DNA of 62,307 nt, filler included. It is 3 parts of 3 records of this genome, joined end to end, with 100 filler letters (N's around TTAATTAATTAA, not from the genome) between each part and the next. Parts side by side here need not be neighbours in the genome. Positions count along the whole stretch, not along the records: positions 22,878 to 49,355 come from SRR20825019_983; 2 more parts are not named here. One strand, given 5' to 3'. Both the position numbers and the translations under genes were made by a program. Shown in pieces: positions 1 through 62,307 of this stretch. Within the stretch, counting starts at the first letter, position 1; each line of letters begins with the position of its first letter. Below the pieces are notes generated by a model. It worked only from the letters and a program-made list of their open reading frames with translations, was not told the DNA's origin and searched no databases.

Positions 1-1
1 T

Positions 2-604
2 TCTCAAGGCTTATGTTTTATAGGAAAAGTTAGACTTCCTGAATTTCTTCAGCAAAAATTAGCGCCAAAAGACGGTGTTATTGTTGAGGTTCCTGCAAGT
101 TTTTCAGAATACAAAAGAGTTCAAACGGAATTTACTTCTGAAGAAGAAAAATTCAAATACCTTTCAACCAAAAGAAAGTATACAGCTGTAGATGGCAAAA
201 AAGTGGGCATTCACCACGGAGCGCATTATTTTACCAAAGGCCAACGCAAGGGCTTGGCCGTTGGCGGAACTAAAGAACCTCTATTTGTAATTGACACCGA
301 TGTAAACCAAAATATTATTTATACAGGCCAAGGCAAAAACCATCCAGGCCTTTATAGACGTGGTCTTTTTGTAAAAAATGAAGAAATTCATTGGGTGCGT
401 GAAGATTTAAAACTTGCCGAAGATGAAAAAATGGAAGTGATGGCGCGAATAAGATATAGACAACCTTTAGAAAAAGCGACATTATACTGTTCAGTTTCGG
501 GACTTTATGTTATATTTGAAAACCCGCAATCCGCAATCACCGAAGGCCAGTTTGTTGCTTGGTACAAAGGTGATGAATTATTAGGAAGCGGTGTGATCTC
601 TTAA
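2..604 (+). CDS. mnmA: tRNA 2-thiouridine(34) synthase MnmA, 5'-truncated by window edge
   Basis: Frame from nt 2 reads [20 protein letters not shown]; then [14 protein letters not shown] and [11 protein letters not shown]...LGSGVI, all MnmA C-terminal motifs. Confidence 0.95.
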
Positions 605-613
605 AAACCTTAT

Positions 614-2263
614 ATGATGAAAAAATTATCCCTACTAATTATTATTTTTATTTCAACACTCAGCTTTGCACAAACGCAAGAAGCACTTGTGTTTTTCGCA
701 GACAAAGAAGACGTTGCAACCTCTATTGCTAACCCAATAAGTATAATGACTCAAGCTGCCATCGATAGAAAAATGGCGCAAGGAATTGTAATTGATGAAC
801 GTGATGTACCACTTAACGAAACTTATAAAGCAACTGTTGAAGCTGCAACAGGAATTACAGTACTAGCAAAATCAAAATGGATGAATGCTGTTTATGTAAA
901 GGGAACCAAAACAAACATTGATGAACTACTAAATCTAACTTTTGTTACAGATGTAGAATATGCAGATAAAAGTTTAAACAGACCAACTTCTGGAAAACAA
1001 TTTATTAATGATAAGTTTGAAATTGAAAATCAAACACAAGCTAGACCTGTTTATAATTATGGTTCTGCTAGAAATCAAACCGAAATGCTAAATGCTGACT
1101 ACCTTCATGAAAATGATTATACTGGTAGAGATATTATCGTTGCATTTATGGATAATGGATATCCAGGAGTATTAACAAACCCTGCATACGAAACACTTAG
1201 AAATGAAGGAAGATTACTTGGGTATTATGACTTTGTAGACCGTGTGGAAAATCCAAACGGAACTGGAAGCCATGGAGCAAATACGTTTAGTGATGCCGCT
1301 GGTTTTTTAGAAAATTCGAATCCAAATAGAGCTTTTGTTGGTACTGCACCAGATGCTTCTTACTATCTTTTTGTAACAGAAGATGGTGGCAATGAATCGC
1401 CTGCTGAAGAAGCCTATTGGGTTGAAGCATTAGAGCGTTCTGATAGCTTAGGTGTATATGTTACAAATACATCATTAGGCTATCAAGATTTTGATAATAA
1501 TGCTTATAATCATGAATATGAAGACCTTGATGGACAAACTACCATTGGAGCACGTGGTGCAAATCATGCATTTGATAAAGGAATGATTAACGTTACCTCA
1601 GCTGGTAATGATGGTCGCCCTGGTTCTTTTGGTTATGTAGCTACTCCAGCAGATGCGCCTGGTTCTTTTACAATAGGTTCGGTAACAAGTACTGGCACAC
1701 CTTCTGATTTTAGTTCGTATGGACCAACTACAGATGGACGAATCAAACCAGATGTTGTTGCTCAAGGTTCTAATTCAGCAGTAATTGATCAAAATGGGAA
1801 TGTAACAACTTCAAGCGGAACTTCATTTAGTTCACCAATTATGGCTGGAGCTGTAGCATCACTTTGGCAAGCTGTTCCACATTTAAAAAATGATGTTGTT
1901 ATGCAAGCAATTCGTAAATCCGCTAGCAGATACACCAACCCAACAGATAAATTAGGATATGGAATTCCAGATTTTGGAGAAGCCTTAGGTGCTTTATTGC
2001 AGTTAAGTACTGAAGATTATTTACAAGAAAATCTTTTTGCTCTTTACCCAAACCCTGTAACAACTCAAATTAATATTTCTTTCCCAAAATCTGCTGATAA
2101 AGCTGAGTTTGCACTTTACAATGTATTAGGTGAAAGAATTCTGCAAGAGAATATTACAACTTTAAAAAATAGTATAGATGTATCTGGTCTTTCTTCAGGA
2201 ATGTACATAGCTTCTATTACTTCAAATAACAAAACAACCAGTTTCAAAATTATTAAAGAGTAG
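614..2263 (+). CDS. S8 subtilisin-like serine peptidase with T9SS C-terminal sorting domain
   Basis: Signal peptide; catalytic D (FMDNGY), H (GSHG), oxyanion N (SAGNDG), S (SGTSFSSP); C-terminal LYPNP...SGMY...FKIIKE T9SS tail. Confidence 0.92.
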   Translation: MMKKLSLLIIIFISTLSFAQTQEALVFFADKEDVATSIANPISIMTQAAIDRKMAQGIVIDERDVPLNETYKATVEAATGITVLAKSKWMNAVYVKGTKTNIDELLNLTFVTDVEYADKSLNRPTSGKQFINDKFEIENQTQARPVYNYGSARNQTEMLNADYLHENDYTGRDIIVAFMDNGYPGVLTNPAYETLRNEGRLLGYYDFVDRVENPNGTGSHGANTFSDAAGFLENSNPNRAFVGTAPDASYYLFVTEDGGNESPAEEAYWVEALERSDSLGVYVTNTSLGYQDFDNNAYNHEYEDLDGQTTIGARGANHAFDKGMINVTSAGNDGRPGSFGYVATPADAPGSFTIGSVTSTGTPSDFSSYGPTTDGRIKPDVVAQGSNSAVIDQNGNVTTSSGTSFSSPIMAGAVASLWQAVPHLKNDVVMQAIRKSASRYTNPTDKLGYGIPDFGEALGALLQLSTEDYLQENLFALYPNPVTTQINISFPKSADKAEFALYNVLGERILQENITTLKNSIDVSGLSSGMYIASITSNNKTTSFKIIKE

Positions 2264-3204
2264 TGCAAAACCGGGTTACCGAACTTTTTAATATAAAATA
2301 CCCAATAATACAAGCCGGAATGATTTGGAACAGCGGCTGGCGACTAGCCAGTGCTGTTTCAAATGCTGGTGGCTTGGGGCTTTTGGGCGCTGGCTCAATG
2401 TACCCAGAGGTGCTTCGCGAACATATTCAAAAATGTAAAAAAGCAACTAACAATCCCTTTGGCGTCAATGTGCCAATGCTTTATCCAGATATTGATAAGA
2501 TAATAGATATCATTATTGAAGAAGACGTAAAAATTGTCTTTACCTCTGCTGGAAATCCAAAAACACATACTTCCAAACTTAAAAATAATGGAATAACAGT
2601 TGTTCACGTTGTGAGTAGTGTGAAATTTGCTTTAAAAGCACAAGAAGCTGGAGTTGATGCTATAGTTGCTGAGGGCTTTGAAGCTGGCGGCCATAATGGT
2701 CGTGAAGAAACTACAACTTTTACATTAATCCCTATGGTAAAACAACAGCTTGAAATCCCTTTGATTGCAGCTGGAGGAATTGCCAACGGGCGTGGAATGC
2801 TATCTGCTATGATTTTGGGCGCAGATGGTGTACAAGTAGGAAGTCGTTTTGTAGCTTCTGAAGAAGCTTCATCCCATCAAAGTTTTAAACAAATGGTGGT
2901 GGATTCAAAGGAAGGCGACACGCTTTTAACTTTAAAAGAATTAGCCCCAGTTAGGATGCTAAAGAATAAATTTTTTGAAAGTGTAATGCAACTTTATACC
3001 ACTAACCCTTCAAAAGAGGAATTAATATCACATTTAGGACGCGCGCGAGCAAAACGTGGTATGTTTGAAGGTGATCTTGAAGAAGGGGAATTAGAAATAG
3101 GGCAAATAGCTGGATTAATCAACGATATAAAACCTGCTGCACAGATATTAAAAGAAATGGTTGAAGAGTTTGAAGTGGCAAAAAAAGAAGCTGCGGATCT
3201 TTAA
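2263..3204 (+). CDS. Nitronate monooxygenase / FabK-like flavin oxidoreductase
   Basis: YPIIQAGM, AEGFEAGGHNG, IAAGGIANGRG, GADGVQVGSRF motifs; GTG start overlaps the upstream stop. Confidence 0.88.
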   Translation: MQNRVTELFNIKYPIIQAGMIWNSGWRLASAVSNAGGLGLLGAGSMYPEVLREHIQKCKKATNNPFGVNVPMLYPDIDKIIDIIIEEDVKIVFTSAGNPKTHTSKLKNNGITVVHVVSSVKFALKAQEAGVDAIVAEGFEAGGHNGREETTTFTLIPMVKQQLEIPLIAAGGIANGRGMLSAMILGADGVQVGSRFVASEEASSHQSFKQMVVDSKEGDTLLTLKELAPVRMLKNKFFESVMQLYTTNPSKEELISHLGRARAKRGMFEGDLEEGELEIGQIAGLINDIKPAAQILKEMVEEFEVAKKEAADL

Positions 3205-3237
3205 GTTTCTTCATTTTTTTAGAAAAACACACCTAAT

Positions 3238-3271
3238 AAAAAACCCTTCCAATTATTTTGGAAGGGTTTTT
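3238..3271. terminator. Bidirectional intrinsic terminator
   Basis: AAAAAACCCTTCCAA-ttat-TTGGAAGGGTTTTT hairpin between convergent genes. Confidence 0.8.
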
Positions 3272-3292
3272 CCTTTAAATCAGGGATAAAAC

Positions 3293-6200
3293 TTATTCCT
3301 TAATAAGTCGCTTGGTTACCTGACCATCTTTTCCTTCTATTAAAATTAAATAAGTAGATGGAGCAATTTCAGAAACATCAATAGACTTTTCAAGACCCAT
3401 TGCATTCAGGTCAATTGCTTTCACTAATCTTCCTCTTAAATCGAATATTTTTAAATAATCTAATGCAAGTTCATTCGGGTTTGAAATCATCAAGATACCA
3501 GAAGTTGGATTCGGATGCATTTTAATACTTTCATTATTCAAACTGTTATCATTCACACTTGCGGTATCATCAATTGTAAGCTCGAATGAACAAGAACTCA
3601 TATTTTCAGATTCATCTTCTGCAGTTAAGGTAATGGTATGAGTTCCTAAACCTAGCATTGTTCCTGCAGCAGGGCTTTGTGTAGTTAGCGTTACTGGATT
3701 TGTACAGTTATCAGTAACTGTAGCTTGTCCTGTTGCAAAATAATCTGGAAGTGTATATTGAGTCGCAGTTCCTATGCCAACTGTTAAGTCTGCTGGACAG
3801 GTTATTACTGGGGCTACCGTTTCAATTACATTAACCACAGCAGTACAAGTTGATGCAACACCATTATCATTAGTTGCTTGAACTAATACATTATTCAAAC
3901 CAACATCGGCACAGGTAAAATTAACTGTAGTTGCCAATGGGTTACCGCCTAACACAGTATATCCTCCACATTTTACAGCAACACTAAACAATAAATCTTC
4001 TGCATTTACTGTTGCATTTCCACTTCCATCAAGTGTAACATCTAGTATAGGAGCAACTATTTCATATTCATAATTTAATCCCCAGCTATTTATTGAACCT
4101 GTATCACCAGAAACAGCATCTGAAGCTGTAAGCTCCCATACCCCTAAAGTACTTTCCCCATCAAATACAGAAAGCGGATTGTTAGGTATAAAAGTTCCAT
4201 TAATAGTTGGTTCAGAACTAGCACATTCATTTTCAACAGAACTAGCTGCTTCATCATCTAAAGTTGCTAGAATATTGTTTCCAGAACAGCCATAACCAAT
4301 CGCTATTCTTCCTGGTCTATCAACAATAGTTGCTTCTGTACCTGAAGGTGATTTAATTTTTACAATTACATCACCCACCCATGTGTGTGAAATATCTAAA
4401 TTTACATTTAAGTCCATAATTGTAATATCATCCGTTACATTCATTGTTACAGTAACACCAGCTGTGTTATTGTCTGGAATTGGAGCTCCCGTACTACTCG
4501 CTTGTGAACCCGTCATAGGAATTGTTCCCGATCCCATACAAATAATTTCAGGTGCTTCATTGGTAACGTTAATATCATCAGTTAATGTAGTTGGTACTCC
4601 AGAACAGAAATCATTCACCACATAGGTTACTGTTACTAAACCTGCTCCCCCTACACTTGGGTCGAATGTAAATGTTGTTCCGTTACCATCATCAGTTACA
4701 CCAGGCCCACCATAAACACCTCCAACTGGATTTCCTCCAGAAAGACCTGTTTGAACACCATCTGCAAGACATACTTCTTCGATTGTATCTAGGCTAGAAA
4801 AACTTGGAGGTAAGTCGAATGCTTCAGTTCCATCAGATTTACTTCCTGAAGAACCTTGATCTGCACTATACCCCAAGCCTCTTCTTGCAAAGGCTTCCCA
4901 AATTACACAAGCGTGTGCGCCACCATAAAGTGCTTGGTCAGCAGCTAAAATTGCATCACGTCCATCCACAAAACCAGGACTACAAGGTTGCAGTTTTAAT
5001 CCTTCGGTAACTATCGCTAAAGCCACGTTATTTCCACCTGTACCATTGTAAACATCTGGATCAAACCCATCTGTTGCAATAATAGCCCAAGCCATATCCC
5101 AGACCATTGTAGCCCAAACCTCACCAACACCATGTGGTGCTACCATGGTTTTAATATCATCATACGTATGATTATTAACAGCAAAATCTGTACTATAGCG
5201 TTGCGTTCTTACCCCAACACCAGTTATTGGTTGTCCTAATAAATAAGTACCTACACCTCTAGCATCTGTCCCTGCATCACCTGGTTCGATTGTAAGTAAC
5301 AAACCAAAGATATCACTCCAGCCTTCACCCATTTGTTCTTGATTATTTAAACACCCTACACTTGAAGGACCTCCTGTAAGTCTATTTGAAATTCCATGCC
5401 CATATTCGTGAACAACCACACCAGCATCAAGACCTCCATCATGTGATGGTGTTGAATTGCTACATAGAAACATATTCATTGTAGGGTTTGATCCATCGGC
5501 AGGTGTACCAAAATTAGCGTTACAATTTCCAGAAGCATGTGCATTAGCATTTACACTATCTGATCCAACACCGCCATTTCCGTAATTGTTTTCTTGGAAA
5601 TTACCACTCACTTCGTCAAATCCATATAAGTAAAACACATCATGAATAATATTATTCCAATAAAATAAATTTGTAATGTAAGGCGCTGTATTAGAAGCTG
5701 GATTTTGGTTTAAGTCTATAGGAAAGTCGAAAGTTAATGATGCTGTTCCATCTGGACGATCGGAACCTTTATGTGCATCTACGTTATTACCAGTTGTTAC
5801 GGTATACTCTGCTCCTGCAACCCCATTTGTGTCATGCCATCCGAATGGTGAAGCTACTGCATTATCAGGATCATTTTGCAATGTTCGTGAACCATGATTA
5901 GGAGATTCTACTGGCATTGCATATACTCTATACCCGCCTACTAAAGCTGGAGTTGCTTCAAAAACCGATGTATTTGAAGTCTTATTATAATTATAAAGTG
6001 ATTCATTTTCATTTAATGGTCCAACAACTATTGGACTTGCTGGGGAAGTTTCACCATGGAAATGTTTGTTATGATCATCCATTATATTACAAGAAACTGT
6101 CCAGTTTTCTTTATCTATGATTTGCCCACTGGTAGCATCAACTCGAAAATTCCACCAATCTGAGCTAGTTTTTTCAGCTATAGAAAGCTCCCACACCAAT

Positions 6201-6760
6201 TGAGTGCCATATCCTTCTCTGTAATAATACATTAACTTAACAGGAATATCCACTAAAGAGATGTTAGCTTTATTAAATAATGCAGCTTTATTAGTTCCAC
6301 CTATTTTATTAATTTCTTGGAGGTTTGAAATTTTATACCCCATTTGTCTAGCAACCGAAGTTATTGCTTGCGAGGCAGAAACTCCTTGTGAGCTACTTTT
6401 TAAAGTTGCATTTATATCAGTAAGAAACCTATTGTGCTCCATTACAACTGCACCAGTTTTGTCTATATGCACACTTGATTCAGTGCCGTAAACTTCTAGA
6501 TTATTTATTGCCTGTCTTAAATATACGTGACGAATACCACTTAAACTACTAATGTGTTCATTGGTTACCACATAGGAATTGTCTTTCTGGCTAATGCGCT
6601 TTTCTAAAGAAATAGAAGACGTTTCTGTAGCAATTCGTTGTTCTTCTTTTTCTTTTTCGGGGTTTTTATTCTGTGCGGATAATTGAATAGATAGCATACT
6701 TAATGCTATCAAGCATAATGTAGGTATTCTCATTTTTATAGTTGATTTGGTTATTTCCAT
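3293..6760 (-). CDS. M36 (fungalysin) metallopeptidase with FTP/PepSY propeptide, P-domain, HYR domain and T9SS CTD
   Basis: HEYGHGISNRLTGG and MGEGWSD zinc ligands; QPCSPGFVDGRDAILAAD; HTWVGD...SPSGT P-domain; APVITCP...TDNC HYR; HPNPT...TKRLIKE CTD. Confidence 0.92.
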   Translation of the reverse strand: MEITKSTIKMRIPTLCLIALSMLSIQLSAQNKNPEKEKEEQRIATETSSISLEKRISQKDNSYVVTNEHISSLSGIRHVYLRQAINNLEVYGTESSVHIDKTGAVVMEHNRFLTDINATLKSSSQGVSASQAITSVARQMGYKISNLQEINKIGGTNKAALFNKANISLVDIPVKLMYYYREGYGTQLVWELSIAEKTSSDWWNFRVDATSGQIIDKENWTVSCNIMDDHNKHFHGETSPASPIVVGPLNENESLYNYNKTSNTSVFEATPALVGGYRVYAMPVESPNHGSRTLQNDPDNAVASPFGWHDTNGVAGAEYTVTTGNNVDAHKGSDRPDGTASLTFDFPIDLNQNPASNTAPYITNLFYWNNIIHDVFYLYGFDEVSGNFQENNYGNGGVGSDSVNANAHASGNCNANFGTPADGSNPTMNMFLCSNSTPSHDGGLDAGVVVHEYGHGISNRLTGGPSSVGCLNNQEQMGEGWSDIFGLLLTIEPGDAGTDARGVGTYLLGQPITGVGVRTQRYSTDFAVNNHTYDDIKTMVAPHGVGEVWATMVWDMAWAIIATDGFDPDVYNGTGGNNVALAIVTEGLKLQPCSPGFVDGRDAILAADQALYGGAHACVIWEAFARRGLGYSADQGSSGSKSDGTEAFDLPPSFSSLDTIEEVCLADGVQTGLSGGNPVGGVYGGPGVTDDGNGTTFTFDPSVGGAGLVTVTYVVNDFCSGVPTTLTDDINVTNEAPEIICMGSGTIPMTGSQASSTGAPIPDNNTAGVTVTMNVTDDITIMDLNVNLDISHTWVGDVIVKIKSPSGTEATIVDRPGRIAIGYGCSGNNILATLDDEAASSVENECASSEPTINGTFIPNNPLSVFDGESTLGVWELTASDAVSGDTGSINSWGLNYEYEIVAPILDVTLDGSGNATVNAEDLLFSVAVKCGGYTVLGGNPLATTVNFTCADVGLNNVLVQATNDNGVASTCTAVVNVIETVAPVITCPADLTVGIGTATQYTLPDYFATGQATVTDNCTNPVTLTTQSPAAGTMLGLGTHTITLTAEDESENMSSCSFELTIDDTASVNDNSLNNESIKMHPNPTSGILMISNPNELALDYLKIFDLRGRLVKAIDLNAMGLEKSIDVSEIAPSTYLILIEGKDGQVTKRLIKE

Positions 6761-6845
6761 AAAATTATCATAAAAAAATCATAAAACAGCTAATCAACAT
6801 CATAAATTTTGAGGAGCAAAAGAATACTCAATCAAATTATATCAT

Positions 6846-6873
6846 AAAAAAAGCCTCCCGATTGGGAGGCTTT
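6846..6873 (-). terminator. Intrinsic terminator after cold-shock gene
   Basis: AAAAAAAGCCTCCC-gatt-GGGAGGCTTT hairpin with T-run on the minus strand. Confidence 0.8.
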
Positions 6874-6894
6874 CTACTAAAAAAATTGTGTGTA

Positions 6895-7086
6895 TTAAAG
6901 TACTTTTACGTTAACCGCGTTCAATCCTTTTTTTCCTTCTTGAAGATCAAATTCTACTTCGTCACCTTCACGAACTTCGTCGATTAGGCCTGAAATGTGT
7001 ACAAAATGTTCTTTGTTTGTTCCTTCTTCAGTGATAAAACCGAAACCTTTGGTGTCGTTGAAGAATTTTACTGTTCCTTTGTTCAT
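6895..7086 (-). CDS. Cold-shock protein (CspA family)
   Basis: GTVKFFNDTKGFGFI (RNP1) and FVHISG (RNP2); Bacteroidetes TAnnTTTG -7 element (TATCTTTG, minus strand ~7118-7125) upstream. Confidence 0.95.
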   Translation of the reverse strand: MNKGTVKFFNDTKGFGFITEEGTNKEHFVHISGLIDEVREGDEVEFDLQEGKKGLNAVNVKVL

Positions 7087-7248
7087 TGTATTTAATTAAA
7101 AAATTTATAATAAGTGGCAAAGATAGTATTAAAATTGACAATAAGCCTTTTTCATATTGTTTATTTTAAAAACTTAAAATTTTACCATCTCAATAATATT
7201 TTAACAAAATTACCTTTTATAAGCCAATAAGCAGCGCATTAACTAGGC

Positions 7249-8454
7249 TTATAACGCTATGGCAATTTGGTTTTTTAGAATATCATCAAAGGTTTCTCTT
7301 TTTCTAATTAGATGTGCTTTTCCTTTATACCAAAGTACTTCAGCTGGACGATATCGAGAGTTATAGTTACTAGCCATTGTAAAGCAATATGCCCCTGCAT
7401 TATGAAAAGAAAGTATATCTCCTTCGTGAATTTCAGTTATTCTACGATTATTAGCAAAGGTATCTGTTTCGCAAATATAACCTGTTACCGTATAAAAACG
7501 GTCTCTTCCTTTAGGGCGTGAAACGTTTGTAATTTCATGTTGTGAACCATAAAGCATTGGGCGAATTAAATGATTAAAACCGCTATCTACCTGAGCAAAT
7601 ACAGTAGATGTTGTTTGTTTTATAACATTCACATTTACTAAAAACTGCCCAGCTTCACTCACTAAAAATTTACCTGGCTCAAAAGCTAGTGTAAGTTTCT
7701 TCCCATATTTTTTGCTGAACTCATTAAACCTTTTACTTAGCTTCTTACCGAGTTCCTCAACATTTGTCTCTATATCTCCTTCTTTATACGGAACTTTAAA
7801 TCCACTTCCGAAATCAATAAACTCAAGGTTATCAAAATTTTCTGCCGCACTAAAAAGTATTTCCGAAGCATATAAAAACACATCAATATCCAGAATATCA
7901 CTACCGGTATGCATATGTATACCATTAATATTCATCCCTGTATTTTCAACAATACGTTTTAATAAAGGCATTTGGTGGATAGAAATACCAAATTTACTAT
8001 CAATATGTCCCACCGAAATATTAGTGTTTCCTCCCGCCATTACGTGAGGATTTATACGAATACAAACTGGTGTTTTTGGATGCTTTGTACCAAATTGCTC
8101 TAAAATAGATAAATTATCAATATTAATTTGCACTCCAAGTTTTGCAGCTTTTTCTATTTCTTCCATAGAAATTCCGTTAGGAGTAAAAATAATATTCTCA
8201 GGTTTTGCACCTGCTTCCAACCCTAACATAACTTCTTGAATGGATACCGTATCTAAACCACTACCCATATTTATTAATAACTTTAGCACTGAAATATTTG
8301 AAAGTGCTTTTACCGCATAATTTATCCTCAAATTCTCCACCTTATCAAAAGCACCAGTTAACCGTTTATACTGCTTTTCTATTTTTGCAGCGTCATAAAC
8401 ATATACAGGGCTTCCGAATTCTTGGGCTATCGCCAAAAGGTCTTGATTTTTCAT
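7249..8454 (-). CDS. lysA: Diaminopimelate decarboxylase
   Basis: YAVKA PLP lysine, SKFG, HMHTGS, EPGK, GYICETD, GAYCFTMASNYN motifs. Confidence 0.95.
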   Translation of the reverse strand: MKNQDLLAIAQEFGSPVYVYDAAKIEKQYKRLTGAFDKVENLRINYAVKALSNISVLKLLINMGSGLDTVSIQEVMLGLEAGAKPENIIFTPNGISMEEIEKAAKLGVQINIDNLSILEQFGTKHPKTPVCIRINPHVMAGGNTNISVGHIDSKFGISIHQMPLLKRIVENTGMNINGIHMHTGSDILDIDVFLYASEILFSAAENFDNLEFIDFGSGFKVPYKEGDIETNVEELGKKLSKRFNEFSKKYGKKLTLAFEPGKFLVSEAGQFLVNVNVIKQTTSTVFAQVDSGFNHLIRPMLYGSQHEITNVSRPKGRDRFYTVTGYICETDTFANNRRITEIHEGDILSFHNAGAYCFTMASNYNSRYRPAEVLWYKGKAHLIRKRETFDDILKNQIAIAL

Positions 8455-8651
8455 TGGTTTAAATTATTTGATTTTTTAAAATTAAGTGGCAAAAATAGGG
8501 ATGTAACCAGAAACTCTTCATTAATATTTACTTAATTTTTATTTTTTAGTGAAATAATATAAATTCAAAGAAGCAAAGCTTAAAAAACATTAGTCCATTC
8601 CTATGACATTTATTATTTTTGCATTCCATAAACAAGTACAAAACCGCTACT

Positions 8652-9842
8652 ATGAATTTACACGAATATCAGGGAAAAGAAATACTAAACAGTTTTGGCG
8701 TTGAAATACAACGCGGAATCGTTGCAACTACTCCAGAAGAAGCTGTAGCAGCAGCAAAAAAGCTTACTGAAACTACAGGAACTGGCTGGCACGTAATAAA
8801 AGCACAAGTTCACGCAGGTGGCCGTGGAAAAGGTGGTGGTGTAAAACTTGCTAAAAACCTGCAGGAAGTTGAAGAAATTTCAGGAAATATAATCGGAATG
8901 AACCTGATTACTCCTCAAACCTCAGCTGAAGGAAAAAAAGTACATCAAATTTTAGTTGCTGAAGATGTTTATTATCCTGGTGATAGTGAACCTGAAGAGT
9001 ACTATATGAGTGTTCTTCTTAATCGCTCTACTGGCAGAAACATGATTATGTATTCTACCGAAGGTGGAATGGATATTGAAACTGTTGCAGAAGAAACACC
9101 ACATTTAATTTTTACTGAAGAAGTTGACCCAGCTGTTGGCCTTTTAGGGTTTCAAGCAAGAAGAATTGCTTTTAACCTTGGCTTAAGTGGAAAAGCTTTT
9201 AAAGAAATGACCAAATTCGTTACAGCACTCTATAAAGCTTACAACGAATCTGATTCTTCTTTATTCGAAATAAACCCTGTATTAAAAACTAGCGATGATA
9301 AAATCATAGCAGTTGATGCAAAAGTAAGCCTTGACGAAAACGCACTTTATCGCCATAAAGACTACATGGAAATGCGCGACAAACGTGAAGAAAATCCAGT
9401 AGAAGTTGAAGCAAAAGAAAAAGGACTTAATTATGTAGATCTAGACGGAAACGTAGGTTGTATGGTAAATGGTGCTGGACTTGCAATGGCAACCATGGAC
9501 CTTATTAAACAAGCTGGAGGCGAGCCTGCAAACTTCTTAGACGTTGGTGGAACTGCTGATGCTGAGCGTGTTGAAGCGGCTTTTAAACTGATATTAAAAG
9601 ACCCAAGTGTTAAAGCTATTTTGGTAAACATATTTGGAGGAATTGTACGCTGTGACCGTGTAGCACAAGGAATTGTTGATGCATATAAAAACATGGGAAC
9701 TATCAATGTGCCTATCATTGTACGTTTACAAGGAACTAATGCGGATATCGCAAAAACTTTAATTGACAACAGTGGTTTAGATGTTCAAAGCGCAATTGAA
9801 TTTCAAGAAGCTGCAGATAAAGTTAAAGCTGTACTTGCATAA
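8652..9842 (+). CDS. sucC: Succinyl-CoA synthetase beta subunit
   Basis: MNLHEYQGKE start at 8652 rather than the ORF-track TTG; KAQVHAGGRGKGGG, NGAGLAMATMD, NIFGGIVRCD. Confidence 0.97.
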   Translation: MNLHEYQGKEILNSFGVEIQRGIVATTPEEAVAAAKKLTETTGTGWHVIKAQVHAGGRGKGGGVKLAKNLQEVEEISGNIIGMNLITPQTSAEGKKVHQILVAEDVYYPGDSEPEEYYMSVLLNRSTGRNMIMYSTEGGMDIETVAEETPHLIFTEEVDPAVGLLGFQARRIAFNLGLSGKAFKEMTKFVTALYKAYNESDSSLFEINPVLKTSDDKIIAVDAKVSLDENALYRHKDYMEMRDKREENPVEVEAKEKGLNYVDLDGNVGCMVNGAGLAMATMDLIKQAGGEPANFLDVGGTADAERVEAAFKLILKDPSVKAILVNIFGGIVRCDRVAQGIVDAYKNMGTINVPIIVRLQGTNADIAKTLIDNSGLDVQSAIEFQEAADKVKAVLA

Positions 9843-9858
9843 CATTTTTAAACTTCAC

Positions 9859-9891
9859 AAAAGCCCTTCGCTAATAGCAAGGGCTTTTTTT
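9859..9891 (+). terminator. Intrinsic terminator after sucC
   Basis: AAAGCCCTT...AAGGGCTTTTTTT hairpin. Confidence 0.75.
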
Positions 9892-9902
9892 GTATCATAC
9901 TT

Positions 9903-10298
9903 ATGAATAAGGATCCTAAAAAACTACTTAGTGATTTAATAAACATGGTTTTGGCCGATGGAAAAATAAACAGTTCCGAAATTAACTTTATAAAGAAGCT
10001 AGCCAAGAGAATGAATATCACTAAAGAAGATACACTGGCGCTTTTTGAAAATCCAGAACCCTCACAACCTCTTTATAATGAAGTGGATCGCATTACGCAT
10101 TTTTATAAATTAATTTTGGTAATGAATATTGATAATGAAACCCACGAAAAAGAAGTAATAGCGCTAAAAAATTTCGGCCTTAAAATGGGTATTCGCCCAA
10201 ATGTTGCAGACCAAATTTTAAAAAAAATGAAATTGAGTGAAAATAATATCATTCCAGCAGATGAGCTTTTAAAAATATTTAAAGTTTATTATAATTAA
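9903..10298 (+). CDS. TerB-family (tellurite resistance-like) protein
   Basis: MVLADGKINSSEINFIKKLA and MNIDNETHEKE duplicated TerB-like motifs. Confidence 0.75.
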   Translation: MNKDPKKLLSDLINMVLADGKINSSEINFIKKLAKRMNITKEDTLALFENPEPSQPLYNEVDRITHFYKLILVMNIDNETHEKEVIALKNFGLKMGIRPNVADQILKKMKLSENNIIPADELLKIFKVYYN

Positions 10299-10432
10299 CC
10301 GCAAGCTACCAGTTTAAATATCCTGCAACTTTTATTTTTCCTTATTAATCCACTCCTCTTATCACAAATTCATTTTAAGGGATTTTTTTTATTCTTATTG
10401 AAACAGAAACACTTAAAACCTACTCCGTGTGT

Positions 10433-10502
10433 GACAAAATGTCGTGTATTTTTTAAAAAACAAGACAAAGTGGCTTGTTTTAGTTAGTGGAATTATTATT
10501 GA
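10433..10502 (+). promoter_or_regulatory. Putative activator sites plus sigma54-like promoter upstream of hsp20
   Basis: GACAAAATGTC (10433-10443) and GACAAAGTGGC (10464-10474) palindromes 31 bp apart; TGGAAT-N5-TTGA at 10488-10502 has -24/-12 spacing. Confidence 0.45.
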
Positions 10503-10546
10503 CTCTTGTTATAAAAAATAATTAAAACTTTAAACAATATAACACT

Positions 10547-10975
10547 ATGAAAACAGTTAATAATAATAGCATTTGGCTTCCTAGTCTTTTAGATAACTTA
10601 TTCACTGAGAATAGACTAGACGCTCTTAAGAATTATGAAACATTTAGCATTCCAGCGATAAATATTCATGAAAATTTACCGAATTTTGTAATCGAATTGG
10701 CTGCGCCAGGTTTGAAGAAGGAAAATATCACAATTGAAGCTGAGGAAAATATCCTAAAAATAGCCTCTAAGAGCGTAGAAGACAATGTAGATAACGATAA
10801 AACTCGTTATACACGAAGAGAATTTAACTATAAGAACTTTGAACGTTCTTTTAAGTTACCTGAAAATATAAAAATTGAAGATATTAATGCTAGTTACGAA
10901 AGTGGAATTCTTAGAATCACACTTCCTAAAATAGAAGAAAAGAAGACATTGAAGAAAATGGTTGAGATTTCATAA
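10547..10975 (+). CDS. Small heat-shock protein Hsp20/alpha-crystallin
   Basis: PAINIHE, IELAAPGLKKE, RREFNYKNFERSFKLP, ASYESGILRITLPK. Confidence 0.93.
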   Translation: MKTVNNNSIWLPSLLDNLFTENRLDALKNYETFSIPAINIHENLPNFVIELAAPGLKKENITIEAEENILKIASKSVEDNVDNDKTRYTRREFNYKNFERSFKLPENIKIEDINASYESGILRITLPKIEEKKTLKKMVEIS

Positions 10976-11008
10976 TTGAAATTTAATTTGGTTAGTTAGT
11001 TGAAAATG

Positions 11009-11042
11009 ACCGCGTGCTACTCAATCGGTACGCGGTTTTTTC
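11009..11042. terminator. Intrinsic terminator between hsp20 and rluF
   Basis: ACCGCGTGC...GTACGCGGTTTTTTT hairpin. Confidence 0.7.
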
Positions 11043-11052
11043 ATGAAAACAA

Positions 11053-11886
11053 CTAACCCCGCCTTCTTTTTCCGCCCGTGCTTTTTGGATCCCTACTTAT
11101 GTTTCTTGGTGCTCTTTTTGTTTTCTCAGAAGAAATACTCCGTTCTTCTCTCTGATATGCTTTTGGCTGCCCATCACTATCTTTAACAGAATCTTTCAAG
11201 GTTTTCAACTCATCAGCGGTTAGATCTCTCCACTCTCCTACAGGAAGGTCACCAAGCTCTAAATTCATAATACGGATTCGCTGCAACGCCATAACCTCAT
11301 AGCCCAAATATTCACACATTCTTCTAATTTGTCGGTTTAAACCTTGAACCAAAATTATTCGAAACTCAAACCTACTAATTCGTTCTACTTTACAACGTTT
11401 TGTTACCGTATCCAAAATTGGAATACCTGAACCCATTCGCTTTATAAATTCATCAGTAACATGACGATCTACTTTTACAATATATTCCTTTTCATGTTTG
11501 TTACCAGCACGCAGTATTTTGTTTACTATATCACCTTCATTAGTTAGCAATAACAAACCTTCACTTGGTTTATCAAGTCTTCCAACAGGAAAAATACGCT
11601 CTGGATGCTTTACAAAATCAACAACATTATCGTCAAAACGAGTATCTGTTGTACACGTAATCCCAACTGGTTTATTCAGCATAATATAAACATCATTAGC
11701 ATTTTCAGCAATCAATTTGCCATCTACACGCACTTCATCACCTGGCATTACACGATCACCAAGACCACTCTTTTCACCATTTACAGATACCCGACCTTTT
11801 TCAATTAAAATATCTGCCTCGCGGCGTGAGCAATAACCGCTGTCGCTAATTGCTTTATTTAAACGTACTGAATCTGGATGATGCAT
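11053..11886 (-). CDS. rluF: 23S rRNA pseudouridine synthase RluF (RsuA family)
   Basis: S4 domain [28 protein letters not shown] catalytic Asp; [16 protein letters not shown]. Confidence 0.88.
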
Positions 11887-12002
11887 TCTTTTTTTCGCAA
11901 AGATACCATTTCCGCAGCTGAAAAGAAAAAGGTTAAAATTGATTTAAACATTCTTACAGTCCTAGTCAAAATTTGTAGTTTAATCAAAAAAATAAATAGA
12001 AA

Positions 12003-13529
12003 ATGGCCATACTTGGTACAATTATAAAGACAGCTATAGACCTTCGTGGTGCGATAATTTCAGAAAAATCTTCTATTGAATCACAACGAGATGTATTAAA
12101 AAGCTTACTAGAAAAAGCAAAAGACACTGCTTTTGGTAAATATTACGGATTTTCAAAAATCTTAGAAGCCGATAACATTTCGAAAGCATTTTCTGAAAAA
12201 GTACCTTATTTTGATTATCATCAAATGGAGGCACAATGGTGGAATAAAACCCAAGAAGGCCTAGAAGATATTAGCTGGCCTGGAAGCCCCAGTTATTTCG
12301 CTAGAAGCAGTGGAACTACAGGAAAAACTTCAAAAAAAATTCCCGTCACAGATGATATGGTTGAAGCAATCCGAACTACCGGCATAAAGCAAGTAGGCGC
12401 ATTAACTAATTTTGACATTCCTTCAGATTTTTTTGAAAAGGAAATTATGATGCTTGGAAGCAGCACAAATCTTGAAAACCAAAATCAATTTTTAGAAGGA
12501 GAAATTAGTGGCATAAGCGCTAGTAACATCCCTTTTTGGTTTCGTGGATTTTATAAACCAGGAGAAGAAATAGCCCTGATGGAAGATTGGGATGAGAAAG
12601 TAGAAACAATTGCAAAACGCGCACGAGAGTGGGATATTGGCGCACTAAGCGGTATTCCGTCGTGGATAGAATTAATGCTTAAAAAAGTTATTGAATACCA
12701 TGACGCAAACAACATCCATGATATTTGGCCAAGCCTACAAGTATACACTTCCGGTGGTGTAGCATTTCAGCCCTATGAAAAAAGTTTTAACCAATTACTC
12801 GCTCGCCCAATTACAGTTATCGATACGTATTTAGCAAGCGAAGGATTTTTGGCTTTCCAAAACCGCCCAGAAACTACTTCAATGAAACTTGTTACAGATA
12901 ACGGAATTTATTTTGAATTTGTGCCTTTTAAACCTGAATATATAAATGAAGATGGATCACTTTCTAAAGAAGCTCCTGCACTTTCACTTGCTGAAGTTAA
13001 GCCAGATACAGATTATGTATTATTGATTAGCACCGTCTCCGGCGCCTGGAGGTATTTAATTGGCGATACTATTGCTTTTACAGATGTGGAAAAAGCAGAA
13101 ATAAAAATCACAGGACGCACAAAATTTTTTTTAAATGTGGTTGGCTCTCAACTTTCAGTGAATAAAATGGAAATAGCTTTACGTGAACTTGAAGAAACAT
13201 TTGATATAAAAATCCCTGAATTTACATTAGCAGCAGTTAAAATTAATGATGAATTTCATCATCATTGGTATTTGGGGACAGAAACTAAAATAGACCCTGA
13301 AAAAATAGCAAATGCTTTAGATGAATCATTAAAAGAAGCTAATAACAATTATTCTGTAGCACGGTCAAAAGCTTTAAAAGGAATTAAAGTAACAACCGTT
13401 AGTCCAAAAGTTTTTTATGAATGGAGTGGAAAAAACAAGAAGAAAGGCGGACAAGTTAAAATGGAGAAAGTTATGGATGAAGAAAAATTTGAAGCTTGGG
13501 AAGCCTTTGTAAAAACTCAAAAAGCTTAA
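12003..13529 (+). CDS. GH3 auxin-responsive-promoter family protein (adenylate-forming amido synthetase-like)
   Basis: SSGTTGKTSK P-loop-like motif, YLASEG, WRYLIGD, GRTK motifs of bacterial GH3 proteins. Confidence 0.85.
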   Translation: MAILGTIIKTAIDLRGAIISEKSSIESQRDVLKSLLEKAKDTAFGKYYGFSKILEADNISKAFSEKVPYFDYHQMEAQWWNKTQEGLEDISWPGSPSYFARSSGTTGKTSKKIPVTDDMVEAIRTTGIKQVGALTNFDIPSDFFEKEIMMLGSSTNLENQNQFLEGEISGISASNIPFWFRGFYKPGEEIALMEDWDEKVETIAKRAREWDIGALSGIPSWIELMLKKVIEYHDANNIHDIWPSLQVYTSGGVAFQPYEKSFNQLLARPITVIDTYLASEGFLAFQNRPETTSMKLVTDNGIYFEFVPFKPEYINEDGSLSKEAPALSLAEVKPDTDYVLLISTVSGAWRYLIGDTIAFTDVEKAEIKITGRTKFFLNVVGSQLSVNKMEIALRELEETFDIKIPEFTLAAVKINDEFHHHWYLGTETKIDPEKIANALDESLKEANNNYSVARSKALKGIKVTTVSPKVFYEWSGKNKKKGGQVKMEKVMDEEKFEAWEAFVKTQKA

Positions 13530-14180
13530 TTATTCATTAGCATCTATTATATCTGACTCATCCTTTAATTTATTTTTATTAATAAGCTCCATTACCTCTT
13601 CCGGGGAAATATAAAGTTGCCGTATTCTCTCTTTATATTTTTCAGAAATGTGAGCGTTTTCTAAAATAAAATTTTTCGTTTTTAATATATAATCTCCCAT
13701 TCCATGAGCAATTGCATAAGTATCTGCCGCACGTTCTACCTCTTTAATATGTGCTGAAGAAAAAAGATATTTTATTCCAAAAAGCAACATACCAAGGTTT
13801 GAACGGTGGCTGTAATCCATAACATGGCCTAATTCATGACCAAGCCACCCCACTTTTACGTCTGAAGGAATATCATCCATCGTAAACTTATCGTCTTCAA
13901 TTTGAATTTTTCTACTTATTAATATAATGTATTCTCGGTTTTCTTTAGATTTAAAAAAACTTGTGAAGCGTGGTTGCGCCTGCATGGTAGATTTTTGAAT
14001 ATTATCCTTGAATTTAAATTCAATAGCTGTGTTTTTAAGCTCTGGATAAAAAGAAAGAGCTTCCACAACCTCTTTTTTAATACTCTCAGGTATAATTTTG
14101 GATTCTAAATTTATATTCTGCGTTGGAACCATAGTCAGCACAAAATACAAAAGAGGGGTTATGAAAGTCGTTAAAAACAT
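13530..14180 (-). CDS. Hypothetical protein with HExxH zinc-metallopeptidase-like motif
   Basis: GWLGHELGHVMDY followed by EVERAAD (possible third ligand); hydrophobic N-terminus. Confidence 0.6.
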   Translation of the reverse strand: MFLTTFITPLLYFVLTMVPTQNINLESKIIPESIKKEVVEALSFYPELKNTAIEFKFKDNIQKSTMQAQPRFTSFFKSKENREYIILISRKIQIEDDKFTMDDIPSDVKVGWLGHELGHVMDYSHRSNLGMLLFGIKYLFSSAHIKEVERAADTYAIAHGMGDYILKTKNFILENAHISEKYKERIRQLYISPEEVMELINKNKLKDESDIIDANE

Positions 14181-14229
14181 TGTAAAGTTTTATTCAAATT
14201 TTTCTGGCTCTAAATTTCTTACAAACATT

Positions 14230-16227
14230 TTATAATTTTTCAAGTTGCTTCTGAAACATTTTTATCTTGTCGCGAAGCTTGGCAGCCATCATAAAATCTA
14301 AGTCTTTAGCAGCTTTCTCCATTGCTTTTCGTGTGTCGCGAACTTTCTTTTCTATTTGTGCTTTGGTTAAATATTCCGCTTCGGCTTCTGCAGCAAGTGA
14401 TTCGGCATTCTCAAAAGTATATGCTTGTTGTTTCGATTTTGTCAATGAATTCTCAAAAGATTTTTTAATCGCTGTCGGCGTAATTCCATGTTTTTCATTG
14501 TATGCAATCTGTTTTTCCCGCTTATAGTTTGTGCTATCTATCGTTTTCTGCATGCTATTGGTAATTTTATCTGCATACATAATTGCTCTTCCGTTTAGGT
14601 TTCGTGCTGCACGCCCCACTGTTTGAGTTAGCGAACGCTCACTTCTTAAAAAACCCTCTTTATCTGCATCTAAAATTGCAACTAAAGAAACTTCAGGTAA
14701 ATCAAGACCTTCACGCAATAAATTTACCCCAACCAACACATCAAAAAGACCAAGACGAAGGTCTTGCATAATTTCTACTCGCTCTAGGGTATCCACATCA
14801 CTGTGAATGTATCGGGTTCTAATTTGTACACGAATTAAATATTTAGTCAGCTCTTCCGCCATTCTTTTAGTTAAAGTTGTAACCAAAATACGTTCGTCTT
14901 TTTCAATACGTAATTGAATTTCTTCAAGCAAATCATCAATCTGATTTAAACTCGGACGCACTTCAATAGGAGGGTCGAGCAATCCTGTGGGGCGAATAAT
15001 TTGCTCCACATACACACCACCACTTTTTTCAAGTTCATAATCTGCAGGAGTTGCACTAACGTATATCACTTGATTTTGAAGCGATTCAAATTCATCAAAC
15101 TTCAAAGGGCGATTATCCATTGCGGCAGGCAATCGAAAACCGTATTCAACCAAGTTCTCTTTTCGAGAGCGGTCACCACCATACATTGCGCCAACTTGCG
15201 GAATGGAAACGTGGCTCTCGTCTACAACCATTAAATAATCATCAGGAAAATAATCTAAAAGACAGAACGGACGTGTTCCCGGAAGACGCTGATCTAAATA
15301 ACGCGAATAGTTTTCAATCCCACTACAATAGCCGAGTTCACGTATCATTTCTAAGTCAAAATTGGTGCGTTCTTCTAAACGTTTTGCCTCTAAATGCTTT
15401 CCTATTTCCTTAAAATATTCAATCTGTAAAACCAAATCGTCTTGGATGGAGCGAATGGCACCTTGCAAAACATCTGGCGAGGTTACAAACATATTTGCAG
15501 GGTAAATATTCAACCTATCATACTTAGCTTTTATATCATTATTCAGTGGGTCAAAGACTTCAATTTCTTCAATTTCGTCACCAAAAAAATGGATTCGATA
15601 CGCATCATCTGCATATCCAGGAAAAACATCAACCGTATCTCCTTTTATTCTAAAACGACCGTGATTAAATTCTGCTTCAGTCCTAGAATAAAGACTTTGA
15701 ACCAAACGGTGTAATAATTTTGTACGCGAAATAATCTGCCCTTTCTCTAAACTAATTACGTTTTTCTGAAATTCAACAGGATTCCCGATACCGTATAGAC
15801 ATGAAACTGATGAAACAACCAATACATCCCTCCTGCCCGATAGCAATGACGAAGTGGTGCTAAGTCGCATCTTTTCAATTTCTTCATTTATGGAAAGGTC
15901 TTTTTCTATATACGTACCGCTACTCGGAATAAATGCTTCTGGCTGATAATAATCGTAATAAGATACGAAATACTCTACCGCATTTTCCGGGAAAAGATTT
16001 TTAAACTCTGTGTATAGCTGCGCCGCAAGGGTTTTATTGTGCGCTAATACAAGTGTCGGTTTTTGCACCTCTTGGATAACATTAGCCACGGTAAAGGTTT
16101 TTCCGGAGCCAGTTACACCTAAAAGAGTTTGGTATTTTTCATCAGAATTAAGACCAGAAACCAAGGATTTTATAGCTCTTGGCTGATCTCCTGTAGGTTG
16201 AAACTCTGAAACAAGGTTGAAATTCAT
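14230..16227 (-). CDS. uvrB: Excinuclease ABC subunit B
   Basis: GDQPRAI, GVTGSGKT, YYDYYQPEA, DESH, REGLDLPEV, C-terminal UVR coiled coil; likely ATG at 16227. Confidence 0.97.
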   Translation of the reverse strand: MNFNLVSEFQPTGDQPRAIKSLVSGLNSDEKYQTLLGVTGSGKTFTVANVIQEVQKPTLVLAHNKTLAAQLYTEFKNLFPENAVEYFVSYYDYYQPEAFIPSSGTYIEKDLSINEEIEKMRLSTTSSLLSGRRDVLVVSSVSCLYGIGNPVEFQKNVISLEKGQIISRTKLLHRLVQSLYSRTEAEFNHGRFRIKGDTVDVFPGYADDAYRIHFFGDEIEEIEVFDPLNNDIKAKYDRLNIYPANMFVTSPDVLQGAIRSIQDDLVLQIEYFKEIGKHLEAKRLEERTNFDLEMIRELGYCSGIENYSRYLDQRLPGTRPFCLLDYFPDDYLMVVDESHVSIPQVGAMYGGDRSRKENLVEYGFRLPAAMDNRPLKFDEFESLQNQVIYVSATPADYELEKSGGVYVEQIIRPTGLLDPPIEVRPSLNQIDDLLEEIQLRIEKDERILVTTLTKRMAEELTKYLIRVQIRTRYIHSDVDTLERVEIMQDLRLGLFDVLVGVNLLREGLDLPEVSLVAILDADKEGFLRSERSLTQTVGRAARNLNGRAIMYADKITNSMQKTIDSTNYKREKQIAYNEKHGITPTAIKKSFENSLTKSKQQAYTFENAESLAAEAEAEYLTKAQIEKKVRDTRKAMEKAAKDLDFMMAAKLRDKIKMFQKQLEKL

Positions 16228-16311
16228 AGGTTCTTTTTCATTGCATAACAAAAGTACTGAAAATATGAACTTTCAGTAGGCAAATTAGAACCCATTTAAC
16301 GTAGATGTTTT

Positions 16312-17499
16312 TTAAAAAATAGTATACCCAAATATTATAGCGAGTGCATTATAGTCTGATTTATAATAATCAAAATAAGTAAACAATTCTCTGCTGGTAT
16401 TATACCTAAATTCTACACTAAACTTATTGTCAAAATTATAACCCGCACCCAAGCCAATATTGCTTTTTGGTTTTAGTGCCAATTCACCACTATTTTCATA
16501 ATTTATAGTTGAACTTAAATTAAGATCAACTATAAATGCGGCATTAAGGAATATTTTTGATTCATCGTTTAAGAAAAGATAATGACGAAGTCCAACTGGA
16601 ATTTCTATTGAAGAATAATCAACTTCAACTTTTTGAACAAGATTTTCTTTTTCAGATTTATAATACTGATAAGTAGGCTCTAATATCACCGCCCATTTAT
16701 TTTTATTAAAAGGCAAAATCATTTCTGCTTCCAAACCTATTCTAAACCCAATCTCATTATCAAACTCAACGTTTCTATCATCACTTATAATATTGATGAC
16801 AGAAAGAGATGCACTTTGCACACCTGGACGAATATTCAAATGAAAAAAGTTTTTACCTTTATTTTCTTCAAATCTTACTATATCTGAATTCTCACAGTTA
16901 TTATACTGAGTGAAAAATTTTAACAATCTTGATTTTTGGTATTCTAATTTCTCTATTTCTTCGAGAGTTATAGACTCACACTTTAAATTGTTATACAATT
17001 CTTGTTTATATTGTTCATTTTTGCCCATTTTAAAATTAGTGACCTTATAGTTTTTAAAAACTAATTGCTCGATTGGATTGTCATCAACTTTATAAAAAAA
17101 CCTCGTAAAATTAGCACCCTCATAGCTATACAAACTTGCTTTAGCGTCTAATAATACTTTTAGGAAAATCGTTTCTTCTTTAAAATTAGGATTCTTAGAA
17201 TAGCTTAATTGGCTAGTATTATCACTAGATCTATCAATGTTTACAGTCACTCTGACATACTGAGCTTGATTAGTGATACCAAAGCTTTTAATATTTTTCA
17301 GGGTACCTATTTTTACTTCAGAATTTTGATTGGTTTTATACTCAAAACTATCTGGAGTATCTTTCCAATCCATATTTTTTATAAAAACTGATTGCTTTTC
17401 CCCAGATTCATCAATTAAATAACCTTCTTCAAAATTTATTTGAGAAAATCCAGTTACGCTAATTAGGAAGGCAAAAAGAAATACAAGTTTATTTTTCAT
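16312..17499 (-). CDS. Outer-membrane beta-barrel (porin-like) protein with N-terminal soluble domain
   Basis: Signal peptide; alternating beta-strands in C-terminal half; ends IIFGYTIF (aromatic terminal residue). Confidence 0.7.
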   Translation of the reverse strand: MKNKLVFLFAFLISVTGFSQINFEEGYLIDESGEKQSVFIKNMDWKDTPDSFEYKTNQNSEVKIGTLKNIKSFGITNQAQYVRVTVNIDRSSDNTSQLSYSKNPNFKEETIFLKVLLDAKASLYSYEGANFTRFFYKVDDNPIEQLVFKNYKVTNFKMGKNEQYKQELYNNLKCESITLEEIEKLEYQKSRLLKFFTQYNNCENSDIVRFEENKGKNFFHLNIRPGVQSASLSVINIISDDRNVEFDNEIGFRIGLEAEMILPFNKNKWAVILEPTYQYYKSEKENLVQKVEVDYSSIEIPVGLRHYLFLNDESKIFLNAAFIVDLNLSSTINYENSGELALKPKSNIGLGAGYNFDNKFSVEFRYNTSRELFTYFDYYKSDYNALAIIFGYTIF

Positions 17500-17591
17500 A
17501 ATGTAGTTTTAGTTAGGGTTTAAATATACTTAATTAAACCAAAATAGTTAATCAACTAACTAAAAGTAATTATAATAAACCTAACCTAATT

Positions 17592-18320
17592 TTAAACCTT
17601 TGGATCGTTTCTAAAAACTTCAACCAAATTGAATATAAGAATGCAAAAAAACACCCAAGTTAAGCCAGCAATATACCCCCCAGCAATATCTGAAGGGAAA
17701 TGAACTCCTAAATAAATACGGCTTATACCAATGCTTAAAATAATAAAGACTAACAGCAGCATGATACTGTATTTAAGAATTCGGTTAATTTTAAACCTAT
17801 GAAAAAGATAAATTAAAAACCCATAAAAGGCCATTGCTGCCATAGCATGACCACTAGGGTAACTTAAGGTTTCCACCTCCACCAAATGCTCTATTCCTGG
17901 GCGAGCACGGTCAATAAAACGCTTTAAAATAGTGTTTGAAATTGATGCTAACATCAAGACTAAAGTTATTTGAAGTATGTATTTCCAGCTCTTATAAAGT
18001 AGTACAGATATTAAAACCACAACACTAAATACAACCAAATAACCATAAACATCACCAACATTGGTCATAAAAATAAAGTACTCGGTGAGCATTGGGTTTC
18101 GGTAGGAAATAATAAATTCAGAAACTTGTTGGTCATAATTAACTAGTATTTCTTCTTTTATAGTTTCGGTGAGTTCAACAAAAAGATTTAAACCACCAAC
18201 TACAATAATAAAAGCTACTATAGCAGTAATAATATAGGGTAGTTTAGGGTTTTCTCTCCTAAAATTATGCTTTAGAAATTCCCTAAATTTCTTTATAAAT
18301 GGTAATAGATATTGCTTCAT
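17592..18320 (-). CDS. PAP2-family membrane phosphatase
   Basis: KRFIDRARP, SYPSGH, SRIYLGVHFPSD motifs. Confidence 0.92.
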   Translation of the reverse strand: MKQYLLPFIKKFREFLKHNFRRENPKLPYIITAIVAFIIVVGGLNLFVELTETIKEEILVNYDQQVSEFIISYRNPMLTEYFIFMTNVGDVYGYLVVFSVVVLISVLLYKSWKYILQITLVLMLASISNTILKRFIDRARPGIEHLVEVETLSYPSGHAMAAMAFYGFLIYLFHRFKINRILKYSIMLLLVFIILSIGISRIYLGVHFPSDIAGGYIAGLTWVFFCILIFNLVEVFRNDPKV

Positions 18321-18432
18321 AAAATTCCTAAAAGCATAAAGATAAAAGCATTTTTTTAAATAGATATCTTTAGCGCACTATTCACTAAAAAACTATTAAA
18401 GTTTTAGTATATTTCCACTTAAAACATACACT

Positions 18433-19830
18433 ATGAAACCTCTCTTATACATACTATTTTTCCTGACTGTATCATTTTCGTACGCTACTGAAATATTTAC
18501 TTATAAATTAAAAGACAATGAAAAGTTTATTAGCGCTCAAGCTGTTAATTTTTCTTCAGAAGCTGTTTTACATGCTGTAGTGGTTAGAAACAGAGACACC
18601 AAAACTTTTGACTTAGTATCATTTTATAAAGAAACTGATGGGCAAACAAAGCAGCTAGCTACCGCTACTTTTGATGATAAGCCTGAAATGGTTTCCTTTC
18701 ATAAAGTGAATAATACAATTACCTTGCTTTTTTACCACAGCAATGTTTTAAGCATTACTGATATCGATTTGACCAGCAATACGGTTACAAAAAAAGATAT
18801 TCCTTTTCGTGAGAAACCTTTAAACATTGTTACCCTTCCCAATAAATCGATTGTAATTAATTCAGATTTAAATGGCAAGGACCTCAGTTTTCTTACAATT
18901 GAAAACTCTCAAAGTTTTAATACCAAAACTGCAAACGTACCTGAAGCCCTTCAAAAAGAAATAAAAAATAATTTTTTAGGCAAGCTAGAGATTGTAAACA
19001 CCAATGAGTATGTTGAAAATGGTGCTATCAATAAAACACAAGCTTACTATGAAAATGGTACGTTTATGTTAATAAAAGACACTAAATCTGATGAAAAAAT
19101 GGAGGCTATACTTATTAATCCAGAAAGTTCTGAGCCTGTAATTCAGCGAGATTTTACTTCAACAATCATGCTAGATAAAATTAAGGACAGTAACAATCAA
19201 GTGCTAGATCAAAAGCTGTATGGAATGTATTTAGGGAAAGAGGATTTTGGCGTTAGTGTTTTCGATATCAATACTGGACGTGAAGAAAAGAAACTACTTT
19301 TAAGTGAAGACATTGCGCGTGTTGAAAATGCTGTCAAGATAAAAACATATATGAAAACAGCTACAAAGTCGAAAATGAAAACCACTATTTCAGTAAATAA
19401 AACTAAAAACAATAATTATGCAATAACAGTATCTTATGTAGAAAGAGAAAGATACTATTATTATCAAGATTGGTATTGGATGCACCACCATATGATGCTT
19501 CAGCAACAACAATTGAATATTCCAAGACCTGGACCTGGTGGTTTTGGACCAAATTTACCTATGCATGAAAGTGATGCATTATTTTTTGAAGAAAAAAACC
19601 AGTCCCTTAATTTTATTATAGACAAGGATTTAAACTTACTTACAGATAATACGGAGTCAACAAAATATGAGTTTATTGATAAAGAAAGAATTATAAAGAA
19701 TTTAAATGAAAATAAAGAACTTAAAAATACAACCGTTGGTTTTTTAGAAAACGAATACATCTATTTATACACTGACAAAAAAGAGGAAACACTCTTTATA
19801 CTTACAAAAGAGATAATTAAAAACTATTAA
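18433..19830 (+). CDS. Secreted hypothetical protein
   Basis: 465-aa ORF with signal peptide and a His/Met/Gln-rich insert (WMHHHMMLQQQQ...PGPGGFGP). Confidence 0.7.
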   Translation: MKPLLYILFFLTVSFSYATEIFTYKLKDNEKFISAQAVNFSSEAVLHAVVVRNRDTKTFDLVSFYKETDGQTKQLATATFDDKPEMVSFHKVNNTITLLFYHSNVLSITDIDLTSNTVTKKDIPFREKPLNIVTLPNKSIVINSDLNGKDLSFLTIENSQSFNTKTANVPEALQKEIKNNFLGKLEIVNTNEYVENGAINKTQAYYENGTFMLIKDTKSDEKMEAILINPESSEPVIQRDFTSTIMLDKIKDSNNQVLDQKLYGMYLGKEDFGVSVFDINTGREEKKLLLSEDIARVENAVKIKTYMKTATKSKMKTTISVNKTKNNNYAITVSYVERERYYYYQDWYWMHHHMMLQQQQLNIPRPGPGGFGPNLPMHESDALFFEEKNQSLNFIIDKDLNLLTDNTESTKYEFIDKERIIKNLNENKELKNTTVGFLENEYIYLYTDKKEETLFILTKEIIKNY

Positions 19831-19887
19831 TTAAATGAGCATAGCCTTTTAATAAAATAGAAAGTTGCAAAAGAACTTATTCTGCTG

Positions 19888-20010
19888 TTATTTAATTGAT
19901 AGTCCAAGAGCATTGGCAAGTAAAGCGAAATTTGACAATTGAACATCCTCATCATTTTCAATTCGGGAAATATATAGTCTCTTGGTAGTATTTTAGGCAC
20001 ATTTTGGTAT
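19888..20010 (-). pseudogene. Remnant of an XRE-family helix-turn-helix gene
   Basis: Minus frame reads KCA*NTTKRLYISRIENDEDVQLSNFALLANALGLSIK*, resembling the XRE recognition helix, with an in-frame TAA and no start. Confidence 0.5.
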
Positions 20011-20057
20011 TATACAGCTATTTGTTTTTTTTAAGTTTTCTTGTAGCTATTCAAGAC

Positions 20058-21293
20058 CTAGTGAGAGGTGGTTGCTTTATTTTTAGCCTCAATCCACTTG
20101 CTCATATATTTTGTGCTCTGCATTGTTTGGTGCTGTATAATTTGCCCCATAAAGTTTTGCTGGCGGTGCATTTTAATATTTTCCGCAAGGAAATTACAAT
20201 GTTTTTTAAAAGCTTCGGAAAAAAGGTTTTTTTTAAAACGCTGATCAATTACAATAAACCCATTGTTGCTGGAGATATTCCATAATCCTTCTTCAGAATA
20301 TAGCTGAATCACTTTCTTAATAAAATCTTTGTTCAAAGTGCTAATGCTTCCACCAAAAGGAAACTCACCACACAATCCTTCTGCTCCTATTGCAGTTGTT
20401 ACTGAAGGCAACCCAAAGCGCATCGCATCAAGCAATTTACCTTTTAAACCCGCGCCAAACCTAAGTGGAGCTAATTGTACGCGGTAGTTTTTTAGTACAG
20501 CTTCTAAGTTTTCCGCCCATCCTTTAACAATAAAACCTTCTTTTTTATTATGAAGCTGAAGTATTTGCTGGGGTGCATACGCCCCGTAAATATGTAATTC
20601 TGCATCTGGAAGCTGCTTTTTTATAGCTGGCCACAAATGCTTTAACTGCAAAACAGAATCTATGTTTGGAGCGTGCAATAAATTGCCTATTGTCACAAAA
20701 TTTTTACGATTTTCAAATGAAGGAAGGGTTTTTATTTCTGTAATTTTTTCAACTAAAAAAGGCAAATAATAAAGTATTGTTGAAGGAATTTTAAACGTAT
20801 TTTGAAGCAGTTCCATCTCAAACTCTGAAATGATTAACGAAACGTCGCATCTAAAAATACTCGCCAATTCTCGCTTTGCAGTTTCTGAAAAGAGAAATGC
20901 TTCCGAAATTGGTTTGTTTTTTTTTACTGCTTCTTCACGCGCTTTTCGTAAAAAATGCAAATCTTCTGTATCTAGAATTTTTAAGGCATTTTCACAGTTT
21001 TCAGTCACACGCCAACCAAATTGTTCCTCCGTAATATAACGGTCAAAAAGGACAATTTCAGGGTTTAATTCTTTTATAAATTCATCAAAAGAAGCATCAT
21101 TTAGCAGAATCCGTTTTATGGAAATAGTTTGAGACTCAAGGTCTGTCGTTTTTTCAGAAATAGTGGCGGTACTAGCAAAAGTAATGTGGTAATTTTCTTC
21201 TTGAAACAATTGAAGCAATTGCATCATACGGCTGCCTGCCGCCGTTGTACTGGGCTCAGGAAATGTATAACCAATTACGAGAAGGTTTTTCAA
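20058..21293 (-). CDS. GT4-like (GT-B fold) glycosyltransferase
   Basis: PEPSTTAAGSRMMQL, DTEDLHFLR, LAPLRFGAGLKGK, TTAIGAEG; likely TTG start at 21293. Confidence 0.85.
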   Translation of the reverse strand: MKNLLVIGYTFPEPSTTAAGSRMMQLLQLFQEENYHITFASTATISEKTTDLESQTISIKRILLNDASFDEFIKELNPEIVLFDRYITEEQFGWRVTENCENALKILDTEDLHFLRKAREEAVKKNKPISEAFLFSETAKRELASIFRCDVSLIISEFEMELLQNTFKIPSTILYYLPFLVEKITEIKTLPSFENRKNFVTIGNLLHAPNIDSVLQLKHLWPAIKKQLPDAELHIYGAYAPQQILQLHNKKEGFIVKGWAENLEAVLKNYRVQLAPLRFGAGLKGKLLDAMRFGLPSVTTAIGAEGLCGEFPFGGSISTLNKDFIKKVIQLYSEEGLWNISSNNGFIVIDQRFKKNLFSEAFKKHCNFLAENIKMHRQQNFMGQIIQHQTMQSTKYMSKWIEAKNKATTSH

Positions 21294-21342
21294 TGTGTAG
21301 TTTTTTTCAAAGATAGGAATTTGACTGCTGTGCGCTACCGTT

Positions 21343-22599
21343 TTATAAAGCTTCAACAGAAAATGAAGCTGTTTTAATGCTACTTTTGTTCCCTTCAACC
21401 ATCGTCCAAGCAGCATAAATTTTGTTTCCTATAACTGCTAACTGCGGAAAACCGCTAGAACGCTCAAAGCTTGTTTTTGAAATAGTAATTGGAAACCCTT
21501 TTGTGCCATCTGAAGAAACACGCATCGCTTGAATCAAAGTTTCTTCACCTATAGTCTCCATCCAACTTACAATAGCCGTAGTTTTTGAAACCATTGCTAC
21601 TGCTACCCTTCCCAAAGTTTCAGAACTATTTATGTGAATAGGAACTCCAAAAGTTTTTCCCTTATCGTTTGAAAAAGCAAGTTGCACTCTCGGGTTACCA
21701 TTTGCAGCCGTAAACCATGCAACAGCTATATTATCTTCATAGGAAGCTATGGCGGGCCCATTAACAGGGCAACCCGGAATCTTCCAGTTATCCGCATGCA
21801 CTGTTTTTGAAGCTGAAAAAGAATCATCAAAAAGTCCGATGATAGAAATATCTCTAATTTCATCTGCGCTTCGATCTCTATAAACCAGTACTGGCGCATC
21901 ATTGATAGTTGTCATTGCTGTTTGGCAACAATCACAAACACGATCATCGAGTGACACATCTGGTTGCATCGTTCCATCTGCGTGCACCAAGCGCCCCCGA
22001 AGCGTCATGGCGCCAGCACCGTGACTTTCATGACTATCGTGCCCGCCAGCGGTATTTCTACCATCAAGCCAGATTGCATAAAAAGACGATTTACCATTTG
22101 GAACGACAGCAACAAAACCATGCTCGCTGGCCGTTCCGTCATTGTGCAGTATAATATTCTTTTTCCAAGTTTGTGTTTCAGCAGAAAAAAGGTTGAGTTT
22201 TACATCGTACGTATATTTTCCATTGGCTGATTTTTGAAGATAGCTTATTAAAATACTACCATTATTCTCAGCAATTACAGGGAAATCTGCCCAATTAATA
22301 AACCAATCATTTCCTGAATTTACTTCATAAGGCTTCGTCCATTTACCATCCTTAAAGCTTGAATAATACAATACTGAAAGTGTATCCCTCTTTTCAACCC
22401 ACGACATAAAAAGCTGATTGCTTGAAGCAAAAAGTCTTGGCAAGGCGGTATTTCCAAAAGTTGGATTCGCTAAAGAAGTAACAGTTTCAGTGGTTTGTTT
22501 GGTTTCGGAAAGTGTGATTTCTTTTTCAGTTTCATTTTTACAGGAAACAATCGTAATTGCTACAAAAGAAAAAAAGAAAATTATTTTTAGAAATCGCAT
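21343..22599 (-). CDS. BNR/Asp-box (exo-sialidase-like) beta-propeller lipoprotein
   Basis: Lipobox IVSC; NWADFP, EHGFV, VCDCCQT, GCPVNGP, SNDKGKTF Asp-box. Confidence 0.75.
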   Translation of the reverse strand: MRFLKIIFFFSFVAITIVSCKNETEKEITLSETKQTTETVTSLANPTFGNTALPRLFASSNQLFMSWVEKRDTLSVLYYSSFKDGKWTKPYEVNSGNDWFINWADFPVIAENNGSILISYLQKSANGKYTYDVKLNLFSAETQTWKKNIILHNDGTASEHGFVAVVPNGKSSFYAIWLDGRNTAGGHDSHESHGAGAMTLRGRLVHADGTMQPDVSLDDRVCDCCQTAMTTINDAPVLVYRDRSADEIRDISIIGLFDDSFSASKTVHADNWKIPGCPVNGPAIASYEDNIAVAWFTAANGNPRVQLAFSNDKGKTFGVPIHINSSETLGRVAVAMVSKTTAIVSWMETIGEETLIQAMRVSSDGTKGFPITISKTSFERSSGFPQLAVIGNKIYAAWTMVEGNKSSIKTASFSVEAL

Positions 22600-22611
22600 C
22601 AGAAATATAAT

Positions 22612-22776
22612 TTATTCGGCTACCAGTTCTGCATAAAGGTCAAAATCTTCGGCTGCTGTAATTTTTACATTAAAAAATTCTCCTGTGCGCAAATAACCTT
22701 CTTCAGCATTTATCAAAACTTCGTTATCTACATCTGGGCTGTCAAACTCTGTTCTTCCTACAAAATAGCCACCTTC
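22612..22776 (-). CDS. rimO: RimO methylthiotransferase, C-terminal TRAM fragment (contig-truncated)
   Basis: Minus frame EGGYFVGRTEFDSPDVDNEVLI...VKITAAEDFDLYAE*; absent from the ORF track. Confidence 0.88.
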   Translation of the reverse strand, partial: EGGYFVGRTEFDSPDVDNEVLINAEEGYLRTGEFFNVKITAAEDFDLYAELVAE

Positions 22777-22777
22777 T

Positions 22778-22877
22778 NNNNNNNNNNNNNNNNNNNNNNN
22801 NNNNNNNNNNNNNNNNNNNNNTTAATTAATTAANNNNNNNNNNNNNNNNNNNNNNNNNNNNNNNNNNNNNNNNNNNN
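22778..22877. other. Artificial contig spacer
   Basis: 100-nt N run containing the all-frame-stop TTAATTAATTAA; composition changes abruptly across it. Confidence 0.98.
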
Positions 22878-24025
22878 ATGAATGAATTTATTGCTTTGAA
22901 CCAGCCCCGCTCAGCTCCGTGGCCGGGGCCGGTGGCTGACCGACTGCACCTGCCAGTATCTGACCGAGTTCCACTGACTTCATGAGCCGTCCGGCCCCTC
23001 CAGAAAAAGAAATTATTCAGATTTTCAGAATACGCATTACTTTATTTTTATGTGCTTTGCTTCGGCACACGGAGCCGAGCGGCGTTCGACCGGACCGCCG
23101 GGCGCCGGCTTTCTGCGATTGACATCGATCGGCGGCCAGGGGCCGACCCGCTCCTGTCGAGCTTCGTGCGGCCGCGTCACGGGCCAGCCGGCCCAGCGGC
23201 GCTCCGGAGCGATGCCGTGCGCGACTACCGCTGGGCAGGGTGACACAGCGTGGCCGCCGAGCAGTTTGATTGTTGGGCCGTGCCTCCGCCTATTCGCGTT
23301 TCGGCCGTCCCGGTAGCGGAGGGGAGCCTCTCGGCTGCTCGGCCAGCGGTGTTGGCCCCCGATCGTCTCAGTCTGGCGCTGGTGCCATCAAAGCACACCT
23401 GCCGTTCGGTGCTCTCCGATGACCTAGTTCCCGGCGCCGGAGTGGGGGGATCAGCACAACAAAGGCTGCGGAGTCGAGGTGGTCGCGTTTCGCTTCGCCG
23501 CGGGTGGAGGGACGACACGATCCCACTGCCGTTGCATGGCCTCGATCGGCAGAATGTGGCCTTGTTGCGTCTCCGTCTGTCCTACTGGAGGAGGGAATTC
23601 AGGCGGATAGGACCCGAGTGAGGGCCCCGGACGGAAGGGCTTTCGCTGTGTCCATTCGGCGGTGTGTGTCCGACGACAGCGACGGTTCTAATTTCGTCTT
23701 CGTCTCTCTTTAGTGTGAGCGGTGCCATTGATCGAAGATTGCGAAGGAGCACAAAGGATTTGTGACGTCAGGAAAGGCACAAGTTGGAATATTTCTTTTC
23801 TTGCCGCATATTAAGAAAACGTAGGCCCAAGCCGTACGATATTTTGCCTCGTTTTGAGGCTCCCTTCAGTCAAACATAGGGAATACCATACTCACTGGGG
23901 TATTTAGGACGGCCGCCAGCAAGACTTCCTCATTTGTGACGGTAAGCCACCATACCTGAAGGGTGCTAGGATTCTAATACTGGCTGTACTTATTCTAGGA
24001 CTCAAAGAGGCGAATTTTGAGAACT

Positions 24026-27000
24026 ATGAACGAAAACTACTCCGATCACGAGGAGTCTGCATTTGACGGTGTAGCGGAAGGGCGACTCAGTATGGAGTCT
24101 GGCTATGGTGCTGAGAAACCAATCGTGTTTTACAGCGTGCGTGTCAATGCACAGTTTGATTTCATGTGCGTCTAACAACTTTCCAGGATGGAGAGGATTT
24201 TTCAGACGAGGAAGTTTATGTAAACGTCAAGGGTGGGGGCGATAGTAGTCCCAATCACGACGACAGGCAAGGCAGGAGGCGAAAGCGAAGCTCCAAGAAG
24301 TCGTCCAGTCGTGACTCCTCGTCCAGTTCTGTCGGGGCAAAGCTGCTCTCTCCATTATCGTTGGTTCGCCGGGGCAGGAAATCTCCCGCGGAGAGATCGG
24401 AACACACTGGAACACCATCATCCATGCATACTGCCCATGAGACCTTGTCTCCGGTTTCTCCGTCCATGCTAGCGAGTAAGCAACCATACCTTGTTGTTCT
24501 TGCCTAAAATATCCGATTTGACTTTTGTATCAGCATCTCCGTCCTCTCCGCCACGTATGTCTCAAATGGCTCCTGCAGGCACAAGTGGCGAGACTCCAGA
24601 GGGCATGGTTGAAGATGATGAGGATCCTCTGTTGGATGCAGACGGGTAAAGTAGACTTTTCGCTTTCGTGTGTGGCTTACTCACCCAAGAACAAGGTGTA
24701 TGGAGCTGGTCAAGCAAATCCTGACGGACATATATTTCGGAATCGACTTTGCACGTTTGGCGCAGGAGGAGATGGACGGCACGTTGAAGCGCCGCAATCG
24801 CCTTAGTAGCTTCGGTAATGCTTTCTTTGTGGTGCGTGTTGGGAGGGTTGTATATTGAGGAGGCGAATAGGGTCCAAGCTTGGCGGGTTCATGCAACGAG
24901 GAAAGGCCGAAAAAGAGGATATGTTTGCACAGGCTCGAGACTTCATTATTGAGCGCGGGGATGTTTCCACCGCGTCGCGTGTTCTGAAAGATCTGACTGC
25001 GAGCTACAAGAAAGTTGAAAATTGGCCCAAGGAACTTATCCTACTTAAATCGCAGATCAACTTCCTTGAAGCCAAGAGTACAGACAACTTCGTTTCCTCC
25101 TTCAAAGAATTGGAGGAATGTCAGGAGTTTCTTCCCGAGTCTCGGCAGGACGCGTTGGCTTCCCAGCTCAAGCAATGCGAGGAGTCGGTGCCTCGTGCGG
25201 AGAGGAGCCGCTTGTATGATGCCATGGAAGTTGACGAAGCTGACACCACGGTAGCCTCCCCATCTCTTTCAGCGTTTGGAAATGTGAATTAACATGTCAT
25301 GCATAGATCGTGAAGGACGTACATGACGAGTTGATCATGTTGCGCTTCGAGAAGATGATTGCGGACCGGATCCAGCTTCGGGTACGACTTGCCAGTGAAC
25401 ATTATTATGTCTAGGACAGGCCTAACTTGTCTCTTTGTTAGAATCGTATTCAGGAAGTTGCTGTAACTCGGAAGCTACTCCAACTGGTTAAGCAAGGGTC
25501 AGCGTCGGCCATGTTCGAAATAGCAAGTGCCTACAGTGTAAGTTCACTGTATATGATGAGTGCGTGTTGGTTTGACCCCATTGGCCAGAACGGCGAGGCT
25601 CCTGCGGATGATGGCAAATTTTTGTCTTGGACTTGGAAGGCCGTCCGAAAAATAGGCCTTGTCAAGGTGACACGCTTCCTTGTGGGTTTTCTGGGCCAGT
25701 TTGCATCTATTAGCAAGTTGTCTTCGATAGCAAAGATGCCGAAGACCCTCAAGATGCTCAAGGTACTATTTTCCGGTGCAGCCGTTGTATGTGTCTTTGA
25801 GTTCATACTGTAATTTGGTAGAATTTTGCGGATACCATCACTGACCTGGAGAATGACTCAAGAACCATTCAGCGCGCAATTCGCCAGGAAAATGCCGAGC
25901 AGTTCAAACTCCTCATGAACAAATACCTCAAGATGTTCAACTTCGCTCAGATGTCCAAAGACCAGTCTGTCTTACTCGTGAGCACTCTCTTCAGCGGGAA
26001 GAAAAAACCGTTCGAGGAGCACAAGAAGGCTGCTTCTGTCGTCTTGGGTCTCTTCAAATTGAAGCCTAGACCAGATGAGGTGAGGGCATTGATATGACCT
26101 TCAGCGGTATCTGTTGTTGATTTTTCTTTTTGTTTACAGGTGGAAGACTTTGCCATGGTCTTGAAAGACATTGTCTCTCGCTACAATCACGAAGGTACAA
26201 TAGGCCTTTCTGACTTCAAATATGCTGCCGAGTTCTTCTTGCGGTTTAACCGCCCAGAATTGCACAAAATGGTCAACGGCCTACTTAAGAAGATGAATGT
26301 GTCCATGAGCCTTCAAGACTTTACTGTTCTCATGAATGAATGGCTTTCACTCCATTTGACATTTTTCGAGGGATCGAAGAAACTTGTGGAAAAGCGAAAG
26401 GCCTTAGCCACCAAGGCGTCCTTGTCTCTGAATAGTCAGTCTACTGCTCTTCTACGCGGCAGCAGTACCAACAGTGTGTCAAGTGACTGGTCGGCCGCAA
26501 CTTCTGAAAGTGTTGATGAGGACGAGGTGAATCTTGCGCCTGTGCTGAGAATAGCAGACTTTATCTACCATCGTTATACCCGTGCGGGCTTCCATTCCAC
26601 TATGAATGATATCATGAAGAATTCATCAGTGGAGTTTGAGGTGTGGTGATTGAATTGTGCTTGTGGAGGTGGTTTTTGATGATATGACTACGCAGGATGG
26701 TGCATTTGATGGCTTGATTGACAATCTAATTCGGGTTGTGGATTGGGCTCGTGAGCACGAAGTTGAGGCTAACAGACTTGCATCTGACTTCAAGAAATCC
26801 AAAAATCACAAGGACTATGTCCTCATGCGCAAAGTAAGGCCCAAATGCTAAAGTTTAGTATTTTGACAACTTACATTTTTTAGACTATAGTTGAAGTGTT
26901 CAAGCAATTTGGGATGGATGTGGACGGCCAGGTTCTTACTCATGTGATTGGTCTTATCAAGACAGTGCAAGCGAACAACACATTCTCCAAGACAGACCTG

Positions 27001-29940
27001 CAGGCCTTGGTCGCTATCTTCGTGCAACTTGATGCGAAGTTTATCGCTGAGCAATTGACCAAGTTCTTGAAGATGTTTGGTATGAAGTTAGATGATAACG
27101 ACAAGAAGGTTCTCGAACGATTAGCCCTGACTTTGCGGTGAGAGTATGTTGCTTGTTGATGAGATATGTGACTCACATTCACCAGTGTCTACCTGAAACC
27201 CATGGCCGAAGGCCGGCCGGATGATGTAGATCGCTTCGCACTAGACTTCAATGCTGTGTTCTTATCATTGAACATTATTTCTAAGCGGTTAGGTTTAGAT
27301 CTGTTGCGGCAAATGGGATTGCTGGAAAAGGCTATGAAGCAGAAAATACCTTTTACTCAGTCCGTTGTGGGTGTTAGCCACTATGTGGGCATTGCACACG
27401 AGCGTGATACGAAAACTGGAATGAGGATCCTCTTGGATGGTGCCCGACGGAACGGTATGAATGTTTGTCATGGCAGATGGAATGGCCGACTCATGCTTTT
27501 GGGGCTTTGCAGATATCAGTTGTGTTCGTGCTCTTGCAAGTATTTATTATCAGGGCATCCTAACCCCGCAGAATTGGAAAGAGGCGGCGCGCTACATTCA
27601 GCGGGACACCCAGATGACTGGTAACGCAGATAACCTCCTTCGTATGGGTCAAATGTACACCGACGGAGGGCCGGTATGTGTGACTCGTGCATTCAGGTTC
27701 CATGGCTTATGTTATTATAGGGCTTCCGGAAGAATTACCACATGGCCTACACCAACTACATGGAGCTCTGCGAACGTGGGCACATGGAGGGTTTCCATGG
27801 CATGACCAAACTTTTGAACAAAGGCTTTGATGGAGTGGACCACAACAAGGTGCTAGATTTCGCGAGCCTATTCGGCATTGACTTCATGGACGACCTGAAG
27901 ACTTTGGAAGCCGGCCCGAAGCACACTTACACTACCATTGTCCGGAATCGCCTTCAGGTGATTATGCGGGTTTATGCAGCTGTGATCTACTGTTGACATG
28001 ATGTTCAGCTGGCCATCGAACACTACCAAAAGATTATGGCCACCTCACCATTCTCGGATGAAGATATCTACGTCAGCCGCGACTGGGAAGTCTCGTACTA
28101 TGTTACTGTATTGCTTGTCTTGGGCCAATCGGATCACCTCTTCAAGGTACTCGAAAGTATCCTCAAATCCTCGTTTTGGGATTCTCACAGAATCTTGCAG
28201 CTCGCGGAAAGTATTGGAAGCATCACGCTTGCGTCGCTTTGCAAGGTATTGGAGAAACTTCAAGAGGATGACTACGCAGATGTCAAGAAGTCATTTGTCT
28301 CGTTGCTGCGCAAGCACCTGGATTTCCTGTCGAAGCAGGCAAAAGCCAAGGTAGATGATAGATTGCATGTGGTTGTGAGATGCTTACACTATTCTTCAGC
28401 TTCCTGAAAATCCTCTTAAGGGCCTTGGGAAGTCTTCGTTGCGCATCAAGCTTTCGGAGGAGAATGCGCAATTGATGAATGATATTGTCAGGTTGGTTAC
28501 TCATTTCGTACAGCATATGCAATGCTAATCTTTGACTCTGTCTCCTGAAGGTTCAAGAATCTTGTTCTCTCTTGTGGCGCTCAGCTGTATGAGGGAGAAG
28601 TGAAGCCGGCCTTAACCAAGCAGTACAGCAGCGCCTTGATTCGTGACGCCCTTTGCTTACATATATCGAATGCTGGCAAGGAAGGGGTATGCTATCTGAA
28701 TGAGAAATACCGTTGAGGTACTCATGCGCATGTGCAGGAACTTTTTGTCACCCTGCGGACGCTTGGGGATCACTTGACGTCGTGTCGTGATCTTTGCCTT
28801 GAGGAATTGGACGCCATAATCGATTATGGGCTGGAGTTTATTAAGAAAATGTTTAAGGAAAAGAAGTCGGAATGGGCGGCGGAGCACACCGCCACTGTTA
28901 ACACAATCAATGCGGTGAGCAATACTTGTGTCGCGGTGATGTCCGAATGCTGAAGATGGAATGGGCAGGCTCTGTGTCGCATAGGCGCCTCGGAGGGTGT
29001 GATGCTAGTTGCCAAGTTTGGTCGTTGGTCCATGATCAATGAGGCCCTCTATAATGTTGCCAGGTTCCAGATGTGGGACGAGATGCCTCAAGATAGGCTA
29101 GAGGATCTCTTGGAAGCGTCAGGTGAGACAAGAGATTTTGTTCTTCTTCGTTTCGCGTTTGTATATCTTAGTCGTGGGTATTCAGAAAAATCAGTGCGTA
29201 TGGCCCAGGCGGCTAAGCGGCAACATATGTGCCTTGTGCCTGTTCTGAGGACAATATGCACTGATGATGAAGGCGCCGAACTCGCCAACTTCTTTGATCG
29301 CACAATTTCGATGGATAACTTTGGTAACCTTAGTCTGACTGCGTGGGGCTGGGAGTGCGGACCATTGACATCTATTCTATTTTAGTGGAGTGCATAGAGG
29401 TTCTTACCAAGTCGAAGATTCTCCGGCAAAAACTCACCGATGACAACATTGACCTAATGGTTGAAAATCTTCAGGTAAATCTTTGTTTGTGTTGACTAAG
29501 GGTGGAAAATCAAGTAACAGAAATCGTTTTCAGAAACATGAAGATATTCCCTCAGACGAGCTTGCCGATCTTGTCAAGCAGCTGCAGGAGCTGAAAACTG
29601 GGAAGGTGTCGAAAACTCTTCAAAGGAAGAATGATAAGGAGAAGAAGAAACTGAAAGGAACCAAAATAGGTATTTGGTGGGCGATCCAAATAACCCACAC
29701 ATCTCTTATCCCGATTTTGCAGAGGGACCCATCAAGGAGGAGATCGTTGACGCCTCGTATGGGCACGGTATTGTCGAGTCTGAGAGGAAAGATTCCCCAC
29801 CATTCAAGTCTAGGTAGGAAAATTGAGAGAGTGTCTGGCGGTTGTTTTTCGACTGAACTCATGCTTTCAGTTCTGGGGCTGCGAAGTCGCGCATAGTCGG
29901 CGCAAATGCGCCGCGCATATTATACGAGAAGAGCCAATGA
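24026..29940 (+). CDS. Large multi-exon eukaryotic gene with Sel1-like repeats (end approximate)
   Basis: Exons join across ~50-nt GT-AG introns; Sel1-like segments GSASAMFEIASAY, CVRALASIYYQGILTPQNWKEAARY, NLLRMGQMYTDGGP|GLRKNYHMAYTNYMELCERGH; 5'UTR intron at ~23942-23998. Confidence 0.65.
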
Positions 29941-31138
29941 TAACCTCTTCTGTTATCTCTCCGCTGTTCGTTCAGCCAAGGCCTCGCCTGCTATGGCTTC
30001 GATCTCCATCTCCACACGAGTTGCGGTCAACGACGAGGGAAAGTGGAAATTAAATCAATTTCACTTTGAGCACCCGAGCTGCGACTTGTTCTAGCTAGCT
30101 AGTAGAGAACTGTTCCTGTTGGTTGCACGTTGCCCCACAAGAGACCCTTCGATCCAAAAATACCAGGTGCAGGAAAAGGTGCCACTCCATGCCTGTTGAA
30201 CCGGCATTATAGAGACTTTCGTGTTACAAAGACGTCTACTTGAGAGCTTTTGAGAACTGAAAGAGGCATTCAGCACCCCAGCCGCTGCCAGTAAGATTGA
30301 CCGGTCGTGGATGGGCGGGAGACTGGTGCAGGCAGTTGCGGCCGACCATCGTGCACCATGGGTTGGATGTTGTGTTCTTTGGGCAGTTAAGCTGCGGGAG
30401 GCCGCAGGCTGCCCGGGGTGGCGTTGGCCCGATGCTGCCGGCGGCCGAGAGTCAGTATCCGACTCTGATCCAGTCGTGATTCAGTCCGGGGTCGGCCGGT
30501 CGGCGGAATTACGCGAATCGGCCACGCCTATCACCGAGCCCATCCTGTCTGTTCGTGTGATTGTCAATGCCCCTGGGCCGGTGTCGGAATTAGGTATGCC
30601 CTCACTCTGATGAGTGACTGCTCCAACAAATTCATTCATTCACTGCTCCTGGCACCTCCGTTTGGTCGGCCTGCCATTCTGCCAAGCGGCCCCGCGTTCA
30701 ACCACCGACCGGTGGTGTGCCCATGCCGCCGGCACCGTGCTGAGAACAGCCCAAAGCAGTGGCCGCCCTTCATTCATTCATTCCCCAGAGCAGCACTCTC
30801 GGTCGGCACTGAGGTCGCACGGTCGGCACGGTCAGCTCCGTTCTCATCATCCACCCGGTGACGTCATTCGTTAAGCAATGATTGGGTGCAATTTTGCGAA
30901 CCGAAACCCATCACGGCCCGTCTCCCCGTCTGGGCCGGGCCGTGAGGTCAATGGGCCGGCAGGCCCACCATGTCATAGTGCTGTTTCACCATCCGGTGGT
31001 AGGAAGTGAGCTCAGTGCCTCTTGTTCGACAACAAGTATTTCAACATGGTATATGAAATCGATAAGTAAGCGATTCGCATATTGCACACAGGCTTTACGC
31101 TTCAGGCGGCCAGAAGGTTGGCCAGTACCGTTGGAGCA

Positions 31139-32870
31139 ATGGAGACCGAAAATGTTGTTTTCTCTCCGGGCAACGACAGTGACGGTGGAAAGGACGACAA
31201 TAGTGACAAAGCGAAGGACGACAGGGAAAAGCAGAAGAGGTGTCGTGTTATCATATCTTGCTTGCAGTGTCACTCTCACAAAAAAAAATGTGACCGATCG
31301 AAGCCTATATGCGGGCCTTGTAAGCGGAATGGTCGCGGGACACCATGCGATTGGGATCCTAGAGTTGAGACAACAGTCAGTAGGAGAGGCCGCAAGCGAG
31401 TGGAAATATCTGAGCTCAATGAGAAGCACAAAAAGGGGCGGCCGTCCACGGTAGAGAAATCATCTTCTGAAGGAAGTGATGAGTCTGCGATAGTTATGAA
31501 ACCTTCTTTCTTTGGTATGAATCGAACTTCTTTCGAGATGATGTCCATGCGATACAGTCAAATCCACCGGAAGTTTGGGATTTCACCAGTGTAAGTACCG
31601 GCTCATGTTGAGTATTGTGGTAGTCTCGCCAACACCATACATACACAGGAGTCCATCCACGTTGTATAACCTCTATGAGCTGTGGAGAACTTATATGTCC
31701 ACTGAAAATTTTGCCGTGAATCTATTTGTTGACACATACGATCAACGTCAAGCCCTATATAACACTTATACAGCACTGTGCGCATTTGCTCACTCATGCT
31801 CCAACTCAAATATGAACATGGTGAGCTCGCAACTTCCCTCTGTGGTCATTCTAATTGTGAGGATTTAGGTTTCGCATGCAAAACACGCATTGAAAATGGG
31901 TGCAGAAGTCGGTGCTGTTGTGGCGAGATGCATGGATGAGCACGGAGATGCCAATGTGGATAAGATAGCATCTTCCACCTCGTGGCTTTATCGGGCAATG
32001 GGCGGCACCCCGGTTGAGGATGTGGTTAAGAATATAGTTATTGGCATTGAGTCTCGACTCGAGTCGCACATGGATGCATCATACAGGAGAAATGGAATGT
32101 CTCTGTATATTCAGCATTGGGTTCTATGCAAGACTGCTATGGGAAAGTATGTGGAAGCGATCGAGTCAGTGCTGGAGTACACTCAGGCTGCACTTGCTGA
32201 CCCGAACCTGTCTTCCCGTGAAGACGCATACACCAAGCTTCATTGCTTGTTGGTGTGCAACTCGTACTCGTCGCTCTTGTATGCCGGGGCAGTAGGATTA
32301 TACAACCCAAAGACCCACATGTGCGACTTCGTGAACGTCATGTACTCGAACCTCCCCAGTCATTTGAAGGTAAAGTGGGACACTCACGTCGAAAATTTCC
32401 AAGCTGTCATGGATATATCGGAAGCGTTGCTTGCAGAGCCTGTGAGGGAAGGCCAGGAGGACGACTTCAAAGAGATGCTTGATATGTATGTCGCGGGCTC
32501 TTTGATGATGGGCTTCGCCCGCTATTGGATGTGCCAGCCAGATATTGCGCTTCCGACGTTGGTGTATGCATTCACTGAGCTATTTCGTGACATAAGGGAC
32601 CACCCTTTCAACACCCCATATTGGGGCGCATTTGTTAACGCTGCGCGAGCACTTGCAATGTTGGCTCCCAGAACGTTTTTGCGTATTGCGCACTCAAGCA
32701 ACGTTCTCGGTTCCGGACCGAATGAATCGCTAGATGGGCGTCTTTCTAGTCGTGGCCTGGAATTGAAAAACATCTTTGTTGGTCTTGTGAGTAGGCTAAC
32801 TGCCGCTGGTTTTGAGCCAGCTGTGGACCCGCCGTCCATATTCGAGGGCAACCCTCCATCTCCCCTTTAG
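31139..32870 (+). CDS. Zn(II)2Cys6 (GAL4-type) transcription factor, 3 exons
   Basis: SCLQCHSHKKKCDRSKPICGPCKRNGRGTPC = C-x2-C-x6-C-x6-C-x2-C-x8-C; introns ~31591-31648 and ~31821-31868. Confidence 0.85.
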
Positions 32871-33094
32871 GCATCGGGCCCCGCGCCTGCTAAATCCGCA
32901 GTACTGATGAGAATACCACGACGGCCACGACAAGGGAATGTATAAGGAGCGCCCATACACAACGCCGCGTGCCCTGTGTTCACTCCTGTAGCCTCTCCTT
33001 CAAGGAAATACATTCACAAGGAAAATAAACCAACAGGTTGACCCCATCACGAGTGCAAACACTGTTTCACAATGCAAAGACGTTCATTAGACAC

Positions 33095-34052
33095 CTAGCA
33101 GTGGCACGACTTGCCGTTTGCGTTGGCATTGTTCTGTACAATATTGATATTGGACTGGGGTTTGCTAGATCCAGTCTCTTGAGGAAGTTTCTTGCCTGTT
33201 CCATCGCGAGTTATGGCATGTAACCAACGCCAGCCAGAGACAACTTACTGATATCAGTGAATAGGGGAGTGACGCCATGGTCACTTTTGGCACTAGTCTC
33301 AGTGAAGATAGCACCAATGTCCTCGCAATAAGCACGAGCCATTTCCGTCTCAACCTAGGCCCGCAAGTCTCAATACAGTGCCTCTGCAAACGCTAGCACG
33401 GCATACCTGACGTTCGTTCTCCAAATCCACCTTATTTCCGGCAACAGCAATAACAATATCGGGGGGGCCCAGGGTGCGAAGTTCCTTCACCCAGTTCTTA
33501 AGTGTATTGAAAGAATCCTGCTCTCCTGTAAGTGCTGCTCACAGTTCTCCTAGAGAGAGATAGAGATAGGTAGAGAGAGAGAGAGCCTATACCTTTCTCG
33601 TGATATCATATACCACAATAGCCGCAGCCGCTCCACGATAATACATCGGGGCAAGTGAATGATACTTCTCCTGTCCCGCAGTATCCCAGATTTGGAACTT
33701 CACAGCTGTGTCGTCTACAACAATGGTCTTGGACATGAACGAAGCACTGGGACGTGCGATTAGCTACACGCCTCTTCGATAAAAACGGAACACAAGCGGA
33801 AGACTCCACAAGTTTGATGAAATGAAGGCTACGGACTAATATCTTACCCAATGGTAGATTCTGAGAACGGCTTGAAATGGTTTGAAACAAACCGAAGCAC
33901 CAAGCTAGACTTTCCCACGCCAGCATCACCAAGCAATACGACCTATTCAAGTTCGTTTAGAAAGGTGACGTTCGGCAAGCAAGCGCGTCATTCACCTTGA
34001 CCTCGCGGAGTTTCGAAACCTCCTGTGCAGACTTTGATGGGCGCGCCGCCAT
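33095..34052 (-). CDS. Rab5-subfamily small GTPase, most like Rab22; 6 exons
   Basis: Spliced product [73 protein letters not shown]-terminal CHC prenylation motif; missed by the ORF track. Confidence 0.92.
33551..33585. repeat. Imperfect (GA)n microsatellite inside a Rab intron
   Basis: tagagagagatagagataggtagagagagagagag. Confidence 0.85.
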
Positions 34053-34229
34053 AACTATACCACTACTATGTCTATGTGAGGAGCAAAGCAAATGCTAGAC
34101 TCGCACCCCTTTGTACTACTTGTTGTGGCATAGCGTCATTCGTATTTATATGTTGGTTCATCTCTTCCCGTCGAGTTTGGTTCACCATGGTTGAGCTAGG
34201 CGATTCTAGGCGGCACAATACGCCCTTCT

Positions 34230-35110
34230 GCCGTTCCCGCCGAAGCGGTCACCATTCGCTGCGGGGGGCAGGCCGGGGGCGACGCCCACCGGGGCGAGTG
34301 CAGTGGGGGCAGTGCAACCGCTCCGGGACTCCGTCCTCCTGCGACCGCGGGCCTCTGACTATCGCACAGCGGACCGGCAGGAGCCTAGTTGTACAGAGAG
34401 ACTCGGACATGCCAGCCGGCTGTGGGGCGGGACTCACCGGCGGGCTGACCGGCCGCCGGCCACTCACTCTCCTCAGCAGCCAATGAATGGCATCGGCTGT
34501 CGTGGCCCTCAGCAGACTGTTACTCTCGATATTACGAATCATGTAATTATGTTCTATTATTTACCGTTCATCTTTCTGTTAGCTGTTATGTACAGTGCAA
34601 TTCACTCGGAACGCGGCAGTCGCCGGGCCGGCCGGACCGGCGGGCGGACCCACCCGGCTGCCGGCCCCGGCGTTCAGTGTTCGCCGCCCGGCCGCCGCGG
34701 CACGCCGCCAGCCCGGGGCCGGGCCGGGGCCGGGCCGGGGCCGGCAACCGCGGCGGAGCCGTGCCGGGAGTGGGCCGCGCCCGCCCGCCCGGCGGCTGCC
34801 GGGGGCGGTTAGGCACACCCGGTCCCGTGGCGCCGAGTCCCGGTGCGGGGACAACTCTAACGTCCCACCACCACCACTGTTAGCCCGCCAGGGCGTATTG
34901 GCGGAGGGCCCGACTGAGCGAGTGGTGACCCCACATCAACAGGCCATACGCGGGACCGCAACTTTCAGAACCACGACACCGGCTCGCACTACTGACTATG
35001 TACCGGCAGGGCCACACTGACACCGTGGCTGTCGTTCCTATAGTTAGACACCGCATACCACCATGCCGGTAGAATCACTGGCCGTCACTGGCCGTCCTGT
35101 GGCCGGAAAA
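34230..35110. promoter_or_regulatory. GC-rich island between divergent Rab and TPR genes
   Basis: 57 of 60 bases G/C at 34681-34740; CCGG-dense; lies between head-to-head start codons (34052 and 35266). Confidence 0.55.
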
Positions 35111-35265
35111 CAAAATCCAACATCGTGATGCCCGACATGCTGTCCTCTTCGTGACTGCCACCTTGAGGCGTTACTCGCATTCGTGGAGGCCCCATATTCC
35201 CCTTGTATTTAGTTGTGTGTTCATGAACATAGGTTAACAGGAGACACCTTTGCACGATATTCGCC

Positions 35266-38058
35266 ATGTCTCGGTACGTGTGCCCTGGGGTGTATGATTC
35301 TTGTCACTGACTCAATGCAGGGAAAGGGCAAAGCTTGAGTATTGGGACAGCGTTGACCAGGTTCTATTGGCGCCATTTTGCAATGTTTGCGGTCTAACTG
35401 GTCTGTGTTTTTAGTTTGCCATTGAGTTTAACTCTTCATCATCTGCCCTTGAGGAGTTACAACAGGCAGAGCAGCCTTATAATATTAATAATCCAGAGTT
35501 TAACGCTGCAGGGCTTTACTTGAAGTGAGTTTCTCTAAGTCAAGCTGGAAGGAGTTAACGCGTTGTGAATTAGGACATCGCGTTTGTTGATGAAGGAAGG
35601 GAACTGGTTCGTTGCAGAAGAAATCACAAAGCGAGCCATCACATTCTTTGAAAGGAAGAAGAACATTGACAACGTGTTTACTTGTCGACATCGCCTAGCA
35701 GTGATATACTTCGATGGGTGTGCATTCTTCTTGAACGAAATTTCACATAATCTGACACTCATTTAGTGGCAAGTCTTTATTGAACATCGAGAATGGAAAA
35801 AGCAGGGCGGAAAAGGCACTTAGGATCATGGCCAATGAGCCGGCCGCTGGGGGTCTGATTAGAGCTGCCATTGAGGTATTTCAGCATCGCTGTGCATTCT
35901 GAGAAGATTCTAATCTTCCCCAGGCCGATCTTGGTCTGATGTTGCTTCGAACCAAACGATACGTGGAGGCGTTGACGTGTTTCACGCGGGCCCTGGATTT
36001 ATGCGAGCTATCAGGAAATGAAGATGGCGATCTGGCAGCTAGAATACATTATAGAAAGGCCAGCTATCATCTTCGCTTCGACAATGCAGTCTCAACCGAC
36101 GCGCTTATCCACGCTAAAAAGGCGTTGAAATTTCGCGTGGATACCAAGCCCGAGTGGCATCCTGAGATTCTCATGTCGCAGCTTCAGGTTGTCCGCGTTC
36201 ACAAGGGTATGTAGATCACACCTTCTCTTCTAGCAATCCCCATACTCACATTCATGTTTCTTAAAAAAAGTGATGTCGCAGATCAGCAAAGCTGAAAGCA
36301 TGGGGATGGAGGGGAGCAAGACTTGGGAGCACATCAAGAACAAGGGAATTGCTGCACACAAGTCCGCCATGGTCCCACATGCGGGGTCTCTGATGGTTAC
36401 CATCGGAGAGTGCTACATGATTCTCAATGACCTATTGAAGGTATGGCCAACGTCGCGTCCTCTTAATTGGAATTGAATGGAGCTTTCTAATTCGCTTCAT
36501 TAGGCTGAGATTTGGCTGAGGAAAGGGCAGGAAATTTTCCAGCAAGACAGCAGGGATCATTTTGACCTCATTCTTATCTATGGCATGCTTGCACATATCT
36601 ACTACGAAACAGATCGTTATGAGACAGGCGACAGTATTCTGAAGCGCGCTCTAGCCGAGCTAGCAAAAGAGTCTCACGACCCATATGACCCTCGACTAGG
36701 CAATGTGATCACAGCCCTGGTCCGCATGAAGGCATGTCCGGGCTCTTTAGGTCCCTGTGATAACTGGCTGATTCTCCCACTATAGGGTCTAGCTGGCGAC
36801 CTTGATGAGGCTGAAGATCTCATCGATGATCATGTTAAATTGATGACCAAAGCTTATGGGGCTAGTCACCGCAACCTGATACAGCCCTTGAACAATTATG
36901 CCCTCTTCTATCTGTCTGTTGAAATGCCAATCGAAGGTAAGCGGGTTTGGACTTATGGTCACGTGGTTGTCTAATCCCCCACGTTTTTACAGCCCAGAAA
37001 TTGCTTTACAAGTCATTGTATATCGCGGAAAAAGAGCTGGGGCCAAGCCACCTGACCACTGCTATCATAAGGAAGAATCTTGGCCTTGCATCTGAGCAGT
37101 TGGAGAGGCCGTTTGACGCTCTCGCCTTTTATCGCCAAGCCCAGAACATCCTCCAAAGAATTATTACTGATCCCAAGGATTGTAAGTGGAGCGTTTGTCA
37201 TATCACGAAGTAGTCTCATTGGTTGTTATTCTGGGCAGCCCGACTCGTCGAGTTGCAGGAGGAGATTCAAGACCTCATGAACCATGGTAAGAAGAAGGAA
37301 AAAGAACAAGCGGATGCTTCTGTAGAAGAAGGCGAGGAGTTGAGTCAGGAGGAGGCTGCCAAGGTATGTCTTTCTGAGCGTCCTTAAGGGTTATATTCTC
37401 ACCTGCATCAGCTTTCTGCTCAGTTAGCGAATCAAGATGAAGACGATATGGCTCGGAAGGCAAGCCATAACATGGATTCTTACAACATCCAGAGCGTGCG
37501 GCGATCTAGTATTCGTGAATTCAGGGAAGGAAAGGCAGAGGATGCTAATCCCCTTGCAAAAGAAGGTGTGGTAATTTGATTGAAGGCTAGTACTGCTCTT
37601 ACGCCTTTTTTTAGAACCAGCTCCCAATCCCATGGAAAGGATGGATTCGGCGATGTCGGTCGATGACTTTGCTAGCATGGTGCGGAAGGGCTCTGAGAGA
37701 AGGATGTCCATGGCATCAAATTCAAATTCAGAAGTAAGTCTTTTCATGGTGTTGAGCCCAGGTTTCTAATTTATGATGTAGTTTGGGGAGACCGGGGCAC
37801 CAGATCTGCCGCAGCAAGATAGGGAGGCGCCTAAGCCATCCGTCATAGAAGAGAGAGAGGAGGAAGAGGTGGGGGGACACCTGTTCTCACTTAATCATCA
37901 CTAATCACCTCCCACAGCCTGTGGTGATCACCTCCGAGCAGATCGAGGCGGACAATACCCAGATCGTTGATGATACACCGACACAACAGAGTGATGGCTC
38001 GGGACTGACGCCTTACGAGACTGAAGGAGGCATGCAGGTTTACGAGAATGGAGGATGA
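35266..38058 (+). CDS. Multi-exon TPR protein (kinesin-light-chain/nephrocystin-3-like repeats)
   Basis: DLGLMLLRTKRYVEALTCFTRALDL, AYGASHRNLIQPLNNYA, AEKELGPSHLTTAIIRKNLG...ALAFYRQA; acidic tail ending ...VYENGG*. Confidence 0.75.
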
Positions 38059-38217
38059 GGCAGAAAATAGCTTTATGGTGGGACCTGATGCTCTTTTGCA
38101 CAAAATAACTCAAGCGGTGAAACCAACCGCATTGCCGGACACCCAGTTGATTTTCCCTGATGCCATCCCGCGATGTGCGTTTTTGTATATGATATCTACG
38201 GCACTAGCAGTCTCCAT

Positions 38218-39783
38218 TCAACACCCACTGGGGCGAGAGTAGGTCGGTGGCACACCGGGGCATAATGTATTCATATTCTCATACGGAGGAACACTGTTAT
38301 ATCCGCTCAAAACTATCGAGACTGAAGCGTGCAATTAGAATATAAACGCAGTACCAACGCACAAGTTAAACTCACATTTCCCTCCTAACTGGCAGTAAGC
38401 AAAGTTATCCAATAGGCAACCCTCCGGTCTGTGCCACTTGTGCTGGAAAATACCAAGTTGATAAACATCTCGGGGGGTGAACTCGGAAGCCTGGAACTTA
38501 TCAGCCAAAGAGCCAAAAATCTTCCCGGCCTTCCAGATCTCCACAACTAAGCTTGCATCGTGCAAGCTTCTGTGGGGGTAGTCAGAGCGATCCAGTTTGT
38601 GCTTTTCCTTTTGCATTGCTGCTTTCCACGACTCGTGATCCACGGCATCATCCGCAATGTCCACAGGAGGAATCCCAGTCGTGTACTGATAGCTGTCTAG
38701 CTCAGGAAGAGTCGCCACCTAAAATATAAACCTTAAACCATGATCAAGAGACTACGCGTTCGGGCGGCATACCTGAGCAAGCGAGTATCCCTTTGCCGCA
38801 GCGGCAGTAACTATTCCCTCAAAATTGGTGTCTTTGGGCACCCCAAGGCGGTTGACCATGCCTTGCATGAACACATCCTTGGCTATTTCCGGATATGCAT
38901 CGAACAGGGCCTGGGCCCCTGTCGTCATTGCCGGGGCACTGAGAGGGGGGCCATAGTTACTCCGCAGGGTATCAAGCCAGGCAAAAGCCATCGATTGATA
39001 GCCGAAAGGGAGCCCTTCCACAGACTCAAAATACTTGTTTGCGGCCTTGTTGTCCCAAATTTCCCTCAGTTCGTGTGCCATAGGCAGCCACACTAATCCC
39101 GCCAGCTCCTCCGTGTCTATGTGTTTCAGCCACTCGTTGTATTCAGTTCTCATGATTGCCGGGCTCTTGGGGTTCAGAGTTCCTTGCGCGAACTTCCTTA
39201 TTGACCCACGAGCTTCTACAACGTAAAGCGTGCCATTCTCAGCTCTCAAAGCCATCGCCACACGGGATAAGCGAGAACCAGTTGCGTACATATAAATTGG
39301 GTCGCAGTCGCCTAGGTCCAAAATACCCAGTACGTCTCCAGAGTGAATATGCTTGGGATGCACGTTGGCGTACCCACGCCTCCCAGTTTCACCTCTTCCT
39401 CTCGACTTCAACTGAAATCCCATCTTATCCTCAATGATTCTCCGTGAAGCTCGCGACCGAACACGAGCACCTCCTGCAGGGCCCTTGACCAGTACGGTGA
39501 TGTTGTAGATGTCCGCCGCGACAGGGCTCTTGGAAGTATCCAGTGTAATCACATCGACGTCTGTCTTTTCTGTGCCAAGTGTTGTGCCCTCTGTAACAGT
39601 CGCTTCTTCACTCAAGAGAGCAGTATACCTCTCCCTACACAATACATGAGAGTTGTCCACTATCGTCCACAACCATACCCACCTTCTTAGAGACTTTGAA
39701 CTTTCAACGCCACTTACGGACAAGATCAACGCAAAAGTCAAGCACAGCGTAACTATGACGGAATGACTGCCTGCAGCCATCAC
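38218..39783 (-). CDS. Secreted protein of a conserved plant/protist permuted-papain-like family, 4 exons
   Basis: Signal peptide; IHSGD, GLPFGY, WLDTLRSNYGPPL, SEFTPRDVY, YCQLGGK|FSIVLSGYN...CPGVPPTYSRPSGC* after splicing. Confidence 0.7.
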
Positions 39784-41122
39784 TCAATGTGGCACTACGC
39801 TCCTCTGATTTTGCAACAATATTTCACCATAGGGAGCTCGTACAAGTATTTATCAAGAGTTAGCCTGCTGAAGTGCGCCCATGAAGAGTCCGACCGTGCA
39901 CCACTCCCCTGGCTGCCGTCAGGAAGAGACCCAGGCTGCCGGGCCGCCGGAAGCCGCGTGTGCCGCCGCGCGGCTGAAATGCGGTGTCCGGTCCGGGGCG
40001 GCGCGGTGGCCGGTGCCGCGCGGCCCCCCCCCCGGGTAGCGGCGGGCGGGTGACTCACTCCCAAAAGCCGGCCGTCCGGCCAACTCAGTTACAACCAGCC
40101 TCTGATTGTAACTGAGTTTGATCCAAGGTGAAAGCACAATACTCCTCATTAAATTAAGATAATGCGTTATACAAGAATAAATTGACAGGAGTCAACGAAG
40201 TGACCGTAGCGATATCATCGATCGTCCCAGCCTCACTCCGCACACTGCCGCCAGCGACCGCACTCCGGGCTGCGGCGCCTGCCACGACCCAGCCCCAACC
40301 AGGTCCTATCCTTTGTTGCGCCATCCCTTCTAGCAGCGTGGCACTAGCTTTGCGCTCCCGTCCTTTGTTGAAAGGGTACAGCATGAAATAGATGCACAGA
40401 CTCGCAATGTGTAAGGTACAAAGTTTTGGTATTGTAATGCCTTTACTGTCGTAGTCTGCGCTGGTTGCACCAGGTCAGTAGTACTCCCAACTTACCAGTT
40501 GTGGCCTTTGATGGAAGCAAATGAAGATATCACACCCGAACCCATAAAGCTGGATAGAATTCCTGCGTGATGGAGTTCAACATATGATAGGAAGAGTCCG
40601 ATGCTTCACCTTTGGCCACGACAAGTGTTCAGTTTTGATGCATCCATGCTGAAGTTTCGTGTTTCTTCGTCACAGATTTCCCAAATGAGAGTGAAAGTAT
40701 CTTCCATGTGGTACGTATTGCTGTTTTGTGAATATATTTTTTATTTTCTGCGCGGGAATTGGTTGAAAATGATGATTAACGTTACATTTCTGACACCTCT
40801 TGTTTGAATCCTTCGGGATAGTGAACGGAGTATGCGTTGTATCTGAAACTATGTTCTCTTCTATATGATGTGTTCTGTTTACTTTTTGATATGGAAATGA
40901 TTTTGACTATGTTCCTGTGTACAGACGGATCAAACTGCGCTTGACTTCTGTTGTGAATCGCCGTCGCCATCTGTGTGTTTTCTGTGAATACACAAGAATC
41001 TCCTACGATATCGTGTTGCCTTGATTGTTTGCCTTTGGGCACAGTCAAATTCTATGCGTCAAACTTGGCTGCTGGATTGTCGGGAACTGCTGTGTCTTTA
41101 CTAGCATCCAACCTAGCAAGCA

Positions 41123-44100
41123 TCACCGCCTCCGTTGGCCACGCGCTCTGCGCTCTGCTTGGCTACTCTGTGACGAATGAGTGGAACTGGAGTTATCTGA
41201 GCCACTTGACGTGGCCCAGTCATCTCTGCTGTCAGAGCTTGTCTCATACGTAGCAACGCCTTTGTTGGAAACCCTCCTCTTGCCCCTAGAATAGAATCTA
41301 CCCTCCTTGGGGCCCGTCCCTTCATCAGTAGAGTACTCTGTTGTCGGTCGTTTCCCTCCTTTTTTGGATATGCGTGGAGGGTTATCAACTAGAGTCCGCT
41401 CCTCCCGCTCTGGTCTGCCCAACCCTCTCGAGGAACTTCTCTTTTCGGGGCTCGCTTTTCTGCTCACACCAGCCGTTCCACGCTGCTTAGGGCTCCCCTT
41501 CTCAGCTTCAGGCTCCACGGGCGAGGCATCTGACCTCTGGACAGAGCTATCCTCGCACATGTCATTGACGTCTTCCTCCTTCGGATCATTCGTGGTCCGG
41601 GCTGCAACCATGTTCGGCGGTAGGGCCGGCGGAGGATCAGCCTTACTGGCCTTGGCCTTGGACTTGTTTCCCTTCATCTCATTCTTATGGTGACCCTTGG
41701 CCTGCTTCTTATCGGAGGGCTTGCTGTTCGCATGTTGGGACTTGGAGGGACCTTTCTTTGAAGCCTCAGCCAGCGTCTTTGTGATTGCATCGTCAACGAT
41801 GTTCCCCGATAACTTAGAAAACATGCCATTCGCACTCTCATCCAAAGCCATTCCCAGCACCTAAACCAGAATCAGCTACACCGCCGATATGACTTTCACA
41901 TCAATCCTACCTTCGCGGCCTTCTTGTCACCAACAGAGAGAAGGGTGTTGTAATCCGACTCGGAGAACCACTCCCATCTGTGAATTGTTGAAGGGCCCTT
42001 GTCCTTGGACTCTTCTGTGAAGAAAGATTTCTTTGGTAGTGTAGGAATCTTGATGCCAAAGAAGTAGAGATTATACTGAGACATCAGGCCTGGGTATGAC
42101 GGCGACAGGTTGGACTCCACCTTGATCTCCTGTGAACCTGGCACAAAAAGGATTTCTGAACAGCACTCAGGGATAGTGCACAAATCAACCCAATGTGGAG
42201 TACTTACCATGGTCACTATCCACAAATCCGGGAAATTCCTCACGGCATCCCCTTTCGCAGCCCTCCCAAGGATCTTCGGTCCCGAGAATCTTCTCAGAAG
42301 GCGCCGTGTATCGGCGTATGTACCTTCCCGACGCTGTTCTATCCTGGTGGGTTTCGATAAGTAACATCTTGTTTCCCATTTCCTGTATCATTTGATTTCA
42401 GCCCGGACGTCCAGCAATACCTCCTCAGCATACTCACATCGTGCATCTGGACCATCATCTTCGCTACTTGAGTGACCCTGACAATGTCGTGCTTGCACTG
42501 ATGATTCTCATGTTCCTTCTTGCCGCATATGCGTATAATGGTCTCGCCATTCTCAATCTCACTATAGAGCTTCTCCACAGTCTTGCTTTTCGGACCATCC
42601 CCCCATATCGATTCCTCCTTGCCATTATCGTATGCAAGCGTTAAAGGCATCACCGTATGTTCTTTACCATTGAACACCTGTTGATTCACACGCTTCGAGA
42701 ACCCTTGGCAACTGCTAATCAGGTTGAATAGATGTTCCATATTTTCTACCTGGACCTCCAGATAGTGGCACGACTCCGAATCTTTCAGTTCGTTGTGCTC
42801 GGCCTTGGAAGCCGCTTCGTGCGTCTTCTCAAGGCGATTCAGCACATCTCGGAACCACGCAGAATCCGAGTCAAGATCCACGCGATTGACAGTGCGACTA
42901 TTGTCTTCCCCACCGGCACCGCCTGATTTGGAGTCTGCTTGCAGTGCAGGAATTATGTCATCCTTTAGCATCTTCAGGACAGCATCAGGATTGTGTGGCG
43001 ACAAGCATCGCAGGAGGCTAGTCAATATGGGTCCGGCAACACTCAAGTCAGCTGCTTGCATTACCTCCTCCATCAGCAACCCAGGAGTCTTGGATACACC
43101 CTTATGTCCACCATCGCCCAACGCATTATTGGCTCTTGCCAATTCTTTCTTATTATTAGCCAAGTCAAGTGGCTTTTCTCTTGACAAAATTGTCATTTTT
43201 TCACCGAGCACGTTGCTCTCGCCCTTTCCATCGTCCATCCCAACATTCTCCATCCATTCCTCAAGGGTTTTCTTCGCTGCATCTGCATCCTCTTTCATGG
43301 CGAACAACATTTCGTAACGAGCTCGGGCATAGAGGGCACCATCCCAAGTGTCGACTGTGCCGGCTTCAAGATGAGAGGGTGGATTCTTAAAGTGGCGAAC
43401 CTCTTGAACACATCTCAGAAGCGTCGACGAATAGCGCTCTTTCATCCGCTTCATCATGCTTGGAGTTTCTTTTTGGGCGCCAACACCATTTCTGGACCCG
43501 TTGGACTCATCTTCGAATTTCCCATTGTGTTTCTCCTGCGACTTCGCTTTCGCATCTGGCATGGGCGGAGTGGGATTTGAGGACGATAGTCTCCTCATGA
43601 GAGGAATCGGGGCATCGAATATGGATCTTGAGGAATCCTTAGAAACAAGCATGCGGTGTTTTGAATCCTTGAAACTTTGAATTCGTGTAGTATCGCTTGA
43701 TGAAGTTGTGCCCCCGGCTGAAACAGTGCCTTTGTCATGGACCTTGGACGACGACCTGCCATTTTTACAGCACAAAGCTGCCTTAATTCTGGACCAAAAA
43801 TCTTCGGACAGCTTGGTCAAGCGCGAATCCATCATGTCGTAAAGCATCATAGTGTTGATAGTGGTTTCCCATTTAGCATCAATGGATTCCCAACTAGCCA
43901 CATACACTTCTGAGAGGACACCAATCAACAAGTTCAACAAAAGCAGATTACCAAACATGGTCACCGATACCCTGGAAAAGGTTTTAGAAGCAAGAAGCAC
44001 ACGATGTGAGCCACACTCACCATAGCAACGTGCCAAATACGGGAGCTGCGCCCTCTACCTCATCAGCATCAAAATCTCCAATCAGCATGCGAAGTATCGA

Positions 44101-47100
44101 GAGCATGGTTTGTGGATAGTTTCTGTAGCCCGATAGGTCAGGGGCCAGCCCAAAATGGGCTCCCATGGCGAAACAGAACCAGCACAAGCACAAGAGCGCC
44201 AAGAAAACAAGTGTCTTGGAATCAGTAACGGTCGCGCGAACAGCTTCGATGACAGGGCCAATGCGCGGGACCGTCACAAGGTACTTGACCAAGCGAAGCC
44301 AGCAGAGGATAAGAACAGTGGCACTAATCGTGCGAGACCAAAAGTGAAGGTAAGACAAAGTCCTCAAATCGTAGTATGTGCTTTGGGATCTGCTGATATC
44401 CACTGGAGCCATCCCGCGTCAGGCAACAATTATGCATTCACCGTATTATAACACGTACCGTCCAACTCAAACCATTCAATCATGAGAGTGAACTGGAAGA
44501 TCCACTTTGCAATCATCAACAAGAATACCTGCAAAAAAATTAATATGGCGAAAATGACAAACTCTTTAGAAAGGCAGAAGTCTTACAAGCAAGTCCCAGT
44601 AATTCCACATTGAGCGGAAATATGATGTTACATCCTGGATGAGCTCGATGACTTCGAAAATGAAATAAGAAACGACGCAGAAGAAGACGAGTATCTCGAC
44701 ACAAACAGTCAATATAGTTTCCAACGATCTTGACAAGATAGGCCGAAAAGACACCACTTGATAGGACGGAATTACTCCTCCCGTCGCAGGCATTTCCATT
44801 CTAAGTTCAATGGCTTGGATGAAGTCAGTCGCTTCATTGTAATACGCCATTTCGATAAACAAGGCGCGTGTTGCCGTGGCACTAATCCACTTTTCATTGA
44901 TAAGGGTGGTAATCACGGCCCGCGCAGCGGTAGAATCACCCGGGGTTATATCAATAACGTATCCATTATCTGGATATGATGTCCATTTCACTCCTGTGGA
45001 CGACCATCCGGAATTCTCGCTCCACGTGTATTTACCATCCGTTCCAAAGCTGCTCTTATCCTCTGTATTAAGGTAGAACTCGGGATAGCACGTGTAGTCT
45101 GAAGGTTCTAACTCTGGGGATTGACCCCAGCAAGTATCGCCCTTAACACGAACCTGTCGTAAACGGACAACACCTAATATTCTGTTCTTACTGTAAGCGT
45201 ACAGTTGCTCTGTTCCTGCAGTAGTTGCATCCCCATAGGCATCTTCAGTAGGAAAGGCGAATTCTGCCAGTGGACTCGATAACCACTTATGTACATCATC
45301 CAAGTTATTCAGATCCTGCACACTAATAAGACCGCGGGCTCTACGCGAAGGCAGATCTCTTACCATGAAAGTGGTTGGCCACTCGTCGCCTGTCGCATAC
45401 GCAATCTCTTCTTCAATGAGGCCGGCTACTGTTTTTTGGTTCAGATAGTACGTGTTCTCCGGGACCCAACCAACTCCAACAGATGTCGGGACGCTGATGG
45501 TAAGAAGAAAGAGAAACAGAATGTATGGCAAGAAAGACTTTGCGAATCTCTCCAGCAAAAATCTATCCCGCTTAGATTTCACTCGGCCTGATAAAGAGTC
45601 AGGCATATATGGAATAACAAGCGATGCGTACCAACCTATCTTGTTCAATATACTCAGCTGTTCACACGATTTCTCTACAGTATCTTTCACCCAAAGGGGC
45701 TGATCATCGTCTCCACCTTCCCTCTGCAATATCTTCTCGAGGCGAATGAATGTGCTTGACATTACCACCGCGGTATTGTACGCAGTATCTTCCGAACCCA
45801 CAGGGTCCAATGGACTAGTACTGGTGGATTCGCACAAGACTTTCACAATCTCAGGGCAAACATTCAATACGGCATAATGCATTGCGGTTTTTTCATATAT
45901 GTCGAAGAGGCCTACATCGGAAGCATCTTCATAAGATTTAAGCTTCTTTGCCTCCGATTTCGATAATCTTGAATTCAGCCATTTGTCAACGAAGGATTCA
46001 CCGCCACGGACCTCACTTGTGAGCCCAGCAAGTATATTGGATTGTGAGACGCTCGTCTCGGGGACACTAGAAACAAAACCTTTCTTCATGTCTCTCAGCC
46101 CCTTCCATTGGTTTGTGGGCATATTCGCTTTCGCTTTGCTAGATTTTTGGATTTGCAATTCGTCTCGGAGTTGAATATTCTTCGATTTTTCAAGAAGAAA
46201 TTCCACCTAAAACACGTCAGTCATTTGCGAAAATATAGTGTTCACACTCACAACTTCTCCATGTCCGCCTATCGCGGCGAAATGAAAAGGTGTTCTCCAC
46301 TCCCTTCTATCCTGTAGAAACAAGTGATTCTCCAAAGTGTTGGGATCTACCATCGCCTTGGTTTGCTCCAACGACCCCTTCATCGTAGCGTAATGGAGAT
46401 ACATCCACTTTTCTGCGAGCACATGAATCTCAGATGAACTCGATTGAGTTGGTTCCGTTCTCAATGACATCCTTTCTAGAAGCACAGTCCAGGCATCCCA
46501 GCGGTACTCCCCCTCGTTGTACTGTTCGTCCTCTTCCGTATCGAGAACTTGCTGCTCCAGAGAAACATTGTTCGGGTCATGGAATAAGGCATGGGACTGC
46601 GACTCTTGCAAAAAGGCATTCAGCATATTCCAGACATCCGGCCCGGTGACCATTCCTAACGAGTGCCTGCCTGCGGGAGTCTGGTAATAAAGGTAAGCAC
46701 TAGTAGTATGCGGCGGCTATATGTCACCTACGTTCAGCTTAGCAAGAAGTGAATATTCCTCGGCGCACGTTTTACAATCCCGAAAGAGCTTCTGGGGATC
46801 AGGCCCGAACTCCTCTCTCCATTGAACGCTTGAATTCATCAAATCCGAACCCTGCAGCAAGAGGTTAGAATTGTGATAATGCGCACTCTTGTTCACATTT
46901 ACATGGTGACGCAGATATCTCCAACGGTACATTTCGCAGGGCAGATATCCATGTTTGTCCATCACATCGATGTTGGCGCCCTTTCGGCACTTGATCAGCT
47001 TACGGATGACCCTAGATCGACCATACATGCAGGCAATGTGAAGTGGTGTGCGCATATCAATGTCAAGAGCATTCACGAGAGCATCCATCTTCAGAAGCTG

Positions 47101-49322
47101 TTCAAAGAGAAGGTCTTCAATATCGACAGGATCTCCGAGACCCAGGGCTTCACGCTTTTCCCTCTGGATCTCGCTCAGCATATGAGTAATTTCGTAATCA
47201 TGGAACAACCGGACTGCAAGATACGTCAATACGAAATCACTACAACTGCATCGCCATTACATACTTGCTACGTGAAGAATTTGACTGCCCATGTTCAATG
47301 CTTCAACCCGCTGCTCATCTGGAAGGCCAACAATAGTGGTATTTAAAGCGAATAAAACGCTAAAGAGATCCGTCGCATCAATGAACCCTCCATTGCGGTT
47401 CTATAGATGGAAACTCAATTTGTGATATGCCGCCAATCAAACGACTGTCATACCTCATTGTTACTCAACTTGAGGACGAAGGCATTGGAGGTTTGCTCAG
47501 ATGCTTCGTTGGTAGCAGTGCGGCACGTAAGCGCTACCAACTCACGAGGGAGTGTCGTGAACTTGTTGTGCGAGATATCAAGCTCAGAAAGAGACGGCAT
47601 GTGTGCATGCATAGCCTCCACCCAATGTGGGTCCAGGTCCTCAAAATTTTGCTTATATAGAATCAACCTTCTAATGTTAGATATCTCTTTGTAGAGATCG
47701 TACTTTCGACCAAAGTAAACCTCCGGCCCAGCAGCCAAGGTGATCAGATGCCTGCCTAGTTTCTCTACAGCATCCCCTTCACTACTGCTTATCATGCTAA
47801 AGTGCGGGTCCGACTCCTTGAACTTGGCCCATCCTGATTTGGCTACGGTGGTGATCCTAAAGAGATCGTAACAGTGCTGTGGCTGCGATATGAACCCCAG
47901 TCTATATGCCTTCTCATTCCCTCGCAAATCCAACGCCAACTTCGGGCATAAACCATAACCGCCGTCATTCTAGGTATTGTTGTTAATCGACGTAAGCTGC
48001 ATCATCAGCACAAAATTGAATAAAGCATCATACCTTTCCTTCCTCATCCATCTTCTTCTCGATCAATGCCTTGCGCTTGCGGAGGAATGGGATGATGAAA
48101 TTCTCTACCGCAGACACGGTGATGTTATTATTTCTAAGATCAAGTGAGAGCAGAGTCGTGTTGTCCACCAATGCCTCGAATAGCTTAATTATTCCCAACT
48201 TTCCGATCCCATTATCTCCGAGACACAGCTCCTTGAGAGTCCGAATATTCAAAAGCTTGCAAGCCACCTTCATGCCTGATGAGAGAACGTCAGAACATGA
48301 ATGAATACCAGAATGCTTATAGGAACTTACCGCTGCCATCAGCTCTTCCAAGCTTGCATGATGTTAGATTCAGGTTCTGGATAGCGCACTTTTCTTGGAG
48401 ACTGTCGGACAAATCTCCCAGCTCATCGAGTGACATTTGAACACCTCGCAGATCCAAAACAGTAAGATTACGCTGGTGTGTGATCCCGGCGATGGACCCG
48501 GCAAACTTGGCTGCGGAGAAAAGGCATTCAACGGAGATGCTTACGTTTGAACATGCGGAAATCTCACCAATGCTAAAGGTCGAGGCAAACGACGTGTTCA
48601 GCACTTGCAGTGCCTCACTCTGCTCTATGAAGTTATTCATAGAGAAATACCCAATCTCATTGTTCCCAACTTTCAACTCCCGGAGTGTCTCCTTCTGCTT
48701 CATCAATGCCGGAAACACCTTTGCAAAGTCCTCCTTGCGAAGGCCATTGCCCTGCAGCTGCAGGGATCGGAGAGCTATCTGCAACCTTGGGTCAAATCAT
48801 AACACATCGACTAAATGATCAAACCATTCATACGTGTTTGCATTGAAGGAGAGCCGCAAGAGCATCTACCTTAACAATAGTTTCGGCACGGCTATTCTGG
48901 GCATACCGTGCCATGTCTAGAGAAAAATTATCAAAATGCGAAGGCGAGAAGGTGGCTAGACTCCTTATGATTTCTAACAGAACCGAACCGTAAGTGAAAG
49001 ACAGCAAGATATAGCGGGAATGCGCCTACGTTCAAATAAACGTGCTGACAACAGTGAAGATCTAAAGGATAGACGGTGAAGCCGAGCCCCGCCGGTAGTA
49101 ACCATATCCTTGACCAGCTGAATCAGTCGGTTAACGTCCTCCATGTCTATAAACTTTGCATTCTTAGCGAGCAAGTCTTCGAACACTCGAATCTGACCAA
49201 CAGGCCCATTTAGAATATGTACAAGGTGATAATACCCATTCAATCACCTTGAGGTCAATGCAGCCATCTTCTGGGCGAGTGTGAGCCACGAGAGTCTCAT
49301 AGAACTCGTGGGTTGGTTCCAT
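41123..49322 (-). CDS. LRR + ankyrin + polycystin-2 (TRPP)-type cation channel + Nudix-like domain, ~17 introns, ~2,400 aa
   Basis: Exons from ATG 49322 splice in frame through GT-AG introns; LRRs (LKELCLGDNGIG, LLSLDLRNNNIT, LSELDISHNKFTTLP); ankyrins (RTPLHIACMYG, RTPFHFAAIGGH, KTAMHYAV); polycystin motifs LGVVRLRQVRV, TRALFIEMAYYN, SMWNYWD, LRMLIGDFD, LLNLLIGVL. Confidence 0.85.
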
Positions 49323-49329
49323 CGTGCTC

Positions 49330-49355
49330 AACACACACACACACACACACACACA
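49330..49355. repeat. (CA)n microsatellite at contig end
   Basis: acacacac run directly upstream of the channel start codon and at the assembly break. Confidence 0.9.
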
Positions 49356-49455
49356 NNNNNNNNNNNNNNNNNNNNNNNNNNNNNNNNNNNNNNNNNNNNT
49401 TAATTAATTAANNNNNNNNNNNNNNNNNNNNNNNNNNNNNNNNNNNNNNNNNNNN
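49356..49455. other. Artificial contig spacer
   Basis: 100-nt N run with TTAATTAATTAA at 49400-49411. Confidence 0.98.
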
Positions 49456-49670
49456 TGCTCTACAAATGCAATAATTTACACTTTTTTCTCTTTGCCACAT
49501 GTTTCCAACTTAAGATGTGCTTTTTTTGAAGCCTAATCTGCTTCTCTTATCCTTAACTATTGTAAACCTACATTGCATGTACATTTCTGCTTATCTTTCT
49601 GTTTAGTTATGTTGATATCTTACCTTCACTATGAATACCTTTATTATTTATCTAGAACAATCAATCGTCG

Positions 49671-51242
49671 ATGCCCAAACCGCTCAGCCGCCTATTCGGG
49701 CCCAAGTTGCTCAACCAGTCCAAGGAACTCGTAGACACGGATACCACTCTACCTGTCGGGAAGCCGGCAGATGGGGCCAAACAGCCCAAGTATGTTCTAG
49801 TGTTGTTCAGTGCCGAGTGGTGCCCAGCATGCCGTACATTCCTCAATCCTCTTAAGGAGTTCTATAAGAATCACAAGGAGGCCAAAGGCTTCGAGGTGGT
49901 ATTCGTTTCCCGAGACAACACCCGTGAGGAGTTCCGTGATTACTTCCACAACCATCATGGAGGCTGGCTATCCGTCCCCTATGAGAACACTGCCCGCCTT
50001 CGTGCCAAGCTGGCCAAGAGGTACAAGATCCAGGGCATACCCTCCCTCATCGTACTAAACGCCGAGGATGGAGGGGGCCTCATTACCAGGATGGGCCGTC
50101 AGCAGGTGCTAAGGGACCTTAACGAAGCCGCCTATTTCCCCTGGAAGCCTCGTGATGTGGGAGATATCCTGAGGGACGTGCCCATTATGAACAAGGCCGA
50201 TAAGCGCATAGATATAGCCGGTGGGGAGAAGGCCGACGGTACCGTCAATAAGAGCGGTCTGCGCTATGTGGCTCTCTTCTTCGGCTCCCGTGGATCGAGT
50301 GCCTCTCGAGTATTCACTCCCCTGCTGAAACAGCTCTACCCTCTTGTCAAGGCTGCCCATGGAGATGCCGCTGAGTTTGTGTATGTCGGTGCTGATGCCA
50401 CTGAGGCCGAGTACAAGACCAACACCGACAGCATGCCATGGGCACGTGTCCCATTCCAACACGATGGGGTATCCACCCTCATGGAGCTGTTCGGTGGGGG
50501 TGTTCCCAGCCTTGCTACTGCCGACTTGCTAACTGGCGAGATCCTCAATATGAACGCCAGTGATCTCGCTGCTGCCGAGACGGATGTTGACCCAGCCAAC
50601 CCTGACGCCCCCCTTACGAAGACGGCCTTCCCCTGGATGCGTGAGACGTTGCCTGCTGTCGCCTCCCTGGTGATGTCCCCCGCTGTGTTGGAGTCGATTC
50701 AGACCAACCACTGTATCATGCTGGCAACTAACAACGCCCCTAATATCGACGTGTTGGTTGCCGAGGTGGAGTCTGCTGCTAAGATGATTGCCGATGCCAC
50801 TGCCGATATCAAGAAATCACTTGCCGAGGTACGCGCAAGCCAAGATGCTAAGCTCACTGGGGCGAAGGTGGAGGAGGACGCCCCCAAGGAGGACTCTGAC
50901 TCTGACATTGTGGACGAAGATGAGGATGACGACGACAGTGATAGCGATATGGTTGAGGAGGGAAACTCCCAAGCCCAATCCGCCGAGCCACAGATCGTCC
51001 GCACCCTCAAGAAGTCCAAGTGTCTTGTCCAATTTTTCATCTCCGACCATCGCGACCCCAACAGTTTGGACCTTCAAAAGCGTATCACCTCCGTGCTGAA
51101 GGAGGAGCTGCCCGTCTCGGGGGCTATCATCTTCGGTTTTGATCTCAAACACAACAAGAAGTATGGTATTCTCCAAAAGATCACAGCCGGTGATATCGTG
51201 GCCTACACCAAGCAATTCCTTCTTAGTCTTCACGACAAGTAA
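49671..51242 (+). CDS. Nucleoredoxin/tryparedoxin-like multi-thioredoxin-domain protein
   Basis: FSAEWCPACRTF active site; FEVVFVSRD; GIPSL cis-Pro; second domain YVALFFGSRGSSASRVFTP with cysteines replaced. Confidence 0.85.
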   Translation: MPKPLSRLFGPKLLNQSKELVDTDTTLPVGKPADGAKQPKYVLVLFSAEWCPACRTFLNPLKEFYKNHKEAKGFEVVFVSRDNTREEFRDYFHNHHGGWLSVPYENTARLRAKLAKRYKIQGIPSLIVLNAEDGGGLITRMGRQQVLRDLNEAAYFPWKPRDVGDILRDVPIMNKADKRIDIAGGEKADGTVNKSGLRYVALFFGSRGSSASRVFTPLLKQLYPLVKAAHGDAAEFVYVGADATEAEYKTNTDSMPWARVPFQHDGVSTLMELFGGGVPSLATADLLTGEILNMNASDLAAAETDVDPANPDAPLTKTAFPWMRETLPAVASLVMSPAVLESIQTNHCIMLATNNAPNIDVLVAEVESAAKMIADATADIKKSLAEVRASQDAKLTGAKVEEDAPKEDSDSDIVDEDEDDDDSDSDMVEEGNSQAQSAEPQIVRTLKKSKCLVQFFISDHRDPNSLDLQKRITSVLKEELPVSGAIIFGFDLKHNKKYGILQKITAGDIVAYTKQFLLSLHDK

Positions 51243-51354
51243 CAATGAACTATACCTATCTACCGATATCATATTCCCACCTATTATTACTATTGATTTG
51301 TGTATGTTTTGGTCTTTATGCTTTTTCCCCACCATTTTATATTTACAGCGCATT

Positions 51355-53001
51355 ATGGACCTATCAACCAGCTCTATCTACCCCCCAACAGTATGCCCCA
51401 TCGGGGTTGATCATATAACCCGTCCTGGGTGGGTACGGCTATGGCCCTTCCCTACCTTTGAGGAGGGGCCTGCATTGGAGCCTCGATCCCGCGTTGACTC
51501 CTCCCACAGCAATGCCCCCACAGGTATTCTACCCCACGGCGTGAAGGCCCGCAAGGAGGATATGAGCTCCAGCGATGACGACGATGAGAACGCCCTTGCC
51601 AACGGTGTCCTCGAACAGAAGATGAAGCTAAACAACAGGACATCCCTCCCATGCTCAAAGACCACCGCCCATCCCCTAACGTCCGACTGGAACAAGGCCG
51701 AGTCTATTACCCCCGACTTTAAGAAACATCTACGGGGGATCAAGAGCCCCATCGACACCCGTTTTGTGCCCAAGCGGGCTAAAGTCGAATTTACGTCGTT
51801 CCTTGAAATTCTGCTACCACAAATCGAACTGAACGAGAGTCGATCTACCATTACCTCCTCGAGACCTTCCCATTCACGCCCACAGTCTGCCTTCTCCACC
51901 ACGGGCGGTAGAAGTACTGTTAGAAGTACCACTGTGCCTAGCGTGACAATCGACGAGATATCTACCCTTATCACAGTGGGGGCAGGTAGACAAGGGCCCT
52001 CTACCCCAGGCACATCAGGAGTGCTCACTGGGTCGTCGACACTTGCGGACGTACCCACCAAACACATGCATATATCGTGGCTGGGTAAGAGGGAGGGGCT
52101 CAGTAGACGTGTCCACCCCCCTGCTGTACTACTTACCCTAAATAATCTGAGCACCAAGTTACTTACACACGGCCCAAAGGACTGCCTCATCAACAGTCCC
52201 CGATCCGCTGTAGTGCTCTTTAGGAATGGGGTGGCCATCAACGAGCTGCTCCCCTCCCCTGCCATAGTGAGGGCTGTGGAGGCTCATACCGCCGAGCAGG
52301 AGGCCATAGCCAAGAACCTTCGCAGCAGTTCCCGTAAGTCGATAGCAGAACAGGCCTTGCACAGGGACACCGTCAGGGCAGTGGGTGCTCTCGACCCCCT
52401 CGAGTGCAAGCGGGAGTTGAAGAGGGCCCGCCTATTCGGTAAGATGCTCCTTGAGTACCACCAGGTGTGTGACGATGTTCCTTTTGAGGACATACTATCC
52501 TTTGCAAATGACTACGATGCATCCCGCCCCAGCTCGGCCCTTCGAATTGAGCTCCCGCCGAGTCTAGCTCCACCTCACCTTCAGGGGTCCAAAAGCAGGT
52601 TGCTGCCTGAGGATGTACTGGCATCTCGATTTGGAGAACAGTTCACAAAACATACTGAGTTCCAATCACGGGTAGTTAACATCCGCAAGATGCAACGAGA
52701 GGATAAAGAGCAGTTGCAGAGGCACACATTACATAGGATGCAGTCCAAGCAGCATCGTGTGGATGAGGCATGCCGGGCTAGACGGGCCCTACTCGATTCA
52801 AAGAGGGAGGCATCGCGTATCAACGACTCCCTCAGGGCAGACGAGCTACACCATGTACGATCGAAGAGTGCATTTCATACGTTGGTTAAACTTGAAGCCA
52901 CAGTGCGGAGGACGGACGAGGCAGGAAGTTTAGGGCGGGCACGAAGTGCAATGCGAAAACGTTACAACGACGAGTTGGTGCGTTCTGTACAACCCATGTA
53001 A
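51355..53001 (+). CDS. Hypothetical protein with C-terminal coiled coil
   Basis: Intronless ORF; ATG 51355 follows a pyrimidine tract and AG (51347-51348), as expected for a trans-splice acceptor. Confidence 0.7.
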   Translation: MDLSTSSIYPPTVCPIGVDHITRPGWVRLWPFPTFEEGPALEPRSRVDSSHSNAPTGILPHGVKARKEDMSSSDDDDENALANGVLEQKMKLNNRTSLPCSKTTAHPLTSDWNKAESITPDFKKHLRGIKSPIDTRFVPKRAKVEFTSFLEILLPQIELNESRSTITSSRPSHSRPQSAFSTTGGRSTVRSTTVPSVTIDEISTLITVGAGRQGPSTPGTSGVLTGSSTLADVPTKHMHISWLGKREGLSRRVHPPAVLLTLNNLSTKLLTHGPKDCLINSPRSAVVLFRNGVAINELLPSPAIVRAVEAHTAEQEAIAKNLRSSSRKSIAEQALHRDTVRAVGALDPLECKRELKRARLFGKMLLEYHQVCDDVPFEDILSFANDYDASRPSSALRIELPPSLAPPHLQGSKSRLLPEDVLASRFGEQFTKHTEFQSRVVNIRKMQREDKEQLQRHTLHRMQSKQHRVDEACRARRALLDSKREASRINDSLRADELHHVRSKSAFHTLVKLEATVRRTDEAGSLGRARSAMRKRYNDELVRSVQPM

Positions 53002-53083
53002 ATTAACATTTATGTAACTGGATTGCCTGTTGCGATGTGTGGGAATAATGTGGTGACCTATTTGTTGTCCCCCTAAGTTAGCC

Positions 53084-56000
53084 ATGCTCTGCGAGACCAA
53101 ACCATCTGCCAAGTTAGTTTTCAAAGACGGTACGTGCTACGAAGGTCTATCCTTCGGCGCACCTACCAGTGTTGCGGGAGAAGTAGTCTTCTCCACCGGT
53201 ATGGTGGGCTACCCCGAAGCCCTCACCGACCCCTCCTTCTCTGGCCAAATGCTAGTTCTTACCTACCCTATGATAGGTAACTACGGTATTCCCAGCCTGG
53301 AGAAGGACGCCTTCGGTGTCACCAAGCACTTCGAGTCTGACGGAGGTCAGATCCACGCCTCTGCGGTTATCGTCTCCGAGTGTTGCTTCGAGTCGGACCA
53401 CTGGCAGCAAGTGCAGACCCTTGACAGCTGGCTCAAGGCCCAAGGCATTCCCGGTATTATGATGGTGGACACCCGTGCCATCGTCCTCAAGCTACGCGAG
53501 ATGGGAACTGCCCTCGGCAAGATCATTGTTGGCGATAACGAGGTTCCCTTCGTGGACCCTAACACCAAGCTCCTAACTGAAGTCGTCAGCACCAAGACCA
53601 AGAAGACGTACGGTCACGGTAACATAACTATTCTTTGCCTCGACATGGGGATTAAACTTAACATCATTCGCTGCTTCCTCCGCAACGATGTCACCTTCGT
53701 GGTTGTCCCTCATGACTGGGACATCACTACCGAACACTACGACGGCCTCTTCATCTCCAACGGCCCCGGTAACCCAGAGATGTGCCACGCCACCATCCGC
53801 AGCCTTCGTTGGGCCATTCAGCAGAACAAGCCTATATTCGGTGTGTGCATGGGTAACCAAGTACTTGCCCTTGCCGCTGGTGGATCTACCTACAAGATGA
53901 AGTATGGTCATCGTGGCCAGAACCAGCCCTGTCGTGCCCCCGATGGTCGCGTTGTCATCACCACCCAGAACCACGGATTCGCTGTTAACGCTGGTACCCT
54001 CCCTGCTGAGTGGGAAGAGTGCTATATCAACCCCAACGACAACACCAACGAGGGTATCCGTCATCGTACCAAGCCATTCTCCGCGGTGCAGTTCCACCCC
54101 GAAGGTCGCTGCGGTCCCCAGGATACCGAGTTCCTGATCCGTGACTTCGTTGATGAGGTGAAGAAGTCCAAGATCGAGGAGGTTGTCAACTGGAAGCCCA
54201 AGAAGGTTCTCGTGCTAGGTGCAGGTGGTATCACTATTGCCCAAGCCGGTGAGTTCGACTATAGCGGCTCCCAGTGTCTTAAGTCCCTCAAGGAGGAGGG
54301 CATCGAGACTATCCTTGTGAACCCTAACATCGCCACCGTCCAAACTGATGACGAGATGGCCGACAAGGTTTACTTTGTCCCAGTCACCCCCGAGAGCGTT
54401 GAGGCCGTTATCGAGAAGGAGCGTCCTGACGGTATCCTCCTCGGCTGGGGAGGTCAGACCGCCCTGAACTGTGGAGTGCAGCTGGAGGAGAGGGGTATCC
54501 TTAAGAAGTATAGCGTCCGTGTCCTCGGCACCCCCGTGTCCACCATCGCCGTTACCGAGGACCGTGAACTCTTCCGCGATGCCCTGAAGCAGATCAACGA
54601 GCACGTCGCCAGGTCCATGGCTGTCACATCTGTCGATGCCGCCGCTGTTGCCGCAGAGACCATTGGTTATCCCGTCATGGTCCGTGCTGCCTTCTGCCTT
54701 GGAGGCCAGGGAAGTGGTATCGTGGCCAACGAGGAGGAGCTTCGTGTTAAGGTAGCCACCGCCCTCTCCGCTTCCCCCCAGGTACTTGTGGAGGAGAGCG
54801 TCGCTGGATGGAAGGAAGTGGAGTACGAGGTTGTCCGTGATATCTACGACAACTGTATTACCGTCTGTAACATGGAGAACTTCGACCCCATGGGTATCCA
54901 TACTGGTGAGTCCATCGTCATCGCCCCCTCTCAGACACTTACCAACGACGAGTACCACATGCTCCGTACCGCCTCCATCAAGATCATCCGCCACCTGGGA
55001 GTTGTCGGCGAGTGCAACGTCCAGTACGGTCTGGACCCCTACTCTCACCGTTACGTAGTGATTGAGGTCAACGCCCGTCTATCCCGATCATCTGCCCTTG
55101 CGTCCAAGGCCACTGGATATCCCCTTGCCCATGTTGCCGCCAAGCTTGCTCTCGGAAAGGGACTCCCCGATATTGCCAACGGTGTCACCAAGACCACCAC
55201 TGCCTGCTTCGAGCCCTCATTGGATTACTGCGCCATCAAGATGCCCCGCTGGGACCTCAACAAGTTCAACAAGGTAAGCAACGAGATTGGGTCTATGATG
55301 AAGAGTGTTGGTGAGGTCATGGCCCTCGGTCGTACCTTTGAGGAGACTATCCAGAAGGCCCTCCGCATGGTCGACCCCTCCCACGTCGGATTCAGCTGCC
55401 CTACCTCATTCCCAGCGGACTGGGACTACAAGGCCATCATCGCCAAGCCCACCCCCGATCGTATCTGGGCCATCTGCCGCGCACTAAATGAGGGCGTCTC
55501 CATTGACGAGATCCACGACTTGTCTAAGATCAACAAGTTTTTCTTGGCCAAGCTTGACAGCATCGTCAAGACTGAGAAGCGTCTCAAGGCCCAGTATGCT
55601 AACGTTGAGGACATGCCCATCAAGATCCTGAGGGAGGCCAAGGCCAAGGGTTTCAGTGATCGCCATCTCGCCCTTACCCTCTCTACCACCGAGGAGGCTG
55701 TCCGTAAGTATCGCCATGACAACAACGTCCTTCCCGTTGTAAAGCAGATCGATACCGTTGCCGGAGAGACATCCGCCCAGACCAACTACCTCTACACCTC
55801 ATACAACGCCCAGATCGACGACGTCAGCTTCGGAGACCAGTTCTACGTTATTTTAGGTTGTGGAGTGTACCGCATTGGTAACAGTGTCGAGTTCGACTAT
55901 GGAGGAGTGCTTGTTGCCAGGGAGCTACGCCGTCTTGGCCACAAGGTCATCATGATTAACTACAACCCCGAGACCGTCTCCACCGATTACGATGAATGTG

Positions 56001-58558
56001 ATCGCTTGTACTTCGAGGAGATCTCTCTCGAGACTGTCAGCGACATCCTCGCCAAGGAGCGTCACCGTGGTGTCGTTATCAGTGTCGGAGGCCAGTTGGT
56101 GCAGAACATTGCCCTCAAGCTTAAGTCCTCAGGATTCAAGATTCTAGGTACCGACCCCAGTAACATCGATATGGCCGAGGACCGTAACAAGTTCAGCCAG
56201 ATGTGTGATGACATCGATGTTGCCCAGCCCGAGTGGATATCTGCTGTCTCCATCGATGAAGTCCATGCCTTCTGCAAGCGCGTCGGGTTCCCATGCCTTG
56301 TCCGCCCCAGCTATGTGCTGAGCGGATCCGCTATGTCTGTTATCGGAACTGCCGATGATGTGGACCAGTACCTCCGTACCGCCTCCCTTGTCTCCGGTGA
56401 CCACCCTGTCGTTGTCAGCAAGTACTACGAGAATGCCGTTGAGTACGACGTCGATGTGGTGGCTCACCACGGCACTCTTCTATGCTACTCTATTGCCGAG
56501 CATGTTGAGGCCGCCGGGTGCCACAGTGGTGATGCCACTATGTTCCTACCTCCCCAAAACGGTACTAAGGAACTGATGAAGTCCCTCTACGATGCCGCCC
56601 AAAAGGTGGCCGAGAAGCTTGACGTGGTTGGTCCTATGAACATCCAATTCCTGCACACTGCAACTGGTGAGCTAAAGGTGATCGAGGCCAATGTCCGCTG
56701 CTCCCGCTCTGTCCCCTTCGTTTCTAAGACTTTGGGTATCAGCTTCCCCGCCATGATGGTGTCCGCCTTCCTTGCCCGTCCCGAACAGACCCTCCTTCCT
56801 ATTAAGCGCGCTAAGATGTCCCACATTGGATGCAAGGCTGGTATGTTCTCCTTCAATCGACTCGCTGGGGCTGACCCTATTCTTGGAGTCGAGATGCGCT
56901 CCACTGGTGAGGTCGGAGTGTTCGGCCGCGACAAGCACGAGGTCTTGCTCAAGGCTATGCTTTGTCAAAACTTCAAGTACCCCACTAAGGCAGTCGTTGT
57001 TGACATTGAGAAGGCCGATGATGCCGCCTCATTCGCTCCATTTGCCAAGCTGCTCGCTACCAAGCTCAAGGTCTTTGCCACCGAGCGTACCGCCGCTGCA
57101 CTATCCGCAGTTGGTGTTGAGGTACACCTTGCCTATGGCCGGGACAAGCCCACACAGCTTCCCCAGCTGGATGCACTGTACGAGGCTAAGGACATCGACC
57201 TCGCCATCCAACTTCGCGATAAGACTAAGGATTTTATCGTCCGTCATTGCACCGCCGAGGAGTCCCCAGTAGACTACTGGATCCGTCGCCGTGCTGTTGA
57301 CTTCAGTGTATCCCTTATTACCGAGGTGGCAATTGCCAAGCTCTTCTCTGAGGCCTTCGTCAAGTTCACTCCTACCGACATCGAGATTGAGCCCTTCCGC
57401 ACCTACGTCCCAAAAATCTACCACAAGCTCAAGAATGCCAACTTCACTCTCCTTCGTCGCCAGAAGGTTGGTCTCTGCATCAACGACGATGTATCCAGTC
57501 GTGTCCTTGCACTCCGCCTGAAGGAGGACTGTCACAACCTCACTTGCTTCCATGCTGACGTTGGCCAATGCGGAAGTGGATCCACACTGCTCGAGGAACT
57601 TCTCAGCGCTGGTATCCCCACCGAAATCATTGACCTCCGCACCAAGATGGCGGAGTGCTGCACCGACCTTATCATGGCCAACGCCATGGCCGAAGCCGCC
57701 GATTTCTTCATCACTAACATCGGTCGCCACGTTATCAACGGAGGTTTACTGCCCGCCATGAAGGCTAGGAAGATCAAGGTTGCCGCGCAGGCATCCAGCC
57801 GTGCCAAGCGAGTCGTTCGCTTTGAGAAGTACGTCAAGGCCATCTCCCCCGAGATCAGCGTCTACCAGCCATGGCGTGATACCCGTATGCTCGAGGAGTT
57901 CCCTCTAGAGGCCGACCAGATCGCCTATATTGTCGAGAACGGTATGGCTGCCCCTAAGATCGCCAGCGGTGTTAAGATGACCGTGAACCTCGCCGGAGTT
58001 GCCCAGACTGCCCAGTCTCAATCTACTCTCAAGCTCCAGCTCGTCCGTCTCCCTCGCGACTGCCCCGAGGAGCCTGAGTTCGTCACAATTGCCTTCCAGA
58101 ATGGTGCATGCACTCGCATTAACGGTGTTGATGTAAAGGCATACCAGGCCGTTCAGCTAGCGAACGAGATTGGTGCCCGCAACGGTATTGGAATCCAGCG
58201 TACTGCCGACGGTAACCTGTTTGAGGTTCCCGGTATGACACTCCTTGCCCGTGCCCTCCGCTACCTCTACGAGGCTATCTTCGACCGCTCCAGTATGGAC
58301 ATGATCCGCTCCTACTCCGCACATGTCGCCAACCAAGTGGCACACGGTAAGATTGCCGACCCCAGCACACAATCTGCCTTTGCTGGTATCCGCTTCCTTG
58401 CCAACGATGCCACTGGTATTGTTGAGCTTGAGCTGCACCGTGGACACGCCATCTTCCTCAAGGTGGAGGGTGTTGTCAACGCCGACGCAGACCAGGACCT
58501 ACATGGCGATGAAGTCTTCACACAAGGAAACGGTGACTTCAGCGACATGGAGTGGTAG
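53084..58558 (+). CDS. pyr1: Glutamine-dependent carbamoyl-phosphate synthetase II (GAT + CPS + MGS) with C-terminal argininosuccinate-synthase-like domain
   Basis: [21 protein letters not shown], QFHPE (GAT); [48 protein letters not shown] (CPS); kinetoplastid-like N-terminus and short GAT-CPS linker. Confidence 0.96.
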   Translation: [1824 protein letters not shown]

Positions 58559-58803
58559 TCCACATATACCTAATACTTAACTAACACTCACAAAAACAAC
58601 CATATACTTTGAAGCATGAAAAAAAAAATCTACTCAGAAACAGGCCTTGAGCTTCGTAAGATAAAACAATCACAAAAGGGAACAACAATACTCACACACA
58701 TTCACGTAAAAACACACTCTTAACATTGCATTTTGGTAGGGCCTTTGTACGACTTTGTTGTTTTGAGTTGATGATGATACTGTGTTATTTCCATTAGTAA
58801 CAA

Positions 58804-59946
58804 ATGCAGCTGCCAGGTATTATTGATTGCCACGTTCATTTCCGTGAGCCAGGATTGGAGCACAAGGCCACCATCGCTACTGAGGCCACCGCTGCACGAT
58901 CAGGTGGTGTATTTACTGTGTGCGAGATGCCTAACACCAACCCCGGTACCAACACGGTCGATGCCCTCAAGTTCAAGGTGTCAAAGGCAGATGCCGTCCG
59001 CCATCTATGCGATGTCCGATTCTTCTTCGGGGCTACGGAGATGAGTCATCTCGATGAGCTTCGTAAAATATTCACTGCTGAGGAGCACTTCGATTTCAAG
59101 CGTAACTGCAGCGGTCTGAAGTTGTACTTAGACAACAGCACTGGTAACATGAAGGCATCGGAGGAGGTTACCCACAAAGCCTTTGCCCTTTGTGCTGAGC
59201 TCGGAATTGTACTTGTTGCACACTGCGAGCATGCACACACCAACGACACTGCTGCTGCATGCTGCCCATACTCTGATCCCAAGTCCCACTCAGAGCGCCG
59301 CCCTGTGAAGTCTGAGGTGGAGTCCATTAAGGAAGCTATTGCCATTGCAGCGAAACACAACACCCGCCTCCACATTGCCCATCTCTCGACGGCTGGCGGC
59401 CTTGCACTGGTTATTGAGGCCAAGGCAAAGGGACTCCCAATCACCTGCGAAGTAACCCCTCACCATCTGCTGCTTTCATGTGATGATTACGCCGTTTTAG
59501 GTGGCCGCGCGAAGGTCAACCCTCCTCTTCGCCCAATCGACAACCGTGGTGACTTGTGGGCGGGAGTTGTTTCAGGAGCCATTGATTGCATCTCTACTGA
59601 CCATGCACCCCATCTTCTGTCCGAGAAGGACGCCGATGGAGTTCCACCCTCAGGCCTCCCAGGTGTCGAAACCGTCCTCTCCCTCATGGTGTCTATCGCT
59701 CTTGGATGCTGGCCTCATCCTAGCGATCCTCAACCTCCCAGGAGTAAGGAGTTCTCGATGGAGCACATTCGAGCTCTGATGTTTGAGAACCCCAACAGAA
59801 TCTTCGGGCTCGGGGCTGATAGCACCCCCAAGCTAACAGTGTCCTCAGAGGGATTCAAGCACATCCGCGGTGTCGATCAGAAGACCAAGTGTGGATGGAC
59901 CCCTTACGAGAACTGGAAGGTCAAGGGCGCCATTAGTGAGATCTAA
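58804..59946 (+). CDS. pyr3: Dihydroorotase
   Basis: DCHVHFREPG, EMPNT, GLKLY, VAHCE, HIAHLS, EVTPHHL, KVNPPLR, STDHAPH, KCGWTPY. Confidence 0.95.
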   Translation: MQLPGIIDCHVHFREPGLEHKATIATEATAARSGGVFTVCEMPNTNPGTNTVDALKFKVSKADAVRHLCDVRFFFGATEMSHLDELRKIFTAEEHFDFKRNCSGLKLYLDNSTGNMKASEEVTHKAFALCAELGIVLVAHCEHAHTNDTAAACCPYSDPKSHSERRPVKSEVESIKEAIAIAAKHNTRLHIAHLSTAGGLALVIEAKAKGLPITCEVTPHHLLLSCDDYAVLGGRAKVNPPLRPIDNRGDLWAGVVSGAIDCISTDHAPHLLSEKDADGVPPSGLPGVETVLSLMVSIALGCWPHPSDPQPPRSKEFSMEHIRALMFENPNRIFGLGADSTPKLTVSSEGFKHIRGVDQKTKCGWTPYENWKVKGAISEI

Positions 59947-60070
59947 CTTACATTAATATTTTTTGACATGTTCCCATTTTATCAGTTTATAATGATGCCA
60001 TAGTGAAGCGGAGTGATTATCAATTTACATTTCCCCTTTTAAAAGTGAAAGCTATCAAACAATAACGACC

Positions 60071-61903
60071 ATGCACGGACGCGAGAAGAAGGGAGTTCCC
60101 AAGAAGGTTGCTTCAACTCAATCCGGTGTCTCATCCCCTACCGCACAGGGTGCATCTCCCTACCACTCCTACGGCCATGCTCTTGACGAGCTTGGCTACG
60201 ACAGCACGCAGTTCGATGCGATGTTGGACACTTTGCAGAGTGACAAGAAGGCAAAGAGTCTTGAGACCATCGGCACCATTCTAGGCCACCTCCGAGTCCT
60301 CGACAACAACACCTCCTCCCACTACATGGCTCATGGCGCTACCGTCATGTCCGCTATGGAGTCGGCCCTTGCAACCAACAAGAAGGCAACCCTCAAGGAC
60401 CGCGTCGCCATTATCCAGACTGGTACACTTCTTGCTAGTACCCACGGTGACGACATCCTAGAGCTTTATGACACTTGGGCCAACGTTTGCTTCCAATCGG
60501 TGGCTGGATCTGCAGCATCTAGCAACCTCAAAAGTGCACTAGGAGCCGCCTGTTTCGACGGCCTGGCAATCCTCAACGCTTGCAATCCCTCCGCCACTGT
60601 TCAGATTGGTGGAAGTGGTAACCAAGGCCGAGGTGGAAGCGTTGCCGAGGGACTGATGGACCTTGTTATGCGACGCGGTTACCAGTCGGCTTTGGCAAGT
60701 ACTGGTATCGCGGATGTCACTCCCCTGAATCATTCGACCATTCCCAGCTCCATCATTGCAGCCTCAGTTCCAACACTGTACACTGCATTCTTCGGAGGGT
60801 CGGCACTAGGGGGCGCCACTAAGGATGTTACAAACAACACCAACAACCCCGATGAGAATGATGATGGTTCTGCAACCAGCGGTGGGATCGCAACGGGAGC
60901 AGCTGCCTCTTCTGCCGCTGCTGCTGCAGCCGCCGCCCTGCTCCTTGAAGGCTCCCCTTCTGACTTATCCTTCGCAGCATTCCTCAAATGTCTTGCACTT
61001 TCTTGCGAGGCTTCTCAGTCCAGGAAGGTGCGTGGGGTCATTGAGGGTGCCATTGCGTACTTCATCGGACTCAACCCAGTACCATCTCCATCGGACCCTT
61101 CCACCGAGTTCCCAACCAATAGCACTCCTGAGTTGCTTTCAACCGTATCCCCCGCCACTACCGTGTTGATCGTTCGCGCACTTGAGGCTGCTACAGTGCT
61201 GAACAGCCGCTTTCCTCTTCTATTCGCTTCCCCTACCGAGACAAGCAATCCAACTTCAGGTAACAACTCTATTCCCCAGTCGCCGAACGGCTCTAATATA
61301 TCCTCGGTGTCTGGGCTTGCCCCGTTTACGAAGTTTTCCCTCAACGCTGAGGGCCTCAAGACCCTCCGGAAGCTTATTGCCACAAGTGGTGCCACGATGG
61401 GCAAAGCTGGCAAGCGACTACTGTCGAAGGCCATTCGCTCTCTTCAGGCATCCCTTCCAGACATGGAAGTGAACGACGACGATGTCGATTCTGACGACGA
61501 TGCCCCCCAGGCTGATGCTTGGGGAGAAGAAGGTATTGGAAGCGACGACGAGGAGTCTGACGATGACGACGATAACAATGCAGCAGACGACGGTTTCGTC
61601 ATCAAGATTCGCTTCCGTAAGTCCAAGGCTGTCGTTATTGTCGGATACCACCGTTGCGTGCTGACGCAACTGTTCAGGGGTCTCATGGAGGGGGGATTCC
61701 ACAGGCACGTAGTTCACAACTCGGCTCTTCAGCGTGTCCTTCGCCCCACTCAAGCCGGAATGGTCGACGACGATGACACAGTTATATCTTCGTACAAGGA
61801 GCGTAAGAGCCGCATGATTCAGCAGCAGGTTGCAAACAAGCGCGCCAACGACAAGGAGAGGTCCAAACATCGCGACCAGAAGGACAGTCATGCAGACGAG
61901 TAA
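60071..61903 (+). CDS. IFRD (interferon-related developmental regulator)-like protein
   Basis: C-terminal FRGLMEGGFHRHVVHNSALQRV...KERSKHRDQK resembles the IFRD C-domain; helical N-terminal region (LDTLQSDKKAK). Confidence 0.65.
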   Translation: MHGREKKGVPKKVASTQSGVSSPTAQGASPYHSYGHALDELGYDSTQFDAMLDTLQSDKKAKSLETIGTILGHLRVLDNNTSSHYMAHGATVMSAMESALATNKKATLKDRVAIIQTGTLLASTHGDDILELYDTWANVCFQSVAGSAASSNLKSALGAACFDGLAILNACNPSATVQIGGSGNQGRGGSVAEGLMDLVMRRGYQSALASTGIADVTPLNHSTIPSSIIAASVPTLYTAFFGGSALGGATKDVTNNTNNPDENDDGSATSGGIATGAAASSAAAAAAAALLLEGSPSDLSFAAFLKCLALSCEASQSRKVRGVIEGAIAYFIGLNPVPSPSDPSTEFPTNSTPELLSTVSPATTVLIVRALEAATVLNSRFPLLFASPTETSNPTSGNNSIPQSPNGSNISSVSGLAPFTKFSLNAEGLKTLRKLIATSGATMGKAGKRLLSKAIRSLQASLPDMEVNDDDVDSDDDAPQADAWGEEGIGSDDEESDDDDDNNAADDGFVIKIRFRKSKAVVIVGYHRCVLTQLFRGLMEGGFHRHVVHNSALQRVLRPTQAGMVDDDDTVISSYKERKSRMIQQQVANKRANDKERSKHRDQKDSHADE

Positions 61904-62214
61904 CAAATTCAACAACACCAATCACTAATCAACCATCATCTTGCGGATTGGAAATTGATTACCAGTAACACTCTATTGCCATTTGATTTTGTTCAGGCTG
62001 TGATTTATTATGCTTTGTTCCATAAATTTTTTAAGGTGTTGAAGTAAACTTGTTTGGGTTGGTTGGGGTTGTTGCATGGCCTGGGCTTCCCCCACGCAGT
62101 GTATGATTGTCGTCCATCGCATCGGTGTTTCCATCAATGCTAACTTGTTAATTGTCTTTTCATTCAACCCTTCCAGTGCCCTTCGCAATGTCATATTTAA
62201 CACCCAAAAACTCC

Positions 62215-62307
62215 TTAGGGTTGGGGTTGTTGCATAAAAATAAAAGGTTAGGGTTGTTGCTTAAACTTGTTTAGCTTAGGTTTAGGGTTAGGGTTAGGGT
62301 TGGGGTT
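62215..62307 (+). repeat. Degenerate telomeric TTAGGG repeats
   Basis: TTAGGG at 62215 and 62248, three tandem copies at 62282-62299, TTGGGG variants; G-rich strand points toward the contig end. Confidence 0.7.

Follow-up and report, generated by a model that had tools for sequence, protein, structure and literature searches.

A predicted polycystin-2-type channel of a microbial eukaryote with a leucine-rich repeat and ankyrin N-terminus and a putative degenerate Nudix-type module at its C-terminus

The window, meaning the whole 62,307-nt stretch of DNA that was analysed, consists of several contigs joined by spacers of the form N44-TTAATTAATTAA-N44, one at 22778-22877 and a second that ends the contig of the gene described here (Table 1). 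Whatever lies to the right of this second, artificial spacer need not be a genomic neighbor. On the minus strand, from 49322 to 41123, 16 exons separated by 15 GT-AG introns (45-64 nt, mean 54 nt) form a frame of 2,464 aa when only short introns are allowed; introns 1 to 3 are 55, 56 and 55 nt long. A minimum-intron search over the same fragments gave 13 introns and 2,421 aa, with exon 2 bypassed via a 222-nt intron. The first-pass annotation had counted about 17 canonical introns and some 2,400 residues; its in-frame joining through GT-AG introns was borne out, with 15 or 13 introns in these two models.

Table 1. Features of the channel gene and of its contig end, with positions in the window
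Feature	Position	Strand	Evidence
Exon 1, putative start ATG (49322-49320)	49248..49322	-	Sequence, splice models, best codon-usage frame
Exons 2-3 (49192-49030, 48973-48834), N-terminal region without family match	48834..49192	-	Splice models, codon usage
Exons 4-6 (48778-48331, 48275-48034, 47969-47454), RNI-type then typical LRRs, ~aa 127-530	47454..48778	-	Pfam LRR_6, LRR_8 (below cut-off); P0120 match
Exon 7, 136-nt connector from LRR block to ankyrin block	47265..47400	-	Flanking GT-AG introns (53 and 51 nt); codon usage
Exons 8-9 (47213-46732, 46680-46252), ankyrin repeats, ~aa 600-680 and 820-877	46252..47213	-	Pfam Ank, Ank_4; P0009 alignment
Exon 10, 1,620 nt uninterrupted: second half of an ankyrin repeat begun in exon 9 and a further repeat, pre-S1, S1, polycystin/TOP domain (LGVVRLRQVRV), S2	44587..46206	-	Pfam, PDB, hydropathy
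Exon 11, 70 nt, S3	44459..44528	-	Hydropathy peak aa 1416-1434; P0020 alignment crosses both junctions
Exon 12, S4, S5, pore helix, selectivity filter LIGDFD	44021..44402	-	Pfam PKD_channel; PKD2L1 filter alignment
Exon 13, 1,534 nt uninterrupted: S6, ~430-aa cytosolic linker, first strands of putative Nudix-like module	42438..43971	-	Splice model, P0020 alignment, hydropathy
Exon 14, 175 nt, putative degenerate Nudix-box segment EKILGTEDPWEGCERGCREEFPG	42208..42382	-	Atlas feature search
Exon 15, 245 nt, putative C-terminal half of Nudix-like module	41911..42155	-	Atlas feature search
Exon 16, 245-aa S/K/R/A/G/E/P-rich tail and stop TGA (41125-41123)	41123..41860	-	Composition, splice models
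Artificial contig spacer N44-TTAATTAATTAA-N44, ends the contig of the gene	49356..49455	.	Sequence, N runs

With introns restricted to 40-70 nt, 14 introns sufficed to keep the real strand open, whereas the opposite strand had no open path and mononucleotide shuffles (n = 10) gave no path in five cases and 56-69 introns in the other five, which places the in-frame joining far beyond chance. In a leave-one-out codon-usage test, the modelled frame was the top scorer in all 16 exons, the margin over the +1 frame being small for exon 14 (0.081 vs -0.044). Judged from its sequence, the gene is real, rich in introns and derived from a microbial eukaryote, and its product, a single subunit, is predicted to be a very large polycystin-2-type cation channel. 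The assembly is a draft made of concatenated contigs, one of them bacterial, and the gene abuts a contig end, as might be expected if it were a pseudogene or an artefact such as a chimeric contig. We nevertheless regard this as highly improbable, given a 7.4-kb frame that stays open through uniform introns with no N run inside the gene, a codon usage that is coherent throughout and intact pore motifs. The putative start ATG directly follows a (TG)n run at a distance of 33 nt from the contig end, and no in-frame stop is present upstream, so that the 5' end, and with it the N-terminus, may be incomplete.

Parts of the fusion are seen within single exons: exon 10 alone joins an ankyrin repeat with S1, the TOP domain and S2, and exon 13 alone runs from S6 through the linker into the first part of the C-terminal module. 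Intron 9 (45 nt) falls inside one ankyrin repeat, which aligns over the exon 9/10 junction (aa 862-894), and the alignment with the relative P0020 crosses the junctions of exons 10, 11, 12 and 13 with one 2-residue gap. The least supported link is exon 7, on which the LRR-ankyrin fusion depends through two predicted introns and for which there is no homology support. Read unspliced, exon 6 ends at an in-frame TGA within its GTATGA donor, and the splice model could thus have merged two or more genes, for example an LRR gene stopping at this donor and an ankyrin-channel gene downstream. Such a merger appears very unlikely, as exons 6 and 8 are only ~240 nt apart, so that a promoter and terminator would have little space between them; the modelled frame of exon 7 scores best, its two introns resemble the other 13, and the two nearest relatives hold LRRs, ankyrin repeats and channel in one predicted protein.

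The channel core is of the PKD2/TRPP type (group 2 TRP), as read from a TOP domain between S1 and S2 and a PKD2L1-like I-G-D filter. Pfam found Polycystin_dom (PF20519) at E 1.3e-30, a match that extends over positions 3-197 of the 199 in the profile, and PKD_channel (PF08016) at E 6e-10 from exon 12 by itself. In the PDB search, PKD2L1/PKD2 structures were the best matches, exon 10 matching PKD2L1 (5z1w, residues 83-328) at E 4.8e-25. The only non-polycystin matches there were weak ones of the S4-S5 segment of exon 12 to the TRPM2 chanzyme (E 0.0017-0.0031). The filter LIGDFD aligns to LGDFD of PKD2L1, and the motif LGVVRLRQVRV, already pointed out in the first-pass annotation, is present and aligned to the corresponding PKD2L1 stretch. 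Hydropathy gave exactly six hydrophobic segments, all within aa 1102-1587 and none elsewhere in the protein. No group 1 TRP family was among the Pfam matches, and no TRPM or LSDAT family was found by Pfam on any fragment.

The ~1,100 residues ahead of S1 hold RNI-type and typical LRRs together with dispersed ankyrin repeats. Pfam, run on single ORF fragments, gave LRR_6 matches of 25.2 and 28.6 bits (cut-off 23.4), an LRR_8 match of 24.1 bits that falls under its 27-bit cut-off, Ank at 31.4 bits (E 2e-07) and Ank_4 at E 2.7e-05. The RNI-type LRRs of the relative P0120 match model aa 274-335 (3.2e-05), and the ankyrin repeats align with those of P0009. The domain order initially described, from LRRs through ankyrin repeats and the polycystin/TOP domain to the PKD channel, therefore agrees with the Pfam matches on the fragments and with the six hydrophobic segments. 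The NACHT or NB-ARC NTPase expected beside the LRRs of an NLR/STAND-type sensor was not found by Pfam, LRR and Ank being the only families in the N-terminal fragments. Hydropathy of the spliced protein revealed no hydrophobic segment before S1, and an arm placed N-terminal to S1 in a protein of PKD2 topology would be cytosolic and could not sense from outside the cell, which speaks against the pathogen-sensing role first attributed to the LRRs.

Relatives were drawn from a library of 1.84 billion proteins and 155 were examined. The best match of the spliced protein among them was P0020 (E 2.6e-59; domain E 7.2e-55 for the spliced core), which sits on a 6,745-nt ENA contig. P0020 (1,373 aa) and P0030 (1,356 aa) carry LRR, Ank, Polycystin_dom and PKD_channel in one predicted protein, in the same order as this gene, and are its nearest tree rows. 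Their channel cores are at most ~25% identical to that of this gene (P0020: 25% over 459 tree columns), their repeat arms are weakly similar to it at the repeat level only, and they end ~110-150 aa past S6, so that they have no counterpart of the long linker, of the putative Nudix-like module or of the tail. Ankyrin repeats and the PKD channel also occur together in P0009, P0086, P0098, P0100 and P0111, which like P0020 and P0030 come from public metagenome and genome protein sets, and P0047 combines WD40 and PKD.

A tree with 48 rows placed this gene in one group (UFBoot 96 / SH-aLRT 93) with the N-truncated P0126 and with all eight other rows bearing ankyrin, LRR or WD40 domains (P0047 included); the branches that hold this group are short, and the bootstrap was not fully settled. 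The gene adjoined P0030 (92/84), and the PKD1-like rows P0001, P0071, P0080 and P0127 formed a separate group (100/99). The tree thus upheld the assignment of the core to the PKD2-like channels. As P0020, P0030 and the ankyrin-PKD relatives fall into one group, the N-terminal fusion would be a trait of a clade and not a one-off. The architecture had been put forward as unrecognised and independently evolved; that view could not be kept for the repeats and the channel, a layout already present in a few environmental proteins, and only the C-terminal addition looks new.

Polycystin-2 and PKD2L1 (5t4d, 5z1w) resemble this gene in the six-TM core, the S1-S2 TOP domain, the x-G-D-F-D filter and a similar S6, with an identity of only ~25-30%. 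In animal PKD2 and PKD2L1 the N-terminus is short and not known to carry LRR or ankyrin repeats, and the C-terminus has an EF-hand and a coiled coil, unlike the repeat arm and the long C-terminus found here, in which Pfam gave no EF-hand match. In group 1, TRPA1, TRPN/NOMPC, TRPV and TRPC place cytosolic ankyrin repeats before the six-TM core, as is the case here, although the core of this gene belongs to group 2 (TOP domain, PKD_channel). LRRs are not a known feature of the TRPA1, TRPN, TRPV and TRPC families, and the cytosolic ends of the TRPP channels characterised so far are simple. Microbial eukaryotes, as seen from the present gene and its relatives, hold a polycystin-2-like clade whose cytosolic LRR, ankyrin or WD40 arms are large. 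This broadens the view of how TRP channels recruit protein-binding scaffolds and provides a natural setting in which to ask whether a group 2 TRP core is open to regulation by repeat arms.

Protist TRP and PKD2 channels often gain extra cytosolic modules, as this one did, the added domains being different ones: in the available portions of the sources, these are RyR domains on PKD2 in the oomycete PKDRR (PMC7399828) and WD40 on a TRP channel in the choanoflagellate "TRPW" (preprint 10.64898/2026.06.15.732245). Within those same portions we found no mention of LRR or ankyrin repeats on PKD proteins, and a full-text literature search returned, in the text accessible to it, no description of a polycystin-2-like clade with LRR, ankyrin or WD40 arms.

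About 870 residues follow S6, in agreement with the long C-terminal extension noted at first. The Nudix-like domain also claimed there fared less well. Exon 14, exon 15 and the tail of exon 13, searched with Pfam as three separate pieces, had no match at E<=10, to PF00293 and NUDT9_N or otherwise, and a PDB sequence search of exons 14 and 15 gave no relevant match, exon 15 yielding one irrelevant hit (E 1.7). Against the spliced C-terminus, a profile HMM of 14 Nudix domains from E. coli K-12 scored -0.3 bits, and hhalign against 14 E. coli Nudix domains gave P 0.048 and a probability of 1.1%, with a colinear alignment and the box in its expected place. The leads came from the Atlas feature search, which uses a language model. 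For exon 14, a NUDIX cluster came first at 0.85, followed lower down by more Nudix-clan sets and by NUDT9-like clusters at 0.80 and 0.76; for exon 15, 16 of the 30 listed matches belonged to the PF00293 NUDIX set (0.92), DUF4916 and NUDIX_4 being also returned. Measured against the threshold that the tool itself sets for leads, these scores fall short or barely pass; the matches share only 92-139 of 256 features, a level that the tool describes as typical of chance matches or distant relatives.

The Nudix box has the consensus GX5EX7REUXEEXGU. In EKILGTEDPWEGCERGCREEFPG, only E7, R15 and E19-E20 are kept, G1 being replaced by E, E16 by G and the G-U end by P-G. Catalysis is doubtful, as the initial G is absent, the R-E pair lacks its E and the G-U end is shifted. 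We lean, at somewhat better than even confidence, towards a module of ~190 aa (model aa ~2030-2220) that would be a putative degenerate, non-catalytic Nudix-type fold, for which binding of a ligand or partner would be likelier than hydrolysis. The same LRR-ankyrin-PKD2-like channel could instead end in a domain particular to its lineage, or in a region that is partly disordered, with a resemblance to Nudix that is due to chance. We hold this to be possible, if on the unlikely side: the Pfam, PDB and profile searches, the Atlas scores with their few shared features, the incomplete box and the finding of a Nudix-type module in none of the 155 relatives are all consistent with it, whereas two separate exons independently returned the same clan among thousands of families and hhalign aligned the module colinearly, its box in register.

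Considerably less likely is the sensor-chanzyme of the first-pass annotation, in which a functional Nudix domain would hydrolyse, or be gated by, a nucleotide metabolite in the manner of TRPM2 while the LRR/ankyrin arm senses a ligand or pathogen. The Nudix-clan leads with their NUDT9-like clusters, the E-E pair and R kept in the box and a position C-terminal to the channel as in TRPM2 would fit such a protein. The box residues that are missing or shifted, the absence of a profile match and of NACHT or NB-ARC, and a cytosolic arm that would have no direct contact with extracellular pathogen molecules all argue against it.

TRPM2, too, is a channel of the TRP superfamily and carries a Nudix-type module at its C-terminus, the one of this gene being putative. 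Vertebrate TRPM2 has a degenerate Nudix box as well, and its module is known to bind ADP-ribose, not to hydrolyse it. TRPM2 belongs to another TRP group, with a TRPM core and a SLOG/MHR N-terminus, neither of which was found by Pfam in this gene. Its NUDT9-H domain is detectable by Pfam NUDIX in published surveys, according to the part of preprint 10.64898/2026.06.15.732245 available to us, in contrast to the module described here.

Taken as a whole, we favor, with moderate confidence, a model where one intron-rich gene encodes a PKD2/TRPP-type subunit of ~2,460 aa with an LRR/ankyrin N-terminus and a putative degenerate Nudix-type C-terminal module. The subunit would tetramerise as PKD2 does, with the TOP domain facing the outside or a lumen. 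On the cytosolic side, the LRR/ankyrin arm could be a scaffold that binds proteins and so tethers or regulates the channel, like the ankyrin arms of TRPN, TRPA and TRPV, and would not be an extracellular receptor. The C-terminal module, if a degenerate Nudix fold, may bind a ligand or a partner rather than act as a hydrolase. If it is a Nudix fold and does bind a ligand, it would be a convergent counterpart of TRPM2 NUDT9-H and a tractable model for the origin of channel-enzyme fusions. That a PKD2/TRPP-type channel gained a Nudix-fold ligand-binding module independently of TRPM2, atop an LRR-ankyrin arm typical of the protist polycystin clade, is a more speculative and unlikely proposal; if true, gating by nucleotide metabolites would have arisen twice and convergently in the TRP superfamily, the second time in a group 2 channel. 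If the module is not Nudix, the gene would be one more large, lineage-specific PKD2 paralogue.

The rest of the C-terminus belongs to no Pfam family. The linker after S6 is partly S/K-rich and partly helical, and the last 320 aa of exon 13, modelled as one contiguous piece, gave a poor AF2 model (pLDDT 39.6). The tail is S/K/R-rich in composition and probably disordered, as had been proposed from the start, and may act as a disordered regulatory region.

The coding fragments of the LRR-ankyrin polycystin gene all lie on the minus strand, and they were joined by a shortest-path search running from the start codon (ATG at 49322) to the stop codon (TGA at 41125-41123), in which only GT-AG introns were allowed and in-frame stops were barred. 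The solution with the fewest introns had 14 exons and 13 introns and encoded 2,421 aa, and it was rejected on account of two atypically long introns (222 and 104 nt) set against the 45-76 nt of the other 11 of 13. Swapping each long intron for a short pair gave a second model of 16 exons and 15 introns of 45-64 nt (mean 54), with donors of the form GT[A/G][A/T/G]G[T/A/C] and a product of 2,464 aa. We preferred this model because its introns fall into a single narrow size class, because codon usage is best in the modelled frame for all 16 exons, exons 2 and 14 included, and because Atlas, a language-model feature search of protein clusters, recognises the exon 14 translation as protein-like. 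In the leave-one-out form of the codon-usage test, the introns all scored near or under zero, and the margin of exon 14 over another frame was small. When introns were limited to 40-70 nt, the real strand was traversed with 14 introns and the opposite strand could not be traversed; of 10 shuffled sequences under the same limit, five had no path at all and five needed 56-69 introns. The reading-frame path is thus far from chance.

The 5' end of the model lies close to the edge of its contig. Only 33 nt separate the ATG from the end of the contig; a (TG)n run lies upstream of it and no in-frame stop precedes it, so additional 5' exons are possible. The assembly break at this point was probably caused by the microsatellite. 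A scan of metagenome contigs with exon 10 gave a single match of 17 residues (L016), useless for comparative splicing or for the 5' end.

Whether the locus is one gene or several is mostly settled without reliance on splicing, since exons 10 and 13 are very long and each encodes more than one block of the protein. An ankyrin repeat that spans the last part of exon 9 and the first part of exon 10 is split by a 45-nt intron, and it aligns across that intron to an ankyrin repeat of P0009, one of the PKD-type proteins retrieved with exon 10. When the spliced core is aligned to another of these relatives, P0020, the match crosses junctions 10/11, 11/12 and 12/13 with only one gap of 2 residues. The weakest link is the join between the LRRs and the ankyrin repeats, which depends on the 136-nt exon 7 and on the two introns predicted to flank it. 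The LRR part and the ankyrin-channel part could be separate genes split between exons 6 and 8, as unspliced exon 6 would terminate within its own donor; however, the gap from exon 6 to exon 8 is just ~240 nt, and in the nearest relatives, P0020 and P0030, the LRR, ankyrin and channel parts are found within one protein. A single gene is the likely reading, and the spliced LRR-ankyrin-polycystin gene proposed in the first-pass annotation was essentially right.

Pfam was run on single ORF fragments, and in this form it returned the expected LRR, Ank and PKD_channel content, with LRR_8/LRR_1 below threshold. The solved structures matching by sequence were PKD2L1 and PKD2 (E 4.8e-25 and below). The filter LGDFD of PKD2L1 aligned to LIGDFD in the gene, and LGVVRLRQVRV, which had been read from the sequence as a polycystin motif, aligned to the equivalent PKD2L1 stretch. 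Hydropathy analysis gave exactly six segments, between aa 1102 and 1587, and zero hydrophobic segments in the first 1,100 or last 870 residues. The known topology of PKD2 places the TOP (polycystin) domain outside the cell or in a lumen, and the two long arms in the cytosol. An extracellular LRR receptor was therefore ruled out, there being no hydrophobic segment before S1. The suggestion that the LRRs sense pathogens as an external receptor does not hold, because the N-terminal arm is cytosolic by this topology; nor did Pfam find NACHT or NB-ARC beside the LRRs.

Features of the window, of the contig bearing the channel gene and of its product
Feature	Position	Strand	Content
Contig A	1-22777		30-37% G+C; intron-free bacterial genes, densely packed
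Spacer	22778-22877		44 N, TTAATTAATTAA, 44 N
Contig B	22878-49355		about 46-56% G+C; bears the LRR-ankyrin polycystin gene
Channel gene	49322-41123	minus	16 exons in the adopted model
LRR_6 (RNI type)	exons 4-5	minus	Pfam, 25.2 and 28.6 bits, above cut-off 23.4
LRR_8 / LRR_1	exon 6	minus	Pfam, sub-threshold
Ank	exon 8	minus	Pfam, E 2e-07
Ank_4	exon 9	minus	Pfam, E 2.7e-05
Exon 10	46206-44587	minus	ankyrin repeat, S1, complete TOP domain, S2
Polycystin_dom	exon 10	minus	Pfam, E 1.3e-30
PKD_channel	exon 12	minus	Pfam, E 6e-10
Exon 13	43971-42438	minus	S6, entire linker, start of C-terminal module
Putative Nudix-like module	end of exon 13, exons 14 and 15	minus	model aa about 2030-2220
(TG)n microsatellite	49331-49355		extreme end of contig B
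Spacer	49356-49455		identical to the first
Contig C	49456-62307		other eukaryotic genes
Thioredoxin-like frame	49656-51242	plus	528 aa; two Thioredoxin_8 stretches (E 4.7e-40)
CPSase/argininosuccinate synthase frame	53057-58558	plus	stop-free, 1,833 aa; CPSase small chain, GATase, CPSase large chain, then argininosuccinate synthase N- and C-domains

An exhaustive HMMER search with exon 10 in a library of 1.84 billion representatives gave 1,262 matches at E<=1e-3, with a top identity of about 30%. No match reached E<=1e-30, and the absence of a self match places the proteome of the source organism outside this library. Word-index protein searches with the same exon found only distant animal PKD1L2 and PKD2-like proteins (2 and 3 matches). 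Pfam was then applied to 26 of the 150 listed matches, picked for long N- or C-terminal extensions. Both P0020 and P0030 carried LRR, ANK, Polycystin_dom and PKD_channel, and the truncated protein P0120 carried LRR_6 with Polycystin_dom. Ankyrin repeats with PKD domains were found in P0009, P0098, P0100 and P0111, a kinase with ankyrin repeats and PKD in P0086, and WD40 propellers with PKD in P0047; the remainder of the 26 were plain PKD2-like or PKD1-like. A repeat-query screen of 155 fetched proteins, cruder than Pfam, returned the same nine repeat-bearing proteins and no more. Against these 155, the spliced protein matched P0020 best (E 2.6e-59), a protein from an ENA contig of 6.7 kb, and the N-terminal repeat arms resembled those of the relatives at the repeat level only. 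Judged from these domain matches, the layout of LRRs, ankyrin repeats and polycystin channel is not new and is already in sequence databases. This weakens the claim that the architecture is unprecedented, since P0020 and P0030 share its N-terminal layout. Full-text searches of the literature turned up no account of polycystin channels that bear LRRs or ankyrin repeats; figures and supplements, which lie outside this text, may contain some. Within this scope, the available text of an oomycete PKDRR paper (PMC7399828) and of a choanoflagellate TRP preprint (10.64898/2026.06.15.732245) describes no such channel, and that of a diatom Ca2+ channel survey (PMC11085791) makes no mention of PKD, polycystin, TRPP, ankyrin or leucine-rich.

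A maximum-likelihood tree was built from 48 of 83 channel cores, comprising all rows with repeats and a selection to represent the remaining groups. One group (UFBoot 96 / SH-aLRT 93) brought together the query, the N-truncated P0126 and all eight further repeat-bearing rows available for inclusion; within it the query adjoined P0030 (92/84) and P0020, and the PKD1-like rows were in a separate group. A quick tree of all 83 rows was in agreement. The query therefore likely groups with the repeat-bearing PKD2-like proteins, short of proof in view of the short branches, several long rows and a bootstrap that had yet to settle completely. The presence in this group of P0047, with its WD40 propellers, and P0086, with kinase and ankyrin repeats, suggests that domains have been shuffled repeatedly around this channel core.

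The C-terminal module had been called Nudix-like. Its three pieces matched no Pfam family at E<=10, and a PDB sequence search with them gave nothing relevant. A Nudix HMM derived from the 14 Nudix domains of E. coli K-12 scored -0.3 bits against the spliced C-terminus, and hhalign against the same alignment gave P 0.048 and a probability of 1.1% over a colinear alignment of 80 columns; both profile alignments set the Nudix-box helix on the exon 14 stretch EKILGTEDPWEGCERGCREEFPG. In Atlas, exon 14 alone returned a NUDIX cluster first (0.85), then NUDT9-like, NUDIX_2, MRP-L46 and DUF4916 sets, and exon 15 alone, with no overlap with exon 14, had 16 of 30 matches in the PF00293 set at 0.92, with DUF4916 and NUDIX_4 also present. 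Shared features for the two exons were 92-139 of 256, low counts typical of chance or distant relatives. The lead has weight because these weak single results agree with each other, and a Nudix-type fold appears somewhat more probable than another. The Nudix-box consensus is GX5EX7REUXEEXGU, and only E7, R15 and E19-E20 are retained in the gene; if the fold is Nudix, the module would probably not be a hydrolase. Real nucleotide gating by it seems improbable. Among the 155 fetched relatives, the Nudix HMM gave nothing significant (best E 0.81), and C-terminal extensions reached at most 549 aa, versus about 870 aa in the gene. A single-sequence AlphaFold2 model of the final 320 aa encoded by exon 13 (mean pLDDT 39.6, pTM 0.29) was too poor for a fold search. 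The Nudix reading, and with it that of a chanzyme, is a lead only.

One reading frame combines a PKD2-type pore, its filter intact, with LRR, ankyrin and C-terminal arms that are cytosolic. As in other members of the family, the subunits would form a tetramer and conduct cations non-selectively, possibly including Ca2+. The N-terminal arm could bind cytosolic partners or the cytoskeleton and tune gating or localisation, on the analogy of TRP channels with ankyrin repeats and of RNI-type LRR proteins. More speculatively, the C-terminal module may bind a small ligand or partner, and the S/K/R-rich tail may be a phospho-regulated disordered region.

Its two artificial spacers show that the window consists of at least three contigs joined end to end, and genes on either side of a spacer therefore need not be genomic neighbours. 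Contig A is a bacterial contig within a eukaryote assembly, probably from a Bacteroidota-like contaminant or associate. It encodes a subtilase and an M36 fungalysin-type metalloprotease, each with a type IX secretion Por_Secre_tail sorting domain, as well as UvrB, the succinyl-CoA ligase beta chain (SucC), an ornithine/DAP decarboxylase, a GH3-family protein and an outer-membrane (OMP) beta-barrel protein. An Rfam scan of the window gave 0 matches. On contig C, the argininosuccinate synthase part of the 1,833-aa frame was recognised by Pfam (Arginosuc_synth, E 3e-06; Arginosuc_syn_C, E 8.2e-13), and the frame may be a carbamoyl-phosphate synthase/argininosuccinate synthase fusion or two adjoining genes in read-through. 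The 528-aa frame, nucleoredoxin- or tryparedoxin-like, is likewise on contig C and not on contig B.

Follow-up and report, generated by a model that had tools for sequence, protein, structure and literature searches.

We describe herein a minus-strand gene of a protist type in which the core of a six-helix channel of the polycystin (TRPP) type is very probably fused, at its C-terminal side, to a Nudix-like domain that is split by two introns. The best explanation, to which we give a probability of about 0.55, is that this cytosolic C-terminal domain acts as the ligand-responsive part of the channel. The domain belongs to a large family of mostly small, stand-alone proteins with an altered but strongly conserved Nudix box.

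Results

A predicted polycystin-type channel core

The window, that is, the whole stretch of 62,307 nucleotides that was analysed, consists of three contigs joined by spacers, one of them at 49356-49455; given this composition, a bacterium-eukaryote chimera was rejected as the source of its AT-rich first 22 kb. Scans with Rfam and for tRNAs over the window gave no matches. The host of the gene is an intron-bearing eukaryote and the gene is of a protist type; its tentative model encodes 2468 aa (Table 1). The model starts at the ATG at 49322, only 34 nt from the end of the contig, so the 5' end of the gene may be missing. The leucine-rich-repeat exons at this end were derived from the minimum-intron path search alone, and are accordingly tentative.

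Besides the polycystin (TOP) domain PF20519, Pfam recognized PKD_channel (PF08016, E 6e-10) on 44020-44418. Together with the six predicted helices, these matches assign the core, by sequence, to the polycystin/TRPP type and not to TRPM. In a word-index search, the closest long relatives of the channel open reading frame were two vertebrate PKD1L2 proteins (24-26% identity), and no orthologue bearing the Nudix-like domain was retrieved.

Table 1. Predicted features of the channel gene, from the 5' to the 3' end of the minus strand
Feature	Position	Strand	Basis
Tentative 5' exons, leucine-rich repeats	47451..49322	minus	Pfam LRR matches; minimum-intron path search
Ankyrin-repeat exons, upstream of channel core	46210..47256	minus	Pfam Ank families, E 2e-7 to 2.7e-5
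Introns in ankyrin-repeat region	46251-46207, 46731-46681, 47264-47214	minus	Path search
Six predicted membrane helices	43916..45534	minus	Hydropathy
S1; S2; S3 (intron inside)	45534-45480; 44715-44661; 44592-44480	minus	Hydropathy
Polycystin (TOP) domain, between S1 and S2	44743..45318	minus	Pfam PF20519, E 1.3e-30, residues 297-488 of ORF 44569-46206
S4; S5; S6	44331-44277; 44214-44160; 43970-43916	minus	Hydropathy
Three introns in helix region	44586-44529, 44458-44403, 44020-43972	minus	Read directly; path search
Exon with S6, 435-codon stop-free linker and start of Nudix-like domain	42438..43971	minus	Hydropathy, exon model; ORF 42339-44054
Domain part A: WG-x-G-x-x-K-T motif, a helix, first strands	42438..42608	minus	Family profile positions 22 to ~68, 17.0 bits alone
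Intron 1, 55 nt, GTGAGT..ACAG, phase 0	42437-42383	minus	Family profile crosses junction
Domain part B, 175-nt exon: L-x-E-T-H-Q, G-R-x-x-R-R, modified Nudix box	42208..42382	minus	Profile positions 69-117, 20.4 bits alone
Modified Nudix box, E-K-x4-E-x7-R-G-x-R-E-E-F-P-G	42227..42295	minus	Aligned via family to canonical GG..E..RE..EE..G of solved Nudix proteins
Intron 2, 52 nt, GTAAGT..TCAG, phase 1	42207-42156	minus	
Domain part C, 245-nt exon: S-P-S-Y-P-G-L, strands, invariant Trp in HRWEW	41911..42155	minus	Profile positions 130-180, 25.9 bits alone
Intron 3, 50 nt, GTAGGA..TTAG, phase 0	41910-41861	minus	
Last exon: 245-aa tail rich in Ser, Lys, Arg, Gly; stop codon 41125-41123	41123..41860	minus	No family or Pfam match; exon D -1.4 bits

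The C-terminal domain belongs to a large, unnamed Nudix-like family

With exon C as the query, the family was found via L001, an intron-free 185-aa open reading frame on a metagenome contig. It comprises 1527 representative clusters (50% identity) at E<=1e-3, mostly stand-alone proteins of ~180 aa (~170-210 aa). Most matches carry no taxon label; where one is given, it points to bacteria, with Patescibacteria frequent among them, or to a single huge phage, whose record in the phage collection is unannotated. The branch is marked by the signature WGxGxAKT ... LxEDRQxFxDGRxRxR ... SxxEK-x4-E-x7-R-[AG]-x-x-EELGI ... SxSYPGL ... W. The initial annotation had recognized a WG..KT, E.HQ, SEK, SYPGL and near-terminal W pattern and ascribed it to an uncharacterised plant, algal and bacterial Nudix-fold family; the pattern proved to be the signature of a real, large, unnamed family, whose labelled matches are bacteria and the huge phage, and the spliced segment is a clear member of it.

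The spliced domain is collinear with L001, with 54 of 184 positions identical (29%, E 2e-11), and scores 74.3-76.9 bits against a 68-member family profile, as one domain that spans positions 22-180 of the 183 in the profile. When reversed, the sequence scores 3.1 bits, and 20 shuffled versions reach 2.7 bits at best. The scores of the separate parts A, B and C add up (17.0 + 20.4 + 25.9 bits). When all 1395 stop-to-stop frames of at least 25 aa on both strands of the whole window were scanned with the profile, the top three were the frames of exons C, B and A (E 2.2e-6, 9.5e-6 and 2.1e-3, respectively), and the next best had an E value of 1.9. BLASTP with the spliced domain matched 125 of the 153 proteins collected at that point at E<=1e-3. 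Agreement with the consensus was found at 28 of the 38 columns that are at least 80% conserved, and all six invariant columns (L38, L74, R89, K97, E115 and W178) are kept. The window copy has I in place of R87, and F in place of L116 and of Y165. In P0028, its nearest collected relative (30-34% identity), ankyrin repeats accompany a tandem pair of the domain.

The Nudix affinity of the family appears at the level of profiles and of structure. Pfam NUDIX (PF00293) is matched by 46 of the 68 members at E<=0.01 (best 7.6e-8); L001 itself reaches 18.1-18.5 bits, below the cut-off of 21.1, and in an exon-by-exon scan no single exon of the window matches NUDIX. Among PDB profile matches at E<=1, 13 of 14 are Nudix proteins, aligned on the box. 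An AlphaFold2 model of L001, built with the alignment, has a pLDDT of 95.0 and a pTM of 0.87; in Foldseek, this model had 167 PDB matches at E<=0.001, of which those listed are all Nudix proteins. Thus, profile and structure searches, the check that had been proposed for the domain, both return Nudix (the family profile against PDB and Pfam, and Foldseek on the model of member L001). On this sequence and model evidence, the family is best placed within the Nudix superfamily, as a divergent branch that is large and has no name; the fold of the window domain itself is predicted from L001, a 29%-identical relative. An N-terminal helical segment with the WGxGxAKT motif is extra in the family relative to canonical Nudix proteins, as judged from the alignment and the L001 model.

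With phmmer, exons B and C gave nothing meaningful against the PDB. In the ESM Atlas, exon C fell among unnamed clusters at 0.93, with a weak NUDIX match (rank 13, 20% share) that serves as a lead only. Scans of the 68 members with PHROGs and PADLOC gave 1-3 marginal matches, and NCBIfam gave scattered MutT- or RppH-type matches in at most 5 of 68. Around 61 prokaryote loci, no Pfam family occurred more than three times among 108 flanking genes, and the neighbourhood therefore provides no operon or functional hint.

The modified Nudix box is a family trait

The box spacing E-x5-E-x7-R-G-x-x-E-E that had been read from the window is real, at 42295-42227. The box keeps the canonical spacing together with E, R, EE and a G, and departs at the first G (to E) and at the Glu of the "RE" element (to G). 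Both of these substitutions, G>E and E>G, had also been pointed out before, and both are family-wide: the canonical GG positions are occupied by E in 67 of 68 members and by K in 68 of 68, and the "RE" position is Glu in 0 of 68 (A 44, G 18, C 4, V 1, T 1), whereas the two Glu of the EE pair are retained in 66 and 68 members, respectively. The corresponding residues of the window domain are E, K, G and EE. Since the changes are common to the whole family, they are signatures of it and not signs of decay. MutT, NudB, RppH and ADP-ribose pyrophosphatase differ from the family in the same way, having GG where the family has E-K, and the "RE" Glu where it has A or G. That Glu matters for catalysis in MutT, and is among the residues changed in the inactive human NUDT9-H. 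Canonical hydrolysis is thus doubtful for a family without it.

A possible ligand-responsive domain or tethered enzyme

We infer a role as a ligand-responsive or hydrolytic gate, as the initial annotation had suggested, by analogy with TRPM2. Its ligand would be a small phosphorylated compound, of the nucleoside-diphosphate type or other. Two sets of residues are candidates for the binding site, namely the Arg ladder that is conserved ahead of the box and, within the box, the Glu/Lys/Glu-Glu constellation; a metal may take part. The ligand may be turned over slowly by the domain, and occupancy of the domain would be passed to the pore via the long linker after S6. The cation channel would then be regulated by a metabolite, much as TRPM2 is through NUDT9-H, but would have been assembled independently.

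Whether such a domain regulates or gates the channel, or is merely an enzyme placed beside it, is a question on which we see roughly even odds for the regulatory role. The other possibility, that an active hydrolase is tethered to the channel and acts on a local substrate pool with no part in gating, is taken by itself rather unlikely. It draws on the charged residues of the box, which are strongly conserved, look like an active site and are all kept in the window (E96 67/68, K97 68/68, E102 66/68, R110 67/68, E114 66/68 and E115 68/68), and on the stand-alone form (~180 aa) of most members, which is typical of enzymes. In single members the domain is fused to another one: in P0027 to a HAD hydrolase, in P0153 to a canonical NUDIX domain and in P0061 to a P-loop kinase. 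There is also a precedent, since the NUDT9-H of invertebrate TRPM2 orthologues reportedly hydrolyses ADP-ribose yet is dispensable for activation (abstracts on Nematostella and choanoflagellate TRPM2). Nonetheless, the canonical "RE" Glu is absent from all 68 members, and an enzyme held on a 435-residue tether without functional coupling would be unusual.

A bolder extension of the ligand-responsive reading is unlikely as it stands. In it, some protists would have recruited a member of this very large family, which is common in Patescibacteria and also carried by a huge phage, and their polycystin-type channels would thereby have acquired nucleotide gating on their own, the family as a whole being a dedicated receptor or slow hydrolase for one signalling nucleotide. 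Conceivable candidates for that nucleotide are messengers derived from ADP-ribose or NAD, and capped ends of RNA.

Probable fusion of the domain to the channel

The splice structure of the domain was derived from homology and from the form of the splice sites. Both introns that had been proposed (~42383-42437 and ~42156-42207) were confirmed as GT..AG introns exactly at these positions, and all of the peptide strings originally quoted were found on the minus strand. Spliced reading across these two introns and intron 3, which follows the domain, is stop-free, and the domain of ~180 aa occupies roughly residues 2027-2204 of the tentative model.

Part A of the domain lies with S6 in one exon of 1.5 kb, and the 435 codons between them contain no stop (chance ~3e-11, from base composition), which argues for one continuous coding frame through the linker and for a domain that is fused to the channel. 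Taken jointly, the identity of the domain and its fusion to the channel are, on sequence grounds, highly probable. The linker has no detectable domain, so the path by which the domain would be coupled to the gate is not evident.

It is improbable that the channel ends earlier and the Nudix-like protein is made separately, as a stand-alone product of ~200-450 aa, either from an internal ATG that precedes the WG motif by 14 codons (42650-42648), or through an unrecognized splice or polyadenylation event. The presence of this in-frame ATG just 5' of the motif and the stand-alone form of most relatives speak for such a product, but the stretch from S6 to the domain is free of stops over 435 codons (P ~3e-11), and a start at 42650 would cut off the N-terminal helices that precede the WG motif in family members. 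The least probable alternative, a single 77-nt intron (42420-42344, GTATTG..CCAG) that would join exon A to the frame of exon C, put the box in another frame and break the domain, is likewise stop-free, needs fewer introns and was the first choice of the minimum-intron search, but was rejected because its product matches the profile as two fragments at 37.6 bits, without positions 81-129, where the box lies, against 76.9 bits in one piece for the two-intron model, its donor is weaker than GTGAGT or GTAAGT, and the other 14 introns of the same path-search model are all shorter (43-64 nt).

Discussion

TRPM2 with its NUDT9-H domain is the textbook case of a Nudix domain that makes a TRP channel a metabolite sensor. 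Like TRPM2, the window channel is predicted to be a six-helix cation channel of the TRP superfamily with a cytosolic C-terminal domain of Nudix fold and a non-canonical box; because of these shared features, both look like ligand-sensing or "chanzyme" designs. Their parts differ. In place of melastatin-homology regions, the N-terminus of the window channel has ankyrin and possibly leucine-rich repeats, its core is of the polycystin/TRPP type (PF20519, PF08016), and its domain lies 435 aa from S6, is followed by a 245-aa low-complexity tail and appears to belong to another Nudix family. The view that the domain is not derived from NUDT9-H fits the data: the channel is polycystin-type, and no NUDT9 or TRPM2 chain occurs among 17 PDB sequence matches up to E 10 or in the best 50 rows of the structure searches.

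The window channel resembles polycystin-2 (PKD2/TRPP) in its six helices, in the TOP domain that separates S1 from S2 and in its cytosolic C-terminal tail; the tail of PKD2 carries an EF-hand and a coiled coil, and is not known to bear a Nudix domain. The window domain also stands apart from the stand-alone members of its own family, being the tail of a ~2400-aa channel and split by two introns. A profile search among longer proteins, in itself weakly informative, returned P0153 and P0061 only and no channel fusion; a word-index search of longer proteins with exon C gave 37 candidates, none of which scored. In these limited searches, no second channel with the Nudix-like domain was found. At the level of titles and abstracts, we found no description in the literature of a Nudix domain on a polycystin or PKD2 channel. 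One preprint reports NUDIX for choanoflagellate TRPMs and for a single non-TRPM channel, which it names TRPW; the 12 of its 14 matching passages that were listed do not report it for a TRPP.

The combination of a channel with a Nudix domain is already known from TRPM2, and the window gene differs in its polycystin core and in the use of an uncharacterised Nudix family. If true, this second, independent fusion would suggest that the design is a recurrent one and not a one-off. Moreover, the fusion to a channel would offer a functional handle on a large Nudix-like family without a known substrate: a ligand that gates or regulates the channel would be a candidate ligand for the family, and, should the nucleotide-gating reading hold, an electrophysiological read-out may serve to find it.

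Splice structure of the domain

The initial annotation had placed a Nudix-like domain at the C-terminus of a channel (41965-42610), visible only after removal of two introns, and the sequence bears this out. All the peptides it quoted are present on the minus strand, both in a reading of 42900-41700 and in stop-to-stop frames, and both proposed introns have exact GT..AG ends. A third intron follows, no stop interrupts the spliced frame between 42701 and 41126, and the domain is followed by a 245-aa tail with a high content of Ser, Lys, Arg and Gly. A minimum-intron path search favoured a single 77-nt intron instead (42420-42344, GTATTG..CCAG), which also leaves a stop-free reading. However, when scored with the profile of the domain family, the single-intron model gave 37.6 bits in two fragments, with profile positions 81-129, including the Nudix box, being lost, whereas the two-intron model gave 76.9 bits in one piece. 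Homology at the sequence level therefore favours the two-intron model.

Features of the channel gene and of other genes in the window
Feature	Coordinates	Strand	Details
LRR ORFs	47451-48796	minus	directly upstream of the ankyrin exons
Polycystin domain PF20519	ORF 44569-46206	minus	Pfam, E 1.3e-30
PKD_channel PF08016	44020-44418	minus	Pfam, E 6e-10
S6, last predicted membrane helix	43970-43916	minus
Exon A, domain part	42608-42438	minus	shares one exon with S6
Intron 1	42437-42383	minus	55 nt, GTGAGT..CAG, phase 0
Exon B	42382-42208	minus
Intron 2	42207-42156	minus	52 nt, GTAAGT..CAG, phase 1
Exon C	42155-41911	minus
Intron 3	41910-41861	minus	50 nt, GTAGGA..TAG, phase 0
Exon D, last exon	41860-41123	minus	stop codon 41125-41123
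Thioredoxin-like ORF	49656-51242	plus	two Thioredoxin_8 stretches (E 4.7e-40), nucleoredoxin or tryparedoxin type
1833-aa ORF	53057-58558	plus	CPSase small chain with GATase, CPSase large chain, argininosuccinate synthase region (residues ~1492-1800)

Membership in a protein family

Single exons had no meaningful match in Pfam or PDB, a word-index protein search with a single exon found no relative, and a search with the channel ORF retrieved nothing beyond two distant PKD1L2 proteins of vertebrates. When metagenome contigs were scanned with exon C, one of 318 pattern matches was confirmed. This locus, L001, contains an ORF without interruption, 185 aa long when counted from its first Met, with which the spliced window segment is collinear across all three exons (54/184 identical, E 2e-11). 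A phmmer search of 1.84 billion representatives with the L001 protein gave 1527 matches at E<=1e-3, 720 at <=1e-10 and 5 at <=1e-30; most of the best 150 of the 1527 are 166-210 aa long. L001 and 67 of these best 150, long fused forms being left out, make up the family alignment, A1. Its consensus (WGxGxAKT, LxEDRQxFxDGRxRxR, SxxEK..E..R[AG]..EELGI, SxSYPGL and a terminal invariant Trp) displays the motif pattern given in the initial annotation.

Against the A1 profile, the spliced segment scored 74.3 bits (E 5e-25 for one sequence) as one domain spanning profile positions 22-180 of 183. Taken singly, exons A, B and C scored 17.0, 20.4 and 25.9 bits and exon D -1.4, while the controls reached 3.1 bits (reversed sequence) and 2.7 bits (best of 20 shuffles). 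Among all 1395 window frames of at least 25 aa, the top three were the three exon frames, and the fourth had an E value of 1.9. Of the columns conserved at 80% or more, 28/38 match the consensus in the window, as do 6/6 invariant columns; the departures include R87 to I, L116 to F and Y165 to F. The nearest relative among the proteins compared is P0028 (30-34% identity, E 5e-21). By sequence, the window domain is a member of this family.

Nudix fold and Nudix box

The Nudix interpretation is supported from several sides. PF00293 is matched by 46/68 members at E<=0.01 (best 7.6e-8), L001 itself falling just below the cut-off (18.5 against 21.1 bits). The A1 profile matched 14 PDB sequences at E<=1, 13 of which are Nudix proteins aligned on the box. 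An AlphaFold2 model of L001 built with A1 (pLDDT 95.0, pTM 0.87) gave 167 Foldseek matches in PDB at E<=0.001; those listed are all Nudix enzymes, with modest TM scores of 0.33-0.50 on the query. From these relatives we infer a Nudix fold for the window's own domain.

In HMMER alignments, the canonical G-G..E..R-E-x-x-E-E-L-G of solved enzymes corresponds to E-K..E..R-a-l-x-E-E-L-G-I in the family. The canonical Gly-Gly positions are E in 67/68 members and K in 68/68, and the Glu after Arg occurs in 0/68 (A 44, G 18, C 4, V 1, T 1). That Glu is important in MutT and is among the residues changed in inactive human NUDT9-H, the C-terminal domain of TRPM2. Other box residues are kept (E102 66/68, R110 67/68, E114 66/68, E115 68/68), and the window reads E, K, E, R, G and EE at the positions concerned. 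The G>E and E>G substitutions noted initially therefore represent a signature of the family rather than decay of the window copy.

Distribution and fused forms

A pattern scan of prokaryote genomes found 61 loci, a biased sample because one peptide pattern was used. Grouped by record title, 19 are in Saccharibacteria, 17 in other Patescibacteria/CPR, 7 in Gammaproteobacteria MAGs, 8 in further named groups (among them a cyanobacterium, Brocadia and Trueperaceae) and 10 in unnamed bacteria. One copy lies in a 642-kb uncultured phage, and the Atlas clusters nearest L001 are bacterial and phage, with automatic names such as "NUDIX domain-containing", "hypothetical" and "GDP-mannose mannosyl hydrolase family". 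No recurrent partner was found among flanking genes, the commonest family accounting for 3/108 neighbours. At L001, the Nudix-like gene is followed by an ORF (809-1468, plus strand) with a weak dockerin/EF-hand-like match (E 0.002-0.018, below cut-offs).

Fused forms combine the domain with a HAD hydrolase (P0027, 423 aa), a canonical NUDIX domain (P0153), or a HicA toxin and a Zeta/AAA_33 kinase (P0061, 530 aa); P0028 (653 aa) has ankyrin repeats and two domain copies, and P0095 (705 aa) three matched stretches without a Pfam match. Judged by its kinase, HAD and HicA partners, each seen once, the family may act on nucleotides or on the ends of nucleic acids.

The host channel gene and its surroundings

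The domain sits in a gene for a polycystin-type channel. By hydropathy, the exon model has six helices, S1-S6; the polycystin domain separates S1 from S2, and three short introns break the membrane region. The 435 codons from S6 to the domain contain no stop (chance by base composition ~3e-11); because S6 and the domain start share this stop-free exon, the fusion to the channel is independent of any splice. Upstream exons encode ankyrin repeats and, tentatively, leucine-rich repeats. The tentative full model (2468 aa, 15 introns) is based upstream of 47300 solely on the minimum-intron path search, which alone joins the LRR ORFs to the channel. If it is right, the architecture would be LRR, ankyrin, polycystin and Nudix-like. 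The model starts 34 nt from the contig end, where a (CA)n run (49334-49355) lies.

Two spacers (22778-22877 and 49356-49455), each of 44 N, TTAATTAATTAA and 44 N, indicate that three contigs (1-22777, 22878-49355 and 49456-62307) were artificially joined. The first is bacterial in style (GC 0.30-0.39, dense intron-free ORFs) and encodes an S8 peptidase and an M36 fungalysin, both with Por_Secre_tail (type IX secretion, Bacteroidota-type), UvrB, a GH3-family protein, an Orn/DAP decarboxylase and a GT1 glycosyltransferase, whereas the other two are eukaryote-like (GC 0.44-0.56); the assembly or bin therefore mixes organisms. On the third contig, the 1833-aa ORF looks like an unusual CPS-ASS fusion.

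Functional implications

The channel carries a cytosolic, C-terminal and family-typical Nudix-like domain. In the parts of the literature seen, matches on Nudix and channels concerned mostly TRPM2 or TRP and held no description of a Nudix domain on a polycystin channel; the chanzyme and PKD2 matches listed likewise held no such fusion, and SYPGL gave unrelated matches only. In the passages covered of a preprint on choanoflagellate TRP channels, NUDIX is placed on TRPMs and one TRPW-clade protein and is not reported on TRPPs (10.64898/2026.06.15.732245).

TRPM2 with NUDT9-H is a parallel in design, but its channel family differs, and no special affinity to NUDT9 was detectable among PDB sequence matches to E 10 or the top-50 structural matches. 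Together these argue for assembly independent of TRPM2/NUDT9-H, in line with the first proposal that the domain is analogous to, and not derived from, NUDT9-H. The ligand-binding or hydrolytic gate envisaged there is plausible: the acidic box and the conserved Arg ladder would bind a phosphorylated small ligand, and the domain would modulate the channel. Alternatively, the domain might be a tethered enzyme only. Nudix domains can also be pure sensors, as illustrated by AraR, a Nudix-type regulator that ranks with the top structural matches.
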